64,000 bases of DNA from the NCBI GenBank assembly GCA_937927435.1, contig CALBDW010000018.1:484-64483 (forward strand). The letters are read 5' to 3'. Source of the stretch: an uncultured Bdellovibrionales bacterium (GTDB lineage Bacteria; Bdellovibrionota; Bdellovibrionia; Bdellovibrionales; JAMPXM01). This document shows, piece after piece, positions 1-64,000 of this stretch. The notes under the pieces were generated by a model, which saw nothing but the letters and a program-made list of their open reading frames with translations, had not been told where the DNA came from and did no database searches. The translations under genes were made by a program, and so were the position numbers. Numbering within the stretch: the first letter of the stretch is position 1; every line of letters starts with the position of its first letter.

Positions 1-306
1 GTTCAGATCTTCGAGAACGGACAGGCGCACGATATCGACCTCACCCCGATCGAGTTCAAGCTCCTGCTTTTCCTCTGCAAAGAGGTCAACAAGGTTTATT
101 CGCGGGATGAAATTCTCAATTCGGTCTGGGGCGAAAGCATTCACGTTTACAGCCGGAGCGTCGACACGCACATCAGCAAGCTCCGCAAGAAACTCGGATC
201 GAAGGCGAGTTACATCGAATCGGTGCACGGCAGCGGCTATCGTTTCGTCGTCGACGAATCGTCGAAAGCCCCGCGCGTGGAACTGGCGCCCCACCCGTTA
301 CGTTAA
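1..306 (+). CDS. OmpR/PhoB-family response regulator, C-terminal winged-helix DNA-binding domain (5' end cut by window edge)
   Basis: Frame 1 is open from base 1 to TAA at 304-306. Translation ...DLTPIEFKLLLFLCKEVNKVYSRDEILNSVWGESIHVYSRSVDTHISKLRKKLGSKASYIESVHGSGYRF shows the classic OmpR output-domain blocks (LTxxEFxLL, RxVDxHIxxLRxKL, GxGYRF). It is absent from the ORF track because it has no start codon. Confidence 0.85.
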   Translation, partial: VQIFENGQAHDIDLTPIEFKLLLFLCKEVNKVYSRDEILNSVWGESIHVYSRSVDTHISKLRKKLGSKASYIESVHGSGYRFVVDESSKAPRVELAPHPLR

Positions 307-319
307 CCAGCCCTCTCCT

Positions 320-475
320 CTAACGTTCGGAAGGCGCCGACGTGGCGCTTTCCGTTTCCGTCGGCTCCGGACGTACCCCTGGGGCTTTGAGGGCCGGAGT
401 CATGAAATAAACGAACACGAACAGAACCAAAGTTAATACCATAAACGCGAGAATTGCCTTAAAGAACCACTTCAT
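320..475 (-). CDS. small hypothetical membrane protein (51 aa)
   Basis: ORF below the track cutoff: MKWFFKAILAFMVLTLVLFVFVYFMTPALKAPGVRPEPTETESATSAPSER. ATG at 475-473 is preceded by a GGAGGGGAAG Shine-Dalgarno. It has one clear TM helix and ends at TAG 322-320. No family recognised. Confidence 0.35.
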   Translation of the reverse strand: MKWFFKAILAFMVLTLVLFVFVYFMTPALKAPGVRPEPTETESATSAPSER

Positions 476-578
476 CTTCCCCTCCGGCTTCCCTTGATTT
501 TATGGGATTTCGTGCGCGCCCGCGGTGTGTAGAACGCTGAAACACCCCTTGGATTAGAAAAGGCCGTGCTTTCGGCGG

Positions 579-1286
579 TCATTCCCGCCGCGAGCCCTTA
601 AATTCGATTTCAGCAATGAGAGGAAGATGGTCTGAAGCCACCCGGGCCAATGGGTCAATGACGACTTTGCAGTCTATGCGATCCACATCCCCCGAAACGA
701 AAACGCGGTCGAGCGCGAAACGCGGCCATTGAGAAGGAAAAGTCGCCATTCGTTTTGAAAAAGCGGAGAACGAACGCTCCAGGCGTAAGTTGTTACCCGT
801 CCACGGCAGCCATTCATTAAAATCGCCTGCAACGACGACGCGTTCGCTTTCGTCCCAGATGAGCCGCGAAAGCAGCCGGTCGACCTGAAAAGCTCGTTCC
901 CAATACTTAAGACCCAGATGCGTATTTACGACGCGGACGGGGCCACATTCATGCCGGAGTACAATCGCCAAGGCGCCGCGCGGTTCGAACCTGCGGAAAC
1001 TCAAATCGTGCTCTTCGCATTGAAGAATTTCGTGGCGCGTGAGGATCGCGTTACCGTACGCCCCGTAGTCACTGCGCAAGGTCGGTCCCATGACGGCTTC
1101 CATTCCCAGCTTGGAAGCCAAATACTCCAGCTGATTCGTCTTGGCGTCGACTAAAAGTGACGAGTCCACCTCCTGAAGCGCGATAACGTCGGCCTTAAGC
1201 GACTTCAAAACGCTCGCGATCCTTTCGGGCCTATATCCTCCGTCCAGCCCGATGCAACGGTGAATATTCCAGGTGATGACTTTCAC
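579..1286 (-). CDS. endonuclease/exonuclease/phosphatase (EEP, DNase I-like fold) family protein
   Basis: 235 aa with a GTG start. The blocks WNIHRCIG, DVIALQEVD, NTHL, AGDFNEW and SDHLPL match the conserved catalytic motifs of the EEP family. Confidence 0.85.
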   Translation of the reverse strand: MKVITWNIHRCIGLDGGYRPERIASVLKSLKADVIALQEVDSSLLVDAKTNQLEYLASKLGMEAVMGPTLRSDYGAYGNAILTRHEILQCEEHDLSFRRFEPRGALAIVLRHECGPVRVVNTHLGLKYWERAFQVDRLLSRLIWDESERVVVAGDFNEWLPWTGNNLRLERSFSAFSKRMATFPSQWPRFALDRVFVSGDVDRIDCKVVIDPLARVASDHLPLIAEIEFKGSRRE

Positions 1287-1449
1287 ACGGCGATATTATG
1301 ACTTTTCTAAAAATTCGAGACCGTCGTTCCCACCGGTTCGGCCTCGCCTAAGCGCGGGAAGAAAACTCCGCAAAAACTAATAGGACTCGCCCACCCGAAA
1401 AGACGCATGATGGGAAGGTGTGGCGGCGTCTATGCCCCAAGGAGGCCGA

Positions 1450-1698
1450 ATGGATTGGATCGTCATTTTGGTCCTGGGCGTGATCGTCGGACTTCTGGCT
1501 TCTTTCATCACAGCTGAAGCCGGAATGCCTCAGATCCTCACGTTGGCTTTGGGAGTCGCGGGCGTCTTTATCGGCGCTTTTCTCAGCAAGTTAACGGGAT
1601 TCAACGCCATCGGACCAGCGACCATTTACATCATGGGGACCGTTATCGCCATCTGCATTTTAGCCGGCGGGACCCTCGCATACACGCTGACGAAATAA
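1450..1698 (+). CDS. GlsB/YeaQ/YmgE-family (transglycosylase-associated) small stress membrane protein
   Basis: Start moved to ATG 1450, which has AAGGAGG 5 nt upstream. The 82-aa product MDWIVILVLGVIVGLLASFI...GVFIGAFL has 3 TM segments and the Gly-rich helices typical of this family. Confidence 0.75.
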   Translation: MDWIVILVLGVIVGLLASFITAEAGMPQILTLALGVAGVFIGAFLSKLTGFNAIGPATIYIMGTVIAICILAGGTLAYTLTK

Positions 1699-1703
1699 CG
1701 GCA

Positions 1704-2207
1704 TCATGTCGGAGAGGGCTCCGGTCGCATCGCAAGATCACGGACTCTCTTCACTCGCTCGAGTTCCGCTTCGTATGCTTCTTCCTCATGATGCCGCCTG
1801 ACGGCTTTAAGCGGATTCGGAGGAACAGCTCCCGGCCACGGCCCCAGCGCCACTTCCATCAGCTCGTACGATTTCGACATCTCCAGCCAGCGCTTCTGAC
1901 TGAACACGATCGCCATAGCAATACCTGCTGCCAGCATGAGCAAAATGCCGATGCCGGAGGTCAGGACCGCGAACGTCGTCGGTTCAAGAGGCGCCAGAGC
2001 TAAAAGTCCCATGACCAATAGAATCACTCCCGAGACAAAAAGCGCCGCCGTCGCGCCGAGCGCGACCAAACCCATCAGACCGAGGCGCGCGAATTCGACG
2101 GCTCTCAAATATCCTCGAACCGCCTGCAAAGAACCGCGTCGAATCTTCGCTTCGAAAAAGCGAGTGTAGACGGCCATAAACAAGGCTCTAAGAAATCGAT
2201 TGACCAT
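1704..2207 (-). CDS. YqjE-like inner-membrane protein (DUF1469, often annotated as phage holin family)
   Basis: 167 aa with central hydrophobic helices (GLMGLVALGATAALFVSGVILLVMGLLALAPL). It starts 16 nt after the DUF883 gene with an AAGGGGG Shine-Dalgarno, the same order as E. coli yqjD-yqjE. The family name is from memory. Confidence 0.55.
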   Translation of the reverse strand: MVNRFLRALFMAVYTRFFEAKIRRGSLQAVRGYLRAVEFARLGLMGLVALGATAALFVSGVILLVMGLLALAPLEPTTFAVLTSGIGILLMLAAGIAMAIVFSQKRWLEMSKSYELMEVALGPWPGAVPPNPLKAVRRHHEEEAYEAELERVKRVRDLAMRPEPSPT

Positions 2208-2223
2208 GTGGCCCCCTTTTCAT

Positions 2224-2574
2224 TCAGTGCCGATAACCGGAGTCGGTTTTCCGTTCCGGGCGACGTTCTGTGCCGACAGCAAGACCAAGCAGGAACGCCC
2301 CCAAAGCGACTCCCCCGATAATGGGCCACGGGTTGGCGCGCATTTTCGAGTCGACGTATTGAAAGACTTCGCGACCGGAACCCATTGCATCCTCGATGGA
2401 TTCCATCGCTTTCGAACTGAACTCGCGAAGCCCTTCAACCGCATCGGCCGACATTTCCGAAACGGCCGACTTTAATTCATTAAAGCCCGCGCTCCGCGAA
2501 AGTGCTTCGTCCACCATCCGAATGGCTTCCTTGATGCTTTCGGGACGTTTCGACGAACCGGAGCCGTAATTCAT
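2224..2574 (-). CDS. DUF883 family membrane-anchored ribosome-binding protein (YqjD/ElaB/YgaM-like)
   Basis: Start moved to ATG 2574, which has AAGGAGGGG 3 nt upstream. The C-terminus RANPWPIIGGVALGAFLLGLAVG is the signature tail-anchor of DUF883. The N-terminal part is helical and charged. Confidence 0.75.
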   Translation of the reverse strand: MNYGSGSSKRPESIKEAIRMVDEALSRSAGFNELKSAVSEMSADAVEGLREFSSKAMESIEDAMGSGREVFQYVDSKMRANPWPIIGGVALGAFLLGLAVGTERRPERKTDSGYRH

Positions 2575-2854
2575 AAGCCCCTCCTTGGCGATGTCACTTC
2601 CGTCGTAAAAAGCCTGATGGATTTCCTCCTTGGACGCCAACGGCAAACGCTCTTGTTGCGATAATTTGAAATTCAGCGTGCGACCTCTTTTCGCTGCTGT
2701 CGGGGTCCGCCTCTGGCCGCGTCAGAATTTCCCGCAACGAGCCGCATGGAAATTTCGATCTTTTCTCATTATCCGCGATTTCAGATGCGGACCGCGGGCA
2801 AGTAAGCTCTCTTCAGATGACATCCGGGCGTCGTCCCGGGAGGGAGGAAGCGAA

Positions 2855-3037
2855 ATGCTTTACTGGGCTCTTATCTTTTTCGTCGTCTCCATCGTCGCCG
2901 CCTTTTTCGGCTTCAGCGGCACAGCCTCGACGTCGTCCGGAATCGCACAAATTTTGTTTTACGTCTTCCTGGTGTTCTTTATTGTCACACTGGTCGCCGC
3001 GTTTTCGAAGGGAGGGCCGCGCCGCCGGACACGCTGA
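2855..3037 (+). CDS. DUF1328 (UPF0391, YtjA-like) small membrane protein
   Basis: Start moved to ATG 2855, which has GGGAGGGAGGAAG upstream. The product [47 protein letters not shown] matches the family pattern MLxWAxxFxxxAxxAxxxGFxG. Confidence 0.75.
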
Positions 3038-3214
3038 TTTTAAAAATCGGCGGAAACCATGTCTCATCCATTCCACACTTTTTAAATGGACGAGAAAAGA
3101 AAAGCCCAAATCTTCATCGTAGGTTTCAAGTCACAGATTCGGGGCGTTGCGCCCGCCGCGGCCCGGTCATGAGCAGGCCCGGCACAGTTAAATCATCTGA
3201 GGAGGTCTCATTAA

Positions 3215-3817
3215 ATGGAGATCATCAGCAAAACCGGAAAGGTCTTGTTCGAAAACAAGTCTGTCGAACGCTTTCGTGATCTCGTTGAAGAGGCCGTGCA
3301 ACTTGGACTGGATCTAAGCGACGCCGATTTGAGCCATCAGGATCTTTCCTTCGCGGGACTCGCAGAAGCCCATTTGGTCGGCGCAAATTTCACCGGGGCG
3401 AACCTCGACGGCGTTATCTTGGACAAAGCCAAGCTCAACGGCGCATGTTTCCGCGGGGCTTCGCTCAAGGGGGCGCAACTCTCGGAGGCGTCACTGATCT
3501 GGTGCGATTTCACCGAAGCGCAACTCATCAGGGCGGATCTCTCACAAGCCCTTTTGCAGGGGGCGACTTTCCAGTGCGCCTCTTTGCAAAAAGCCGATCT
3601 TTCGCGCGCGAATCTCTACGGCGCACATTTAAGCGGGGCTAACCTCATGTGGGCGAATCTCTGCGGAGTCGATTTGTCGGGAGCCGATCTTTCCGCGTGC
3701 GACCTTTACGGCGCCTTTATGGACATGCAAGCCGTCTTGAGAACGAACTTTCGCTCCGTCAATTTGCAGAACACAATGCTCGCCAACACGCTTCTCCAGC
3801 TCTCGCTCCCCGTTTGA
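3215..3817 (+). CDS. pentapeptide-repeat protein
   Basis: 200 aa with GAGGAGG upstream. About 28 consecutive A(D/N)LxX pentapeptides are visible, e.g. ADLSHQDLSFAGLAEAHLVGANFTGANLDGVILDKAKLNGACFRGASLKGAQL. Confidence 0.9.
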   Translation: MEIISKTGKVLFENKSVERFRDLVEEAVQLGLDLSDADLSHQDLSFAGLAEAHLVGANFTGANLDGVILDKAKLNGACFRGASLKGAQLSEASLIWCDFTEAQLIRADLSQALLQGATFQCASLQKADLSRANLYGAHLSGANLMWANLCGVDLSGADLSACDLYGAFMDMQAVLRTNFRSVNLQNTMLANTLLQLSLPV

Positions 3818-3842
3818 CGCCCGCAGCGCCTTACGAAGGCGC

Positions 3843-4310
3843 TTACCGGATGGCGAAAACCTCGTTCGTACGGACCGTGAAGCTTTTAAAGGCGAACACT
3901 TCGCCGTTTTCGTCGATATAAAAGAAAGCGCGCCCCAATTCCATATTGTCGAATTCAATGATTTCTGAGGAATCGAGTTTCTCGGGGACAAAAACGAAAA
4001 GAGGGCCGACCAGAGTGATCTCGAGTCTCAGCAAATCCACGCCGCCGAATTCAGCGTCGACGTAAACGAACTTTTGGCCGTTGTAGGCCTTAAACTCGAG
4101 GGCCCGCACCGTCACGATGTCGCGAAAACGCACGTGTCCGTAACAAGCCTCGACAATAAAGAGAGGCTCTTCGCTTGCGCGCGAATTAGAACCACACCAC
4201 TCCGCGGTAAAGCGGGACATCTCCGGCGGAGGACTGCCGGGAATGATCGACTCGGCATGCGCTGAGGGCAAAAAACCGAGAGCGGAAATGAACGCGATGA
4301 CGAAGAGCAT
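3843..4310 (-). CDS. hypothetical secreted protein
   Basis: 155 aa with AAGGAGAGG upstream of the ATG. N-terminal signal peptide is MLFVIAFISALGFLPSAHA-ES. No family recognised. Confidence 0.6.
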   Translation of the reverse strand: MLFVIAFISALGFLPSAHAESIIPGSPPPEMSRFTAEWCGSNSRASEEPLFIVEACYGHVRFRDIVTVRALEFKAYNGQKFVYVDAEFGGVDLLRLEITLVGPLFVFVPEKLDSSEIIEFDNMELGRAFFYIDENGEVFAFKSFTVRTNEVFAIR

Positions 4311-4417
4311 GCCTCTCCTTTAAGCGATAGGGCCTAAAGTCACAGTATTTTTTAGCTTTTGGCAAACGATTTTCATTTGATTGCGGCCCGTCATAAAAGT
4401 GCCGTGGCGGCGAGGAA

Positions 4418-4450
4418 TAAAAAAACGGGACCCGTTCCCGAGTCCCGTTT
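4418..4450 (-). terminator. rho-independent terminator downstream of hppA
   Basis: On the minus strand ACGGGAC-loop-GTCCCGT is followed by TTTTTTT. It begins about 30 nt after the hppA stop at 4482. Confidence 0.7.
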
Positions 4451-4481
4451 TGCGAATTTGCGTTCAGCTCATGCCAAGCGA

Positions 4482-6995
4482 TTACTTAGCCGCGGCTTCG
4501 CGAGTGGTCGTCGCCTGAGCGAGCGCGCCGCTCGAACGGATCCGCATGCCGTAGAATGAACGGTAGACGAAGAAGAGACCGATGACGAAGAAGATCAAAC
4601 CGATGATCGTCGTCGTCATACCGCCGTCCGCACGCATGCTCGCCGCGATTTCTGCGGCCAAAAGACCGAAGAGCGTCGTGAACTTGATGATCGGGTTCAG
4701 AGCGACCGACGAAGTGTCTTTGAAGGGGTCACCGACCGTGTCACCTACGACCGTTGCGGCATGGAGTTCCGTACCTTTTTCCTTCAAGTCGACTTCGACG
4801 ACTTTCTTCGCGTTATCCCAAGCACCGCCGGCGTTCGCCATGAAGAGCGCTTGATAGAGACCGAAGACAGCAATCGAGATGAGGTACGCCGTGAAGAAGG
4901 TCGCGCTGAAGAACGCGAACGCGAGCGTCAGCGTGAAGATCACAGCGAAGATATTGAACATACCTTTTTGCGCGTAGATCGTGCAGATCTTCACGACCTC
5001 TTTCGACGATTCAACTGAAGCGGCTTCCGTCGTATCCAGCTTGATGTTCTCTTTAATGTACTGGACGGCACGGAACGCACCAGTCGTCACGGCCTGCATC
5101 GACGCGCCCGAGAACCAGAAGATCACGGCGCCGCCCATGATCACACCCAGAAGAACGTGCGGATCAAGGAGCGAGAGCTGGAGATTCAAGAGCAGGATGA
5201 TCGAGAAGATCATCGTCGTCGCGCCGATAACCGCCGTACCGATCAACACCGGCTTAGCTGTAGCTTTGAAGGTGTTACCGGCCGAGTCATTCTCTTCGAG
5301 GTATTGCTTGCCGCCTTGGAAATCCGGCTTGAAGCCGTATTCTTTTTCAATTTCCGAAGAAATGTTCGGCAAGAGTTCGATTTGCGAAAGCTCGAAGACC
5401 GACTGCGCGTTGTCAGTCACCGGGCCGTAGGAGTCGACCGCGATGGTCACGGGACCCATGCCCAAGAAACCGAACGCCAAGAGACCGAATGCGAAGACGG
5501 CATGGATCGCCGAGAAGTTCGCTTCAGCCGACATCGGGATGAGGCTAATCAGGTCGTCGTGGTTAGCGGCCCAGTAAGAAACAAGCATCAGGACCGCGAT
5601 CGCGAGACCTTTCCAGAACGCCGAGAAGTTACCGGCGACGATACCCGAAAGGACCGTCAAGCTCGCACCGCCTTCACGGCCCGAATCGACGATTTCAGAA
5701 ACGTGACGGCTGTGAGCCGACGTGAACACACGAGTCATTTCCGGGATCAAAGCAGCACCCAAGGTACCGCAGGAAATGATCGTCGAGATACGCCACCAGA
5801 GCGAGTCGTTAATTCCACCGAGCATCATGTGCGTGACGGTGAAAGTAACGATGATCGAAACGATCGAGGTGATCCAAACAAGCGACGTAAGCGGGATCTC
5901 GAAGTTGAAACGTTTTTTGTCCCCGAACATCGCTTTGGCGACACCGTTATTAATCCAGTAAGAGACGATCGAGGTGAGGATCATCAAAACCCGCATCGTG
6001 AAAAGCCACACGATGAGGGTCGCCTGCATCTTCGCGCCTTCGGGCGAAGTTTCATGCACGCCGCCAGCGCCCAAGCTGGTGCCGATGGCGAGGATGATGA
6101 ACGTGATGAGGGCGACACCCGTCACGCCGTAAGTTTCGAAACCGTCGGCCGTCGGACCAACCGAGTCACCTGCGTTGTCGCCCGTGCAGTCCGCGATAAC
6201 GCCGGGGTTACGAGCGTCGTCTTCTTTGATGTTGAAGACGATTTTCATCAAGTCGGACGCGATATCCGCGATCTTTGTAAAGATACCGCCACAGATCCGA
6301 AGAGCCGATGCGCCCAAGGATTCACCGATCGCGAAACCGATGAAGCAAGCACCCGCGCTTTCAGCAGGGACGAAAAGGAGGATCGCGATCATGAGCAGGA
6401 GCTCAACGCAGATCAAAACAACACCGATCGACATACCAGCGCGGAGCGGGATGTCCATCACGGGGAACGGCTTACCGGCCAAAGACGCGAAAGCCGTGCG
6501 GCTGTTCGCGTACGTGTTGATCCGGATACCAAACCAAGCCACGCCGAACGAACCGAGAATACCGAGCACCGACCACAAGAGGATCAGCAAAACTTTGTCG
6601 GCGCTGAACTGGTTAAGGTAGCCGAAGTAGAACACAATGCAGATGCCGATCGCGATCTCAAGCAAAACGAGGAACTTACCTTGTTGCAGGAGGTACGTTT
6701 TGCAGGTCTCGTAAATCAGGTTCGAGACGTTCAGCATCGCCTTGTGAGCCTTCAAGTTCTTAATGCGCGCAAACTCGAAAAGGCCGAAGAGAATACCGAA
6801 CACCGCGATTACAAGTCCGCCCATGAGAATGGAGCGGCCCGACATCGTCGTGCCGAACATATTGATGTCGACACCGAGGTCCGGCATCACAAGGTCGGCT
6901 TCACTCGCCATACCTACTGCTGTGAACAAAATGGGAAGGACGAAGGCCGCTAGGCGCCCCAGGCCCACCCAGGAAATCAAACGACTCATGCGCAT
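4482..6995 (-). CDS. hppA: membrane-bound proton-translocating pyrophosphatase, K+-insensitive type
   Basis: About 16 TM helices. Motifs DNAGDSVGPTADGFETYG and GDTVGDPFKDTSSVALNPIIKF are present. GNTFKATAKP carries Lys at the position that distinguishes K+-independent enzymes (established determinant, from memory). Start moved to ATG 6995 (GGAGGG 8 nt upstream); the 875-aa track ORF over-extends. Confidence 0.95.
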   Translation of the reverse strand: MRMSRLISWVGLGRLAAFVLPILFTAVGMASEADLVMPDLGVDINMFGTTMSGRSILMGGLVIAVFGILFGLFEFARIKNLKAHKAMLNVSNLIYETCKTYLLQQGKFLVLLEIAIGICIVFYFGYLNQFSADKVLLILLWSVLGILGSFGVAWFGIRINTYANSRTAFASLAGKPFPVMDIPLRAGMSIGVVLICVELLLMIAILLFVPAESAGACFIGFAIGESLGASALRICGGIFTKIADIASDLMKIVFNIKEDDARNPGVIADCTGDNAGDSVGPTADGFETYGVTGVALITFIILAIGTSLGAGGVHETSPEGAKMQATLIVWLFTMRVLMILTSIVSYWINNGVAKAMFGDKKRFNFEIPLTSLVWITSIVSIIVTFTVTHMMLGGINDSLWWRISTIISCGTLGAALIPEMTRVFTSAHSRHVSEIVDSGREGGASLTVLSGIVAGNFSAFWKGLAIAVLMLVSYWAANHDDLISLIPMSAEANFSAIHAVFAFGLLAFGFLGMGPVTIAVDSYGPVTDNAQSVFELSQIELLPNISSEIEKEYGFKPDFQGGKQYLEENDSAGNTFKATAKPVLIGTAVIGATTMIFSIILLLNLQLSLLDPHVLLGVIMGGAVIFWFSGASMQAVTTGAFRAVQYIKENIKLDTTEAASVESSKEVVKICTIYAQKGMFNIFAVIFTLTLAFAFFSATFFTAYLISIAVFGLYQALFMANAGGAWDNAKKVVEVDLKEKGTELHAATVVGDTVGDPFKDTSSVALNPIIKFTTLFGLLAAEIAASMRADGGMTTTIIGLIFFVIGLFFVYRSFYGMRIRSSGALAQATTTREAAAK

Positions 6996-7304
6996 AATTA
7001 ATTTCCCTCCGAGCTGTCTCAGCTCAGTCGATAACGGTGGTTTTTGACCGTACTTGTTCAATATGGACTCGTGACACTTAGCGCACGAAGAAACTGATGT
7101 CACGACCAAAGACGGAGTTTTTAAGTTGATTATGGCAGTTTAGTGCAGCGCAGCTTGTTTAAAAATTAAGCTGATCAAAAAAACGGCATTGAACCGTCCA
7201 AACTGGCTCACTCTCGTGGGGATGAGCGGAAAAGCTCAAAAAACAACAGTCAAGACGAGTCTTTAGGAGCACCACCATGAAAGTGAGCTAGTTTGGCCGT
7301 TGGC

Positions 7305-7736
7305 TCAATCCTCGTCCCGAAAACGACGATTGCGCTTTTTCTCGCTTTGAATCCTTTTGGCTTTTAAACGCCGCAACTTTGACCCGACTGTCGGTTTCGT
7401 CGGGATTCGCTTCTTCGGCGGCTTCGCGACAGAGGCGATCATCGCACGCAATTTCTCCATGCACTCGGCGGCGTTGCGCGCCTGATCCCGGAAGCGGTCG
7501 CTCGTGATCAGAAGGTCTCCTTCACGGGTGAGCTTCGCCCCAAATTTTTCCAGGAAACGCTCGCGCATTCCACCGGTCAGTACGCGCGACGAACGCGCGT
7601 TCCAACGAAGCACGGCTTTGCTGTTCACTTTGTTGACGTTTTGACCACCAGCTCCAGAACTGCGCACGAACGTGAAATGCAGTTCGTCTTGGGGAATTTT
7701 GATCGACGGAGTCGATCCCTGGGATTCTTCCGCCAT
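7305..7736 (-). CDS. arfB: alternative ribosome-rescue factor ArfB (peptidyl-tRNA hydrolase, YaeJ family)
   Basis: 143 aa. GGQ motif in SGAGGQNVNKVNSKAVLRW and a basic C-terminal tail KLRRLKAKRIQSEKKRNRR. It starts 8 nt after the pepA stop. Confidence 0.9.
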   Translation of the reverse strand: MAEESQGSTPSIKIPQDELHFTFVRSSGAGGQNVNKVNSKAVLRWNARSSRVLTGGMRERFLEKFGAKLTREGDLLITSDRFRDQARNAAECMEKLRAMIASVAKPPKKRIPTKPTVGSKLRRLKAKRIQSEKKRNRRFRDED

Positions 7737-7743
7737 GACGAGA

Positions 7744-9354
7744 TCAAGCCATTTCCATTCCGGACGACTCTTCGTTCAGCCTCGTCAAAGCTTCGGTTAC
7801 CGCGAGAACCGCCTGTCCGCTGCCGCCCGCTTCGGCCCATGCTCCACCCCCCGAATCCCGCCAAGCGTAAATGTCCAAATGCGCCCACGGAAAATCACGG
7901 ACGAACGATTCCAGGAACAAAGCAGCTGTGATGGCGCCGCCAAAGCCGCTTTCAGAGGAGTTGTTGAGGTCCGCGAAAGTCGATCGCAATTGCGAACGGT
8001 ACGGCTGATAAAGCGGCATGCGCCACATGAGGTCACCACGCGCATGTCCCGATTCACTCAACAATTCGGCCAAATGGTCACTATTGGAGAAAAGACCCGC
8101 AACCTCCGAACCCAAGCCGACTTTAATGGCCCCGGTCAGGGTCGATATATCGATCACGGCCTGCGGCTCATCGGCCCCTTTCTGAGTCACGGCTACGTCG
8201 AGAGCATCCGCCATAACCACGCGACCTTCCGCGTCCGTATTCCCGATTTCGACGGTGGCTCCACTCCGGGCGACGATGACATCTCCGGGACGGAACGATT
8301 TGTTGCTCACGGCGTTTTCAGCCAGACTCAGATAAATATCGAGAGGCATGCTGAACCCCGTGCGTTCCGCCCATATGGCGATCGCGAGGGCTGCGGCCGA
8401 TCCCCCCATGTCTTTTTTCATCCAGCGCATCGCACTTGAGGGCTTGATATCGAGACCACCAGAATCGAAGGTCACGCCCTTGCCGACAATAGCGACGGGC
8501 TTGGCCAACGAATGTTCCTTGGGACGGTAGCGCAAGTGCACGAGCCGTGGGCCCTCCGCCGCTCCTCCGCCAACAGCCAAAAGAAGGTTCATCCGTTCTT
8601 CAACGAGGCGCTCTCCTTCCCAGATCTCCACGGATGTCGTGGAACTCTTCGCGAAAAGCGCGCGCACGCTTTCGGCATAGGTACGCGGGTTGAGTTCGCC
8701 GCCGGGGATGTTTGTGTAGTGACGGGCGATGTTCACGGCCAGTGCGAGTTCCGCCGCCCGTTCGATCTCTTCAGTTGTCAATGAAAACTGTTTATATAGC
8801 AGCGCGGGCATTTTTTTCCGTGCTTTCGGCGCCTGCGGGCGGTTTTCCTGATAGGAATAGGACGCCATTTCCAGCCCGATCAGGATCGCCTCTTCTTCTT
8901 CACGGGTAAGGCCGTAGCAATCGAGGATCAGCTTATCAGGCTTGTAAACCGAAAGTTGCGGCACGATCGCGCCAGCCAGGTCGCGGAATTTGGCGAAATT
9001 CAGTTTTTCGAGAGAAGATTCAGGAGCCGAATGACCGGATTTCTTCTTTTCCGGCACACGCAGAATCCAAACAGGCCCTTCGGTGCCATGGAAGAACTGA
9101 CTTTCAGCGCTGCTATCCAAGCAATCTTGCAGTTGCCACTTACGGAGGTGACTTGCGACGGCCTTACGCAAGTCTTTCACGCCGGCGTCAGAAAAAGCGA
9201 AAACGAAGGCACGTCGCCCGCTGCGTCCTTCGGTCCCTCTCAATTTCCGGATCCCTCCGACCCAAGTCTTTAGCGGCAATCCGAACGCCGTCACTTCAGT
9301 TGATATCACCTTCCCGGTTTTCTTCGTAGCGCCTTTCTTGGTAGCTTTCGCCAT
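7744..9354 (-). CDS. pepA: leucyl aminopeptidase (M17 family)
   Basis: Carries VGKGVTFDSGGLDIKP and the signature NTDAEGRVVMADAL. ATG 9354 has AAGGAG 8 nt upstream. Confidence 0.9.
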   Translation of the reverse strand: MAKATKKGATKKTGKVISTEVTAFGLPLKTWVGGIRKLRGTEGRSGRRAFVFAFSDAGVKDLRKAVASHLRKWQLQDCLDSSAESQFFHGTEGPVWILRVPEKKKSGHSAPESSLEKLNFAKFRDLAGAIVPQLSVYKPDKLILDCYGLTREEEEAILIGLEMASYSYQENRPQAPKARKKMPALLYKQFSLTTEEIERAAELALAVNIARHYTNIPGGELNPRTYAESVRALFAKSSTTSVEIWEGERLVEERMNLLLAVGGGAAEGPRLVHLRYRPKEHSLAKPVAIVGKGVTFDSGGLDIKPSSAMRWMKKDMGGSAAALAIAIWAERTGFSMPLDIYLSLAENAVSNKSFRPGDVIVARSGATVEIGNTDAEGRVVMADALDVAVTQKGADEPQAVIDISTLTGAIKVGLGSEVAGLFSNSDHLAELLSESGHARGDLMWRMPLYQPYRSQLRSTFADLNNSSESGFGGAITAALFLESFVRDFPWAHLDIYAWRDSGGGAWAEAGGSGQAVLAVTEALTRLNEESSGMEMA

Positions 9355-9430
9355 GATCACAACTCCTTAAGGCCCAACGCTATCTGATCGGATTCAAAAA
9401 AGTCACCTTCCCATTTCTTGCTGTTCAGCG

Positions 9431-10123
9431 TTACCGCACCTTCAGTTCATAGCGGAGACTTCGCTCATCCTTCACGATCCCCTGCTCAGAGTGAAGATCC
9501 ACGTGCGTGAAGCCGACAGTGATATGCGGATAATAGTCGGCGGCGACGAAGTCTTCCTTTTTCCCGCCCCGCGCGCGGAATAAATTTTCGACAGTTTCGC
9601 GGATCCTCATCAACCGCTTCGATTTGACAATAATGTAATAAGTTCTCCTCTCGCCCCCATCGTCATCAAGCCGTCCTTCCCCCAGCCCGAGAATTTCCAA
9701 ATCCGCCTCCTGGATCTTTTCCCGAAGCGCGATTTCCTCGATTTCTTGCATGCGCAAATGGTTTTTAAGAATCGCGAATTCGGGAGGAGTGATCACGGTC
9801 ACGTGGGCTTCTCCACGACTGAGAAGCTTTAACCCCGTACTTTTTTCGAGACGCTTGCGCAGCTTCCGGACCGGCTCAAATGGAACGTTCAGAGCCAGAA
9901 AGTCATCGTGCCGGAGAAAAGGCTGTTTATGGACGTCGAGAACCTTCCGGCTGACGACCAAAGACTTCCCTCGAGAGAAGAGAAACCCGCTGATTCCGGA
10001 AAGCGCACGATAAACCAATCTCTTGATCATGGGATCCGCTTTAGCACGGACCATCGTCGAGCGGAAGCCCAGCGCCTGGGAAACGAGACTCGCCCTCATA
10101 TCTGCGCTCTGGCACAATGTCAT
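9431..10123 (-). CDS. 2H phosphoesterase superfamily protein (LigT / cyclic phosphodiesterase-like); start uncertain
   Basis: Two HxTx motifs at the usual spacing: EAHVTVITPPEF and YYPHITVGFTHV. Alternative starts lie at 10054 and 10030. The assignment rests on these motifs only. Confidence 0.5.
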   Translation of the reverse strand: MTLCQSADMRASLVSQALGFRSTMVRAKADPMIKRLVYRALSGISGFLFSRGKSLVVSRKVLDVHKQPFLRHDDFLALNVPFEPVRKLRKRLEKSTGLKLLSRGEAHVTVITPPEFAILKNHLRMQEIEEIALREKIQEADLEILGLGEGRLDDDGGERRTYYIIVKSKRLMRIRETVENLFRARGGKKEDFVAADYYPHITVGFTHVDLHSEQGIVKDERSLRYELKVR

Positions 10124-10159
10124 TAGGTACGCATAACGGCAGCCGGATCTCGTTCGACG

Positions 10160-11950
10160 ATGTTAAAAACGCTTTCCATTCTCCTGACATTGTACGTTTA
10201 TTCGCCCGTGGCCGCCGCCACACCGCCGGTCGTGCCGCCGACGTCTTTGAAAGGGGCGAAATTCGCCGCTCCTGTAAATCTCGAAAACGTCGTCAAAAAC
10301 GACCTCACAGGTCTTGATAAGGAGGCGAAACAGGATCGCGAGCGCCTTCTCAACCAAGCCCGCACCTATATTCGCCTCCGCTCAGGCAGGATGCCCAAAG
10401 ACCAAGCGGCCAACTGGCTCGCGGCCTGCTTGAAAAGCACCCCTCAAAAAGCAAAAAAAAACCAGGAGAATCCGTATTGCACTTATGAGATTTCGCGCCG
10501 GGAGGGCCTGCCGCGAGGCCGGCCTCAGCGCACAAACCGCAACTCCGTCCGTGCGCTCGTGAAAGCCCTCGAAGAAGGGCGGTTTTCGGCAGCCGCCGAA
10601 AATTCCGTGTCGGAAGCCATGGCCGCGGTCAACCAGCTTGAATCCAGCGGCAAACTCGGGAGCTTGACCCAAAAGCTTCTCGGTCAGAAGTCCTGCGCGC
10701 CCGCTCAACTCACGTACGCGCTCGCTTACAAAATCGAAGAGCGCTTCCCCGACGTAGATGCCGTCGAACAGGCCAAGCGACTCTACCAAAGCGCTTCGTC
10801 CTGCGCCCAGGATCTGGCGGCCGCCCAAGCGAGCTTCCGCTTGGGACTGATCCACATCTGGCAGAACCAATGCTCTCAAGCTTTTGCACTCATGCAAAAA
10901 GTCGAAGATATCGCCGAGGCCTCCGCATACCATTCGCGCGCGAAGTTCTGGCGCTATCGTTGCGCAACGGGACGTTCGCAAGAAAGAGTCCGGAAAGAAA
11001 TCAAGGAATCGCTTCTTAAGCACCACCCTCTCAGTTTCCATACGCTCGCCATCGCAATGGAGGACGAGTCGCTGCTCAACGACCTTCTCCAGCGGGAGGA
11101 GCCGCAAGTCGCGCTTCGATCCGTCGTTCGGCCGGATCTGAATTCCCTCTTACGCGCCAGCGAAGCCTTGGCTCGCGCCGGTTCTCCGCATCTGGCGGCC
11201 GAAATGCTTGAGCGCAACGTGAACCAAATTTCTTCCCTAGAGCCTGGCGTGAGGCTCTACGTTGGAGCATTTCTCCACCGCATCGGCTACGCGCTTCCGT
11301 CGTTTAAAGTGCTCGGCGAACTCTTTCTCGATGCGCCTTGGACCGTAACTCCCGCGACTCTGCGCCTCTACTTCCCTCTTTGGTATTTCGAAGACGTCAA
11401 AGCCAAAGCGGAAGACGTCGACCCGCTTCTCATACTTTCACTCATCCGGCAGGAAAGCGCCTTCAACACCCAGGCCCGGTCGCCGGCCGGCGCGCGCGGG
11501 CTCATGCAAATCATGCCGCAAACCGCGCGTTCGGTGGCCAGCGTATCCGCGCGGCAGCTTTTCAACCCCGCGATCAACATCAAAGTCGGATCAAAATACT
11601 TCTTGAAGCGTCTGCGCCAGTACGAAGGAGACGTCGAATACACCCTCGCCGCGTACAACGCCGGCTTCAGCCGCGTGGATCAATGGAAAAAACGATACCC
11701 GACCGACAATAAAATGCTCTTTATCGACTTCATCCCCTTCCGTGAGACGCGCGACTACGTCGCTCTGATTCTGCGTAATTACTTCTGGTACGTGAGTTTG
11801 TATGAGGTGCAGACAAGCGCGTCGCTCATCGCCGCAAACGATGCCGGTAGCATGACGTCCCCTATGGCCAAGATTTTATCCATTGTGAACGCGAATGCGG
11901 GGCACGCCGCGGCGGCCAAATACATTCCTCAGATCGAAGAATCAAAGTAA
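10160..11950 (+). CDS. soluble lytic murein transglycosylase (Slt70-like: superhelical N-domain plus SLT domain)
   Basis: 596 aa with signal peptide MLKTLSILLTLYVYSPVAAA. The SLT catalytic block is LIRQESAFNTQARSPAGARGLMQIMPQTA...AAYNAG. Confidence 0.9.
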   Translation: MLKTLSILLTLYVYSPVAAATPPVVPPTSLKGAKFAAPVNLENVVKNDLTGLDKEAKQDRERLLNQARTYIRLRSGRMPKDQAANWLAACLKSTPQKAKKNQENPYCTYEISRREGLPRGRPQRTNRNSVRALVKALEEGRFSAAAENSVSEAMAAVNQLESSGKLGSLTQKLLGQKSCAPAQLTYALAYKIEERFPDVDAVEQAKRLYQSASSCAQDLAAAQASFRLGLIHIWQNQCSQAFALMQKVEDIAEASAYHSRAKFWRYRCATGRSQERVRKEIKESLLKHHPLSFHTLAIAMEDESLLNDLLQREEPQVALRSVVRPDLNSLLRASEALARAGSPHLAAEMLERNVNQISSLEPGVRLYVGAFLHRIGYALPSFKVLGELFLDAPWTVTPATLRLYFPLWYFEDVKAKAEDVDPLLILSLIRQESAFNTQARSPAGARGLMQIMPQTARSVASVSARQLFNPAINIKVGSKYFLKRLRQYEGDVEYTLAAYNAGFSRVDQWKKRYPTDNKMLFIDFIPFRETRDYVALILRNYFWYVSLYEVQTSASLIAANDAGSMTSPMAKILSIVNANAGHAAAAKYIPQIEESK

Positions 11951-12030
11951 ACGGGCGTTTGACTTTCTCGGCTCCGGATCTGAATCTGTTTTTAACGTGC
12001 AATTCCCGATGATGTGAGGACACCGGCATC

Positions 12031-12990
12031 ATGCGTTTCGTCGCTTTGATTTCGATTCTACTGATCTCCCTGAAAGCTCCGGCCGAGGAAAAGACCACGA
12101 AAGACACGCCGGCTCGCTTCACGGGCGAAGTGGCCCAGTACTGCGAGAAACACTTCCCCGGCTTGATCCAATCGGAAGTCCGCGCCGCCTGCGCTTCGAG
12201 CGCCGAAGACCATCAAAAGCTCGGGCGGAACCTCGTTGAAACCAGATGCCGCCTCAACTACGGAGACGAACCCCGCCTGGTCATGGCGTGCCTGATCGGC
12301 GCAAGCATCGCGGACGATCTCGCGAACGGACGCGAAGACTTTAAACACAAGCTTCAACTGTGCGCCGAAGCCTACCCGGTTCACAATGAAATCGACGCCT
12401 TCCTGCAGGAGTCGTGCATTACGGGCACACACGTCCCCGAATTGATGAACGTCGAGAACAAGGCCCGTTTCGAAGCTTGCGCGAAAATCACACCCGAGCG
12501 TTCCTTTATCGGCCCGTGCGCGGTCGGCCTCGGCCTCGTTCTCGAAGACAAGGAGTCGAGCGTTCCGCCGGTCGAACAAAACAAGGCCTGCGAACAGTAT
12601 TTCAACTTAAAGCAGTTTCATAAAGGCTATCGCGCCTGCCTGAACGCGCGCAGCCTTGTCGTCGATCCTAAAAGCGGCATCAAGACTTTGCTCAACGACT
12701 GCCGGAACATCTTAAGTGATAAAAACAACGAAACGGAAAACGCCGCTTGTCTTGTGGGGCTCGCGATCCACCAGAAATTGCTGAAGCGCGAGGATATCGC
12801 CCGGCGCTTCCAGAAGTGCGGCGAGAACAAGGTGACCTATCAAGACCGTGATTTTCTCGCGTGCCTCACGGCCGCCAGCTTAACCTATTTCACCGACAAG
12901 AAATCCGCCCAAAACGCCTGCCGCGAAATTTATACCAACGCAAAAAGTCGAAGTCGTAACGACTGCCTGAACTCGCTCAACCTTTTCTAA
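12031..12990 (+). CDS. hypothetical secreted Cys-rich repeat protein (16 Cys)
   Basis: 319 aa with signal peptide MRFVALISILLISLKAPA. Cys residues recur in pairs, with xACL(I/V)G-like motifs: MACLIG, PCAVG, AACLVG, LACLTA. Confidence 0.6.
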   Translation: MRFVALISILLISLKAPAEEKTTKDTPARFTGEVAQYCEKHFPGLIQSEVRAACASSAEDHQKLGRNLVETRCRLNYGDEPRLVMACLIGASIADDLANGREDFKHKLQLCAEAYPVHNEIDAFLQESCITGTHVPELMNVENKARFEACAKITPERSFIGPCAVGLGLVLEDKESSVPPVEQNKACEQYFNLKQFHKGYRACLNARSLVVDPKSGIKTLLNDCRNILSDKNNETENAACLVGLAIHQKLLKREDIARRFQKCGENKVTYQDRDFLACLTAASLTYFTDKKSAQNACREIYTNAKSRSRNDCLNSLNLF

Positions 12991-13002
12991 GGCCGTGCGC
13001 GA

Positions 13003-13707
13003 CTAGAAGACACCGTTTTTTTCAGCCCGCGCGATCGCCTCCCGGGCGGCGCGGGCGACTTCCTCCGGCCCGTACCTTTCGGCGTCCTCAAGAGCCGCGC
13101 GGACCGTCGACCGCAAAGCCGGATTCCCGAGCGCTTTTTCGAAAGATCGAATTGCGACGAGCTGCGGGTAAACGAGTGTAACCGAGCCAGCCGAGGCGGC
13201 ATGCTCATCGATGGCGCCTGCCTGTGGAGCTTGAGTGCAGTCATCAAGGCTTAAACACCGCTCTTCTTGCACCACTTCCGAAAGAAAGGCGACATCTTCT
13301 TCCGTCTTGAGTTCCCGCCCAAGCAAGAAGATGATGAGCCCCCGACCCGCACGGTCTTCCGGCGCGAGGTCATAATACTTCTCTCGCAACTTCTCTTTCA
13401 GCGAATCGGACAAACCACGCAGTTCTCGATCCAGCCGAGGGTCGTTATCGTTCTTCGACGCCAATACCTCATCGAGGAGCGCAAGTTTACGCGCGTCTTC
13501 TTCGGAAAGGCGGTTTAAGAGAACAGGATCTTCTGCCCCTCGTTCGACCTTTTCTCTGACAACCGGAGAAGAGGTTCCCCGCGCGACGCTTTTTCCCGAC
13601 ACTTCGCGCTCGGAAGACTCCAGTGGCGCACGGGTGCGCCAGAACGCGACAATCACGCCCGCAAGAAGAATAACGGCGAACAATAAAGTGGCTCTAGAGC
13701 GCAACAT
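13003..13707 (-). CDS. hypothetical membrane-anchored protein
   Basis: 234 aa with an N-terminal TM helix (LLFAVILLAGVIVAF). Its start overlaps the upstream gene end by 14 nt, suggesting translational coupling. No family recognised. Confidence 0.55.
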   Translation of the reverse strand: MLRSRATLLFAVILLAGVIVAFWRTRAPLESSEREVSGKSVARGTSSPVVREKVERGAEDPVLLNRLSEEDARKLALLDEVLASKNDNDPRLDRELRGLSDSLKEKLREKYYDLAPEDRAGRGLIIFLLGRELKTEEDVAFLSEVVQEERCLSLDDCTQAPQAGAIDEHAASAGSVTLVYPQLVAIRSFEKALGNPALRSTVRAALEDAERYGPEEVARAAREAIARAEKNGVF

Positions 13708-14389
13708 GGAGATCTTCTTTAATTTGCTTAGCGGCTTCGCGATTGATCACCCTCTTCAACTGATCCCGGGCGTAGAGTTCAGCATCAGCTCTCACCTTCT
13801 CCGTGCATGTTTCGCAATAAAGAGAAATATTCCCCAACATTATGACCGTGGACGCATACGCTCCACCGATCTGGCTGTCGCACGCGCTTTCACCCGCAAG
13901 CGGCAACCCCGTCCAAATACTTTTGATTTCGCGCCCCGCCTCGTCGACAAAAAGCCTCGGACACCGAGAATGCGGCCAATAGGAGTTCTGCCGCTCGGTA
14001 TGGCGGGCTTCGTGAAAAATGATCATGAGTCGAGCGATTTGCGGATGAGAAAAACGCGTGTAGTTCGCCGTGAGCACAATTCGCGACGGATCGGAAAACG
14101 GCGATACATAGGCCACGGCTCCGCCCACCGACGACGAATCATATCCGACCCTGAGAACCCGCGAGCGGAACCAATTGGAGTAAACGCTCCCGTCCACTTC
14201 CCCGAAAACAGTGGTGTGAAGAGCGGAGGCCGTCGCCCCGTAAATCCCTTCAAGCGACGCGAGATCCGAAGTTAATTGTTCCTGCGTTTCCTTGGGCACG
14301 TTGCGATCGAAAGTGAGCGCGTCGGCGTCGATTGCCGCCATCAGGCCGCACGCCCACGCACTCAAAAAGAAGCCAATCCGTCGGCTCAT
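13694..14389 (-). CDS. hypothetical secreted protein with HExxH motif (putative zinc metallopeptidase)
   Basis: Start moved to ATG 14389, giving signal peptide MSRRIGFFLSAWACGLMAAIDA. MIIFHEARHTE contains HEARH. There are several Cys in the C-terminal half. Confidence 0.55.
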   Translation of the reverse strand: MSRRIGFFLSAWACGLMAAIDADALTFDRNVPKETQEQLTSDLASLEGIYGATASALHTTVFGEVDGSVYSNWFRSRVLRVGYDSSSVGGAVAYVSPFSDPSRIVLTANYTRFSHPQIARLMIIFHEARHTERQNSYWPHSRCPRLFVDEAGREIKSIWTGLPLAGESACDSQIGGAYASTVIMLGNISLYCETCTEKVRADAELYARDQLKRVINREAAKQIKEDLHVAL

Positions 14390-14584
14390 ATTCCCTCTCT
14401 TCCCTGATCTGGAAAAAATCGCGACGATTCTTCCCGCAACGGAAAAATTTTGAACCAATGCGTGCAAGCGGTCGAATTATTTTTGCTGAACAACCGAGAA
14501 GGATTCTTCCACGTTATCTCAGAAATTCCCGTTTGAGCGCTCGGGCTCGTTGAGCGCCTTTATTCGTGGTATAAGCGGAAGCGA

Positions 14585-15847
14585 ATGGTGGTGCGAGAAG
14601 TTCACGAACCCGAAAACCCGCTTTCTTCACCCCACTTGCTGCTGGTGGTGCTCGCGGCGATTCAATTTGTTCATGTTCTCGATTTCGTCGTCGTCATGCC
14701 ACTCGGCGCTCATCTCATGAAAGCCCTTTCCATCGGCCCAACGTCGCTCGCTGCTTTCACTTCGGCCTATAACTTCGCAGCAGCTGCCTCAGGCTTAGCG
14801 GGCGCCTGGTGGCTCGATCGTTTCAACCGCAAAACCGCACTTTTGGTCACGCTGGCCGGCTTCGGGGTCGGCACACTCGCCTGCGCTTTTTCCTTCAGCG
14901 CAGAGACGCTCACCGCGGCCCGGTTTGTGACCGGGTGCTTCGGCGGCATCATTCAGGCCCTGCTTTTCGCGATCATCGGCGATTCGTTCCGCGAAGAATA
15001 TCGGGGGTTCGCGACCGGCATCGTCGTCTCCGCGTTTTCGCTCGCATCCATCGCCGGCGTGCCCATTTCACTCTGGTTTGCCGAACGTTTCGACTGGCGC
15101 TCGCCTTTTCTCGGATTGGCAGCTTTGACGGCACTAATCGCTGTCGCGACCTGGCGCCTCTTCCCACGCGTTCCCTCTGGAGTCCAAGCTTCCTCAGGAG
15201 CGACGCTAAGCCCTCTGGGAGAAAGCCGCTCCACTTTGCAGCTCATCTTCGACTCCAACTCGATGGTCGGATTTCTTCTGATCATCCTGCTCATGTTTTC
15301 GGGCTTCACCGTCATTCCTTTCATGAGCGCTTATCTCGTAACGAATGTGGGATTAAACGAATCCGATCTCCCCCTCGTTTTTCTGGTCGGCGGTTTCGCA
15401 ACACTTTTTACGTCTCAGCTTGCCGGAACTCTCTCCGACCGTTTCGGAAAGCCGACCGTCTTCGCTTGGCTCGCGGGCCTTTCCATTCTCCCGATTCTTG
15501 CACTAACTCATCTCGGTCACACCCGCTTGGTGTGCGCCCTCGCCGTGACAACACTCTTCACGGTGCTGGTATCAGGCCGCTCGGTTCCGGCGCTGGCCAT
15601 GATCACCTCAAGTGTGGAGAGTTCGTCACGGGGCCGCTACTTAAGCCTTACTTCCTGCATTCAGCAAATCGCCAGCGGGCTTGCCTCGCTTATCACCGGC
15701 CTGTTTCTCACGCTCAATCCGGACGGGACCATGGCCAACTACGAAAGGGCGGGCGTGTTTTCTTCCGTCTGTGCCGCTCTCGCAATCGTGGTTTCACGAA
15801 AATTGAAGCAAAAGGAGACCGGACCGCGAAGCCTCTCAAAAATCTAG
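14585..15847 (+). CDS. MFS transporter
   Basis: 420 aa with about 12 TM helices. The loop after TM2, WWLDRFNRKTALL, resembles the MFS motif A (GxxxDRxGRR). Confidence 0.85.
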   Translation: MVVREVHEPENPLSSPHLLLVVLAAIQFVHVLDFVVVMPLGAHLMKALSIGPTSLAAFTSAYNFAAAASGLAGAWWLDRFNRKTALLVTLAGFGVGTLACAFSFSAETLTAARFVTGCFGGIIQALLFAIIGDSFREEYRGFATGIVVSAFSLASIAGVPISLWFAERFDWRSPFLGLAALTALIAVATWRLFPRVPSGVQASSGATLSPLGESRSTLQLIFDSNSMVGFLLIILLMFSGFTVIPFMSAYLVTNVGLNESDLPLVFLVGGFATLFTSQLAGTLSDRFGKPTVFAWLAGLSILPILALTHLGHTRLVCALAVTTLFTVLVSGRSVPALAMITSSVESSSRGRYLSLTSCIQQIASGLASLITGLFLTLNPDGTMANYERAGVFSSVCAALAIVVSRKLKQKETGPRSLSKI

Positions 15848-16117
15848 ACAGCCGTTTGCCGAAAAACGGCCGCTTCCGAAACTTAAATAAAAAAGAACGG
15901 CCGGTTTCAGCTTTAACCCGTGGCACGGGAATTGGACTCTAATAAACGTCGGAACAACCATGGAGCTAAAGAGCCATGAAACACGCAGTTCTCAGCCGGG
16001 AGCGGCTCATCACCATTCTTTTCGTGTATATGTTGGCTTTACTCGCTTCGATCGCGGCGATCGGCTCCCCCTCCTCGCCGCACTCTGCGGGCCTTAAAGC
16101 GCCGCCGAACACGAAAA

Positions 16118-17080
16118 TCAACGGACGCTGACCTTGAACTTCTCCACCGCCGCCATGAGCTCTCGGAGAATGCCGGGCTCGTCGAACGAGTGGCCGGCGT
16201 CGGGAACGATCTTCAGTTCCGCTTCCGGCCAGGCCGCATGCAGATCAAAAGCGTTTTTCACCGGGCAGACGACATCGTAGCGCCCATGCACGATCACGGC
16301 CGGAATATGGCGAATCCGGTGCACGTCCTCGATGAGCTGGTTATCGCTACGGAACCAGCAGCCATGGACGAAGTAGTGGCATTCGATGCGCGCCATGCTG
16401 ATCGCCCGGTCGTCTGAAGTGAATTGCATAAAAGTTTCTGGATCCGGAAGAAGATGCACGGTCGATGACTCCCAACCACTCCACGCGGCCGCGGCTTCAA
16501 GCCGGGTCTTTTCGTCTTGGCTTGTGAGGCGCTTATAAAACGCTTTAACGAGGTCGCCGCGTTCCTCCGGCGGAATCGGAGCGATGTACTTCTGCCAAAC
16601 GTCCGGGTAAATCCAGTGCGCCCCGCGCTGATAGAACCATTCGATTTCCGATTTCCGGCAGAGGAAAATTCCGCGCAAGACCAAGTGGCTTACCGCCTCC
16701 GGATGAGTTTCCGCATAGGCGAGCGCAAGAGTGCTCCCCCATGAACCGCCGAACACCATCCACTTCTTGATTCCGAAGTGCTCACGCAGTTTTTCGATAT
16801 CACTCACAAGATCCGAGGTCGTGTTTTCTCTCAGTTCCGCGTGCGGCCGGCTCCGGCCGGCGCCCCGTTGGTCGAAAAGAATGATGCGAAAATGCTTGGG
16901 ATCAAAGATCCGGCGGTGTTTCGGGCTAATACCCGCGCCCGGTCCTCCGTGCAGGAACAAAACCGGTTGTCCTTCGGGGTTACCCACTTCCTCGACGTAG
17001 AGCTCGTGAAGGTCGGATACACGGAAATAAAAGGCCCGGTTCGGTTCGATTTCAGGAAACAACCCGAGATTGCCGTCCAT
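16118..17080 (-). CDS. pip: prolyl aminopeptidase (proline iminopeptidase, S33)
   Basis: 320 aa with LHGGPGAG and the nucleophile elbow GGSWGSTLALAYA. The C-terminal AGHS supplies the His. Confidence 0.9.
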   Translation of the reverse strand: MDGNLGLFPEIEPNRAFYFRVSDLHELYVEEVGNPEGQPVLFLHGGPGAGISPKHRRIFDPKHFRIILFDQRGAGRSRPHAELRENTTSDLVSDIEKLREHFGIKKWMVFGGSWGSTLALAYAETHPEAVSHLVLRGIFLCRKSEIEWFYQRGAHWIYPDVWQKYIAPIPPEERGDLVKAFYKRLTSQDEKTRLEAAAAWSGWESSTVHLLPDPETFMQFTSDDRAISMARIECHYFVHGCWFRSDNQLIEDVHRIRHIPAVIVHGRYDVVCPVKNAFDLHAAWPEAELKIVPDAGHSFDEPGILRELMAAVEKFKVSVR

Positions 17081-17109
17081 TTCAAGACTCCTTTAATAAG
17101 ACAGAACAA

Positions 17110-18285
17110 CTATTCCAATAACTCGGGACGCAAACGTTTTGAAGGCGCGGCCCCCAACTCGCGCAAGCGATCGATCTTGCGGAACACATTCCCAGGACCG
17201 TCGCGCAGCTTGCGTCGCGCCTCCTCGTACTGCTGAAGCCCGTTTTCGAAAACACGTCCGATTTTTTCGAAGTCCTCGTAGAAGCCGACGAACTTGTCGT
17301 AAAGTTTGGCCGCCTCAAGCGCGATTTCCTGCGCATTGCGGTTCTGGTGTTCCAGACGCCAGATGCTGGCGACGGTTTTGAGCGAAGTAAAGAGCGTGGT
17401 CGAAGTGACGATCGCAACACCTTTGCGCCAAGCCCTCGTCGCAAGCGTCGGATCATGGCGCATCGCCAGGACATAAGCCGCTTCAATAGGAGTGAAAAGA
17501 AATACGAATTCCGGCGTCTTGAGTCCCTTCAAGCGCGGGTAATGACGTTCGGCCAGTTCATTCACGTGCCGTTCGATTGAGGCGACATGCTCGCGCAAAC
17601 AGCGCGTGCGCTCTTCCTCCGACGCATCGGCACCCAGACGGCAATAGGCTTCATACGCCTTAAGACTCACCTTCGAATCGATAATGATTTGTTTTCCGTC
17701 CGGCAGCAGAACGAGAACGTCCGGTCTCAAACGGCCCCCGTCGTGATTTTCGAGGGACTTTTGCAGTTCGTATTCAAATCCTTCGCGAAGCCCCGACTCT
17801 TCGAGGATTCTCTCAAGCACCATCTCGCCCCAGTCACCCTGAAATTTTGAATCGCCTTTCAGAGCTTGCGTGAGCTGATTGGTTTCGTTGGCCATCCGTT
17901 CGTTGAGCTGCACCAAACGCTCAACTTCGGTTTTCAGGACAAGGCGCTCACGGCCTTCGGCGAGATAGTTCTCCTCGATGCGCTTTTCGAACTCCAACAA
18001 GCGCTCCTTAAACGGAGAAAGAAGTCGCTCCAAACCTTTTTCATTCGTCTCGCGAATGCGCGCCGATTCTTTTTCGATCAGTTGCGAGGCTAGCTGCGCG
18101 AATTCCGCTCGCGCCGCTTCTATCAGTTTCTCCTCGTGCTCCGCACGCTCGGCAATCCGCGTTTCGAGCAGCTTCACTTGTGTTTCAGCGAGAACTCGAC
18201 CGGCTTTTGCTTCGAAAAACTTCCAGAGGAGAAAGGCGGAAAGTGCGGCCAGAGCGACCGTTAGAAACGTCAGGACATACAACAT
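17110..18285 (-). CDS. rmuC: DNA recombination protein RmuC
   Basis: 391 aa. N-terminal TM helix, then a long coiled coil, then the RmuC nuclease-like core (RPDVLVLLPDGKQIIIDSKVSL...FVFLFTPIE). Confidence 0.9.
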   Translation of the reverse strand: MLYVLTFLTVALAALSAFLLWKFFEAKAGRVLAETQVKLLETRIAERAEHEEKLIEAARAEFAQLASQLIEKESARIRETNEKGLERLLSPFKERLLEFEKRIEENYLAEGRERLVLKTEVERLVQLNERMANETNQLTQALKGDSKFQGDWGEMVLERILEESGLREGFEYELQKSLENHDGGRLRPDVLVLLPDGKQIIIDSKVSLKAYEAYCRLGADASEEERTRCLREHVASIERHVNELAERHYPRLKGLKTPEFVFLFTPIEAAYVLAMRHDPTLATRAWRKGVAIVTSTTLFTSLKTVASIWRLEHQNRNAQEIALEAAKLYDKFVGFYEDFEKIGRVFENGLQQYEEARRKLRDGPGNVFRKIDRLRELGAAPSKRLRPELLE

Positions 18286-18558
18286 GCTGCGTTTACCTCA
18301 AGCGTTGAACGGGACGAAACGCCTCAGGCTAACATCGTCGGCCGAGCCCCGCAACGCCGGCCCAAAGACGAGACAACGTAGCACCGACTAGACCTAAATT
18401 ATGACGCGATATAGTTAAAACGTAGAAAAAAACCGCATTAAATGAGGCAAATTCTTCCAATTTTTGAAATTTTGAATGATGCTCCCGGTATAGAACACCA
18501 TCAATTAGAGTCGACGATGGGTTCAAGACCATCGTCATAACATCTAAGGAGAAACAGA

Positions 18559-19611
18559 ATGGATTTCTTCGGCAAACTTAAAATCGCGGTGCTGGGTGCA
18601 GCCATCGTGTCTACGTCTGTCGCATCTGCACAGACGGATTGGAAAGATCGCTTTAGCGTGGGTGGAGACCTCCGTTATCGCGTTGCACGCGAATTGGTTG
18701 GTGCCCCCGAGACAGAGACTGTGGACGACATGACAACCCGCCTTCGCGCACGTTTGAACGTTGCCGCGAAAGTCAACGACGCACTCACTGCTCATTTCCG
18801 TATCGGTACCGGTGAAGGCCCGCAAAACGGCTATACCCTAATGGATGATTACAGCAGCACAAAAGACTTTGGCCTTCTCCTTGGCTACCTCGATTATCAA
18901 ATGACTGATTCGTTCAGCTTCCAACTCGGTAAAGCTCCGAATCAGTTCTGGTCGGCTGGCCAATCCGCTATGGTTTGGAGCCCCGATATGAACTTCGAAG
19001 GCATCCAAGCGAAGTGGAACGGCGACATGGGTGACTTCAAGCCCTTCGTTACGTTGGCTTACGCTACGATGGACGACCAAGGCGGCAACAAGGCCGACAT
19101 CAACATGTTCGGGGCCCAAATCGGTACCGGCTGGTCGATGGAGCCCTTCAACATCGGCGTTGCTGTTGGCATGTTCAGCTACAACAGCCTCAAAGGAATG
19201 GACACCAATGGCAACAGCGTCGACGCTGAGTTCAACAACATCCTGAACGCAGGTCTCGAAGTCGGCTACGACCTCGGCTTCGCACCGGTTTCGGTCTTCG
19301 TTGACTATGTTCAGAACTCCGACCCGTCCGAGAACAATAAAGGTATGCTCGGTGGCTTGGCCCTCGGTAAACTCGAAGACGTTGGTTCTTGGATGGTTCG
19401 CGTGAGCTATCGTGACCTCGAAGCTGATGCAACTTTCGACCGCTTCGCTGATCCGTACTTCTTGGGCGGTGGTACTCAAGTCCGCGGTACGGAGCTTTCG
19501 GCCGCTTACATGTTCCTTGGCAACACTTCGGTTGGCCTCACTTGGAACAGCGGTACTGCAGCTAAAAAAACGGCTGAAAACTACTACCTCGACTTCACGA
19601 CGACGTTCTAA
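18559..19611 (+). CDS. putative outer-membrane porin (beta-barrel)
   Basis: 350 aa with AAGGAGAAA upstream and signal peptide ...STSVASA-QT. It shows alternating beta-strand periodicity and ends in TTTF (aromatic OMP terminus). Confidence 0.65.
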   Translation: MDFFGKLKIAVLGAAIVSTSVASAQTDWKDRFSVGGDLRYRVARELVGAPETETVDDMTTRLRARLNVAAKVNDALTAHFRIGTGEGPQNGYTLMDDYSSTKDFGLLLGYLDYQMTDSFSFQLGKAPNQFWSAGQSAMVWSPDMNFEGIQAKWNGDMGDFKPFVTLAYATMDDQGGNKADINMFGAQIGTGWSMEPFNIGVAVGMFSYNSLKGMDTNGNSVDAEFNNILNAGLEVGYDLGFAPVSVFVDYVQNSDPSENNKGMLGGLALGKLEDVGSWMVRVSYRDLEADATFDRFADPYFLGGGTQVRGTELSAAYMFLGNTSVGLTWNSGTAAKKTAENYYLDFTTTF

Positions 19612-19640
19612 TCGAACGCTCCGTCTGTCGATGGAAAAGA

Positions 19641-19675
19641 AAGGGCTGGTCACCGACCAGCCCTTTTTCTTTTTC
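19641..19675 (+). terminator. rho-independent terminator after the porin gene
   Basis: GGGCTGGTC-ACC-GACCAGCCC is followed by TTTTTCTTTTTC. Confidence 0.75.
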
Positions 19676-19778
19676 AAACTGGCCCACTTTAATGGTGATG
19701 CTCCAAAAGACTCGTATTCACGGTTGTTTTTCGACCTTTCCCGGTCATCCCCACGATAGTGAGCCAGTTTGTTTCTTT

Positions 19779-20255
19779 TTAGTCCTGAAGAAGTTTCGCA
19801 ATCAGCCAGCGGCGAAAGTGCTCGGCCTCGGCTACCTTCCCGATCCAGCGCGCGCGATCCAAAAGCGTTAGAGCCGCCACCAAGATGTGATGTTGACCCG
19901 CGCGATCGCGGCGAGACTCGAATTCGTTGTACCGAGCCTCAAGAAGTTCCACACTTCGTCGGGCCACGTTTTCATCCTTAAATCCCAAGCGACCTGCGAC
20001 GTACTTTGAGTACACATTCATCGATTGCCCGGAACGCGTGTAGAGATCGAAATAACCTGAGAGAAGGCCTGAGTCCTGAAGGACGGAGGCGACATAGCTT
20101 GGTTTTGTATCGACGAGGTCCGCGATTTCTTCGATGTCGGTCACCCCGCTCATATAGAGCGTGAGAATCCGATCCTTCTTCGTCCCTCGCAAGCGGCGGG
20201 GTTTGAACTCTTGCGCCGATAGGTCTTCATAGGGGGTGATCGGGACATCCGCCAT
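19779..20255 (-). CDS. hypothetical protein with possible helix-turn-helix segment
   Basis: 158 aa. The segment ILTLYMSGVTDIEEIADLVDTKPSYVASVL looks HTH-like. No family recognised. Confidence 0.5.
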   Translation of the reverse strand: MADVPITPYEDLSAQEFKPRRLRGTKKDRILTLYMSGVTDIEEIADLVDTKPSYVASVLQDSGLLSGYFDLYTRSGQSMNVYSKYVAGRLGFKDENVARRSVELLEARYNEFESRRDRAGQHHILVAALTLLDRARWIGKVAEAEHFRRWLIAKLLQD

Positions 20256-20501
20256 AGGTAGCTCTCCCCTTAGCAGCCGAATTCTATCGCCTCTCGGGAG
20301 GGGCCGATACCGAGCCCGGGTAAAACCTATCCGACCATCAAAGTGACGTTTTTCGGGCCTCGATTTGAAGGCCTTTCGTTAAGGCCCCGCCGTTTTAAAT
20401 GAGAGAATCACACGGCAGCCTTCTCCCTACTGGCACCCCCATTGCTAAAAATTCGCATTGCTTAAGCCCGGCAACGGGACAGACCGCTCTTAAGGACGGG
20501 T

Positions 20502-21968
20502 ATGGGGAAAGGCCTTTTAAAACGTATCAGTTCTCCCACTCTTCTCATTGTTTGCCTGGCCGCTTTGGCTGGTTGCGGGCCCGGCTTTACGCCCTCCGAA
20601 ACCCAATTCGCCCAGGAACCCGATCTAGAAGAGTCGCCCACAAACCCGTTGCCCCTTCCCCCTTTAACCCCCGAAGTACCTTCGCAAGACATCGAAAGCA
20701 CAGAAGAGCAAAAAGAAGATCCGATCGAGGAGAACGCGAAGCAAGGGCTTCCCCCTCAACCTTCGCCGACACCTAGACCGACGCCGACTCCCGCTCCCAC
20801 ACCGCGGCCATCAGCTGAAGCTCCTGCCGCGACTCCGGTTCCCACTCCGGCGCCTCGGCCTTCATCCCAGGCGGCTCCTAGTCCTACGCCCGCTCCGACG
20901 CCGCAGCCCCGGCCGGTCTCAAAGAGAAGCTATCACGTGCTCAAGAACAAGATGACGGCCTACGAAGCGAAGAAAGGTGTACTCGAGCCCGTGCAAGTCT
21001 TGCCGCCTAAAACGATCGTCGAACTTCTTCCCGGCTACAAAATTCTCAGCCTGCCTTACCGGGACGAGAGCGATACCATCAAGCGGGCGGCAACAGGATT
21101 TATCACGCCGATCCGCCTTGTTCAGGTTCCGGATCTCTCGGAAACCCGCCGCTACGAACTCAATCAAACGGAAGGAGGCCTTTATCTTTCCGCCTCTCTT
21201 TTACCCACGGTCGAAGGCACATTCGCGCCACTTAAAACTTCGGTCTCGATTGTTCCCGACTATCTTGAGCTTTTCGAAGAGTCCGGCAAGCCCAAGTTCG
21301 CCTTTGAGGATGGTCTTAAACGCCGCTTCGGTTCGGCGCTGAATCAAGCCGCCGCTCCGGACGCCAAAGCGAAGGCGAAATCCCTCAAGATCATGAACGA
21401 AATCGTGCGCGCGGTTTCGCGAGAGACAGCGGCCCCCAAAGATCTCATGTTCATGAACCCAACGCTTGCGCAATTCCATTCGCAGGAGTACGAGAGCTCC
21501 GGCCTTATCGCAACGAAAGGTGCCTGGACGATCGCCGTCGCGAACACGGCCGTCCGCCACGGCTTCGCCAAAACGCCGTGCGCAGAATTCGCGTCGGAAG
21601 TGATCCGCCAAGCTTACCAGCGCGCGGGCTACGACCTCACCGAAGATTTCAATCGCCAAAAAGAGAATCCGCTTATTTGGCGCACGACCGCCTCAGTTGC
21701 CGGACTTTCGCGCGCGCTCTTAAAAGCGGGCTGGACGGTTTGGAGCACGAAAGAATATCGGCCGCCGGTCGGCGCCGTCATGTTGCACGGAATCGGTCAA
21801 ACGCCCGGCCACGTGTTCTTTGCCGCCGGCCTTGATGGCCGCTGGATCGTCGATAACGAATCACCGCAAGGCCGCGATCTCCGTCATATGAGCTTAAGCG
21901 GTTTGAAGCTCGCCTATAAAGCGGGCGCTTTCATGCTTCCACCGGGAATTACACCTCAACCTTGGTAG
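20502..21968 (+). CDS. lipoprotein with Pro/Thr/Ala-rich linker and C-terminal Cys/His papain-like (NlpC/P60- or CHAP-like) domain, putative cell-wall hydrolase
   Basis: Lipobox LAALAGC. The linker is low-complexity. The C-terminal region has TPCAEFASEVIRQAY ... PGHVFFAAGLDGRWIVDN, the Cys...His...polar arrangement of papain-fold amidases. This is motif-level inference only. Confidence 0.65.
   Translation: MGKGLLKRISSPTLLIVCLAALAGCGPGFTPSETQFAQEPDLEESPTNPLPLPPLTPEVPSQDIESTEEQKEDPIEENAKQGLPPQPSPTPRPTPTPAPTPRPSAEAPAATPVPTPAPRPSSQAAPSPTPAPTPQPRPVSKRSYHVLKNKMTAYEAKKGVLEPVQVLPPKTIVELLPGYKILSLPYRDESDTIKRAATGFITPIRLVQVPDLSETRRYELNQTEGGLYLSASLLPTVEGTFAPLKTSVSIVPDYLELFEESGKPKFAFEDGLKRRFGSALNQAAAPDAKAKAKSLKIMNEIVRAVSRETAAPKDLMFMNPTLAQFHSQEYESSGLIATKGAWTIAVANTAVRHGFAKTPCAEFASEVIRQAYQRAGYDLTEDFNRQKENPLIWRTTASVAGLSRALLKAGWTVWSTKEYRPPVGAVMLHGIGQTPGHVFFAAGLDGRWIVDNESPQGRDLRHMSLSGLKLAYKAGAFMLPPGITPQPW
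20748..20915 (+). repeat. low-complexity Pro/Thr/Ala-rich linker-coding region
   Basis: Encodes PPQPSPTPRPTPTPAPTPRPSAEAPAATPVPTPAPRPSSQAAPSPTPAPTPQPRP. Confidence 0.8.
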
Positions 21969-22190
21969 AGCTTTAATTTCGCGAATCTTGTGCAATGTTT
22001 GGTCGAGTTCAACGAACAGACAGAATTCGCGAAATTACAAACTTGTTTCATTTCGAGAGTTTAAAGTAAATCCAAATAGTTGATGCCTTGCATTACATAT
22101 TTAGGCCATGCCTAAATCAGGTCTCGCGTTTGCAATTCGTAGGTTTGAGATGGGTGAATTCACACAACCTCAAACCGAACGAGTTGAGTT

Positions 22191-23741
22191 ATGAAAGTCG
22201 TCGCGAAACATCCGGTTGTCCGTTACCTGACTGCCGCCACGGCGGTGATGGTTTTGGCGAACTGCACTCCTCAACGTTTTTCTCCGGCGATGCCTTCCAT
22301 CGAGGAAATCGGGAGTGTGACTCCTCCTCCGATTGAGCCGCCGACAACGGAACATGGGAAGCTCTCGGACCTTTTGCTTCATACACAAATGAACGTCCCA
22401 ATTGAATTCACCCCGCAAGTGACGGGCCCTGAGGCCGTTGAACGCTTGATCGCGACGGGCGCCGACGGCTCGCTGTGGGTCCTCACCCCGAACGGTCGCC
22501 TCGATGTTTTGGATCCGAAAACCCTCCGCATGCGCTACACACCGAACAAAAATTTCCGTGGAGAGGACTTCGGCTTGGTCTTCCTCATTGAAAAAGGTAA
22601 GCCCGTGAGCACCGCGGTCGTCCGCATTCAGGTCGACAACGCTCTCATCGGTTTGAAACCGGCTCTCGCCGTGCGCGGAACGGGCTGTATCATGTGCCAT
22701 GCCTCGATCAGTTCGAACGTCATTACTGACTTCGGCTACGGCGATCCCTATTTCTTCGGTGGTCCCGAGCTTCCGCCGGTGGACCAAACTTCGATCTACG
22801 CCGACGAGAAAACCGACCCAGCGTGGAAGTACATCAAGAAACTCGGCGAGGAAGTCATCGTTCCGCGAGCTTCGACCGCTCATCTTGCGAAGGTCGGTGC
22901 TCCGACTCTCGCCTCTTATATCTCGGGAGTTTTGTCCTCGTCGCCTTACCCTGAGGTGAATTCAACCCGCGTGACGGAAGTGAACCGCGTCTACATCGGT
23001 GCCCCCACGGCAGGCAAGATCCTGCAAGCTGCGCACATGACGCCCGGTCTTGAAGCTGTGAAATACATCCCGGACTTCAACCAGCCGGCGACTCCGCCCG
23101 CGTTGATCCGCAAATACGGATCCGGACTCGATCATTACACGAACGATCCCAACCAAGAGTTCGTCTGTTCAGGCGACCTCGTGGTCGACGGCGTCGTTCA
23201 CTTGAACCGTCCCGTGATCCGGAGCGAAACCGGCTGCCGCATCTACGCGACAGGCTCGGTCTTCATCACAGGCCCGATCACCTACAGCGCAGGAAACGTC
23301 GAGCGCCGTAACCTCCAAATCGTGAGCGCGCGTGCGATCAATATGGGTCTGGGCCGCAACACGTGTAACGCACAAAAAATCGGAACAGACAGTTTGATCA
23401 ACCGCTTACAAAACGAATACCGCCGCAAGTACTTCGAGACCCGCGGCGAACCCACCAAGACGGTCCAGGAAAAACTCGACGACATCATCGCCGACTACAA
23501 TAAGGTTGGATCTCTCGTGGACGCCGCTTGTGATTCCCTGGGGCGCAATGTCGGCTTTGAACGACTGATTCTCAACGCCCCGATCGTCTTCAGCCGCTAC
23601 ACGGGCGGATTTAGAGGATCGGTCATCGCCGAAATCGCCCTGATGAGCCTGGACCAATTCATCTTCGAGTTCGATCCGGTCTTCAATAAAGAAGCCGTTC
23701 TTCCGCTCTTAAGCCCGGACGACTACCTCGTGGTTGAATAA
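22191..23741 (+). CDS. hypothetical lipoprotein / secreted protein carrying a single CXXCH motif
   Basis: 516 aa with an N-terminal signal and LANC lipobox-like site. CIMCH lies at 22686-22700. No other family signal recognised. Confidence 0.65.
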   Translation: MKVVAKHPVVRYLTAATAVMVLANCTPQRFSPAMPSIEEIGSVTPPPIEPPTTEHGKLSDLLLHTQMNVPIEFTPQVTGPEAVERLIATGADGSLWVLTPNGRLDVLDPKTLRMRYTPNKNFRGEDFGLVFLIEKGKPVSTAVVRIQVDNALIGLKPALAVRGTGCIMCHASISSNVITDFGYGDPYFFGGPELPPVDQTSIYADEKTDPAWKYIKKLGEEVIVPRASTAHLAKVGAPTLASYISGVLSSSPYPEVNSTRVTEVNRVYIGAPTAGKILQAAHMTPGLEAVKYIPDFNQPATPPALIRKYGSGLDHYTNDPNQEFVCSGDLVVDGVVHLNRPVIRSETGCRIYATGSVFITGPITYSAGNVERRNLQIVSARAINMGLGRNTCNAQKIGTDSLINRLQNEYRRKYFETRGEPTKTVQEKLDDIIADYNKVGSLVDAACDSLGRNVGFERLILNAPIVFSRYTGGFRGSVIAEIALMSLDQFIFEFDPVFNKEAVLPLLSPDDYLVVE

Positions 23742-23760
23742 TGGCGGGAAAAATGAGATC

Positions 23761-23795
23761 GGGTGACCGCGCTGTCTCTTCAAAAGCGGTCACCC
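23761..23795. terminator. hairpin between convergent genes (bidirectional terminator candidate)
   Basis: GGGTGACCGC-15 nt-GCGGTCACCC lies between the stops at 23741 (+) and 23808 (-). There is no clear U-tract. Confidence 0.45.
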
Positions 23796-23807
23796 AGCTT
23801 TGAGACC

Positions 23808-24680
23808 TCAGTTGGTCTCTATGATATGCCTGATCCAATTCAAATACGAAACGGCGTTCGTATAGACCGAGAAATGGTCGCAGCCCGAACCGCCGACTCC
23901 GCGGCTCGTGACACCGAAAAGACGGTATTCGCCACCGACATAGACATAGGCCGGACCGCCCGAATCACCGTAGCACGCACCCGTTCCGCTGTTATTGAGA
24001 AGAACTTCCGTCTTTCCCCACGCAGGCTCCGAGATCGTAACAGTCACCTTGCGGAGTTCGCCCCCGACTTCATCCCATTCCGTGCCCGTGCGGCCATAAC
24101 CTGCCAATACCACGGCCTGCCCTTTTTCTAAAACGGTCGCCGGGTCCATGAGGGCGACGGGAGTTTTCGACGCTGGGATTTTGCCTTGAATACGAATGAG
24201 CGCGATATCGCCCCAATCCGTCAGCGAATCGACTTCCTCTTTCGTCAGCTCACGGCCTTCTTCTTTCGCTTTGTCCACCATCTCATTGATCTTGTCGATC
24301 GTCTCAACAAAAGCGGGGTGAACGAAATAGTTCTCAACCAGCCGGACATCTTCCTGGTGAAGGCCCAGAATGTAATCATAAAACGAACCGGTAAAAGCGA
24401 CGTGAAAGCCTTTGGGTTCGACATCGACGACACAATGAGCGGCGGTTAAGAGCCATTCCTCATTCAAGATCGAAACAGTGCAAATCGAGCCGTGATACAA
24501 GTTGATGAGTAACGCCGTCCGCGACGCGATCGGATCATCGTCCTCGACGGCCTCACCTCCGATTATGCCTTTTCCATCGGCGACAAAAACATCGGCTGGC
24601 TGATTGGCTGCTCCATCGAGCCGGCTGCAAGCACTGAGAAGAAGCGCCGTCAGCGCGAAAACGAGCGATTTGAATTTCAT
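23808..24680 (-). CDS. trypsin-like serine protease lipoprotein (S1 family), paralogue 1
   Basis: Start moved to ATG 24680 (GGGGGGAGGGG upstream). Lipobox LLLSAC. Catalytic triad: His in WLLTAAHCV, Asp in WGDIALIRI, Ser in GDSGGP. Confidence 0.9.
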   Translation of the reverse strand: MKFKSLVFALTALLLSACSRLDGAANQPADVFVADGKGIIGGEAVEDDDPIASRTALLINLYHGSICTVSILNEEWLLTAAHCVVDVEPKGFHVAFTGSFYDYILGLHQEDVRLVENYFVHPAFVETIDKINEMVDKAKEEGRELTKEEVDSLTDWGDIALIRIQGKIPASKTPVALMDPATVLEKGQAVVLAGYGRTGTEWDEVGGELRKVTVTISEPAWGKTEVLLNNSGTGACYGDSGGPAYVYVGGEYRLFGVTSRGVGGSGCDHFSVYTNAVSYLNWIRHIIETN

Positions 24681-24916
24681 TGTCCCCTCCCCCCGAAGAA
24701 GACGGCTGCTGAGATATTCCCCCACCTTGTCCGATGACAAGGGTTTCTCTTCTTACCCGATTTCGAAACAGCATCAAGCAATCATTTGTTTTTGCAGCTA
24801 TTAGAAAATTTTGGAAAGTGGCGCAAGTAAGCCGCAAACGATACCGATTGATTTGATGAGTTGACAGACTCTGACAGAATGAAGGCTACGGACGAGGTCT
24901 GCACATAAGATCTTAA

Positions 24917-24953
24917 GGCCGAATAGCCGCTTACGCTTGCAACGCTATTCGGC
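24917..24953 (-). terminator. hairpin downstream of protease paralogue 2
   Basis: GGCCGAATAGC-15 nt-GCTATTCGGCC lies 20 nt after the stop at 24973. It separates paralogues 2 and 3 from paralogue 1. Confidence 0.5.
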
Positions 24954-24972
24954 CTTTCTCACAATAGCGAGC

Positions 24973-25842
24973 TTACTTGCTCATTAGCGAATTGATCCAA
25001 TCGAGATACGAAAGCAGGTTCGTATAAGCCGTAAAATAGCCGCAATCCTGGCCTTTAACTCCACGGCTCGTCACGCCGAACAGATAATATTGGCCGCGGG
25101 CATAGACATACGCCGGACCACCCGAGTCACCGAAGCAGGCACCTGCTCCGCTGTTGTGGAGGAGAACTTCGGTTGCACTCCAATTAGGATCGGCGATCGT
25201 CACCGTCACCTTGCGCAATACTCCTCCGTCTTCCGCATCTGGCTCCGTGCGGCCGTAACCGGCCAAGACAACGGCTTGTCCTTGCTCGAGGGAAATCGAA
25301 GGATCCAAAAGCGTCGCGGGAATTTTCGATGACGGGATTTTGCCTTTGATCCGCACGAGCGCGATGTCACCATAATTCCTCAAAGCGTCAAACTCTTCGT
25401 CCGACGGCATATTCCCCGTTTCGATGAACTTCAAGTAGATGGCGCTCAGTTTGGCGAGGGTCTCGTGGTAAGCAGGATGAACGTGAATGGCTTCAACTTC
25501 CCGAACATCGTCCTGATAGAGACCCCACGCGTAATCGTGATACGAACCGGTGAATGCAACGAAAAACTCGTAAGGCGGGACATCAACAACACAATGAGCG
25601 GCCGTCACAATCCATTCTTCATTCAGAATCGAAGCCGAGCAAAACGACTCGAATCCCTTGTTGATCAGTAACGCTGTCCGCGCGGCAATCGGCTCATCGC
25701 TCTCAACCTGAACCCCTCCGACGATACGGTGACCGTCAGCCACGGACACAGGAGCCTTCAAACCCGCTGCCCACTCGAACTTGTTACAAGCTCCAAGGGC
25801 CAATGCCGCTAACACATAAACCAGCGCTTTGACTTTCATCAT
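24973..25842 (-). CDS. trypsin-like serine protease lipoprotein (S1 family), paralogue 2
   Basis: 289 aa with lipobox LALGAC. Triad contexts WIVTAAHCV, YGDIALVRI and GDSGGP. It starts 6 nt after paralogue 3 ends. Confidence 0.9.
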   Translation of the reverse strand: MMKVKALVYVLAALALGACNKFEWAAGLKAPVSVADGHRIVGGVQVESDEPIAARTALLINKGFESFCSASILNEEWIVTAAHCVVDVPPYEFFVAFTGSYHDYAWGLYQDDVREVEAIHVHPAYHETLAKLSAIYLKFIETGNMPSDEEFDALRNYGDIALVRIKGKIPSSKIPATLLDPSISLEQGQAVVLAGYGRTEPDAEDGGVLRKVTVTIADPNWSATEVLLHNSGAGACFGDSGGPAYVYARGQYYLFGVTSRGVKGQDCGYFTAYTNLLSYLDWINSLMSK

Positions 25843-25848
25843 CCCCTC

Positions 25849-26724
25849 TTATTCGGCATAAGCCGCAAGAATTGATTGAATCCACTCTGAATGTGACAGA
25901 ATGGACGTCGAAACAGAAAAATGATCGCAAACCATCCCACCCATCCGGCGGCTAATCAATCCGAAAAGATAGTAACGGCCGTCGGCATACACGTAAACAG
26001 GACCGCCCGAATCACCGAAGCAAGCGCCTCTCCCATCGTTGTTATAAAGAAGGAATTCGCTCTGACCCCATTCGGGATCCGCAACGGCCACGGTCACTTT
26101 GTGTAACTCGCCCCACGGCGCGTCCCCTTCAATTCCCCTGCGACCGTAACCAGCCAAAACAACGCGTTGCCCTTCCTCAAGGGAAATCGCCGCATCCGAA
26201 ATGGCTACGGGTGTTTTAGACGCCGGGATCTTGCCTTTGATCCGAATGAGGGCAATATCACCCCAATCCCGCACCGCATGGATCTTTTCCGAAGGCAACG
26301 GGCGCCCCTCTTCAAAGGCTTGCTCCTCCATCTCACGAATTTGATCGAGCGTTTCATAGAAGATGGAAGGAACGTAATACTTCTCAACCTCGCGGACGTC
26401 CTCGTGATGGAGGCCCTGACGAAAGTCGTCATATGATCCCGTGAAGGCGACCCGAAGAGCCGAAGGACGGCTTTCGACGACACAGTTCGCGGCTGTTAAG
26501 AGCCACTCATCGTTCAAAATCGAAGCGGTGCATGTGAAGCCGCTATAAATGTCTATCAACAATGCCGTCTGCGTCGCGATCAGATCATCGCTTTCAACAG
26601 GTTCCCCGCCGATGATTCCCACGCCCTCGGTGACAGCGACCGAGTCGTGTAAACGCGAAGAACCCTCCCCGCCGCAGGAACTCAGAACAAACGCCGCCAA
26701 GACCAGACTTAGTCTGAACTTCAT
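25849..26724 (-). CDS. trypsin-like fold lipoprotein, paralogue 3, catalytic His replaced by Asn (probable pseudo-protease)
   Basis: 291 aa with lipobox FVLSSC. It reads WLLTAANCV, with codon AAC at 26487-26485 where paralogues 1 and 2 have CAT/CAC His. Asp (WGDIALIRI) and Ser (GDSGGP) are retained. Confidence 0.85.
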   Translation of the reverse strand: MKFRLSLVLAAFVLSSCGGEGSSRLHDSVAVTEGVGIIGGEPVESDDLIATQTALLIDIYSGFTCTASILNDEWLLTAANCVVESRPSALRVAFTGSYDDFRQGLHHEDVREVEKYYVPSIFYETLDQIREMEEQAFEEGRPLPSEKIHAVRDWGDIALIRIKGKIPASKTPVAISDAAISLEEGQRVVLAGYGRRGIEGDAPWGELHKVTVAVADPEWGQSEFLLYNNDGRGACFGDSGGPVYVYADGRYYLFGLISRRMGGMVCDHFSVSTSILSHSEWIQSILAAYAE

Positions 26725-27224
26725 GACCTCTCCCCCCGGAAGTTGTCGAAGCCTTTGGCGGGCGTTCTATACCTGGAATAAAGCTGCATCAAGCGAACAT
26801 CGGCTTTCGCCTTTTTACAAAAACAGGTTTTGCAGAAATTCCAGCAGCAACTCGAATCGTAGAGTTAGAGGAGAAAGAAGGGAGTCCACCTTACTCGCTG
26901 AACATGAGAACGCCCCGGCCGTCGGTACCGTCGTTCTCCGACGCTCCGCCCATGCCCACATTCGCTGCATAGTCCGAATCGGCGCTATGACCGGTTTTTT
27001 ACCGGAGCCATTGACCACGATGTCACCTAAGCTCGTTCCGCCGCCGTTTAGGCCGCACCGCCGCGCCGACAAGGTTGTAGAGTGGAAGGCCACGAAAATG
27101 TTTCCTCAGAGGTCGGCCGATATTTCGAAGTCCATCAATGACGATGAATCGTCAGTCGTAGAATAATAAGATCGATTCGGCGTTAAGACTTATTAAGTCT
27201 CAAAATCTTGCGCTTGACACGCCC

Positions 27225-27251
27225 AAAAGAAAAAGGGCGGGAGTCCCGCCC
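27225..27251 (-). terminator. rho-independent terminator after the VWA lipoprotein gene
   Basis: On the minus strand GGGCGGG-ACT-CCCGCCC is followed by TTTTTCTTTT. It lies 34 nt after the stop at 27285. Confidence 0.75.
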
Positions 27252-27284
27252 TCGGTCGTAGAATTCGACTCAGCTTTTCGTCTC

Positions 27285-28436
27285 TTACAATAGGCCTTTG
27301 GGGTCGAAATAAACTTGGATGGTAGCGCCGGCCGGCGGAAGATCCTCCATGCTGCCGTGGAAACGGATCACGTTTCTATCGGCGTCGTAAGACCAGCCGT
27401 TCACCGTGCTCTTCGGCCAAAGCTGGCCGTTCACGTATACCTTAATCGTCTCGGGATTCGGATCGCCACTCAACGGGAACTCGGTCGCCAACTGAACGAT
27501 ACGCTCCTGGATGAATTTGAGCGAGTTCGCGTAACTTGAGTCACAGACACTGCCCAAGACACCGCCGGTGCGGTTGACCAATTCCATGTAGCGCACGCCG
27601 ACGAGGGCAGCCGAGTTCATGCCCTTTTTCTTACGGCAAGCATCATCGAGCACCGCGATCGCATTCACATTATAACGCCGGCGTTCAGGCGTGCTGCCGG
27701 TCAACGCATCAAGACGCTCCATCACCTCGTCAATCGACATCAGGCCCGGGTTCGTGTAGCTATGGTCCGCTACACCACCCGATAGCCAGCTGTATTCCGG
27801 GCGGCTGTAATCGGTGAAGTCATCTTCGTCGGAGAGAATCACGACCGAGAAGTAAGCTTCTTCCCGGCGGAAGTCCGCGTTCAACGGGCTCGCCAGAGTG
27901 TCCAACATGCTCTGGAATGCTCGTTCGTCGCCCGAACCGTTTACCCCTTGAGTCGCATTGATCATGAAGTTCTGCACGATGTTCGGGATAAAGGGCGTGA
28001 TGAAGGGGAATCCCGAGAAGACCCCGTCCGCCCCGTCACGCACGCGCGCCAGAGACGGATCATTCCAATAGAGAGAGCCGTGTAGATAAGAGTCGGTCGT
28101 TGTGACCGCCATCCGGTAATCGAAATCCTTGGTCGTGAAATTATTGATGAACATCTCGAAGTTCGCGATCAGGTTTTGTTGCAACGGATCCATCGACAAG
28201 GAGTTGTCGACCACCCAGAGAATATCGATCTTGCTGTTGATGCGGGCCTCGGCCTGCTGAAACGTCTGTCCCGTTTGCAAAAGGCTGAAGTTGGCTTCCC
28301 GTTTCCCGCACGCGCCGAGAGCCATCATGGCCGACGCGAATACCAATAAACGAGAGCACCGGCGCCAGACGCCGCTCATCGAACAGAATGAATTTGAAAT
28401 CGTTCTCTTGTTTTTCATAAACGGTACTCCCCACAT
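27285..28436 (-). CDS. von Willebrand factor type A (VWA) domain lipoprotein
   Basis: MIDAS-type DxSxS in DILWVVDNSLSMDPLQQNL. Lipobox MALGAC. The start is ATG 28436 or 28418, both with purine-rich Shine-Dalgarno candidates; the 454-aa track ORF over-extends. Confidence 0.75.
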   Translation of the reverse strand: MWGVPFMKNKRTISNSFCSMSGVWRRCSRLLVFASAMMALGACGKREANFSLLQTGQTFQQAEARINSKIDILWVVDNSLSMDPLQQNLIANFEMFINNFTTKDFDYRMAVTTTDSYLHGSLYWNDPSLARVRDGADGVFSGFPFITPFIPNIVQNFMINATQGVNGSGDERAFQSMLDTLASPLNADFRREEAYFSVVILSDEDDFTDYSRPEYSWLSGGVADHSYTNPGLMSIDEVMERLDALTGSTPERRRYNVNAIAVLDDACRKKKGMNSAALVGVRYMELVNRTGGVLGSVCDSSYANSLKFIQERIVQLATEFPLSGDPNPETIKVYVNGQLWPKSTVNGWSYDADRNVIRFHGSMEDLPPAGATIQVYFDPKGLL

Positions 28437-28808
28437 GCTCCTCCCATCGTGACCTTTAAAATAAGAGCGAACAACGTTCGCCCGATTCGTCGACTTCGTA
28501 GACAGAGCCGCCTGGTGGTACGAGTTGAAACAGTGGGATGAAATTGAGAAGGGAATCCGCCGCTCAAAACGAGACAGCCAGAAAACTCGACAGTTCCTGG
28601 AAATTTCCTCGAAAGAAACGCGGGTAAAAAAAATTTCTCGCTGTCTCAAAAATGACCGATTTGTGTCATCCGCTCACCTGAATTCATTCGTCTCACTTAG
28701 ACAAGACCGTTGCGAGAAAGGAAAGCGACCGCTGACTCTTGCTTGAACCGTTATCGCGCTCAATCCTATTCGAGCTTTCCCTAGCCAGCCAATCAAGGAG
28801 GATGAAAA

Positions 28809-29345
28809 ATGGCAAATCTACCCGATATTTTCCGCCGCAATCGCAGCCTCTTTTCGGACTTCTTCCATGAACTCGACGACTTCTTCAACTCCAGATCGTT
28901 CTGGATGCCCCGAGTTTTTGAGTCCCCCCTCTCCTCTTTCGACTCGGGACGGTTCGACTACGATATCGAAGAAAAGGATAACGAGTACGTCGCATGCTTC
29001 GCTCTTCCCGGCTTCCGTCCGGAAGACATCAAAGTCGACGTCTCGGGCAACATGCTCAATGTTTGCGCGTGCTCGAGCGAGGAGCGGGAAGAAGGCAAAG
29101 ACCGCTTCATGAGACGCATGGGCCGCGTGCAAAGATCCATCATGCTGCCTTCGGACACTAACGTCGACGAAATCCAAGCGAGCTACGAAAATGGCATGCT
29201 TGAGATCACGATTCCGAAAGGCGAAAATTCCCGTCGCCGCACGATTGAAATTCAAACAGGCGAACGCATGACTCACCAAATTCAAGGCAAATCAAAGGCC
29301 TCGTCGGCGTCGAAAACGGAAGCGACGACGCCCGCTCGGCACTAA
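28809..29345 (+). CDS. Hsp20 / alpha-crystallin family small heat-shock protein
   Basis: 178 aa with AAGGAGG upstream. The alpha-crystallin core is YDIEEKDNEYVACFALPGFRPEDIKVDVSGNMLNV...ASYENGMLEITIPK. Confidence 0.9.
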   Translation: MANLPDIFRRNRSLFSDFFHELDDFFNSRSFWMPRVFESPLSSFDSGRFDYDIEEKDNEYVACFALPGFRPEDIKVDVSGNMLNVCACSSEEREEGKDRFMRRMGRVQRSIMLPSDTNVDEIQASYENGMLEITIPKGENSRRRTIEIQTGERMTHQIQGKSKASSASKTEATTPARH

Positions 29346-29356
29346 TCCAAACTTAT

Positions 29357-29386
29357 GGCCCTTGAATCGCCTGGCGTTCAAGGGCC
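29357..29386. terminator. hairpin between convergent hsp20 and acyl-CoA ligase genes
   Basis: GGCCCTTGAA-10 nt-TTCAAGGGCC, a perfect 10-bp stem ending 2 nt before the stop codon of the minus-strand gene. Confidence 0.55.
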
Positions 29387-29387
29387 T

Positions 29388-30890
29388 TCACTTCGATGCG
29401 TCTTTAAACAGAGCGCGCACGCTCGGCTTTAAGATTTTACCCATCGCGTTCCGCGGAAGCGATTCGACCTTTTTCCAAAGAGTCGGGACTTTGTATCGGG
29501 CGAGCCTGCCTTTTAAAAAAGCGGCGCATTCGTCCTCACTCAGATTCTCTTTTGCAACGTAGGCCGCGGCGACCCTTTCTCCCCACTCGGGATCCTCGAC
29601 ACCGACAACGGCGACTTCGACGATCCCCTCGTGTTCAAGAAGAGCGCTTTCGATTTCCAAAGCTGAAATCTTATATCCACCCGATTTGATGATGTCCTGC
29701 GAGCGGCGGCCGAGAATACGATACGATCCTGTCTCATCCCTTTCGGCGACATCGCCGGTTTTAAACCACCCGTCGGACGTAAAGCTTTCCGCGGTGACTT
29801 CCGGCAGACGCCAATATCCGCGGAACACGTTGGGGCCACGCACTTGGATTTCACCCGGCCTGTCCGACTCTTGGATGACGGATCCGTCTTCATCAACCAA
29901 ACGAACCTCAACTCCCGGCAACGGCATGCCGACTCTCCCCGGAATCCGCGGCCCGTCATAGGGGTTTGAGAGAGCCATTCCGATTTCGGTCATGCCATAG
30001 CGTTCAAGCAGCCTATGGCCAGTCACCTTTTCCCAGGCGTCGAAAAGCGGGACCGGCAGAGCGGCCGATCCTGAGACCATAAGCCGCATCGCGCGCGCCC
30101 TCTCGCTCCAAAGCGCGCGCGTCCCCTCGGACTGAGCCTTCCAGTGTTCAAGAAGCCGGGAATAGACGGTGGGAACCGCCATGAAGACATTGATCTCGCC
30201 GCTTGCAATGCGTTCCCAGACGAGAGCCGGGTCGAACTTCGGCACCATTTCACAGGAAGCGCCGGCCGCCAAAGCACACGAAAGGACATTCACGATTCCG
30301 TGCACGTGATGAAGCGGCAGTACATTGATCGTGCGATCAGATGACGTCCAACGCCACGCCTTCAAAAGAGCTTGCATCTGCGCTTCAAGACCCGCAAACG
30401 TGGTCGGAACGCCTTTGGGCCTTCTCGTGGTGCCGCTTGTGTAAATCATGAGGGCGTCGCCTTCAGTTTGAACAGTCGACACGACAAATTCGTCTTTAGG
30501 CTCGCCGTGCTCGATCACAAAGGAGCGAAACTTCCGTTCGGCGGAAAGAGTGTTCGCCAAATCCTGAAACTCAGGATGCACAAGAACCAACGAAACAGCC
30601 GCATCCTTAAGAATGTAAAGAAGCTCGGACACCGGATGCGCCGTCTGCAAGGGAACGGCGAACCCGCCCGCCTTCCAAATCCCGAGCAAGCCGGCCACGT
30701 ACTCAGCGCTCGATGACGCAAGTAACCCAACGGTCCGCGCGTCGCTCAAGCCGTGCTCGCGAATTCGGAGCGCGAGAGCCGAACTCCACCGATCGAGCTC
30801 GGCGTAGGTTAACGTCATTTTCGGGTCTCGGATCGCTGTCTTGTTTGCCAGCTCGGGGTTCGAGAGCTGGCGGAAAATAGAAAACTCCAT
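29388..30890 (-). CDS. AMP-dependent acyl-CoA synthetase / ligase (ANL superfamily)
   Basis: 500 aa. AMP-binding motif IYTSGTTRRPKGV, then WFKTGD, and the C-terminal GGYKISALEIE...GKILK. Confidence 0.9.
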   Translation of the reverse strand: MEFSIFRQLSNPELANKTAIRDPKMTLTYAELDRWSSALALRIREHGLSDARTVGLLASSSAEYVAGLLGIWKAGGFAVPLQTAHPVSELLYILKDAAVSLVLVHPEFQDLANTLSAERKFRSFVIEHGEPKDEFVVSTVQTEGDALMIYTSGTTRRPKGVPTTFAGLEAQMQALLKAWRWTSSDRTINVLPLHHVHGIVNVLSCALAAGASCEMVPKFDPALVWERIASGEINVFMAVPTVYSRLLEHWKAQSEGTRALWSERARAMRLMVSGSAALPVPLFDAWEKVTGHRLLERYGMTEIGMALSNPYDGPRIPGRVGMPLPGVEVRLVDEDGSVIQESDRPGEIQVRGPNVFRGYWRLPEVTAESFTSDGWFKTGDVAERDETGSYRILGRRSQDIIKSGGYKISALEIESALLEHEGIVEVAVVGVEDPEWGERVAAAYVAKENLSEDECAAFLKGRLARYKVPTLWKKVESLPRNAMGKILKPSVRALFKDASK

Positions 30891-30936
30891 ACTGTCGTCA
30901 CTCTTCTCGGATTAGTGACGGCAGTCAAGACGCGCC

Positions 30937-31404
30937 TTAATGATGCGAGGACATCCGGGCGGTCGTGAATTGATCGACTCTGGGCGACTCAGGCCATTTT
31001 TTTTTTGGACGATCCGCCGGGCCCTCGGTTTTTTCGACCTCGTAACCATGTTGCTGCCAGGCCTTCATTCCGCCTTCAAGTTCACGAACCGGATAACCCA
31101 TTTCTGCAAACCTCAAGGCCGCCTGAGCCGCCAGATGGCAAGTTTGCGAATAACAGTAAACAATGTTGAGCCGATCCTTGCTCAGGCCCTCGGCACTCCC
31201 CCATTTTGCTTGCGGTAAATGGATGGCGCCCGGAATATGTCCCTTATCGAAGTCTTCTTTCATACGCACGTCAACCACGACAATGGGCTGGTTCTCATCT
31301 ATCGCTCTTTTCAAGTCAGCCGGGCTGGCGGTGAATTCCAACTTCTTTTCAAAGTATTTCTTCGCCTTCTCTGGCTCGTTAGGCCTCCACGAAACCGTCC
31401 CCAT
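30937..31404 (-). CDS. rhodanese-domain sulfurtransferase-like protein
   Basis: Start moved to ATG 31404 (GAGAGGAGG upstream). Carries VVVDVRMKEDFDKGHIPGAIHLP and the active-site loop VYCYSQTCHLAAQAA. Confidence 0.8.
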   Translation of the reverse strand: MGTVSWRPNEPEKAKKYFEKKLEFTASPADLKRAIDENQPIVVVDVRMKEDFDKGHIPGAIHLPQAKWGSAEGLSKDRLNIVYCYSQTCHLAAQAALRFAEMGYPVRELEGGMKAWQQHGYEVEKTEGPADRPKKKWPESPRVDQFTTARMSSHH

Positions 31405-31541
31405 AAAGCCTCCTCTCGCTTGCGTCCTGATCATATCATCGCTGGGAGAGCATGTGGTTTTTATGTGTGTGATATTTGCGCAATATCGAAGCCTATGGCA
31501 TTGTGAATTGATCTAGAATTATTTAGCGAAGGGACGGTGCC

Positions 31542-32018
31542 ATGATGAAGATCGACATCGGTATCAGCGAACAAGACCGCAAGCAAATCGCGGACGGTCT
31601 CGCAAGACTTCTTGCAGACACCTACACTCTTTACTTAACGACACATAATTACCACTGGAACGTCACAGGTCCCATGTTCCAGACCCTGCATCTCATGTTC
31701 GAACAACAATACAACGAGCTTGCTCTCGCCGTCGACGCCATCGCGGAGCGGATCAGGGCGCTCGGCTTTCCGGCCCCGGGAACCTACGAAGAGTTCTCAG
31801 AACTTGCTTCGATCAAACAAGAGCGTGGGGTGCCCAAAGCCACCGACATGATCAGAAAGCTTGTCGAGGGGCAGGAGGCCGTTGTTAGAACCGCCCGCTC
31901 GATCTTCCCTATCGTTGAAAAGGTCAATGACGAGCCGACGGCCGACCTCCTCACCCAGCGGATGCAGGTTCACGAGAAAACGGCGTGGATGCTCCGCAGT
32001 CTGTTGGAAGAGAAATAA
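31542..32018 (+). CDS. dps: Dps (DNA-binding ferritin-like protein from starved cells)
   Basis: 158 aa. [35 protein letters not shown]...[10 protein letters not shown] holds the Dps ferroxidase-site residues. Confidence 0.9.
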
Positions 32019-32026
32019 GGGGACAC

Positions 32027-32067
32027 CGCTCGGCGTATTCCGCCGCCGGACCGCGCCGAGCGTTTTT
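32027..32067 (+). terminator. terminator after dps
   Basis: CGCTCGGCG-18 nt-CGCCGAGCG is followed by TTTTT. Confidence 0.6.
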
Positions 32068-32178
32068 ACGAAAGTAAGACAGTTGCCGAAAGATTTTCTT
32101 GCCTGCCGGCCTGGGTCCTCGGATGCTCCTTATATCTGTCATTTAATGACATTTTTCTTTACTTGAAAGGCCTAGACT

Positions 32179-32556
32179 ATGATCGCCTCCGCAAAATCAA
32201 TGATCCTAAAAGCCCACGATAACATCGAGACCGCGAAGAGACTGATTGACGATGAGACTCAGCACGACATCGTCGGGTACAATCTGGCACAAGCATGCGA
32301 GTTTTTTCTCAAAGCGCTCTGCGTCCTCCGCGGAATTGAATACCCCCCTGGAGAAGAAGGTCACGACCTCGACACTCTTATGGAGCTGCTCGAAGAGGAC
32401 AATATGACCGCCATATCCTCCCACGCGGATATTATCGACCTCACTCCCTACAACTCGCTCCACGCATTCATCCGACCGGAAGAGCGGTTGAACCTCAGAG
32501 AATATCTCGAACGTGTGGAAGACTTGAAAGCCCTCGTGAAAGAACAGGTGATGTAA
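32179..32556 (+). CDS. HEPN-domain protein (stand-alone)
   Basis: 125 aa, all-helical. AQACEFFLKALCVLRGIEYPPGEEGHDLDTLMELL fits the HEPN pattern xxKALLxxxGxxxxxxHDLxxL. No nucleotidyltransferase partner is adjacent. Confidence 0.5.
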   Translation: MIASAKSMILKAHDNIETAKRLIDDETQHDIVGYNLAQACEFFLKALCVLRGIEYPPGEEGHDLDTLMELLEEDNMTAISSHADIIDLTPYNSLHAFIRPEERLNLREYLERVEDLKALVKEQVM

Positions 32557-32914
32557 GAACCGGTCAAAAAGGATGGGGCAGCCGGCCGGATCTCACCGAT
32601 CCGGCCGCTGATGAGAGGAGGGTTTCGGTTGGATGAGAGTTCAAAAGAGAAAGCGTGAGTTGAAGGAATCAGAAAGGAGCCCCAATGTAACCAGAACCGG
32701 ACAGATTTGAATGGCGATTATGTTCACAGATAGTGAATTGATCTAAACAAGTCGCTGTTGATCTTAAATTCCATTACATTAGTTTCCCAAATCGATCCCC
32801 TTCCAGTCCTTCTTACAGTATCCTGGTCTATCAACCGAATTTGTGGTCCCTTCGCGCCCCTCGGCAAAGGTCGTGAGCTCTTATGTCCACACAAACTGCA
32901 TCCGATAAGAAAGA

Positions 32915-35197
32915 GTGGACCGCTCACTTGTCGCAGGCGCAATTTTACTGCTCTTTCTCGAGATCGGGCTTCTCTTCGCCGGTCTCGACGACGTTCCAGT
33001 CTGGAAACGGGGCCTCGACGCCGATTCCAGACAGCAACGCCCGATCGCGTTCATGAAACGCACGGAGAGCCATGTGCGCCGCCGTCCCCGCGCCAGCCTC
33101 GTTTGGGAAGAGAGCCGACCGTCCGACACGCTTTACGAAGCCGATTCGGTTCTCACGCTTTCAGGAAGTACGGCGCAAATCGAATTCCACTCGAACACGA
33201 CGCTCAATATCGACGAAAACACCCTTGTAGTTCTTGAGGAAAGCCCGCACCAATCCGATGGCAGCTTGCGCGTGCGTTTCTCACGAGGCACCCTTCGCTC
33301 GTCCAACCCGTCCCAACCGATGCGCATCGAAAGCGGCGAATGGAGCCTCGCCGCCGAACAAGGTTCCGTCGTCAATCTTGTGAGCCTGAACGACGGGCGC
33401 TACGATATTGAGATTCAGGCGGGCCGGGTGAAACTCCAATCCGGAGTCGGGAACGAACTCGAAGTCGGCGGCGGCGAACGTCTCATCATTCGCAGCGACG
33501 GAGTTGAGGACCGTAAAATCGTCGATGCCCAACTCTCTTGGGACGAGAAACTTCCATCCCGACTCTACGCGCGGGAGTTCCCGGTCGAAACCGTGCTCAA
33601 GTGGCAAGGCCAGGCCGAAAAGATTCTTCTCATCAGACCCGACAAGTCGGCGGAAGCGATCCCGATTGAACGAACGAAATCTTCCCTGCAACTCCGGCTC
33701 CAGCCTGGCACTTATCTGGTCTCACTCGTCAATGGGAACCGCGTTTCGGAATCACGCACGCTGCAAGTGCGCGAAGCGCCCCTCTTCAGGTATTTTTCAC
33801 CGCTTCCACGCAACCGGATCCAATCAGGAGTTGAAACGCTCTTTTCGTGGGAGCCGAATCTTTTCGCCTCTCAGTACAGGCTGGAAATCAGCCGCGATCC
33901 GAAATTTTCATCCAGTGTTATTGCGCTCACCGCGGAAAAGCCCGCACTTGCGACGACGCTTGAGAGCGAAGGCGCGTACTACTGGCGCGTTATCGGTCTC
34001 GATGAAGAAAAAACGCCGATTCCCGAACCACGGGTCTATCCGCTTTTCGTGATTCCGGACCCGTTACAATCTCCGGAACTTCAAACACCGACGCTCCGTC
34101 GCCCGGCAACTCCGGAAGAAACTCCGCGCGCCGGAAAGCGAAAATCGAGCTTCCTTTGGCACGTCTTCTTCTCTACAGCATGGGCCAAAAAACGGACCCC
34201 CTCGAGCGATTCCGATTTTGAAGCCGTTTTCACGTGGACGTCGGTTCCCGGGGCGGATCACTACATCATTGAAATCTCCGAATCGCCCGGATTCGAAGAA
34301 CCCATCGTCATTGAACGTGTCAAAACGCCTCAATTTGTTTGGCGAAACTTCAAAAAAGGCCGGTACTTCTGGCGGGTCGCCGCCGGGCAGAGCGGTCCGA
34401 CCGGCGATCGTTTAGGTCTTTTTAGTCCCATTGCCGTCGCACACCTCGAAGATTTTGAAAAGAACGCGGGCCCAGGAGTGACGCTCGCCCGGAAAACGTC
34501 CTTCTCCTCTGCGAAAGAAACGGCGACGACGCCCAAGCCCGATCTAGAGGAAAAATTCCCCGAAGAACTCATGCAAGTGATCCCTGAAACCGAGCCAGTT
34601 CCACAAGAACCGAGTTCGTGGCGGCGAATTCTCACTTGGGCTCCTTCGCACCGCTCTGTGAGCATGGAAGGAGAAAACGACATTCACGGATCATTCAGCG
34701 GTCTCTCGCCTCTCGCCTTTGAAGGCGAGATCCGCTTTATTACAAACAAACGCTTTTGGTCCCTTCGGTTGACCTACGACGAAACTTATTGGGATCCGAG
34801 GAGAGACTCCGCTCCTCCGTCGCAATCATCGGTTCGAGAGCAGCGTTTCAGCGGCGAACTCGTGGCCGGACAAAGTTCGTCTTACTGGAGCTTCGGGTTT
34901 GGAGCCGAGTCGTTCCCGATCTTCAAGCGCAAAGCGCCGGACGAAGGAGCTCTCGAAAGCGTCACCGTTTTCGGACCATCGGCGCGTTTCAACTACGGCG
35001 GTTTTGATTTCTATCTGTCGGCGCGCTTCGGAGAAATCCTGGGCGGACGAGGACGCGCCGGCTGGCACTTCACACTGATCCAATCTGAACGCGCGATCTA
35101 TAGCGCGTTCCCGTTTTACTCGTACGGGCAATTCCAAAACTCCGAGTCGAAAATCGTCGACCAAGGATTCGGCTTGAGCCTTTCGATGGAATGGTAA
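32915..35197 (+). CDS. large envelope protein: N-terminal TM anchor, FecR-like domain, Ig/FN3-like modules, C-terminal beta-rich domain
   Basis: 760 aa with a GTG start. The FecR-like stretch is SVLTLSGSTAQIEFHSNTTLNIDENTLVVLEE...RGTLRS. Recurring module ends are EGAYYWRVIGLD and GRYFWRVAAGQ. The C-terminus ends GFGLSLSMEW. Confidence 0.65.
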   Translation: MDRSLVAGAILLLFLEIGLLFAGLDDVPVWKRGLDADSRQQRPIAFMKRTESHVRRRPRASLVWEESRPSDTLYEADSVLTLSGSTAQIEFHSNTTLNIDENTLVVLEESPHQSDGSLRVRFSRGTLRSSNPSQPMRIESGEWSLAAEQGSVVNLVSLNDGRYDIEIQAGRVKLQSGVGNELEVGGGERLIIRSDGVEDRKIVDAQLSWDEKLPSRLYAREFPVETVLKWQGQAEKILLIRPDKSAEAIPIERTKSSLQLRLQPGTYLVSLVNGNRVSESRTLQVREAPLFRYFSPLPRNRIQSGVETLFSWEPNLFASQYRLEISRDPKFSSSVIALTAEKPALATTLESEGAYYWRVIGLDEEKTPIPEPRVYPLFVIPDPLQSPELQTPTLRRPATPEETPRAGKRKSSFLWHVFFSTAWAKKRTPSSDSDFEAVFTWTSVPGADHYIIEISESPGFEEPIVIERVKTPQFVWRNFKKGRYFWRVAAGQSGPTGDRLGLFSPIAVAHLEDFEKNAGPGVTLARKTSFSSAKETATTPKPDLEEKFPEELMQVIPETEPVPQEPSSWRRILTWAPSHRSVSMEGENDIHGSFSGLSPLAFEGEIRFITNKRFWSLRLTYDETYWDPRRDSAPPSQSSVREQRFSGELVAGQSSSYWSFGFGAESFPIFKRKAPDEGALESVTVFGPSARFNYGGFDFYLSARFGEILGGRGRAGWHFTLIQSERAIYSAFPFYSYGQFQNSESKIVDQGFGLSLSMEW

Positions 35198-35201
35198 GAA
35201 G

Positions 35202-36776
35202 TTAAGCTATTCGCAATCGTACCCAGAGAAGAAGCGGCGCGAGAGAGGACAGAAGCCAGATCCACGCACTCCCTCCCCCGGTCGTGGTTGTTGCCGCTTG
35301 ACAAGAAGCGAATTCGAACTGTCGGTATTCCTTCATCCCATATTCAACTTTGACGGACCGGACGACGACAGGTTGCGTAGCACTCTGATTATTAATCCGA
35401 ACACGAAAACGTAAATAGCGTTTCCCGCCGTTTAAAGAGAGCGAAGCCGCAGGCTGCCACGCCACCGACGCAGCATCGAACGGCGTATCTCCGAAGGCGA
35501 CTTCAAGATCGACTGAACTTCCGCCACTGACGGCTGCGTCGAGCGTAACGGATTTAATATCGGGGGCGTCCGATCCAATATCAATCAACTTGGAGACGAT
35601 TTCAAAAAGCCCGGTCTGATGGCTGACTTTTCCCACGTCGATAATCGGAATCGGTTCAAGATCGAAAGGGAACATCCCCCTCGCATCGGTCGCCCACGTG
35701 CGCCCCGCTCCACCCTTTCCTCCCATTCCTCCGCCCGATGTACCACCGTTACCGCCGAGCGCTTCGATCAGTCCAGTGGAGTTGAGTTCACCACCTGCAA
35801 AGATCTGAACCGAGCCACCGGCTCCGCCACCTCCGCTTCCGCCTTTTCGCGCCGACGCCGACCCGCCGCCTTTTCCTCCGTTAGCGAGAATCTGTCCGGT
35901 GATCGTGATGTCTTTCACAGCATGAATGTAGATGGAACCGCCACCGGCTCCTCCTCCGCCCCCAGTCGCGTGGAGAGTCGCGGGGTCGACCGCGTTATTG
36001 TACATTTGACCACCGCCGCCACCGGCTCCGCCCCCGATCTCGTCAAACACTTTATCGGTCCCTTGTACACCGGCTATTCCAGCGGGGCGAAAACTGAGAT
36101 CCAAGCCGGGATTCGCCGGCGGAGCGTAGGGCCCCATGCCTCCTCCTCCGCCACCACCGCTTCCTTCACTTGTTCCCGCTCCGCCTGCCGCGCCGAGATT
36201 TGTCGACGGCGCCTCACCCGGATCCGGCGCTCCGGTAAGTGATCCTCCGCGACCGCCGTGTGAACCGCCACATCTTCCTAAGCCGCCTGAAGGCGTCGCG
36301 TTCAGGTCGTCCGAGAGGTCTTCACCGTCGTCTCCGGAACAATCGATGATCCCGTGCACCTCCACATTCGAAAGGCAGCGAATGACGAGAGGATTTGAAC
36401 CCGTAGGACGAATCACCCAACCGGATTCAAGATGGAATTCCGTCACATCCAAAACAGGAAAAAGATCGGTATTGATCTTAATGACTCCGTCGTTATTGTA
36501 AACGCCGTCGTGAAAATTCAAATATGTCGATGCATTGAAAGGTCCATGGATTCCGGAGCCAAATTGCAACGGAGTCGAGCTCGGTCCGCTACCGCCATCC
36601 CAGTCCTGCACCTGTAAGGGCGGGTGCGCAAGATTGAGCTTCGGATTGATCACCGCAGTCGACGATTCGACAAAAGCCGGATCCCCTAGGGAAACGGAAA
36701 TCGTTTCCGCGTGCAGAGCAGAGAAGAAAAACTGCGGTAGCACCCCAAGCACAACGGTCTTAGCGAACCCTTTCAT
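35202..36776 (-). CDS. secreted glycine-rich (beta-helix-like) protein with C-terminal GlyGly-CTERM/MYXO-CTERM-like sorting tail
   Basis: 524 aa with signal peptide MKGFAKTVVLGVLPQFFFSALHA. About 200 aa are Gly-rich, in runs such as GGGGAGGGSIYIHAVKDITITGQILANGGKGGG and GGSGGGGAGGSVQIFAGG. The extreme C-terminus TTTTGGGSAWIWLLSSLAPLLLWVRLRIA combines a Gly motif, a TM helix and a basic end. The start overlaps the upstream kinase gene by 17 nt. Confidence 0.75.
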   Translation of the reverse strand: MKGFAKTVVLGVLPQFFFSALHAETISVSLGDPAFVESSTAVINPKLNLAHPPLQVQDWDGGSGPSSTPLQFGSGIHGPFNASTYLNFHDGVYNNDGVIKINTDLFPVLDVTEFHLESGWVIRPTGSNPLVIRCLSNVEVHGIIDCSGDDGEDLSDDLNATPSGGLGRCGGSHGGRGGSLTGAPDPGEAPSTNLGAAGGAGTSEGSGGGGGGGMGPYAPPANPGLDLSFRPAGIAGVQGTDKVFDEIGGGAGGGGGQMYNNAVDPATLHATGGGGGAGGGSIYIHAVKDITITGQILANGGKGGGSASARKGGSGGGGAGGSVQIFAGGELNSTGLIEALGGNGGTSGGGMGGKGGAGRTWATDARGMFPFDLEPIPIIDVGKVSHQTGLFEIVSKLIDIGSDAPDIKSVTLDAAVSGGSSVDLEVAFGDTPFDAASVAWQPAASLSLNGGKRYLRFRVRINNQSATQPVVVRSVKVEYGMKEYRQFEFASCQAATTTTGGGSAWIWLLSSLAPLLLWVRLRIA

Positions 36777-38094
36777 CCGCCTCCCCGGCCTTTCCCTTAT
36801 CGATCGGGAACGTCAATATCGCTTCGAGACCTTTGCTTTGATGATTGGAAAGCACGAACTTTCCGCCGTGCTCGATTTCGACGATGTCTTTGACGATCGC
36901 AAGGCCGAGCCCCGTTCCGTCTTTCTTGGTGGTGAAAAATGGAGCCGTCACTTTATCGATCAGCTTCGGGTCAAGGCCCGGTCCATAATCTCGGACACGG
37001 ATTTCGACGCGATCACCGAGTTCCATGATCGAGAGATCGATCTGCCCGCTGTCCCCCATAGCCTGAATCGCGTTCAAAAGAAGGTTCATGTAAACTTGCA
37101 CCAACGCCGTCTCGTTGCCCTGGATGTCGACACTCTTCTTACGGATCCAGCAGACGTGAATGTGCTTGTCCTTCAATTCATGGCTTAGCAGCATGAGCGC
37201 CTCTTCGATCGGCGCATACGCCGGGAACGTCTTCTTCGTGACGACGTGCCCGTCGGGATTGCGCAAGTACTTGAAGCGCTCGAGAATTTCTGTCGCCCGC
37301 TGTGATGCCTGCAAAATAACCTTCAATGCTTCTTTCAACTGCTCCGCCGTGTTCAAACTGCCGGCGAGCGTCGCCTTGCCGATGATGGTCATCATGATAT
37401 TCCGGAACTCGTGCCCGATCCCCCTCGCGACGAGCGCCATGATCGCAAAGCGTTCGTGCTCTCGCAACTGTCTCTGTAGGTTTTGAACGTGCTCTTCCTT
37501 GACCTCTTTTTCCCTTTGCAAATTCCAGTGGGCGACGCCATTACGGGCTTTCTGGAGAATCTCGCCGCGAGAGAACGGCTTATTGAGATAATCCCAGTGC
37601 GCCGTTTTCGCTTCACCCAATAGCGCTTGGATGGAATCGACGCTCCGATCGCTGTACGCCGTGACAAAGACAGCGTACATGCGTGGATCGATCTCGTGAA
37701 CCTTCTTCACAAGTTCGATACCATCCATGCCGGGACCCAAAACGACGTCGAAAAATCCCATCGTAAACGGCCGCCCCTGCGCGAGCGCATGCTTCACTTC
37801 AGCAAGCGCTTGCTCGGCACTATGGACAACAGTGAGTTCGAACCTGTCCTCTGAAGCGGATTTCGTGTCCGCCGTCGAACCGGCCGATGGCGTAAAACGG
37901 CTTGAACGGGCAAAGGGAATGACATTACTATCCGCCCCCGAAGACAGGATATCACGGTAGGCGTCGGCAATCCCCGGCTCGTCCTCAACGACAAGGATCC
38001 GCGTGTTCTTTTGCGACGGTTCGAAGTTGTGCACGGGGCCCGCGGTTCCAAGAGACACCGCCCGTTCATAAAATCTTTTTGCCGTCGAGCTCAC
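36760..38094 (-). CDS. hybrid response-regulator / histidine kinase (REC-HisKA-HATPase_c)
   Basis: 444 aa with a GTG start. REC domain: ILVVEDEPGIA...FFDVVLGPGMDG...NKP, with a roughly 35-aa insert after helix 1. H-box GIGHEFRNIMMTI. G2 box GTGLGLAIVKDIV. Its start overlaps the upstream kinase stop by 4 nt. Confidence 0.85.
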   Translation of the reverse strand: MSSTAKRFYERAVSLGTAGPVHNFEPSQKNTRILVVEDEPGIADAYRDILSSGADSNVIPFARSSRFTPSAGSTADTKSASEDRFELTVVHSAEQALAEVKHALAQGRPFTMGFFDVVLGPGMDGIELVKKVHEIDPRMYAVFVTAYSDRSVDSIQALLGEAKTAHWDYLNKPFSRGEILQKARNGVAHWNLQREKEVKEEHVQNLQRQLREHERFAIMALVARGIGHEFRNIMMTIIGKATLAGSLNTAEQLKEALKVILQASQRATEILERFKYLRNPDGHVVTKKTFPAYAPIEEALMLLSHELKDKHIHVCWIRKKSVDIQGNETALVQVYMNLLLNAIQAMGDSGQIDLSIMELGDRVEIRVRDYGPGLDPKLIDKVTAPFFTTKKDGTGLGLAIVKDIVEIEHGGKFVLSNHQSKGLEAILTFPIDKGKAGEADERVR

Positions 38095-40202
38095 GACGCC
38101 AACCTCCGTTCTTCGTTCATTTCTTCAGCCGCCAAAGGCAAGTGGAACGAAAACACCGTACCTTCGCCGGGCGCCGATCTCTTCAAAACGATATCTCCGC
38201 CGAAGTCGCGGATAAACCGGCGTGTGATCGTCAACCCCAAACCCGTTCCTTCTTCAACCTGTTTGGTTGTGAACTGGATTTCGAAAAGCTTCGCCGCGTT
38301 TTCCGGCGAAATACCGTTCCCGTTATCCTCGATTTCGACGTGAACCCGCCCTTCCGCGACCCCGGTTGAAATGCGGATCCGACCTTTTTCAGTCGACCCC
38401 GTCCGCCGCTTCTCTTCAATCGCCTGAATGGAGTTGCGGATCAAGTTCGTAAAGCATTGGATCAACTCATCCTTGTCCACCAGAACTCGATCGTCTTCGG
38501 GAGCAAGCTCCGTTGCGATTTCGATTTGCTGGTGATCCGTGAGATCCGCCATAATCTTCACGGCCTCCTGCGCGATATCACCGAGCGAATGGACCTTCAC
38601 TCCGTCGCGAGGACGGGTCAAAGCCCGCATTTTTTGCACGATCTTGTGAATTCGTTGGCTTTCTTTCAGGACGAAATCGACGTCGCTGACGAGAGTTTTA
38701 AACTCCTCGCCCAAGTTTTCTTCCACTTTCTTGAAATTTTCCATGTCCTCTTCCCAAAGCGACATGGATGGATTCACGGACGAAGGAGACTTCCAACCCG
38801 CCACAAGTTTCTCGAAACCGCCCGAAGCGAGATCAGCGTTCCAGCTTTGCACGATCCCTTTAATCAATGCGACTTCCTGAACCGCGCCCTGTTGCATGCG
38901 ATTTCGGATTTTTTCCAAGCGAGCCACCATGCTCGTTAAGGGATTCAAAACCTCGTGAGCCGCCCGCCCCGCGACTTCGCCCACCGTCGCCAAACGGGTC
39001 GTTTGTAAGAGAGCTTCCTGAGCTTGTTTTACGGCTAAGTTCTGCTCTTCGAGTTTCTTCGTCCTGTCTCTCACCTTTTTCTCGAGGTCGCGGTTGATCT
39101 CTTCGAGCTCCCGTCTGGACGCATGAAGATCCGCGATCATAGAATTGAACGCGTTGGCCAAAACGGCGATTTCGTCGCGGGTTTTGACCGAGGCCCGCGT
39201 GCTCAAATCCCCCTTCGAGACCCTCGCCATCGTTTCCGCGAGAGACTGGATCGGCCGCGTGAGCGAACGCGAGAAGAAAATCGCGGCCAAAAAGGCGAGA
39301 GTGAGCGCGATCGACGCGAAAATCAGCGAGCGGACCACAAGGCTCTCGACCGCCGCGAAGGCGTAACGTCCGTCCACCTGAGAAAGTACATAAACGCGTC
39401 CGCCGTAACCGGCTGAAAAAGCGCCGAGGTACTCATGGTCGTCATCCTTAAAACGCAAAACCCCCGTACGAACGGCTTGCGATTTCGCAAATTTGAATAG
39501 CGGATGACTCGCGTAGGGCCGGTTGGCCCACAATGCATCCGGACGCGAGTGAACGACAAGATCCCCTTTTTCGTTCACAACGATCATTTCATTCAGACGC
39601 GAGCCGGAGAAAGTCTGCAGGATCTTGTCCGCCCGTACAAAAACGATCATGGCGAAAGGAGCGACCTGCGAAGATCCTTTTGCGCCTTCGATTTCCGGCA
39701 CCACTGACCTTCCGAAACCGATCAGGGGCGGCCCCTCCTTCAAACTAGCATTCCAGACCGCGACGCCCTCCGTTTGAATCTCCGCAAACGGTATCGGCCG
39801 CAGTCGCGGCAGGATTTCCGTGAAGTAGGTTTCGGCGACTCCGTAGGTCTCGGCGTACTCCTTATCGAAATAGTAGACGTGATCGAAATTTCGAAAACTG
39901 TAGCTTGCCACGGCGAACGCGATATTGGAATCCGCGTTCAGGATATCGTGGACCAGGGCCCTTGAGTTCCGGCCCTGGGAAAGAATCGCCACCAGGCGCA
40001 TTTTGTCGGCGATCCCGCTGAAGAGAATGTTAAACTCTGAACTCAAGCTCGAAACGGAACTTCGGTTCAAGTCAAATACCAGCTCGATCTTGTCACGGCG
40101 AAAGATATGCGAAGCCAAAACGAGATACGAGACCACGCTGAACACGAGCAGCACGGTCGTGACGACTAGAAACTTGTACCGAATCGGGAACCGGTTCTTC
40201 AT
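38091..40202 (-). CDS. sensor histidine kinase (2 TM, extracytoplasmic sensor region, HAMP, HisKA, HATPase_c)
   Basis: Start moved to ATG 40202 (MKNRFPIRYKFLVVTTVLLVF). HAMP domain RSLTRPIQSLAETMARVSKGDLS. H-box AAHEVLNPLTSM. G2 box GTGLGLTITRRFI. Confidence 0.85.
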   Translation of the reverse strand: MKNRFPIRYKFLVVTTVLLVFSVVSYLVLASHIFRRDKIELVFDLNRSSVSSLSSEFNILFSGIADKMRLVAILSQGRNSRALVHDILNADSNIAFAVASYSFRNFDHVYYFDKEYAETYGVAETYFTEILPRLRPIPFAEIQTEGVAVWNASLKEGPPLIGFGRSVVPEIEGAKGSSQVAPFAMIVFVRADKILQTFSGSRLNEMIVVNEKGDLVVHSRPDALWANRPYASHPLFKFAKSQAVRTGVLRFKDDDHEYLGAFSAGYGGRVYVLSQVDGRYAFAAVESLVVRSLIFASIALTLAFLAAIFFSRSLTRPIQSLAETMARVSKGDLSTRASVKTRDEIAVLANAFNSMIADLHASRRELEEINRDLEKKVRDRTKKLEEQNLAVKQAQEALLQTTRLATVGEVAGRAAHEVLNPLTSMVARLEKIRNRMQQGAVQEVALIKGIVQSWNADLASGGFEKLVAGWKSPSSVNPSMSLWEEDMENFKKVEENLGEEFKTLVSDVDFVLKESQRIHKIVQKMRALTRPRDGVKVHSLGDIAQEAVKIMADLTDHQQIEIATELAPEDDRVLVDKDELIQCFTNLIRNSIQAIEEKRRTGSTEKGRIRISTGVAEGRVHVEIEDNGNGISPENAAKLFEIQFTTKQVEEGTGLGLTITRRFIRDFGGDIVLKRSAPGEGTVFSFHLPLAAEEMNEERRLAS

Positions 40203-40355
40203 AACGCTTTCCGGTGGCGGCTTCGCAGGCGCCGCCCTCGGTTCCTTATCGGCGGTTTTTTCGATTTCAAAACATGAAACAACACGGAACGCGGGCACAG
40301 TGCCCCAAAACAGGACATCCGTGCCCGGCGTGCTTCATCGCTGAACAGGAGAAAT

Positions 40356-41060
40356 TCAGAAGCGGGCCACGATCGAGAAATAGGGCTGCAGTTCCGCCTG
40401 CAGGGGCTTTGTGGAGAACGTTTGATCCGTGTACGAGTTACTCGGGTTGGTTCGATCCTCGAGGCTGCCTTTCGCGTACTCGACACTTCTGTAAATCAAG
40501 CTGGGACCGATCTGCAGCCAAGGCTTGAGCGTGAAGTTGTAGCCGAAGTTGATGAGGAAACCGCTCCCCTCTTTATTCGTGTAGGTCTGGTCCGAAACGA
40601 GGATGCCGGACGAGTTCTTGTACTTCATCGAGTACTTCCACTCGCTGCTCATGACGTAGGTGGCGATGAGCTTCCAGCCGCCGAAGAGAACGCCGAGCGA
40701 CGGACCGTACTCGGTGATCGTCGTCGAGCCTTCTTTAGGCTCGTGTCCGTTCCGGTTCGTGTTGGCGGTATACATGTTGTAAGAAAAACCGATGAGCCAC
40801 CGTCCATGGATCGCATACCCGAGAATCGCGCGGGCGTCGAGCCCCGCGACCGATTCTCTCCCTGGGTCCGCTTCGCCCGGAAGCGCGCCTCCGGCTGGGC
40901 TCCAATACTGGTTATGCGTCTGCCAAACCGGAATGAAGGAACCTTCGAGATAAAAGTTGCCGACATCCCGGCTTCGCGCAGACGCTTCCGATTGAGACAG
41001 TGCCACGCCCGCAAAAACAATCGCGTTTAGTAAAAGAAGAAATTTGCCGAATTTCTGCAT
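40356..41060 (-). CDS. outer-membrane beta-barrel protein
   Basis: Start moved to ATG 41060, giving signal peptide MQKFGKFLLLLNAIVFAGVALSQSEASA. It shows alternating strand pattern and ends YFSIVARF. It lies upstream of, and on the same strand as, the two kinase genes. Confidence 0.65.
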   Translation of the reverse strand: MQKFGKFLLLLNAIVFAGVALSQSEASARSRDVGNFYLEGSFIPVWQTHNQYWSPAGGALPGEADPGRESVAGLDARAILGYAIHGRWLIGFSYNMYTANTNRNGHEPKEGSTTITEYGPSLGVLFGGWKLIATYVMSSEWKYSMKYKNSSGILVSDQTYTNKEGSGFLINFGYNFTLKPWLQIGPSLIYRSVEYAKGSLEDRTNPSNSYTDQTFSTKPLQAELQPYFSIVARF

Positions 41061-41225
41061 GTGAGTGTCTCCACCATGACTCAATTTACTGAGCAATCAT
41101 CGTTTCAAAAAGAGAAAGAGCGCCTTAACAAGCCCTTAGTGTGAATTTTTTGACGAATATTCCGACAATAGTCTGGTAGGGCGCTTTTCGCGAAAAAAGG
41201 CGATGGTTTAAACACGGAGGACTTT

Positions 41226-44108
41226 GTGCCTGCTGAAGGATTGAACGGAACCAGGAAACTCCTCAAAGGGTTGGCGGCGTTCGCCCTTGTTCTGTCAATC
41301 ACGGGCTGCCTGGGAAATGGGGCTAAGCCTCCGAGCGAAAACGACGGCGCAGAGGGATCCTTCTGCGGAGAGGAAGTCGAGCAGACGTATGTCCCGATCC
41401 GTATCGACGGAGGCAAGCATCTCCGCTTCGATCCCAACGCGTTCAAGATTCTTTCAGATCCGAAATTCAATGTTCTTTCCGTCAATCTTTATGTCGAACT
41501 CGAGACGAAAAAGCCGAAATACGAAGTGACCGTCGGACTCAACGGCCAGATGGCGACCCGGAGCGACGGCTCGACCGACTTCGATCCGGATGACGGCAAA
41601 TTCAAAGGACACAAGCGTCTCCGTCTCGATAAGTATCGTTTGAACGGTGGCGAACCGCTCGCCAACACGATTTTAAGGCTGCAACTGCTAAGCGCGATCC
41701 TGAAAATCACGCTGCAAGGACCGCACATCTACGTGAAATCGGCGGCTCTCGTCATCAGAGGCTATTATCCCGGCCCGTGCCCGACGCCGACTCCCCAACC
41801 GACGCCGGCTCCCGTTGCACCTTCAGTTTCCATCACGAAAGTCACACCGGCGGCCGCCATGACCGCGAGCACGGACATCCACGTCGAGTTCACTTCAGAC
41901 CAACAAGGCGTGACGTTCCTCTGTTCGCTCGACGGCGCGAACGAAAGCGCATGCACGTCGCCTTATATCCGCTCCGGGCTTGCAAACGGCGAACACGTCT
42001 TTACGGTTCGCGCGCGTAACGCCTACGGCCTGACCGGTCCCGCCGCTGAGCACCGTTGGGTCATCGACACGGTTCCTCCTGTCGTCTCGGTCACGCAACC
42101 GGCGAGCCCGACGAACAAACGCTCCGCCTCCATCTCGTTCTCGTCCACAAAAGCCGGTGTATTCAAGTGTTCTCTTGATGGTGCGGCCCCCGCTCTCTGC
42201 ACTTCTCCCCATACAGTCACCGGATTGAGTGAAGGGCTGCACACGTTCACGGTTTACCAAACCGACAACATCGGGAATGTCGGCGTACCGGTGTCCGTGC
42301 AATGGTGGGTCGATCTCACAGCCCCGACCGTGCAAATCGTCGCGACCGAGCCAAGCGCGAGCCCCAGCTCTTCGAATTCGCGCGAAATCAGCTTCGCCGC
42401 AAGTGAAAGCGCGAAATTCGAATGCTCGCTCGACAGCGCAGCTTTCACAGCCTGCGAATCGCCCGTTCGACTCTCCGGCCTCGGTGAAGGCTCGCACCTG
42501 TTCGAAGTGCGCGCGACCGATGCCGCCGGCAACACGGGGCCGGTCGCAAGCGTGTCTTGGGTGACCGACCTTACGGCGCCCGTGATCAAACTCGGGTCCA
42601 TCCAACCGGCTCCGGGTCATACGAATGCGTCCGAATTCAAAGTGGAATTCTCCAGCAACGAACCCGCGAAGTTCTTCTGCCGCATCGACGGCGATGACGA
42701 AACCGAGTGCGAAAGCCCGCTGACCGGCAGCTTCGCGGAAGACGGGCGCCATACAGTTGAAATCACGGCTGAAGACTACGCGGGACTCCGCTCAACTCCG
42801 ATTCTGGTCTCGTGGATCGTCGACCGCGAAGCGCCCGAAATTCACTTCGCGGAACTTTTGCCTTCGTCAGCGGCTTACATCGCCTCGAACTTGCTTGAAG
42901 CCTACGTCCAGAGTCCGGAAGAGGTCGAGCTGCACGCAGCTCTCAACGGCGTGTTGCTCGGCGTTGTGCAGTCGCCGATCCGTTTGGAGAACCTTGCCGA
43001 AGGCACTTATGTTCTCGAAGTGGTCGGCTACGATATCTACGGAAACACAACCAACGAGATCGCGCACGCGTTCACCGTTGATTTGACAGCTCCTGCGCTC
43101 CACGTGACGTCGCAATATGGTAACGGTCAGGTCGTGAGCCGCACGTCGAACTCTTTCGAGTTCAGTGCGAATGAGCCGGTCGAATTCGAATGTGAACTCA
43201 ACGAATCCGGCTTCATCCCCTGCGCGAGCCCCTACGATGTTTCAGGTCTCATCGACGGCGAACATGTTTTCAAAGTCCGGGCTCGCGACCGGGCCGGAAA
43301 CCTGAGCATCGTGACCGAAACGTCTTGGACAGTTGACACCATCGCACCGAGCACAGACCTCACGGCCGTCCAAGTCGACGACGACACATATGATTTCATG
43401 TTCTCATCAAACGAGCCGGGCGCCCGCTTCCTTTGTTCGGTCGACGGGTCGGAGCCCGCTCCATGCGTGTCGCCTCATAGGCTCACCTTCGATGTGGGCA
43501 GCCACACGTTTACGGTTTACGCTGTCGACCAAGCCGGCAACATTGATCCCTCTGGTGCCAGCTATTCGCTCCATGTCCTGCCGGCGATCGCGACCTCTCT
43601 CAGGCACTCGGGCGTCGTTTTCACCAACTCGACCAGCATGACGTTCTCCTTCTCCTCGAACCACGACGACGCGAGCTTCCTGTGCTCGCTCAACGGCGCC
43701 GCGCCTGAGCCTTGCGTATCACCGATGACGGTTTCGGGCCTTGCCAACGGCCAACACACGTTCCTCGTTCAGGCCGTCGACCGGTTCGGCCGTGTTGATC
43801 CGGTCGGTGCCAGCCATACATGGACGGTCGATACGATCGCTCCCGTCATCATCGCATCGGACTACACAACAACCGCGACGACTCTCACGGTGACCTGGGC
43901 TCTCAACGAAGCTGCAACCGGCCGGCTCAGATGGGGAACCGGCTCGGCCTTGAATCGCGAGACGGAAGAGCGACCGGCCGCCCCCTCCCATCAGATCCAA
44001 TTGACGGGCTTAAGCCCGAACACGGTCTACTCGATCCAGATCACCGGACACGACGGAGCGGGCAACGAGTACAATGGTCCTGTCCTGCAAATTCGTACAC
44101 GCTTCTAA
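41226..44108 (+). CDS. large surface lipoprotein: N-domain, Pro-rich linker, 8 tandem Ig-like two-Cys modules, C-terminal FN3-like domain
   Basis: 960 aa with a GTG start and lipobox LSITGC. The repeated module is FxC(S/E)LDGxxxxxCxSPxxxxGLxxGxHxFxVxAxDxxGNxxxxxxxxWxVDxxAP. The tail TVTWALNEAATGRLRWGTG...LTGLSPNTVYSIQITGHDGAGNE is FN3-like. Confidence 0.8.
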   Translation: MPAEGLNGTRKLLKGLAAFALVLSITGCLGNGAKPPSENDGAEGSFCGEEVEQTYVPIRIDGGKHLRFDPNAFKILSDPKFNVLSVNLYVELETKKPKYEVTVGLNGQMATRSDGSTDFDPDDGKFKGHKRLRLDKYRLNGGEPLANTILRLQLLSAILKITLQGPHIYVKSAALVIRGYYPGPCPTPTPQPTPAPVAPSVSITKVTPAAAMTASTDIHVEFTSDQQGVTFLCSLDGANESACTSPYIRSGLANGEHVFTVRARNAYGLTGPAAEHRWVIDTVPPVVSVTQPASPTNKRSASISFSSTKAGVFKCSLDGAAPALCTSPHTVTGLSEGLHTFTVYQTDNIGNVGVPVSVQWWVDLTAPTVQIVATEPSASPSSSNSREISFAASESAKFECSLDSAAFTACESPVRLSGLGEGSHLFEVRATDAAGNTGPVASVSWVTDLTAPVIKLGSIQPAPGHTNASEFKVEFSSNEPAKFFCRIDGDDETECESPLTGSFAEDGRHTVEITAEDYAGLRSTPILVSWIVDREAPEIHFAELLPSSAAYIASNLLEAYVQSPEEVELHAALNGVLLGVVQSPIRLENLAEGTYVLEVVGYDIYGNTTNEIAHAFTVDLTAPALHVTSQYGNGQVVSRTSNSFEFSANEPVEFECELNESGFIPCASPYDVSGLIDGEHVFKVRARDRAGNLSIVTETSWTVDTIAPSTDLTAVQVDDDTYDFMFSSNEPGARFLCSVDGSEPAPCVSPHRLTFDVGSHTFTVYAVDQAGNIDPSGASYSLHVLPAIATSLRHSGVVFTNSTSMTFSFSSNHDDASFLCSLNGAAPEPCVSPMTVSGLANGQHTFLVQAVDRFGRVDPVGASHTWTVDTIAPVIIASDYTTTATTLTVTWALNEAATGRLRWGTGSALNRETEERPAAPSHQIQLTGLSPNTVYSIQITGHDGAGNEYNGPVLQIRTRF
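41820..43844 (+). repeat. 8 tandem coding repeats of about 255 nt (about 85 aa) inside the lipoprotein gene
   Basis: Module starts: VTFLCSLDGANESAC, VFKCSLDGAAPALC, KFECSLDSAAFTAC, KFFCRIDGDDETEC, ELHAALNGVLLGVV (the fifth has lost both Cys), EFECELNESGFIPC, RFLCSVDGSEPAPC, SFLCSLNGAAPEPC. The copies are diverged at the DNA level. Confidence 0.8.
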
Positions 44109-44136
44109 TGAGGGCAGGGCGCCCGTGGCGCCCCCC

Positions 44137-44769
44137 CTAAGCGATCCAGTTACGACTGCTCCTGACCAGTCTCGGACGAACGGCGATGAAATAATAAAAG
44201 ATTCCGACAAACGCCCCTCCGAGATGTGCCCCATGCCCGATGGGAAGACCTCCACCTTTCGCTTGCGCACTTAATCCCCATAAATCCAGGCCGACGAACG
44301 CGAGAGCGCCCATAAGCGCAGGCACCGGTATGATTCCGAAGAGCAAAATTTTTTCTCTGGGGAAAATAAGGGAAAACAAAAGAACAACGCCACAAACCGC
44401 GCCCGAAGCTCCGAGTGCCGCAAGCCCCGGCTCCTCAAGCAAATACGCGGAAACAACAGCATGAACCAAAGATCCAAATATGCCGGCCCCAAGATAAAAA
44501 GAGAAAAACCGCAGATGACCGAGAAACGGTTCCAGCACGCGGCCAAAACTGCTGAGAACCATCATGTTGAGCAAAAGATGGATCAGAAGGGAGTGCGAAA
44601 AAACGGAAGAAAGGCAAACCCACCAACGCCCTTCTAGCAAGGCGTCCCAACTGACCAAGAAGTTTTCTTCCATGAAAAGGTAGCTGGGAATGCCGAAAGT
44701 CCACATCAAGAAGACCGCGACATTGATAAGAATGATGGCGGTGACGAAATAACTTCGCCGCGATCCCAA
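44137..44769 (-). CDS. rhomboid-family intramembrane serine protease (possible rhombosortase)
   Basis: 210 aa with 6 TM helices. HxxxN in SLLIHLLLNMM, catalytic GxSG in LGASGAVCG, and catalytic His in GHGAHLGGAFVG. It starts 23 nt after the hybrid kinase stop. Confidence 0.85.
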   Translation of the reverse strand: MGSRRSYFVTAIILINVAVFLMWTFGIPSYLFMEENFLVSWDALLEGRWWVCLSSVFSHSLLIHLLLNMMVLSSFGRVLEPFLGHLRFFSFYLGAGIFGSLVHAVVSAYLLEEPGLAALGASGAVCGVVLLFSLIFPREKILLFGIIPVPALMGALAFVGLDLWGLSAQAKGGGLPIGHGAHLGGAFVGIFYYFIAVRPRLVRSSRNWIA

Positions 44770-44792
44770 AGCGCTTCCCTCCTCTCGCCGAC

Positions 44793-47636
44793 TTACATAT
44801 TCAGCGCTTCTTTGATCCCTCTTATCAACGCCTTACGCGTCACCGGCTTCGTGAGGTGAGCCTGACATCCAGCCGCCAGCGAGCGCTGCACTTCCTCGGC
44901 CAGCGCGTGCGCCGACAGCGCCACGATCGGTCGCTTGAAATTTTGCTGCCGAAGTCTGCGCGTAGCTTCAAGTCCATCCATACGCGGCATCTGAATATCC
45001 ATCAGAATCAAATCGAAGTCGCTTTCAAGAGCCTTTTCCAGGGCCTCCGCACCATCGCGGGCGACCTGGATTTCTGCACCGGTTTGTTTCAAGTAGGCCC
45101 GTATTAAAGCTTCGTTGTCAGGAGAGTCTTCGGCAAGAAGAATCCGCGTGCCGGTCAAGTCAGTTTCCGAAATATCGGACTCCACCGAGCGCACCTTGCC
45201 ATCCCGGCCTTTTTTCTCTTTAATCGTGCGGCTTTCGACCGGCAGGATGAGCCGGAAAACCGAACCCTGCCCCGGCGAGCTGTGAAGCAAGCTCAGGCTT
45301 CCACCCAAAGCTTCGGCGAATTTTTGCGACAACGCGAGCCCCAGTCCCGTTCCTCCAAAACGCCGCGTGACCGAGGAATCCCCCTGCGAAAACGGCGCAA
45401 AAAGATTTTTGCGGAACTCATCGGGAATCCCTATGCCTGTGTCCTCGACATCGATCACCAACGATGAACGACTGTATTTAGATTCCGGCAGGAACGAGAC
45501 CCGGGTTTCAATGAAGCCTTTCGTTGTGAATTTCGCGGCGTTACCAAGGAGATTGGTTAGAATCTGGCGGAGCCGCACAGGGTCGCTCATGATCGTTTGC
45601 GGAACGTTATCACTGATCACGAGACGGGTTTTGATATTCTTGCCCTGGATCATAACCGAAAGCGAATCATGCACGTCCCGGATCAAATCAATGGCTGAGA
45701 ACGGCACTTTTTCGAACTCGAGACGATCAGCTTCGACTTTGGAAAGATCCAATATGTCGTCAATCAGATGAAGAAGTTGGTCGCCGTTAGCACGAATCCG
45801 TTTGCGATACTCCTCGCGTTCCTCTTCCGTAAGCCCTTTGTCGCCCAGGAGATCGGTGAACCCCAGGATGGCGTTCATAGGTGTGCGGATTTCATGGCTC
45901 ATGTTTGCGAGAAATTGGGATCTCGCCTGGCTGGCGATTTCAGCGCTCGCCCGGGCGGCCTTTTCAGCTTCAAACAAACGAGCTCTTTCGATCGCAAGCG
46001 CCGCCTGCTCGGCGAGAATCACGAAATAGCTCTTGCGCTCGGGAGAAAAAACCTCGGTGCTTTCAAAAGCGAGACTGATCGCGCCGAGCACCTTGTTATG
46101 GCTGAGAAGGGGAAGCACCGCGAGCGACTGAAGCTTATCTGTCCCAGGAATCTGATTAAGCTCCGGATAGCGCTGCTTAACTTCCTCGCGACTGTAAATA
46201 TAGATCGGAGACTTCGAGCTGCAGGCGTCCAGCGCAATACCCCTAAAGTGATTGGCATCGGTGTCCAGCCGCACCTTGTCCTGAAGCTTGTCGTAAACAA
46301 CTTGAATGTCCCGTTTATCGTCGTCCGTCATGAGCACAACGCATCCAGCCGAAGCGTCGACCGCCTGCATGCCCTCTTCAATGATCACACGCGCGATATC
46401 CTCGACACTGTCGCTTTGCATGAGTTCGTTGGCGATCGCCTGTAACCGGATCACTTTTCTCTGTATGCGAGCCTGACGCTCTTCGGCCACCTTGCGGTCG
46501 TGAATGTCGGTCGTCGTTCCGAACCATTCTATCAGGTTCCCATTTTCATCCCTCACGGGCACACCGCGGGATAAAAACCAGCGGTAAGCTCCATCTTTGC
46601 GGCGCAGACGGACTTCGAACTCAAAGCCCTCGCCCTGTTTCAGAACCCGCTCCCAGAGCTTCCTCGTTCTTTCGAGATCGTCCTGATGAACGAGTGAAAG
46701 CCAGCCACCGGTTTCCGGATTCGTCACTTCCAAACCGGAGTACTCGGCATATCTTCGGTTGGCATAGGTAAGCGTTCCGTCCGGCGCGGCTGTCCAGACG
46801 AACTCCGGCAAGTACTCGAGCAGCAGCCGCGTCTTGCCTTCACTCTCGCGGATTTTCCGCTCCATCAATTTTTGCTTTGTTGCGTCCGCGACGACAAAGA
46901 CAGCACGGATAACCTCATTCCGCTCATCGCGTATCAGACGGCAGCGAGAATGGATCCACTTCGGCCCCTTCTTTTCGCGATCATAAACACGATAATCTAT
47001 ATCGAAGCTCTGCCGGGGGTCCCTGCGGATCGCCTTGACGATCCTTTTTAACCGATCCGCATCTTCGACATACACCCTCGTAATAAACTCCTTAAACGAC
47101 AACGTCTCTTGTTTTTCGGTGAAGCTGAAAATGCGCCGGGCGTTTTCATCCAAGGTGATGGTATACTCCTTGACACTGAACTCGCCGATACCCATGTCCG
47201 CGCTTTCGAGTGAGAGCCGTAGGCGGACGTCCCGCTCCTCGAGTCTGCGCTCAATTCCCTTCAAATCGGTGACATCCGTTTGTAGAACGACGATACCGAC
47301 CACCTCGCCACCCTTTCGATCCGGAACATATGTGCCGCGGTAGTACCGGCGTTCTCCGAAACGGTTCACGAGACTGATCTCGACATGAGTGATAATCTCA
47401 CCTTTAAGAGCACGGTCTAAACAGGGCCGGATACGGCTGTAGGTTTCATCACCCAAGATTTCGCTGATGTGATGCCCTACTATGTTCTCCCGATTTCTCC
47501 CGAAAACGCGGAAATATGCCTCATTGATGAAGCGGTAGCGGTGGTCGGGCGTGACATAGGCGACCAAAGCCGGCAAGGCGTTGATAATGCCCTCAGAGTT
47601 CCAATTGTTTGCGATATCTTTTTTTCTCTTTTGCAC
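44793..47636 (-). CDS. hybrid sensor histidine kinase (PAS x3, GAF, HisKA, HATPase_c, REC)
   Basis: 947 aa. H-box [17 protein letters not shown]2 box [13 protein letters not shown]-terminal REC domain [13 protein letters not shown]...[14 protein letters not shown]...LTKP. There are no TM segments, so it is a cytoplasmic sensor. Confidence 0.9.
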
Positions 47637-47834
47637 TTTTTCCCAACGCTGTGATCAGATGCCGTTCCCGTCCTGCCTTGAACCGGCTGTTGATACTGTT
47701 ATCCACGCCATACCATGACTGGGCAAAAGGTGCCTCGCCCGAGCGGGCCATGTGTAGAACTCTACTTATTTTTCTCAGGAATTTTTTAAGAAAATTAAAC
47801 AAATCCCTCTTGGTGACAGTGCGCGCCGGTGCGC

Positions 47835-48413
47835 TTAAACCGTGGCGGAAATGCCCTCTTCTTCCTTTCTAAGATCCGCCTTTAAAGACAGCTTCTGTTG
47901 CTCGGTCAAGAGCGCGTCAACCAACCGCAGCGTACGGGAATCTTCTCGATGCAGATAACGCTCAAGGCTATCTCGCAAAATCTCAAAACGGGCGCGCCAC
48001 AACGGATCGGTCGGATCCACTTGGCCGATTTCATTTAGCCACTCTTCAAAGATGCGATGTTCCTCGCAATGGCGGGTCACCAAACGGTCCAGTTCTTCGT
48101 CACCAAACGTCCTCAGCTTCGAATAGATCACCCGCTCTTTCATCCGGAATAGAACAGCAAGTTGCTGTCGCAACTGTTCCAGTAACTCGGTCCGTCCGCT
48201 GACGGCTTTCTCCGTCGTTTTATCCAGACCGTTGATAAGTTTCCGGATATCGTTATGCCGCTTCTCAAAAAGCTGTTCAATCTGATGGCGTCCCACGCTT
48301 TCATGGTAAAAATGAGAGAGGGCGGCCGCAACTCCATTCCACCGTGTTTTCGAAAACGACACCGATGCGCCCGGGATGTGAATAGACGTCGAAACTTGAG
48401 GCTCCCACTCCAC
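47835..48413 (-). CDS. hypothetical protein, possibly hemerythrin-like (HHE cation-binding) domain; start uncertain
   Basis: 192 aa from GTG 48413, only 18 nt from the divergent cobB start. His/Glu pairs occur on helices (HFYHESVGRHQIEQLF, HCEEHRIFEEW, YLHRED). The assignment is weak. Confidence 0.4.
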   Translation of the reverse strand: MEWEPQVSTSIHIPGASVSFSKTRWNGVAAALSHFYHESVGRHQIEQLFEKRHNDIRKLINGLDKTTEKAVSGRTELLEQLRQQLAVLFRMKERVIYSKLRTFGDEELDRLVTRHCEEHRIFEEWLNEIGQVDPTDPLWRARFEILRDSLERYLHREDSRTLRLVDALLTEQQKLSLKADLRKEEEGISATV

Positions 48414-48431
48414 TCATATAGGATTCATTCC

Positions 48432-49148
48432 ATGAATCTCAATCGCTTCAAATCCATCGTCATTTTAACAGGCGCTGGCGTCTCGGCTGAGTCGGGAATA
48501 CGCACTTTCAGGGACGCGAACGGTCTCTGGGAAAACCATCGAATCGAAGATGTCGCGACTCCGGAGGCCTTCGCACGCAATCCCGGTCTTGTGCACGAAT
48601 TCTACAACCAAAGGCGACGCCAACTGCACGACCCCATGGTGCGCCCTAATGGTGCGCATCTCGCCCTCGCCAAGCTTGAAGAGGAATGGGAAGGAGATTT
48701 CCTTCTCGTTACGCAAAACGTGGACGATCTTCACGAGCGGGCCGGTTCGAGGCGCATCCTCCACATGCATGGCTCCCTCATTCACGCCCTCTGCCTCTCA
48801 TGCTCGGAACGTTTCGAGTGGCGAACAGACTTAAGCGTTCACGAGGCCTGCCCCAAATGCCAAGCCACGGGAAAACTGCGTCCTGACATCGTTTGGTTCG
48901 GCGAAATGCCGTACCATATGGACCCGATTCTCGACGCCCTTAACAGATGCGAACTTTTCGTTTCAATCGGCACAAGCGGCGTCGTGTATCCCGCCGCAGG
49001 TTTCGCCCGCGAGGCCTGGAATGCGAAACGCGTTGAAATCAACCTGCAGGAAACGGATATTTCGCTCCTATTCCATGAACGGCGAATCGGCCCCGCAGGC
49101 GTCGAAGTGCCGAAGTTCGTGGACGAACTCTTACTCCATCGGTCTTAG
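48432..49148 (+). CDS. cobB: NAD-dependent protein deacylase (class III sirtuin, CobB)
   Basis: Start moved to ATG 48432. Carries ILTGAGVSAESGIRTFRDANGLWE, LVTQNVDDLHERAG, the Zn ribbon CLSC...CPKC, and RPDIVWFGE. It is near-collinear with E. coli CobB as I remember it. Confidence 0.9.
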   Translation: MNLNRFKSIVILTGAGVSAESGIRTFRDANGLWENHRIEDVATPEAFARNPGLVHEFYNQRRRQLHDPMVRPNGAHLALAKLEEEWEGDFLLVTQNVDDLHERAGSRRILHMHGSLIHALCLSCSERFEWRTDLSVHEACPKCQATGKLRPDIVWFGEMPYHMDPILDALNRCELFVSIGTSGVVYPAAGFAREAWNAKRVEINLQETDISLLFHERRIGPAGVEVPKFVDELLLHRS

Positions 49149-49198
49149 CGAAATGAGTTTCGAGTAGTATTTTCAGAACACGAAGGGAGAACAACGGC

Positions 49199-49633
49199 AT
49201 GACATCGGCCGACCGGCAAAAGCGGTGGGAGCATTTTTCGCACGACGCTGACATCGGTGTGCGAGGCATCGGACCAACAATGAAGGACGCTTTTGAAATG
49301 GCGGCGACCGCTCTCACAGCCGTGATCACGAATCCGCAAAGCGTTCGCCCGCAAACGGCCATTTCCATCGCCTGCAGCGCACCTGACCGGGATTTCCTCC
49401 TTTACGAATGGCTCAACCACATCATTTACGAACTCGACACGCGTCGGATGCTTTTTTCGAAATTCGAAATCGAATCCATTTCTGAAACGACACTTCAAGC
49501 GACCATTTATGGAGAAACCGTGGATCTTTCGCATCATAAGCCCGCCGTCGACGTAAAAGGAGCGACGATGACGGAACTTAAGGTTAGCGAAGAGAACGGG
49601 CATTGGCTTGCCCAATGTGTGGTCGACGTTTAA
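49199..49633 (+). CDS. archease (RtcB activator/chaperone)
   Basis: 144 aa. The N-terminal WEHFSHDADIGVRGIGPTMKDAFEMAATAL and C-terminal VKGATMTEL blocks are typical of archease. It lies directly upstream of rtcB. Confidence 0.85.
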   Translation: MTSADRQKRWEHFSHDADIGVRGIGPTMKDAFEMAATALTAVITNPQSVRPQTAISIACSAPDRDFLLYEWLNHIIYELDTRRMLFSKFEIESISETTLQATIYGETVDLSHHKPAVDVKGATMTELKVSEENGHWLAQCVVDV

Positions 49634-49644
49634 AGATAGCAGAC

Positions 49645-51075
49645 ATGGACCTCAAACTTCTGCGCAGACGAAACGAATTCGAGTGGGAAATATCCCCGCA
49701 CGGCAAGATGCGTGTTCCGGCGGTTATATACGCCTCGGAAGACCTGATTCGCGCGATGGACGAAAAAGTCTACGAACAAATCTGCAACGTGGCCACTTTA
49801 CCTGGCGTGGTTAAAGAAGTCTACGCGATGCCGGACGCGCATTGGGGCTACGGCTTCCCGATCGGCGGTGTCGCCGCCTTCGATCCCGACGAAGGCGGGG
49901 TGGTCTCTGCGGGCGGCGTCGGGTTCGACATTTCTTGCGGTGTCCGCCTTCTTCGGACAGGTCTGCGCGCGAGCGAACTCCATAAGGTCAGAGAAGATTT
50001 GGCTGAAGCTCTCTTTAGAAACATTCCCGCGGGCGTCGGCAGTAAAAGCCACATCAGGTTATCAGGCGAAGAACTCGATAATGTCCTTCTTGGTGGCGCA
50101 CGTTGGGCGGTTTCGCGTGGCTACGGTTTTCCGGAGGATCTCAACTTCATCGAAGAAAACGGCCAAGTGAAGGGAGCGCGGCCCGAAGAGGTCTCGCCTC
50201 GTGCGAAAGAACGGCAACGCCCCGAAATGGGCACGCTTGGATCGGGAAACCATTACCTCGAAGTCCAAGATGTCGCCGAGCTCTTCGATGAAGAAGCTGC
50301 CCGCACTCTCGGCCTCAAAAAGAACGAGGTCGTCATTAGCATCCATTGCGGCTCGCGCGGCCTCGGACATCAAATCGGCACCGACTTCCTCAAAGAAATG
50401 GCGTTAGCCGCTTCCCGTGCCGGACTCGAACTCCCGGACAAGGAACTCGCTTGTGCGCCGATCAACTCCCCAGTCGGCCAGTCATATTTGGGGGCGATGC
50501 GGGCGGCGATCAATTGTGCGCTCGCCAACCGCCAGATGATCACTCACTTCACGAGACAGGTCTTCAAAGAGTTCTTCCCGGGCACGAAACTTGAACTTGT
50601 TTACGACGTCTCCCACAACACTTGTAAGGAGGAGTGGCACAACGTCGAAGGCAGGCGCCGAAAACTTTTCGTTCACCGTAAAGGAGCGACCCGTGCTTTC
50701 GGTCCGGGTCACTGCGAACTCCCCTATGAGTTGCAAAAAATCGGGCAACCGGTTTTCATCGGCGGCAGCATGGGAACCGGCTCCTACGTCCTCGTCGGAA
50801 TGAAAACCTCCGAAGAAAGATCGTTCAACTCCGCTTGCCACGGAGCCGGTCGTGCCATGAGCCGGACTCAAGCCATCCGCAAATTCCAGGGCAATAAAAT
50901 TGTGCACGATCTCAAAGCTCGGGGTATTTTGATTAGGAGCCCGTCATTCCGCGGAGTTGCCGAAGAAGCGCCAGACGCCTACAAGAACGTCGATACCGTT
51001 GTCGATTCGGCGGAGCGTGCGGGCCTCGCGAAGAAGGTAGCGAAGCTCACACCTCTGATCTGCATCAAGGGGTGA
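49645..51075 (+). CDS. rtcB: RNA-splicing ligase RtcB (3'-phosphate/5'-hydroxyl RNA ligase)
   Basis: Start moved to ATG 49645. Metal and GMP-binding motifs present: PDAHWGYGFPIGG, GSGNHYLEVQ, HCGSRGLGHQ, and HGAGR with the catalytic His. Confidence 0.95.
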   Translation: MDLKLLRRRNEFEWEISPHGKMRVPAVIYASEDLIRAMDEKVYEQICNVATLPGVVKEVYAMPDAHWGYGFPIGGVAAFDPDEGGVVSAGGVGFDISCGVRLLRTGLRASELHKVREDLAEALFRNIPAGVGSKSHIRLSGEELDNVLLGGARWAVSRGYGFPEDLNFIEENGQVKGARPEEVSPRAKERQRPEMGTLGSGNHYLEVQDVAELFDEEAARTLGLKKNEVVISIHCGSRGLGHQIGTDFLKEMALAASRAGLELPDKELACAPINSPVGQSYLGAMRAAINCALANRQMITHFTRQVFKEFFPGTKLELVYDVSHNTCKEEWHNVEGRRRKLFVHRKGATRAFGPGHCELPYELQKIGQPVFIGGSMGTGSYVLVGMKTSEERSFNSACHGAGRAMSRTQAIRKFQGNKIVHDLKARGILIRSPSFRGVAEEAPDAYKNVDTVVDSAERAGLAKKVAKLTPLICIKG

Positions 51076-51090
51076 ACTCTCTATTGCTGC

Positions 51091-51636
51091 TTACGGCTTC
51101 CAAATGCCGCCGTCAAAAAATGGTTGATAATAACCCGTCATAACATTAAAGGGCATCCTTATGCCACCAAAAATGATCATGAAATCTCCTGCCCCAATGG
51201 CGATATGTCCAGCTCGCGGGCCTGGTGCACCCTCCGTCGTGAGGGCACTCCACGAGTCCGTTACCGGATCGTAAATGGCGCCCGATTTAAACATCAACAA
51301 TTCGGCATTAACGTCATCATATGCCCCTCCGCCCCAAATCACGACCTTTCCGTTCACGCTCGCCGCGGAGTGACCAGTCCTAGCTTCGGGGGCGTTCGTC
51401 GTCGTCATCGGTGCCCACGCCTTTGTCTGCAGGTTGAAGCGAGCCCCGGTATTAACCGGGTTACCCGTGCCCGAATCAATTCCTCCCCAAATGACCAAAT
51501 GAGTTCCCGTCCACGTCGCCGAATAACTGCGCCGACCGCTCAAGGACGGATCTCCTGAAATCAACTCCCATGCATCCGCGGAGGGATCGTAAACCCCGCC
51601 GTTATTTAAAAAACCTCCGTTTTCATCATGCCCCCC
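51091..51636 (-). CDS. Kelch-repeat protein, C-terminal fragment (frame broken from the upstream fragment inside a G9 tract)
   Basis: The frame reads ...GGGHDENGGFLNNGGVYDPSADAWELI...LVIWGGID...VVIWGGGA...MIIFGGIR..., which is 3-4 further Kelch blades. The first 73 aa of the 251-aa track ORF are out-of-frame overlap with the upstream fragment. Confidence 0.7.
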   Translation of the reverse strand, partial: GGHDENGGFLNNGGVYDPSADAWELISGDPSLSGRRSYSATWTGTHLVIWGGIDSGTGNPVNTGARFNLQTKAWAPMTTTNAPEARTGHSAASVNGKVVIWGGGAYDDVNAELLMFKSGAIYDPVTDSWSALTTEGAPGPRAGHIAIGAGDFMIIFGGIRMPFNVMTGYYQPFFDGGIWKP

Positions 51637-53530
51637 CCCACACGATGACTTTCGATCCGGTCCAAAAAGCTTGCGCTCCATACCGAGCGGAAGGCGCCCC
51701 TGAGTTTGAAATCGACGTCCATGAATTCGTGGCCAAGTTATAAAGAGCTCCGCTCGACAAAACGCCATCGCCGTCTTTCCCGCCCCACACAAACATTTTG
51801 TCACCCATCCAAACGGCGGCGTGCTGACTTCTCGCTGAGGGCGCATTCGTCACACTCATACTCGCCCATGAATCACTGGCGACGTCATAAACGCCACCGG
51901 TGTTAAAATACTGAGCCTCTTCATCGGAGCCTAGCGTGTATTTCGCCCCCCCCCACACGAGCACTTTTGACCCAGTGGAAGTCAAGGAGTGCTGCCCCCG
52001 TGCCTCAGGAGCGCCAACCGTGGACATATGGCTCCACAAGCCAGTGTCGGGATTAAAACGATCACCCCAATTGACCGCCCCAAACAAACCAAATCCACCC
52101 CATGTAATTAAGTGTGACCCAGCCCACACTCCTTTCAGTTCCGGCTCCGAGCTCGTAATCAATAAATCATCGTGAAACCTGAGATCTGGTCGTGGATCGG
52201 GCAGTCCCCAAGCGAACGAAGCGAAACTCTGCCACGTATTGGTGGAAAGGTCGTAAATGGCGGCATATCTCGACATGTACGTCCACACCAAAAGCTTCGA
52301 ACCGTTAAATGCCGTCACGGGAGCGAGCCCGGCTAATAACGACGACATGACGTCCTCAGTATCAATGGATTCATAAAGGTATTCATAAAGACGCCGAATA
52401 TCATTCGGCAAGGGAGCCATGTCACTCCAGGTATCCGTTGCCGGATCATAGAGCTTCCCTTCAAGGAAGGCCCAGACGAGCATTTTCGAACCAGTCCAAT
52501 ACGCAACATGGCGACTTGTCGGCTCGGGAGCTCCAACTTCCGAAATCGGACTCCATGTATCTGTGCTAGGATTGTATCGAGCTCCCGTGGCAATGGCGTT
52601 GAAGTCAGACCCTGTTCCTCCCCACACGATCATTTCTTGGCCCGTCCAAATCGCTGTATGGCCATATCGCCCTTGTGGAGCTCCAACTGTCGACATCGCC
52701 TGCCATGTATTGGTCGCGGGATTATAACGCCCCCCTGTGTTCGGAAAACTCCATCCCGCCCCCACACCTCCCCAGACGATCATCTCTTGCCCCGTCCAGA
52801 CAGCCTGATGCCCGGTGCGATTTGATGGCGCGTTTGTCGTGCTGATCACATGCCATTGATTGGTATTGGGGTCATAGCGCCCCCCACTACTATAGGGCGC
52901 ACCACTGTCTATTCCTTTACCCCCCCAATAAATAAGCTCAGTTCCAGTCGACACCACGGAGTACCCAACAACTCTCACAGGTTCGCCGGGCGCATTGATC
53001 GCCGTCCAAGTTCCGTTCGTAAGATCGTAAACAAAACCATGATCGTTACTCGTTATCCCCCTAAAAACCAGCTTCGATCCGATCTTCGCCGACTGAGATT
53101 CGAACGTGTGGCCCTGCATAACGATGGATAATGTCTCAACCAACCATCGGAAACCATCGTAGCGCTCCCAATAGCCATAATTCGGATTAGAAACAGAATT
53201 CGACACGCTGGTCATCGTATTGAATACCTTTATTCGGGTGCCACTTGAAGTAGAACCGCCTTCGGGACCATCGACGCCGCTTATGACGAAAACGATTTCC
53301 TCATCCGTCCAGTAAGCCTGTTGGAGTCCTCCACCAAGACCGATGTACAGGCCAAGCATGTCAGTCAGGTAATCGATCGCTTCGCCTGGTATCGAGGTCC
53401 ATGAACCCAGACCAGCCGTGGCCGATGACTTCTTTTTCCAGAATGCTCCTAAGTTGAAACCCGTTGCGAGCGCAGAAAGAGGGATAGCGGTGACAATAAC
53501 CAGTGTGATAGCAAGGCAGGTTTGAATCAT
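51626..53530 (-). CDS. secreted Kelch-repeat beta-propeller protein, N-terminal fragment
   Basis: Start moved to ATG 53530 (signal peptide MIQTCLAITLVIVTAIPLSALA). At least 9 blades carry the xxVWGG...YxPxTxxW pattern (LIYWGGKG, MIVWGGVG, MIVWGGTG, LITWGGFG, VLVWGGAK, MFVWGGKD, VIVWGGA-stop). It starts 29 nt after the fibre A stop. Confidence 0.75.
   Translation of the reverse strand: MIQTCLAITLVIVTAIPLSALATGFNLGAFWKKKSSATAGLGSWTSIPGEAIDYLTDMLGLYIGLGGGLQQAYWTDEEIVFVISGVDGPEGGSTSSGTRIKVFNTMTSVSNSVSNPNYGYWERYDGFRWLVETLSIVMQGHTFESQSAKIGSKLVFRGITSNDHGFVYDLTNGTWTAINAPGEPVRVVGYSVVSTGTELIYWGGKGIDSGAPYSSGGRYDPNTNQWHVISTTNAPSNRTGHQAVWTGQEMIVWGGVGAGWSFPNTGGRYNPATNTWQAMSTVGAPQGRYGHTAIWTGQEMIVWGGTGSDFNAIATGARYNPSTDTWSPISEVGAPEPTSRHVAYWTGSKMLVWAFLEGKLYDPATDTWSDMAPLPNDIRRLYEYLYESIDTEDVMSSLLAGLAPVTAFNGSKLLVWTYMSRYAAIYDLSTNTWQSFASFAWGLPDPRPDLRFHDDLLITSSEPELKGVWAGSHLITWGGFGLFGAVNWGDRFNPDTGLWSHMSTVGAPEARGQHSLTSTGSKVLVWGGAKYTLGSDEEAQYFNTGGVYDVASDSWASMSVTNAPSARSQHAAVWMGDKMFVWGGKDGDGVLSSGALYNLATNSWTSISNSGAPSARYGAQAFWTGSKVIVWGGA
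51631..51639 (-). repeat. homopolymer G9 (C9 on plus strand) at the Kelch frame break
   Basis: Coding strand GTG TGG GGG GGG GCA TGA. A length of 8 or 11 would fuse the two Kelch ORFs. Confidence 0.9.
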
Positions 53531-53559
53531 TCTTTTCAACAACTCAAACCCCACAACGT

Positions 53560-55305
53560 TTAATATCCTGTGATCCACGAAGCGTAGACGTGCGTTCCTA
53601 TAACTATGAACGTGTAGATCGTATGCTTGCCCGCCTCGGTCGCTTCATGATCCGGAGGTAGGTGAAAAGTGAGCGCCGTGCTTCCGCTGTCCGAATAGGC
53701 GGCAAACGAACAGGTCGCGCTCGTTGTGTTTTGAACGGCAAATGTATAGGAGCCTCCATCCTTCATGTTCCACAACGTGAAGCTCTGACACGGAAGCGAA
53801 GTGTACTGGAGGTTGCCCGTCGCAAAGTCGATCGTCGCAGTGGCGTTCGGTGTCGCAGGCCTACCAGCAAAGGCGCCGCTAACATCGAGAGCGACTCGCG
53901 GAGAACCCGTTCCGATCCCCACCTTGCTTCCTGTCGCCACAAGCTGAGTATTCCCCACCACAAGTCCATCCGGAGGCAAGGTCAACGTGCCCGTCATCGT
54001 GTCACCTGACTTGGACACTTTCTTACCGTCGTCGATGTCTTCACAAACCCAAGAGGTCCCGTTCCAGCGCATCAACTTTCCTGAAGCGCACACACTGGAC
54101 GGGAATCTCGAGTCATTACCCGCGGCCACAGTTCCCGCCGTGGTACCGACATTCAAGGTCAAAGACGGCGTCGTCGTCCCGTTCGTGACGGTAATATAGG
54201 AGTTCGATGACGAAACACTCGTGACGGTTCCATTGACCGTGCTTGAAAGCGTCCCACCTGCAAGCACAAGTCCCGTTCCGACCGTGATTTCTTGAACTGC
54301 ACCAAAACCGCCATCGGAGCGACCGAGAAGCTTGCCACTATCGATGCTTTGAATCTTCGAGAACGTGACAGCACCGTTATCAATGGTCCAAGTCGAACCC
54401 GAACCCGCCACGGTGATATCGCCCTTATCACCGTCGGCCGGGGCCGAAGACGGTGTCGCCCATGTTCCGTCACCCCTTAAGAAAGTCGAGGCACTCGGAG
54501 TTCCCGAACCGAGACGCTCAAGCGGCACCGTACCGCTCGAAAGCGCGCTCGCGCTCAAGTTTGTAAGCCCCGCGCCCGAACCAGCGAACGCAGTCGCCGT
54601 CACGGTGCCGTTCACATCAAGCGCAGTCGATGGATTCGTTTTTCCGATACCGACCTCACCCGTTGACATGATCGTCATCCGAGCGACGTTGTTGGTTTCC
54701 AAAGTCAGATCACTGGTCGTATTGGTTCCGACCGTCACGGCTCCGCTATTTCCGTTGTTGACGATCACGTCCGGAGCTCCCGAGATCTTCGACCAAGAGA
54801 TATTAGGAAGATCCGCTTCCATAAGAGCGCGAAAACCAGGCTCACCGTTACCTGAAGTCGGAGCCGCAAATACATGGTTCTGCGTTTGTGAGCCGAAGTT
54901 CGCACCACTTACACTCAGAGAATCGCTGATCCAGCTCGTTCCATTGCTTTGAAGCACATAACCGCTCGGTCCTGGATTCACATGGGCCATCGCCTGGATC
55001 GCCTCTCTCGCGGCCGCTTCGTCAGAAGCCGTCACTACAGAATTGCCGACACTCGTGAAGCCCAGATTCGTACGAGCTGCCGCCGGATTCACAAGGCCCG
55101 AAAGGTTGTCCGATTTCTTCAGATAATCGCTGGCATTTTCGGTCGCCATGGTACCAAGACCAGTGACTTGTGCCGCACTGATCTCAATATTCGCGCATTC
55201 AAACGTATCGGTGAGTGACGACCATTTAATCGTTTGCCCTGAGCCGCATGAGCCAACGTTGAACGCCGAAGCTCCAACGCCGTTCTTTATATCGGCAAAG
55301 GTGTA
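53560..55305 (-). CDS. phage-tail-fibre-like secreted fibre protein A, stem and tip part (track ORF 53560-55149; coding signal continues 52 codons upstream without a start codon)
   Basis: Motifs present: AAARTNLG, EVGIGKTNPSTALDVNG, LERLGSGTPSASTFLRGDGTWATP, KVGIGTGSPRVALDVSG. A distinct roughly 100-aa C-terminal tip ends HVYASWITGY. The upstream extension YTFADIKNGVGASAFNVGSCGSGQTIKWSSLTDTFECANIEI parallels CTSGQTLVWESLTDAMKCANVAV of fibre B. Confidence 0.75.
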   Translation of the reverse strand, partial: YTFADIKNGVGASAFNVGSCGSGQTIKWSSLTDTFECANIEISAAQVTGLGTMATENASDYLKKSDNLSGLVNPAAARTNLGFTSVGNSVVTASDEAAAREAIQAMAHVNPGPSGYVLQSNGTSWISDSLSVSGANFGSQTQNHVFAAPTSGNGEPGFRALMEADLPNISWSKISGAPDVIVNNGNSGAVTVGTNTTSDLTLETNNVARMTIMSTGEVGIGKTNPSTALDVNGTVTATAFAGSGAGLTNLSASALSSGTVPLERLGSGTPSASTFLRGDGTWATPSSAPADGDKGDITVAGSGSTWTIDNGAVTFSKIQSIDSGKLLGRSDGGFGAVQEITVGTGLVLAGGTLSSTVNGTVTSVSSSNSYITVTNGTTTPSLTLNVGTTAGTVAAGNDSRFPSSVCASGKLMRWNGTSWVCEDIDDGKKVSKSGDTMTGTLTLPPDGLVVGNTQLVATGSKVGIGTGSPRVALDVSGAFAGRPATPNATATIDFATGNLQYTSLPCQSFTLWNMKDGGSYTFAVQNTTSATCSFAAYSDSGSTALTFHLPPDHEATEAGKHTIYTFIVIGTHVYASWITGY

Positions 55306-55961
55306 CCGGGAGGCGGCGTTAACGGATCCCCACTCACGCCGGGAATCAGGACACCGCCCCCGCTGAAACTTTGCAAGTATCTCGTCGAAATCCCCTGCGC
55401 CAGCTTCTTCAACTCATCAGCTTCGCTTTGATCGAAGCTCGGAGCCTGGCCGTTTTCGTCATCAATTCTCAAAAGTTGTTTCGCCTTAAACCCACCGACC
55501 GATTGCGCTTCGATCGCAAGCGGCACGTAGTTAATCGATGTCTCGGGGACCTGTTCCCACGTGGAAGGGCTGGCTGTCAGATGACGAAACTGGACATTCA
55601 AGCGACGTCCGTCCGTGAGGTCGGGCGTATAACTACAATTGACACCGGTCAACGTGCCGCGATTCTGAAAGACCTTTTCCAGCTCCACTCCCGTATCGCT
55701 GCTTCCCCATTCATCATCGCCGATGGTGAGAGCGAAGGTGCCATTTGAAACCGTTTGAGAGCGAATCGCTTCGTACAAAAGGCAATTCTGATTCGCTGCC
55801 CAGATCTGAATTTTGAACTCAATCGGGCCCTCGAGCGGAGTTCCATCGTGTTTAAGAATGCGTCCGTGGTAAGTGAGAACCGTCGCGGCCGCTTTAGAAA
55901 CCGGCAGGAATATCAGAAAGGAGATGAATAAGAAAACTCTGATTGCGCCCTCAACTGCCAT
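55287..55961 (-). CDS. fibre protein A, N-terminal signal peptide plus conserved N-domain fragment
   Basis: Start moved to ATG 55961 (signal peptide MAVEGAIRVFLFISFLIFLPVSKAAA). The domain is paralogous to the N-terminus of fibre B (YHGRILKHDGTPLEGPIEFKIQIW..NCLLYEA versus LDGRLTLVESEEPLLDPNVRLLIQIL..QCVLYEE). It ends at TAA 55289-55287, while the -1 frame continues into the stem ORF. Confidence 0.7.
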   Translation of the reverse strand: MAVEGAIRVFLFISFLIFLPVSKAAATVLTYHGRILKHDGTPLEGPIEFKIQIWAANQNCLLYEAIRSQTVSNGTFALTIGDDEWGSSDTGVELEKVFQNRGTLTGVNCSYTPDLTDGRRLNVQFRHLTASPSTWEQVPETSINYVPLAIEAQSVGGFKAKQLLRIDDENGQAPSFDQSEADELKKLAQGISTRYLQSFSGGGVLIPGVSGDPLTPPPGTPLPI

Positions 55962-56419
55962 CGCGCGTCTCCAACCGTGAAGTGGTCTATGGACTCTCAA
56001 CAAACGTTCCCCTTCCAAATGCGCGCCCGACCACGAGAATAAAGCAGCTGATCACGCGCAGAATCACTGATTAATTTATCGGACTTCAGTCCTTGCCACT
56101 TAATAACCCATCAAAAGAAATCATATGAAAAGTCCCAATCGGGATCTCTTTTGGGGACAGGAAAACGCGAAACGAGATTTACATCGAATGTCGTGACGCG
56201 ATCTCGTTTTGAGTCAGCTCACCTTGCGCTTTAAAGCGCCCCTCAAGGCATCACGTACGAGCGAGCTTCTCAAATGTGAAACCTAGAATGAAAAAATTTT
56301 TCTAAACAATTCATCTTTATCCGAACCTTCGGCTAAAATTATATCTATCACTTCCATCTGCGGCTTAAGGACGGCATATTGAAAAGTCATCTCTCTCGCT
56401 TGCGAAGGAGGTGGCATCT

Positions 56420-57106
56420 ATGGAATTCCGAGGGGAAGAACTCGCTTTCTACCAAAAAGCATTTGATGCCTATAACCAAGGCGACTGCGGCAAAGCGGTT
56501 GAATTAGCCAAGGACTTTCTCGCTCAGTTTCCTCAGAGCCCTCTCGCGCTATTCGCTCAGGCTGCAGCGCTCGGAGCTTACGCTCTTTCATCCGCCCTCT
56601 CGGCTGAAGAAAAAAAACAACTACTGGAGACAACCCAAAACGAAATCACGTCGCTCTTTAATCACCCCGACCTCGCTAAGTGGCCTCGCCAATTTCAAGC
56701 CGAGGTAAAAAACGAATATTACTGGCGTTCAGGCGCTCACATCGAACAATACCGTTTGGGGGTTGAGGAAGTCTCAAACAGCCGGCCAGGGCACTATTAC
56801 GCCTGTGTCGCGGCCTCTATACTCGCCTATGAACGACTGCCGAACTCCGTCGCCGACGCGGAAGATTGGGCAAGACGATCTTTATATCACTTTAAGGAGC
56901 TCGAAAAGACCAACACGCGCCGGTTTAGGATGTATGAGTTTGCCGCTCAAGCCTTGGCATGTCTCGGGAGATATGAGGAGGCGCTCGCTTGCTTGAAAAA
57001 CGACGCAAGCAGAACGAACGATGTCCTGCAAACAATCGAACAAATCAAGAAGCTTCGCGCGGAAAAAGATCGCGAGGCCAAGACTGCCGAAAGACCCTCG
57101 GCTTGA
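56420..57106 (+). CDS. hypothetical helical-repeat (TPR-like) protein
   Basis: Start moved to ATG 56420 (GAAGGAGG 9 nt upstream). The product is all-helical with TPR-like pairs (YQKAFDAYNQGDCGKAVELAKDFLAQFPQSPLALF). The family call is weak. Confidence 0.5.
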   Translation: MEFRGEELAFYQKAFDAYNQGDCGKAVELAKDFLAQFPQSPLALFAQAAALGAYALSSALSAEEKKQLLETTQNEITSLFNHPDLAKWPRQFQAEVKNEYYWRSGAHIEQYRLGVEEVSNSRPGHYYACVAASILAYERLPNSVADAEDWARRSLYHFKELEKTNTRRFRMYEFAAQALACLGRYEEALACLKNDASRTNDVLQTIEQIKKLRAEKDREAKTAERPSA

Positions 57107-57182
57107 CCGACCGGCGCGTGTTCGGGTTTCTGCGATAAAAATCGATTCCCAAAGTCCAAAACTCAGCTCATACTCGTTTTGT

Positions 57183-57980
57183 ATGGGCAGAATACTGGCA
57201 AGTTCGCTTCTCATTTCCCTTTTAACCGCCTGCACGACGGTCTCACTACAGTTTCCAAGCTCTCGGTTCGACTCACCGGAAACCCTAGGCAGCGGTGCAA
57301 ACCGCTTTCTGTTCGGTCTGGGGGTGGCCTCGACTCAAAACGTGATTTTTACGGACGACGCTTCTATCAGACCTCCGGACCTTTCGCGTCCACGAATCGA
57401 AACGAATAACCCCCTCGTCGGCCGTTTCGGCTGGGGCCTCTTTGAGAAATTCGACCTTGGCTTGAAGACATCGGTAGGCCCCGCGCCCGTGCGCTTAACG
57501 GGCAAGCTTCAACTCCTCGGAGACCCCCAAGGCAGGGCTAGAAGTGGAAACTTTTCCCTCGCGCTCTCAGGCGGAGTCGGATATGCGTCTCCCAAGTGGA
57601 GCGGAGACCACAACGGACTTCTCGGTCCAGCCGGTTACAGGTGGAACGCGAACGTGCAAGCACTGCTCTCGGAAGCCGCGCTGATTGCGGGCTACCGGCT
57701 CTTCGACCCCCTTCTGCTTTACGCCGGCGCCTTCTACGAAGATTACCGTGTCAACGGGCGAATCAAACATGAGAAATCCGATAACGGACTTTCACCTGAA
57801 GCGGAGTACGAATTCACCTACGACGGTTATCAAACCGGCGTCAACGCCGGCGTGCGTATCGGATTTGGCGCTCACCCGACCTACCTGATACTCGAAGGCG
57901 TTTACTCAAAAACCGCCCTGAGCCACGGCCTTGCGATGAAAGATACAGGTTTCGGAGCCGAGCTCGGTTTCGCTTTCTAA
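57183..57980 (+). CDS. outer-membrane beta-barrel lipoprotein
   Basis: Start moved to ATG 57183. Lipobox LLTAC. It shows beta-strand periodicity and ends AELGFAF. Confidence 0.6.
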   Translation: MGRILASSLLISLLTACTTVSLQFPSSRFDSPETLGSGANRFLFGLGVASTQNVIFTDDASIRPPDLSRPRIETNNPLVGRFGWGLFEKFDLGLKTSVGPAPVRLTGKLQLLGDPQGRARSGNFSLALSGGVGYASPKWSGDHNGLLGPAGYRWNANVQALLSEAALIAGYRLFDPLLLYAGAFYEDYRVNGRIKHEKSDNGLSPEAEYEFTYDGYQTGVNAGVRIGFGAHPTYLILEGVYSKTALSHGLAMKDTGFGAELGFAF

Positions 57981-58058
57981 AGCATTCAAAAGCGATGTTG
58001 ATGAGTGCCTCTTGAGAGTATAAAAACGAAGCCGCCGAATTTTCTCTGAGGGAGCGCC

Positions 58059-59132
58059 TTGAGCACGCGCAAGATCATCCACATCGATATGGACTGCTTT
58101 TACGCGGCTGTCGAATTGCGCGACCGCCCAGAACTGCGTGGACGCCCGATCGCCGTCGGAGGACAGCCGGAAAGCCGAGGCGTGATTGCGACGGCAAGCT
58201 ACGAGGCACGTGCGTTTGGCGTACGTTCGGCAATGGCCTCGGCGACAGCTCAAAGGCTTTGCCCCGGGCTCATCATCATTCCGCCGAATTTCGCGAAATA
58301 CAAAAAGGAGAGCCTACGCATTCGTGAAATCTTAAGTCGCTTCACTTCGCGGATCGAGCCTCTCGCTCTCGATGAAGCCTATCTCGACGTCACGGACTCA
58401 CCCCATTTCGGCGGCAGCGCAACGCGAATCGCCGAAGAGATCCGCCGCCTTATTCGAAAGGAAACGGGGCTGACTGCCTCGGCAGGCGTCGCACCCAACA
58501 AATTTCTCGCGAAAATCGCCAGCGACATCAATAAACCCGACGGCCTCAAAGTCATCCGCCCGGAAGAAGTCGAAACATTCATCAAAACGCTTCCGGTCGA
58601 AAAAATTTGGGGTGTGGGAAAAGTCACGGCCCGTAAGATGCACCGGTTGGGCCTTCACACTTGCGCGGATCTCCAGAATCTATCGATCACCGAACTCACC
58701 CGCCACTTCGGGAGTCTAGGTGTTTCGCTTTTCGACTTCGCTCGGGGGATCGATCATCGCGAAGTGAAAGTGGAGCGCGAACGTAAGTCGCTTTCCGTCG
58801 AAGAAACGTTCAGTCACGATCTAGCATCCCTCGAAGAATGTCTCTCGAAGCTCCCGGAACTTTACGAAGACTGGACCAGCCGCATGGAGCGCGCAGGCGT
58901 GGCGGACAAGATTCGCGGGATTTTCGTGAAGCTTAAGTTTCATGACTTCAAAAACACGACGCACGAAACAACCTTCCGCGGCTATCCGCGCCTTGAAGAC
59001 TTTCGGCCTCTTCTTGAAGAAGCCTATCTTCGCCGAGGAGAGCCCGTACGCCTGATCGGAATCGGCGTCCGACTCGAGGCCACCGCGCCGAAATCAGACA
59101 GCTCCACTCCGCAGCTGAAATTATTCGAGTGA
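58059..59132 (+). CDS. dinB: DNA polymerase IV (Y-family translesion polymerase)
   Basis: 357 aa with a TTG start and GAGGGAG upstream. Carries KIIHIDMDCFYAAVE, LALDEAYLDVT and ASAGVAPNKFLAKIASD. Confidence 0.9.
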   Translation: MSTRKIIHIDMDCFYAAVELRDRPELRGRPIAVGGQPESRGVIATASYEARAFGVRSAMASATAQRLCPGLIIIPPNFAKYKKESLRIREILSRFTSRIEPLALDEAYLDVTDSPHFGGSATRIAEEIRRLIRKETGLTASAGVAPNKFLAKIASDINKPDGLKVIRPEEVETFIKTLPVEKIWGVGKVTARKMHRLGLHTCADLQNLSITELTRHFGSLGVSLFDFARGIDHREVKVERERKSLSVEETFSHDLASLEECLSKLPELYEDWTSRMERAGVADKIRGIFVKLKFHDFKNTTHETTFRGYPRLEDFRPLLEEAYLRRGEPVRLIGIGVRLEATAPKSDSSTPQLKLFE

Positions 59133-59141
59133 CGGATCGCC

Positions 59142-59393
59142 TTATTTGCCCACCCAACCGGAATCCACACAGATATAGATCACACCGGCGGCGCTATCGA
59201 TTTTCATGCGTCCTCTTTCATCAGGCTCGTCACAGTCCGCGGCAGGAGGCATACCGGTCGTTAAACCGAATTGAGCGTATCCCGCAACTTGCAGCTCACT
59301 TCTCGGAGTTTCTGTTCCGATTCCGACTTTGCCGGAATTCTCCAGGACCATCGCCGTTTGCGCCCCTGAACTGCCCCTCACTTTGAATCGCAT
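59142..59393 (-). CDS. fibre protein B, fragment 5 (C-terminal tip)
   Basis: Reads MRFKVRGSSGAQTAMVLENSGKVGIGTETPRSELQVAG...AADCDEPDERGRMKIDSAAGVIYICVDSGWVGK. Its frame stays open far upstream of the ATG and lies at -1 relative to fragment 4. Confidence 0.6.
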   Translation of the reverse strand: MRFKVRGSSGAQTAMVLENSGKVGIGTETPRSELQVAGYAQFGLTTGMPPAADCDEPDERGRMKIDSAAGVIYICVDSGWVGK

Positions 59394-59848
59394 GTTCCAA
59401 CGGTCGTACTCCGTTTGCGCCCCGTCGCCAAAACCGACTCGATCGTACCCGCCAATGAAGATCCCGAGGCACCCGCTCCACTCGCCGCATGGAAGGCAAT
59501 TCCAGTTCCAAACCCGTTCTGAATTTGACTTCGGTCGGCCATGTCCGAGGAAATTCGCACCGGATAATAAACCTGGTTCCCTGCGTTCCCGCGCCCTATG
59601 ACTTGAAGCGGATAGTTAGCATCCACCGAGCCATAACCAAGATGCAAGGCTCTAAAACGGTTCATCGGCTTCAGCAAAACGATATCCTGTGACTCTTCAG
59701 GCAAACCCTCGTCGACAAACTGCCAGTCGTTAAGCCAGGAGTATTGAAAGTTAATCGGACGCCCAATGACTGAGACTGTCACCAACCCGTAATCTCCCCA
59801 AGGCCTACCTTTAAAGATAACGGAGACAAATCCATTTTCCTCAGCCAA
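59378..59848 (-). CDS. fibre protein B, fragment 4
   Basis: The track ORF has a TTG start, but the frame is open from 59938 and reads FFIYGSPQPKFYAPSLETYGNVAPVDIWLAEENGF... continuing the fragment 3 domain. It lies at -1 relative to fragment 3. Confidence 0.6.
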   Translation of the reverse strand: MAEENGFVSVIFKGRPWGDYGLVTVSVIGRPINFQYSWLNDWQFVDEGLPEESQDIVLLKPMNRFRALHLGYGSVDANYPLQVIGRGNAGNQVYYPVRISSDMADRSQIQNGFGTGIAFHAASGAGASGSSLAGTIESVLATGRKRSTTVGTCDSK

Positions 59849-59883
59849 CCATATATCGACTGGAGCGACATTGCCGTAAGTTT

Positions 59884-61932
59884 CTAACGAGGGCGCATAA
59901 AACTTCGGCTGAGGGGAGCCATATATAAAAAACCGACATCAAAGGTTCTTCCGCCGCCATAGGCCCAACCGTCAAAGCGGATCTTCGCCAAAAAATGCAT
60001 GTGTCCGAAGTGACTCTTGGTCTTCAGCTTCACGTACCCCGACGTGTATGTGTACCAAATGTTGGTCGCCGACGCGAGATTGGTGAATACGGAATTATTA
60101 TCAAGATAGCCGCTCACCTTGAGAGGCCCCTCCACATGTAGTCGATGACTTGGAGACGTCGTTCCGATTCCGACATTGCCTGATGAGAAAATCGTGCGTC
60201 CGCTGCCCTTCGGAGCGAACGTGAGATTGATACTGGCATCACTTCCAGCCGTACCAATCACCGGCGAGGAGCCGCTCGGCGCCCCCTTAACCGTTACGTA
60301 GTTCACCGAACCCACGCCGCCATCAAGAACGCTGAGGCTTGTGCCGTTACCGGAACCGATGTTCACCGAGCCCGATGTCGAGGCCCGAAGGGTGAGATTT
60401 TCTCCCGTCCCGCCGGCGGCAACTGTCAGCGCGCCAGACCCGGTGATATTCGATCCGACGCCCGTTAGGTTACCGACGTTTGTAATTCCACCGAAGTTAT
60501 TATTGATGCCTCCGCTTATGGAGGCGCCACCGGACGAAATCGTGAGTGCTCCAGAAAGCGTTCCTCCCGAACTACTTAAGAACGATCCACCTGTCGGAGT
60601 CGAGGCAAGCTCCAACCAAGAGTTATTGATATAGGCCTCAAGCTTGTGATTACTCACGTTATAGCGAATCATGCCAGGAGCGCCGACGGGTCGCTCTCCC
60701 GTCGTTCCAACCGGAACCCGAATAGCGTCGGTCTTGGAGCCGGCATCAAGGCTGACGATCGGCGAAGAAGTTCCGATCCCCATTTGCTCTTCGATGTTCA
60801 TCGATCGGACGCTGTAGATAGTCCCGCTGCTTGTCGTTAGCTCCTCTGGATTTGCAGACGTATCCGTGAAGACCACATCGCCGCCGGTCAGGTCGTTAAA
60901 GGTGACGATTAAACTTTTAGCGACATTATTGGCCGCCACTCCGAATTCGTATTCGTAAAAGTCACTGCCGCGCCGAACGTAAAGATCGAATCCTTCTGGA
61001 AAATCTCCATGCCCCCGTCCGACGGCGAAAGGCTCAAGCTTTCTCCAATCGTAGTTGCTGCCGAAAGCCTGGTATCCCCCCTGAAAGAGATAAAGCTTCG
61101 TTCCAGAATTGCCGGCCGTCTTCGATTGGACCTGGATCAGAACCGAAATGCTTCCTTCCGGACTCGAACGAACGATTGCCAATGGTTTCGTATGCCCAGC
61201 TGAGACTGCAAGCGAGTACCGCCGATAAACGCTGGCTCGCCAGTCTCCCATTGAGACTTTGCCCGCGACTTTCACGTCACCGGTTACATGCAGCGTAGCC
61301 TCGGGATTCGTTATCCCGATTCCAACGTCTCCATCCGACGTCTGCGAGATGGGGCTACCTATAAGCCGCTTTTGCAGCGATCCGTCGCGATAGGAGGGCA
61401 CATTACCATTGGTCAGACCCTCTCTGTTCACCAGCGTAAACCACGGCGAACTCGAAAGTCCCGAAACTGGTCCCAGGCGGAACGAAATTTCTTTGTTGGT
61501 CATCGTCAATTGGCCGAAACGGCCTTGGTCTTTTTCGACAATCGACAACGAATGCCAATCACCGTTCGGCGCGTTCGCGATGGAACCGGCTTCGTCCGCG
61601 AGATAAACGCCGGTTCCTCGGCTCACCTGTTCGTTGTAATCACGGACGATGGTGGTCTCGGTATTCGTGCCGTTCATGAGATAATGTGGAAACGGAGCCT
61701 GAGTCAGGATGACATCTCCTGCTGAAGTCACGCTGAGGACGCGACTATGGCCGCCTGTAACCGACGAACTCGAATTGAGGTTCGTGAGCTTTAAGCCCGA
61801 GCTGTCCGTAGCTCCACTGGCGATATCGAGGATGTCTTGCGGGCTGCTTGTGCCAATGCCGATTTTCCCATCGCCAGTCAGGGTCATTCGAGGAACGTCA
61901 TTCGTCTTTAACGCGACAACATTCGCATCCAT
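59884..61932 (-). CDS. fibre protein B, fragment 3 (long stem)
   Basis: 682 aa with four GIGTxxPxxxLxVxG motifs. It also carries GERPVGAPGMIRYNVSNHKLEAYINNSWLEL and long Gly/Ser/Thr-rich runs. It lies at -1 relative to fragment 2 and overlaps it by 25 nt. Confidence 0.7.
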   Translation of the reverse strand: MDANVVALKTNDVPRMTLTGDGKIGIGTSSPQDILDIASGATDSSGLKLTNLNSSSSVTGGHSRVLSVTSAGDVILTQAPFPHYLMNGTNTETTIVRDYNEQVSRGTGVYLADEAGSIANAPNGDWHSLSIVEKDQGRFGQLTMTNKEISFRLGPVSGLSSSPWFTLVNREGLTNGNVPSYRDGSLQKRLIGSPISQTSDGDVGIGITNPEATLHVTGDVKVAGKVSMGDWRASVYRRYSLAVSAGHTKPLAIVRSSPEGSISVLIQVQSKTAGNSGTKLYLFQGGYQAFGSNYDWRKLEPFAVGRGHGDFPEGFDLYVRRGSDFYEYEFGVAANNVAKSLIVTFNDLTGGDVVFTDTSANPEELTTSSGTIYSVRSMNIEEQMGIGTSSPIVSLDAGSKTDAIRVPVGTTGERPVGAPGMIRYNVSNHKLEAYINNSWLELASTPTGGSFLSSSGGTLSGALTISSGGASISGGINNNFGGITNVGNLTGVGSNITGSGALTVAAGGTGENLTLRASTSGSVNIGSGNGTSLSVLDGGVGSVNYVTVKGAPSGSSPVIGTAGSDASINLTFAPKGSGRTIFSSGNVGIGTTSPSHRLHVEGPLKVSGYLDNNSVFTNLASATNIWYTYTSGYVKLKTKSHFGHMHFLAKIRFDGWAYGGGRTFDVGFLYMAPLSRSFMRPR

Positions 61933-62780
61933 TGATCCCAGCTCAACAGGCCCCCCTGTCCTCCCCGCAGAATGAACTTGCTCGCAAGCGATGTCGCGCC
62001 GGTTCCGCCCTTTTCAACCGGCAAAACACCGGTCACGCCGTTGGTTAAATCAATTAACGGTAAATCCTCATCCGCAATCGTGCGGAACGTGGGAGAGCCG
62101 GAGCTAATGGTCGGCGCCGCAAAGAATGTTTTGGGCGATTGAGAGCTGTACGCGATCTGGGACTCGTCGACCGCGACATTCGCGCATTTCATCGCATCAG
62201 TTAGAGACTCCCACACAAGCGTTTGCCCCGAGGTACAAGTCGTCGAAAAAAATTGAGCATGTCCTGGCGCAGTTGAACGAATATCCGAAATGCTAATGAA
62301 CGACGGCACATATTGAGCGTTCCCGTCGTAGCGCAACACTTGTCCGTCCTCTGTCGGTGCTGATCCGCTGACCGACGTCCCTTGGATCTTGGCGACCGTG
62401 GGCCCCGGATATGTGCCCGATAAGTCGCCGGCGGCGCTCCCTCCTGGTTCGACTCCCGAAATTGAAGTCCAAACAAGATTTCCGCTTCCGTTCGAGCTCA
62501 AGACTTGCCCGTTGGTGCCCGGTGCTCCGGGCAAGCCCAAAACATAGCTTGAAACGCCGTTGGGCGCACGAAGCCCGACAAGGCCGGCTCCTCCGCTGGA
62601 CGACGCGCCCACAAACACGCGAGCCGAAGTCGTATCCGATGTCGTTTGAATCGGGCCGCTCGTATTGACGACCGTTGTTCCCCCAATCGTACCCGATTGG
62701 ATGCTTGAAGCGTTGATATCCGTAAGATCCCTGCCGTCCAGGGCCGGAAGTTCCCCCCCCCCCGGTTGAACTTGGACGAT
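61908..62780 (-). CDS. fibre protein B, fragment 2 (track ORF 61908-62618; same frame stays open back to the TAG at 62781-62783)
   Basis: Reads ...ELPALDGRDLTDINASSIQSGTIGG...CTSGQTLVWESLTDAMKCANVAV...LPVEKGGTGATSLA. There is no ATG/GTG/TTG between the TAG and GTG 62618. Confidence 0.65.
   Translation of the reverse strand: MVQVQPGGGELPALDGRDLTDINASSIQSGTIGGTTVVNTSGPIQTTSDTTSARVFVGASSSGGAGLVGLRAPNGVSSYVLGLPGAPGTNGQVLSSNGSGNLVWTSISGVEPGGSAAGDLSGTYPGPTVAKIQGTSVSGSAPTEDGQVLRYDGNAQYVPSFISISDIRSTAPGHAQFFSTTCTSGQTLVWESLTDAMKCANVAVDESQIAYSSQSPKTFFAAPTISSGSPTFRTIADEDLPLIDLTNGVTGVLPVEKGGTGATSLASKFILRGGQGGLLSWDQWMRMLSR
62753..62763 (-). repeat. homopolymer G11 (C11 on plus strand) inside the fibre B coding continuum
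   Basis: Coding strand CCG GGG GGG GGG GAA (PGGGE), 6 codons after the in-frame TAG. Confidence 0.9.
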
Positions 62781-63695
62781 CTATCCTTCATTCGTTCCAA
62801 CATCGACGTTCAGAGTTCCGCTCGACGTGATCGTGCCACCCAAAGCTGCACCCACTCTTAAGCCTGTCCCCGCCGTGACCTCTGAAACCCCGCTCCCCGC
62901 AATAGTCAGGGTTTTCTCAGACGCACCGTCCCAGAACTTCAAGGTTCCAGACTCAAACCAAATCTCTCCCGGTTTCGGCGAGGGAGGCGTACTCACTTCA
63001 GGAATCGTCAATGTTCCGTTCGTCGAATCCTTCACGACATAGTTTCCAGGATCAACACTCAAAAGTGAAAGAAGCTTCGAAGAATTTCCGGAAGCGAAGA
63101 CGCTTTGTAAGTAAGACTGCGTCAAATCGCCGGTCCCGACCTGGATGAATTCATCGGCCGTTTTCCCCTGCAAAGTTTCCGCGATCAGTGCCCTCGGAAC
63201 CGAATCGATCACTGTGTCAGGAAAAAGCAAGTCAGGGAAACCGGTCGATGACGGTGTGACAAAAAGACGAAGGTAACGAATATCGCCTATCACGGGCGTA
63301 TAAATTCCATACGGGCAATTCTCATCTTCAGCTTCTTTCGCCGTAAGCGGCGCCACGTTCTGAAAAACTTGAGACATCGAGTGACCTGGGTCGTTCCCCG
63401 TCCGTTTCGGAGAACCGACGAGCGAGCCCACTTGTATATTGTAATAGCCGTTTGAGTTTTGAGTATTTACAGACTGCTCCTCTTCATAAAGAACGCACTG
63501 TTTCGACGGATCGAGAATCTGGATGAGAAGCCTGACATTCGGATCTAGAAGAGGTTCTTCGCTTTCGACTAGAGTCAGCCTACCGTCGAGAGTGAACGAA
63601 TTCGCCAGATCACTGCTTGCGTAGGAACATGGCCCGACCAAGGCGATCGGAGCGGCGAATAATAATCTCAAACAAACATTCCTAAAAAAGCTCAT
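62781..63695 (-). CDS. fibre protein B, fragment 1: signal peptide plus conserved N-domain
   Basis: 304 aa with signal peptide MSFFRNVCLRLLFAAPIALVGPCSYA. Its N-domain is paralogous to fibre A. It ends ...GTLNVDVGTNEG-TAG, with the same frame continuing. Confidence 0.7.
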   Translation of the reverse strand: MSFFRNVCLRLLFAAPIALVGPCSYASSDLANSFTLDGRLTLVESEEPLLDPNVRLLIQILDPSKQCVLYEEEQSVNTQNSNGYYNIQVGSLVGSPKRTGNDPGHSMSQVFQNVAPLTAKEAEDENCPYGIYTPVIGDIRYLRLFVTPSSTGFPDLLFPDTVIDSVPRALIAETLQGKTADEFIQVGTGDLTQSYLQSVFASGNSSKLLSLLSVDPGNYVVKDSTNGTLTIPEVSTPPSPKPGEIWFESGTLKFWDGASEKTLTIAGSGVSEVTAGTGLRVGAALGGTITSSGTLNVDVGTNEG

Positions 63696-64000
63696 AGAAC
63701 TTTTTCGGTTAAAGTTTTCGCCTTCTTAACAAATTTTAAACCTAAGCCTAGCAACTCGACGAGTGAACACTGGGCTACCTCCCGCGGGAGCCGACTTAAA
63801 ACAAAACACAATTAACCACCGGCGGAACAGGCTCAGGCTGTCGCTAAAAACTCAGGACCTCCGACAGGACAACCTGGAACAGGGAACTCCCAATATCTGC
63901 AAACTAGACTCGTAACTCCTATAAAGCAGACCGATGAAGAAAACTTCCATAAAGGAAGTTTAACGACGATTGGATGAGACTGATGAAAAACGAGAGGCGC

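Follow-up and report, generated by a model that had tools for sequence, protein, structure and literature searches.

Gene content of the locus

The window analyzed here is a stretch of 64,000 nucleotides from an uncultured Bdellovibrionales bacterium. The sequence-only reading had described a same-strand run of four genes in it, and all four open reading frames are found on the minus strand (40356-41096, 38091-40298, 36760-38094, and 35202-36776), encoding a small secreted protein, a HAMP sensor kinase, a REC-kinase hybrid, and a Gly-rich secreted protein. Both kinase genes share the 4 nt GTGA at 38091-38094, and the stop codon of the hybrid kinase gene (36760-36762) falls in a 17-nt overlap with the Gly-rich gene, whose ATG (36776) has a GGAGG Shine-Dalgarno sequence 5' of it. 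These overlaps had been reported correctly and are read directly from the sequence; judged from them, the two kinase genes and the Gly-rich gene are translationally coupled. The further suggestion of one transcript for all four genes fits the overlapping three but is doubtful for the first, because the gap below it holds a strong GC-rich hairpin with a U-rich stretch behind it (40291-40330, minus strand). With the kinase start placed at 40202, the gap is 153 nt long; folded as 163 nt of RNA, it reaches -65.6 kcal/mol (z = -3.5), and none of 200 shuffles folds equally well. The same hairpin also appears in a listing of terminator-like sites.

The product of the first gene (40356-41096, minus strand; probable start ATG 41060) is 246 aa long and had been labeled an OMP, a label that no family match in Pfam or NCBIfam backs. 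It carries a signal peptide and an aromatic final residue and is possibly a beta-barrel. Only L012, the closest relative, shares it (62% identity), and the gene is probably a clade-specific neighbor with its own transcription unit.

The two kinases have the domains originally claimed for them. The membrane sensor kinase (735 aa; 38091-40298, minus strand) has ~260 aa outside the cytoplasm as a domain of its own, two helices in the membrane, HAMP (59 bits), a HisKA-like H-box whose HisKA match is weak, and HATPase_c (86 bits). Translation probably begins at ATG 40202, since homologs align only from residue 33; the ortholog in L012 has 709 aa. The hybrid kinase (444 aa; 36760-38094, minus strand) is cytoplasmic, combines a REC domain that contains an insertion with HisKA and HATPase_c, and has syntenic orthologs in all related loci at 36-48% identity.

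The closest-linked partner of the Gly-rich gene, which the sequence-only reading passed over, is a convergent gene on the plus strand (32915-35197); the two stop codons are 4 nt apart. It encodes a FecR-like envelope protein of 760 aa (PF04773, 27.4 bits, cutoff 24) with a conserved N-terminal membrane helix carrying a mid-helix Glu16, the FecR domain, three Ig/Fn3-like domains, a Pro-rich disordered linker, and an outer-membrane-barrel-like C-terminal region of ~13 long strands (568-759) that ends in Trp. The N-terminal helix and the 13-strand region are both present in the AF2 model (pLDDT 87). Homologs form at least 120 clusters, and among 50 homologs position 16 is Glu or Gln in 49 and the last residue is aromatic in 44. 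On the other side of the four-gene run lies a plus-strand gene (41226-44108) for a 960-aa Ig-repeat lipoprotein with the lipobox LSITGC, Big_13/OmpL47-type repeats, and a C-terminal Fn3 domain (Pfam, NCBIfam). It is a recurrent neighbor, homologs of which adjoin the module in L008, L010, L011, and L012.

A conserved module and the Gly-rich protein family

We compared the window with 13 related loci, 11 of which have usable flanks. Both kinase genes occur together with the Gly-rich and FecR-like genes in one clade (L001, L002, L003, L005, L006, L012, and L013) and, though rearranged, in a second (L007, L008, L010, and L011); the linkage persists down to 30% identity, and the FecR-like gene adjoins the Gly-rich gene at all loci examined. 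The full set consists of the HAMP sensor kinase, the REC-kinase hybrid, zero to two single-domain REC proteins, the Gly-rich protein, and the FecR-like protein, and the Gly-rich gene is a fixed component of a module conserved across Bdellovibrionota-type genomes. The small single-domain REC protein that the module mostly includes elsewhere is missing from this window, which we count against the reading favored below. The earlier remark that two kinases are present without a DNA-binding regulator holds for the module in the window and in each of the related loci (none of 13 encodes one).

The module is reminiscent of the FecA-FecR-FecI system (PF04773), with which it shares a FecR-domain protein having a single N-terminal membrane helix; as in that system, the protein would relay an envelope signal, and an outer-membrane barrel element would be involved. 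It differs in that the FecR-like protein has ~4 residues ahead of its helix and so no cytoplasmic anti-sigma domain, in that this protein carries the barrel-like region within its own chain, and in that two histidine kinases make up the cytoplasmic part; unlike in FecA-FecR-FecI, no genes for an ECF sigma factor or a TonB-dependent transducer are found near the module.

The Gly-rich protein (524 aa; 35202-36776, minus strand) begins with a signal peptide (aa 1-23; MKGFAKTVVLGVLPQFFFSALHA followed by ETIS; 36708-36776, minus strand) that ends AHA/ET, is modeled as a helix at residues 2-18, and has an almost invariant Ala23 across the family. An N-terminal beta domain (24-145), a Gly-rich core (146-360), a C-terminal beta-sandwich (~380-480), a disordered linker (485-503), a membrane helix (504-520), and a basic end follow. 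The signal peptide and the Gly-rich core had both been recognized before; the core is 35% Gly, its longest Gly runs are of seven residues, and in the AF2 model (pLDDT 88.1, pTM 0.81) the long runs stand at pLDDT >90 with neither helix nor strand assigned by DSSP. Searches of Pfam, NCBIfam, and PHROG returned no match to the protein, which is a member of a large, uncharacterized family from Bdellovibrio-type (predatory-lineage) bacteria, with 315 representative clusters at E≤1e-30 that are mostly 500-600 aa long and match end to end. Copies of the core also sit in giant secreted proteins with Big_5, TSP3, Laminin_G_3, Calx-beta, and TIG domains, which argues for its extracellular nature. The Gly-rich protein is a Sec-exported, extracytoplasmic protein of two domains, a solenoid-like Gly-rich core and a jelly-roll-type beta-sandwich, and a flexible linker containing an invariant Cys joins this ectodomain to a short C-terminal membrane helix and basic residues.

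Its fold has no significant match in the PDB. Gly-rich proteins of phages and giant viruses match it moderately (E 1e-10 to 1e-5), and these, with marginal profile hits at E 0.02-0.3 on the N-terminal domain of Obg/MTG2, offer a lead toward the polyglycine-II folds, of which the Obg N-terminal domain is an example. Polyglycine-II is also found in the glycine-rich domain of ALK/LTK and in the tip protein gp38 of phage S16.

The C-terminal tail compared with known sorting signals

The tail (aa 492-524; 35205-35303, minus strand), quoted correctly before as SCQAATTTTGGGSAWIWLLSSLAPLLLWVRLRIA, consists of Cys492, the spacer QAATTTTGGGS, the Pro-containing hydrophobic helix AWIWLLSSLAPLLLWV, and the basic end RLRIA. 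The tripartite layout proposed for it is indeed conserved in the family; the small Gly motif beside the helix is not, and the conserved signature residue is instead the Cys, which all 41 aligned tails share without exception. Among 151 full-length representatives, the complete arrangement of Cys, spacer, short Pro-containing helix, and Arg/Lys is present in 146, with Cys-Gly in 109, Pro within the helix in 116, and a basic residue immediately after the helix in 137. Across family tails the spacer from Cys to helix has a median of 13.5 residues (range, 6-28), the helix is short (13-18 residues), and the 3-33 residues beyond it, which would form a cytoplasmic stub, are not conserved. Because Cys492 is located in a linker of low confidence (pLDDT <50 in the AF2 model) outside the folded domains, it is unlikely to take part in a structural disulfide. 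In its tripartite build the conserved C terminus belongs with modules of the sorting- or anchoring-signal kind.

The sole sorting-signal model touched by the window tail is MYXO-CTERM (TIGR03901), whose processing enzyme is the myxosortase MrtX (Haft 2023 preprint; Guo, Haft & Wall, mBio 2025, PMC11980579). The comparison with MYXO-CTERM made by the sequence-only reading stands for the layout, in which a signal peptide opens the protein and an invariant Cys, mostly as Cys-Gly, precedes a hydrophobic helix and a basic Arg/Lys cluster at its end, but not for membership: the window tail reaches 12.8 bits where the cutoff is 20, only 3 of 36 family tails contact the model, and clade-2 tails do not match it at all. 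Even TraA, a Myxococcus surface protein with a validated MYXO-CTERM tail, scores 20.6 bits, just above the cutoff. The TraA tail (FCCGTTADATPAGSTT-FLLLLAAGLTFL-RPRRPAR) has a Thr/Ala/Gly spacer of 12 residues (PMC11980579), comparable to that of the family. In Cys-type signals, however, the motif is described as directly abutting the helix without a spacer (Haft 2023 preprint), and the family spacer of 6-28 residues therefore counts against a Cys-type sorting reading, as does the described restriction of MYXO-CTERM to Myxococcota (PMC11980579), the host here belonging to Bdellovibrionota. Further differences are that the MYXO-CTERM tag occurs on dozens of unrelated proteins, that the conserved helix Pro and the longer, variable spacer are traits of the Gly-rich family, and that no CPBP protease is encoded near the Gly-rich gene. 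Neither a CPBP-type nor any other multi-pass protease was found in the window or, in the 13 related loci, within 10 kb of that gene. The JDVT-CTERM/MrtJ two-gene system (Haft 2023 preprint) is similar in having a Cys-type tail and essentially a single substrate family, but its CPBP protease gene adjoins the substrate gene, an arrangement absent from the 13 loci, and the family tails do not match the JDVT-CTERM NCBIfam model. What is left of the Cys-type reading is a resemblance to MYXO-CTERM, without membership.

Sorting tags as a rule serve many proteins. Neither the window nor ~254 kb of related loci yielded a second, unrelated protein with the same tail, and we count this confinement to one family against the sorting-signal reading.

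The GlyGly-CTERM tail and the rhombosortase (TIGR03501/TIGR03902) proposed to process it fare worse. Beyond the general tripartite plan, the likeness comes down to a GGGS ahead of the helix in the window sequence alone; the family does not conserve Gly-Gly beside the helix, and ~40 family tails failed to match TIGR03501 even at E≤10. The rhomboid-family ORF reported ~7 kb from the Gly-rich gene (44137-44769) is present, and the rhombosortase model is its best NCBIfam match, but at 33.2 bits against a cutoff of 84, compared with 89 bits for generic PF01694. In none of the 11 related loci with usable flanks does a counterpart of it lie within 10 kb of the module. On the terms that the sequence-only reading itself set, this part of it is largely refuted.

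Possible roles of the module and its tail

Taken jointly, these results lead us to favor, tentatively and at somewhat less than an even chance, an envelope-signaling module that lacks a DNA-binding output and in which the tail of the Gly-rich protein would represent a novel form of Cys-type anchor.

It is also possible, though rather unlikely, that the helix simply stays in place and that the Gly-rich protein is a periplasm-facing inner-membrane co-receptor of the HAMP kinase, its Cys serving, for example, a membrane-proximal intermolecular disulfide (homodimer) or metal or redox sensing. The lack of a processing enzyme nearby, the limitation of the tail to one family in our sample, and the sub-cutoff MYXO-CTERM score all agree with this, positive residues right behind the helix suit a simple stop-transfer anchor, and tight translational coupling to membrane kinases suits a stoichiometric inner-membrane complex. 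A permanent anchor leaves unexplained, however, both the absolute conservation of a Cys (usually Cys-Gly) in a disordered linker and the near-universal helix-breaking Pro in a helix of 13-18 residues, and candidate partners for the Cys are wanting, as the FecR-like protein has no invariant Cys and the extracytoplasmic domain of the HAMP kinase, as read in the window, has none.

That the Gly-rich protein coats the surface or works as an adhesin, its production co-regulated with the kinases or under their control and the protein itself no part of the signal input, seems improbable. Recurrence of its core in giant adhesin-like proteins with Ig-like, TSP3, LamG, and Calx-beta domains would suit such cargo, as would the Ig/Fn3 surface proteins adjoining the module, but the module has no transcriptional regulator to control the Gly-rich gene, and the 17-nt overlap with a kinase gene implies that the protein is made alongside the kinases and not in response to them. 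Its linkage to the kinase and FecR-like genes, moreover, outlasts rearrangement across deep divergence.

Regulated shedding, in which an intramembrane protease of general function (generic rhomboid or site-2 protease) cuts the Pro-containing helix, as in FecR-type anti-sigma cascades, and release of the ectodomain with an unlipidated Cys is the signal, we regard as quite improbable. Rhomboid substrates generally need helix-destabilizing residues, and the short tail helix with its conserved Pro, the FecR-domain partner, and the generic rhomboid in the window are all in keeping with shedding. Yet the unconserved stub of 3-33 residues means that cleavage would free nothing informative into the cytoplasm, the rhomboid lacks synteny with the module, and the invariant Cys is left without a role. 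Cleavage by that rhomboid acting as a rhombosortase on a GlyGly-CTERM tail is scarcely credible, given the single GGGS and the sub-cutoff, non-syntenic enzyme on which it would depend and a family that conserves Cys and not Gly-Gly.

Under the favored reading of a signaling module with a Cys-type anchor, the tail would act as Cys-type sorting signals do, MYXO-CTERM being their validated representative. Its helix would retain the Gly-rich protein in the inner membrane, the Cys would be lipidated, and an intramembrane protease encoded elsewhere would cut off the helix, leaving the protein lipid-anchored in the envelope; the nearby rhomboid would have no role. The FecR-like protein would span the envelope, from an inner-membrane helix with a buried Glu to a C-terminal outer-membrane-type barrel, and would form with the Gly-rich protein the extracytoplasmic input of a phosphorelay. 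This relay may run from the HAMP kinase to the REC domain of the hybrid kinase and, in most genomes, on to CheY-like REC proteins, so that the output of the module would be post-translational and not transcriptional.

The Gly-rich gene and its upstream kinases

The sequence-only reading had described four consecutive genes on the minus strand, and the ORF listing contains all four: an "OMP" of 246 aa (40356-41096), a HAMP kinase of 735 aa (38091-40298), a REC-kinase hybrid of 444 aa (36760-38094), and the Gly-rich protein of 524 aa (35202-36776). The kinase identities proposed in that reading agree with Pfam, which places HAMP and HATPase_c on the 735-aa product and Response_reg, HisKA, and HATPase_c on the 444-aa product, and two-component features (H-boxes HEVLNPL and HEFRN and a receiver Asp) can be read in the kinase sequences. 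Both of the proposed overlaps are also present at the junctions. The two kinase genes have the 4 nt GTGA in common, and in the 17-nt overlap the stop of the REC-kinase gene overlaps the ATG of the Gly-rich gene, with GGAGG upstream. The Gly-rich protein is translationally coupled to the kinases. Homologs of the HAMP kinase align only from residue 33 onward, and for this reason its start is likely the ATG at 40202.

The most upstream gene fared less well. Its product has no family match in Pfam or NCBIfam, the "OMP" label staying putative, and its co-transcription with the kinases is doubtful because the 153-nt gap that the likely kinase start leaves between them holds a strong GC-rich hairpin with a U-rich stretch after it (z = -3.5; none of 200 shuffles equally stable). 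A similar gene is kept only in L012, one of the related loci (62% identity), and it is unrelated to the upstream gene of another such locus, L001.

A Cys-type tail on an extracellular Gly-rich family

The Gly-rich protein is exported and extracytoplasmic and carries a conserved Cys-type tripartite tail. The main features that had been attributed to it are borne out by the sequence: a signal peptide ending ...SALHA/ET, a Gly-rich stretch (residues 146-360, of which 35% are Gly, in runs as long as seven), and a C-terminal tail that matches the quoted one exactly. The AF2 model (pLDDT 88.1, pTM 0.81) comprises an N-terminal beta domain (24-145), the Gly-rich region (146-360), which has pLDDT >90 and almost no DSSP helix or strand outside three strand-strand-strand units (130-145, 281-297, and 322-338), and a C-terminal beta-sandwich (~380-480). 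Foldseek found no PDB fold match at E<=0.001, and its weak PDB matches were to carbohydrate-binding/jelly-roll modules over the C-terminal domain only. A sequence-profile search of the PDB gave marginal matches (E 0.02-0.3) to the Obg/MTG2 N-terminal domain, a polyglycine-II fold, and in a viral library uncharacterized Gly-rich proteins of phages and giant viruses matched moderately. No curated model for the family was found in Pfam (37 members scanned), NCBIfam (window protein), or PHROGs, and an exact-sequence look-up of the window protein returned no record.

Our first family set consisted of 43 clusters; an exhaustive profile search at E<=1e-30 gave 315 representative clusters, mostly of proteins of 500-600 aa that match end to end. 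Giant secreted proteins also contain the core (profile positions ~104-480), in tandem arrays of 2-8 copies, and three of the four giants scanned with Pfam contain Big_5, Big_7, TSP3, Laminin_G_3, Calx-beta, or TIG domains. These giants belong to other lineages and include P0167 (7,437 aa, 8 copies), P0220, P0270, P0274, P0277, P0288, and P0296. A 1,476-aa protein in locus L009 (6158-10588) likewise contains the core; neither it nor the tandem-copy giants have the Cys tail. This distribution argues that the core is an extracellular module and that the tail was added specifically in the ~520-aa family. One giant of another architecture but with the same core domain, P0294, ends in GGGGCGVTTATYDLDVLGAFVPLFVIVGFIVMRRRRA (GCG-helix-RRRR); its gene context is uninformative.

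The tripartite layout proposed for the tail (here a Cys signature, a hydrophobic helix, and an Arg/Lys end) is kept across the family. The Cys corresponding to C492 is invariant, occurring in all 41 aligned tails, and Gly comes next in 34 of them. Among 151 full-length representatives, 146 have a complete tail, the 5 exceptions being truncated or having a longer spacer; the Cys is followed by Gly in 109 of the complete tails and by Gln in 8. It lies 6-28 residues upstream of the helix (median spacer, 13.5-15 residues), and the helix itself is short (13-18 residues), contains a Pro in 116/146 tails that is nearly invariant in the family alignment, and is followed directly by Arg or Lys in 137/146. 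In the AF2 model of the window protein, the helix spans 504-523, and C492 falls within 485-503, the sole low-confidence internal stretch, which connects the last beta-strand to the membrane helix. The model therefore presents C492 as a free, membrane-proximal residue that is not part of a folded domain.

A comparison with MYXO-CTERM, to which the sequence-only reading had likened this tail, holds for the layout and fails for the score. As in MYXO-CTERM, an invariant Cys stands in a short signature motif ahead of a hydrophobic membrane helix, which is followed by an Arg/Lys cluster at the C terminus. On TIGR03901, the window tail scored 12.8 bits against a cutoff of 20 (E = 0.12); the other model that it touched was TIGR03382, at 8.5 bits. 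TIGR03901 matched 3 of 36 homolog tails at E<=10 (best E, 0.008), and three clade-2 tails matched neither MYXO-CTERM nor GlyGly-CTERM. TraA, a validated MrtX substrate with the tail ...AFCCGTTADATPAGSTT-FLLLLAAGLTFL-RPRRPAR (PMC11980579), whose layout the family tail resembles in particular, served as a positive control and was itself barely over the cutoff at 20.6 bits; with this control, the score below the cutoff rules out formal MYXO-CTERM membership. The host lineages differ as well, MYXO-CTERM having been described as Myxococcota-specific (PMC11980579), whereas the window comes from Bdellovibrionota. Cys-type sorting signals, which the tail resembles in layout, have been described by Haft with the generalization that no spacer separates motif from helix. 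The family tails do not follow this rule, but the criterion appears soft because the validated TraA tail also has a spacer, of 12 residues (PMC11980579). These likenesses suggest that the family tail works like MYXO-CTERM though it is no member.

Searches for the rest of such a system, based on membrane-helix counts and motifs, found no protein in the window or the 13 related loci with the motifs of CPBP-family proteases, to which the myxosortases MrtX, MrtC, and MrtP belong. No unrelated tailed proteins were found in the 64-kb window or in ~254 kb from 11 genome fragments, the tail occurring on this family alone in that sample; two other matches to the tail pattern were shadow ORFs inside longer ORFs.

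The rhomboid half of the earlier interpretation, a GlyGly-CTERM tail served by a rhombosortase, is refuted by the measures that the reading had itself put forward. TIGR03501 matched neither the window tail nor 36 clade-1 and 3 clade-2 tails at E<=10. The gene at 44137-44769 does encode a Rhomboid domain (Pfam), yet it scored 33.2 bits on TIGR03902 (rhombosortase; cutoff 84) versus 89.4 bits on the generic PF01694. The GGGS that precedes the helix in the window sequence is not kept across the family, in which the residues at this place vary, and tBLASTn found no rhomboid near the module in any related locus with usable flanks. Model scores, an unconserved motif, and lack of synteny thus rule out this assignment, and a tripartite tail near a rhomboid in one sequence is insufficient ground for a GlyGly-CTERM label.

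A conserved module with a FecR-like partner

Neighborhoods were compared among relatives at 30-64% identity. The profile scan of genome contigs was seeded from a 7-sequence subset; a seed of poly-Gly runs found nothing, and the full N-domain alignment was too diverse. The recurring gene set consists of the HAMP kinase (~700 aa), the REC-kinase hybrid (~430-470 aa), the Gly-rich protein, and a large FecR-like protein, encoded in the window at 32915-35197 on the plus strand (760 aa). In L001, L002, L005, L006, L012, and L013 the kinases are followed by the Gly-rich gene, with the FecR-like gene convergent; in L003 the REC-kinase lies on the far side; and in L007, L008, L010, and L011 the FecR-like gene is directly upstream of the Gly-rich gene, with the kinases divergent. 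Usually one or two stand-alone REC proteins (121-147 aa) accompany the module, although none stands between the kinase and Gly-rich genes in the window, L012, or L013. As the sequence-only reading had noted for the window, there is no DNA-binding regulator in the module at any locus examined. The Gly-rich gene is obligatorily linked to the two kinases and the FecR-like protein in a module without a transcriptional output domain. The module resembles two-component phosphorelays in its receiver domain and its catalytic histidine kinase core but differs in having no response regulator with a DNA-binding output; other loci have only stand-alone REC proteins, and the window has none. A full-text literature search found no relevant description of this module.

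The Gly-rich and FecR-like genes converge with a 4-nt gap in the window (35195-35204), and their 3' ends overlap by 24-76 nt in L001 (11669-11710), L002 (11558-11581), and L003 (11434-11509). Such spacing leaves no room for a terminator and implies overlapping antisense transcripts. In L012, the closest relative, an HNH endonuclease gene (8486-9439) lies between the two.

The FecR-like protein scores 27.4 bits on PF04773 (cutoff 24), and its homologs form at least 120 clusters of uniform length, many with precomputed PF04773 matches. Its AF2 model (pLDDT 87) begins with an N-terminal helix (2-23) and a FecR beta domain, continues through three sandwiches of the Ig/Fn3 type, and, beyond a Pro-rich disordered linker (518-561), ends in ~13 long antiparallel strands (568-759). 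For a signal peptide, the helix shows unusually strong conservation (D2, R3, L13, and L20, with Glu or Gln at position 16 in 49/50 homologs), and 44/50 homologs end in Trp, Phe, or Tyr, a feature resembling an outer-membrane beta-signal. From these features we infer that an inner-membrane tether and an outer-membrane-type barrel may be combined in one polypeptide, which would be unusual if true; in the fold search, matches to Fn3 arrays predominated and left the barrel unconfirmed. Like FecR-type signaling, the module includes a single-pass membrane protein with a FecR domain (PF04773), but the helix starts at residue 5 and there is no cytoplasmic anti-sigma domain, nor is there a sigma factor gene (the ECF partner) in the module at any locus examined. 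By analogy, the partner resembles FecR signaling minus its anti-sigma and sigma parts.

An Fn3-containing secreted protein or a homolog of a 960-aa Ig-repeat lipoprotein often adjoins the module. The window lipoprotein (41226-44108) has the lipobox LSITGC, OmpL47-type/Big_13 repeats, and a C-terminal Fn3. Because homologs adjoin the module in four loci (L008, L010, L011, and L012), it may be a further component. For a ~380-aa neighbor in L001, a PA14 identity was unsupported by Pfam, which gave a weak Fn3 match only. In L003, the most distant locus of clade 1, genes for secretin, PilM, and several N_methyl (pseudopilin-type) proteins flank the module (1173-5205 and 15754-17929). Since the type II secretion system is the route of MYXO-CTERM proteins to the surface, these flanks may be relevant. 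The record of L011 is labeled candidate division WWE3 and contains a full clade-2 module with 32-40% identity to the window genes; the CPR assignment of this contig looks like a binning error.

The other window genes flanking the module (ferritin, rhodanese, acyl-CoA synthetase, PAS-GAF hybrid kinase, hemerythrin, Sir2, and RtcB) are unrelated to it. A PAS-PAS-GAF-HisKA-HATPase-REC hybrid kinase (44793-47636) adjoins the rhomboid, outside the conserved module. Elsewhere in the window are a sodium-translocating pyrophosphatase (4482-7109; 1,300 bits) and an MFS transporter (14585-15847) whose best match, the myxochelin exporter MxcK, is below cutoff (300 versus 525 bits). Kelch-repeat propeller matches fall on two overlapping minus-strand ORFs in different frames (51091-51846 and 51626-53578), which might represent a single gene interrupted by a frameshift or sequencing error. 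Runs of sizeable minus-strand ORFs at 53560-56018 and 59884-63695 have no Pfam match except one DUF5907 repeat.

Proposed processing of the tail and output of the relay

The reading that we tentatively favor, though it falls somewhat short of an even prospect as a whole, is a module built on a processed anchor. The Gly-rich and FecR-like proteins would form the extracytoplasmic input of a relay in which the HAMP kinase signals to the REC-kinase and this in turn to CheY-like REC proteins, and the tail would act as MYXO-CTERM does, the Cys being lipidated and the helix then removed by an unlinked intramembrane protease. Its main rival, that the tail helix is a permanent inner-membrane anchor, we regard as somewhat less probable. 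Less probable still is a joint reading of all the parts as an undescribed trans-envelope signaling device of Bdellovibrio-type bacteria, made of a FecR-like bridge, the Gly-rich protein, and the two-kinase relay. The FecR-like polypeptide would reach across the envelope on its own, its conserved helix with a buried Glu lying in the inner membrane and its C-terminal barrel in the outer one; its partner would be the Gly-rich, possibly polyglycine-II, protein with its own Cys-type C-terminal sorting signal, distinct from MYXO-CTERM and served by a putative sorting enzyme; and the relay would have a nontranscriptional output, with surface or prey contact sensing as one possibility.

To our knowledge, Cys-type C-terminal sorting has so far been validated only for MYXO-CTERM and MrtX in Myxococcus. 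If the tail is indeed processed, such sorting would extend to Bdellovibrionota, where it would serve one dedicated substrate through a putative enzyme. The Gly-rich domain family is large, has no Pfam or NCBIfam model, and is in every case coupled to two kinases and to a FecR-like protein, which may span both membranes. Little signaling has, as far as we know, been characterized in this lineage, known for predation, and the module is a concrete and experimentally approachable candidate for envelope sensing there.
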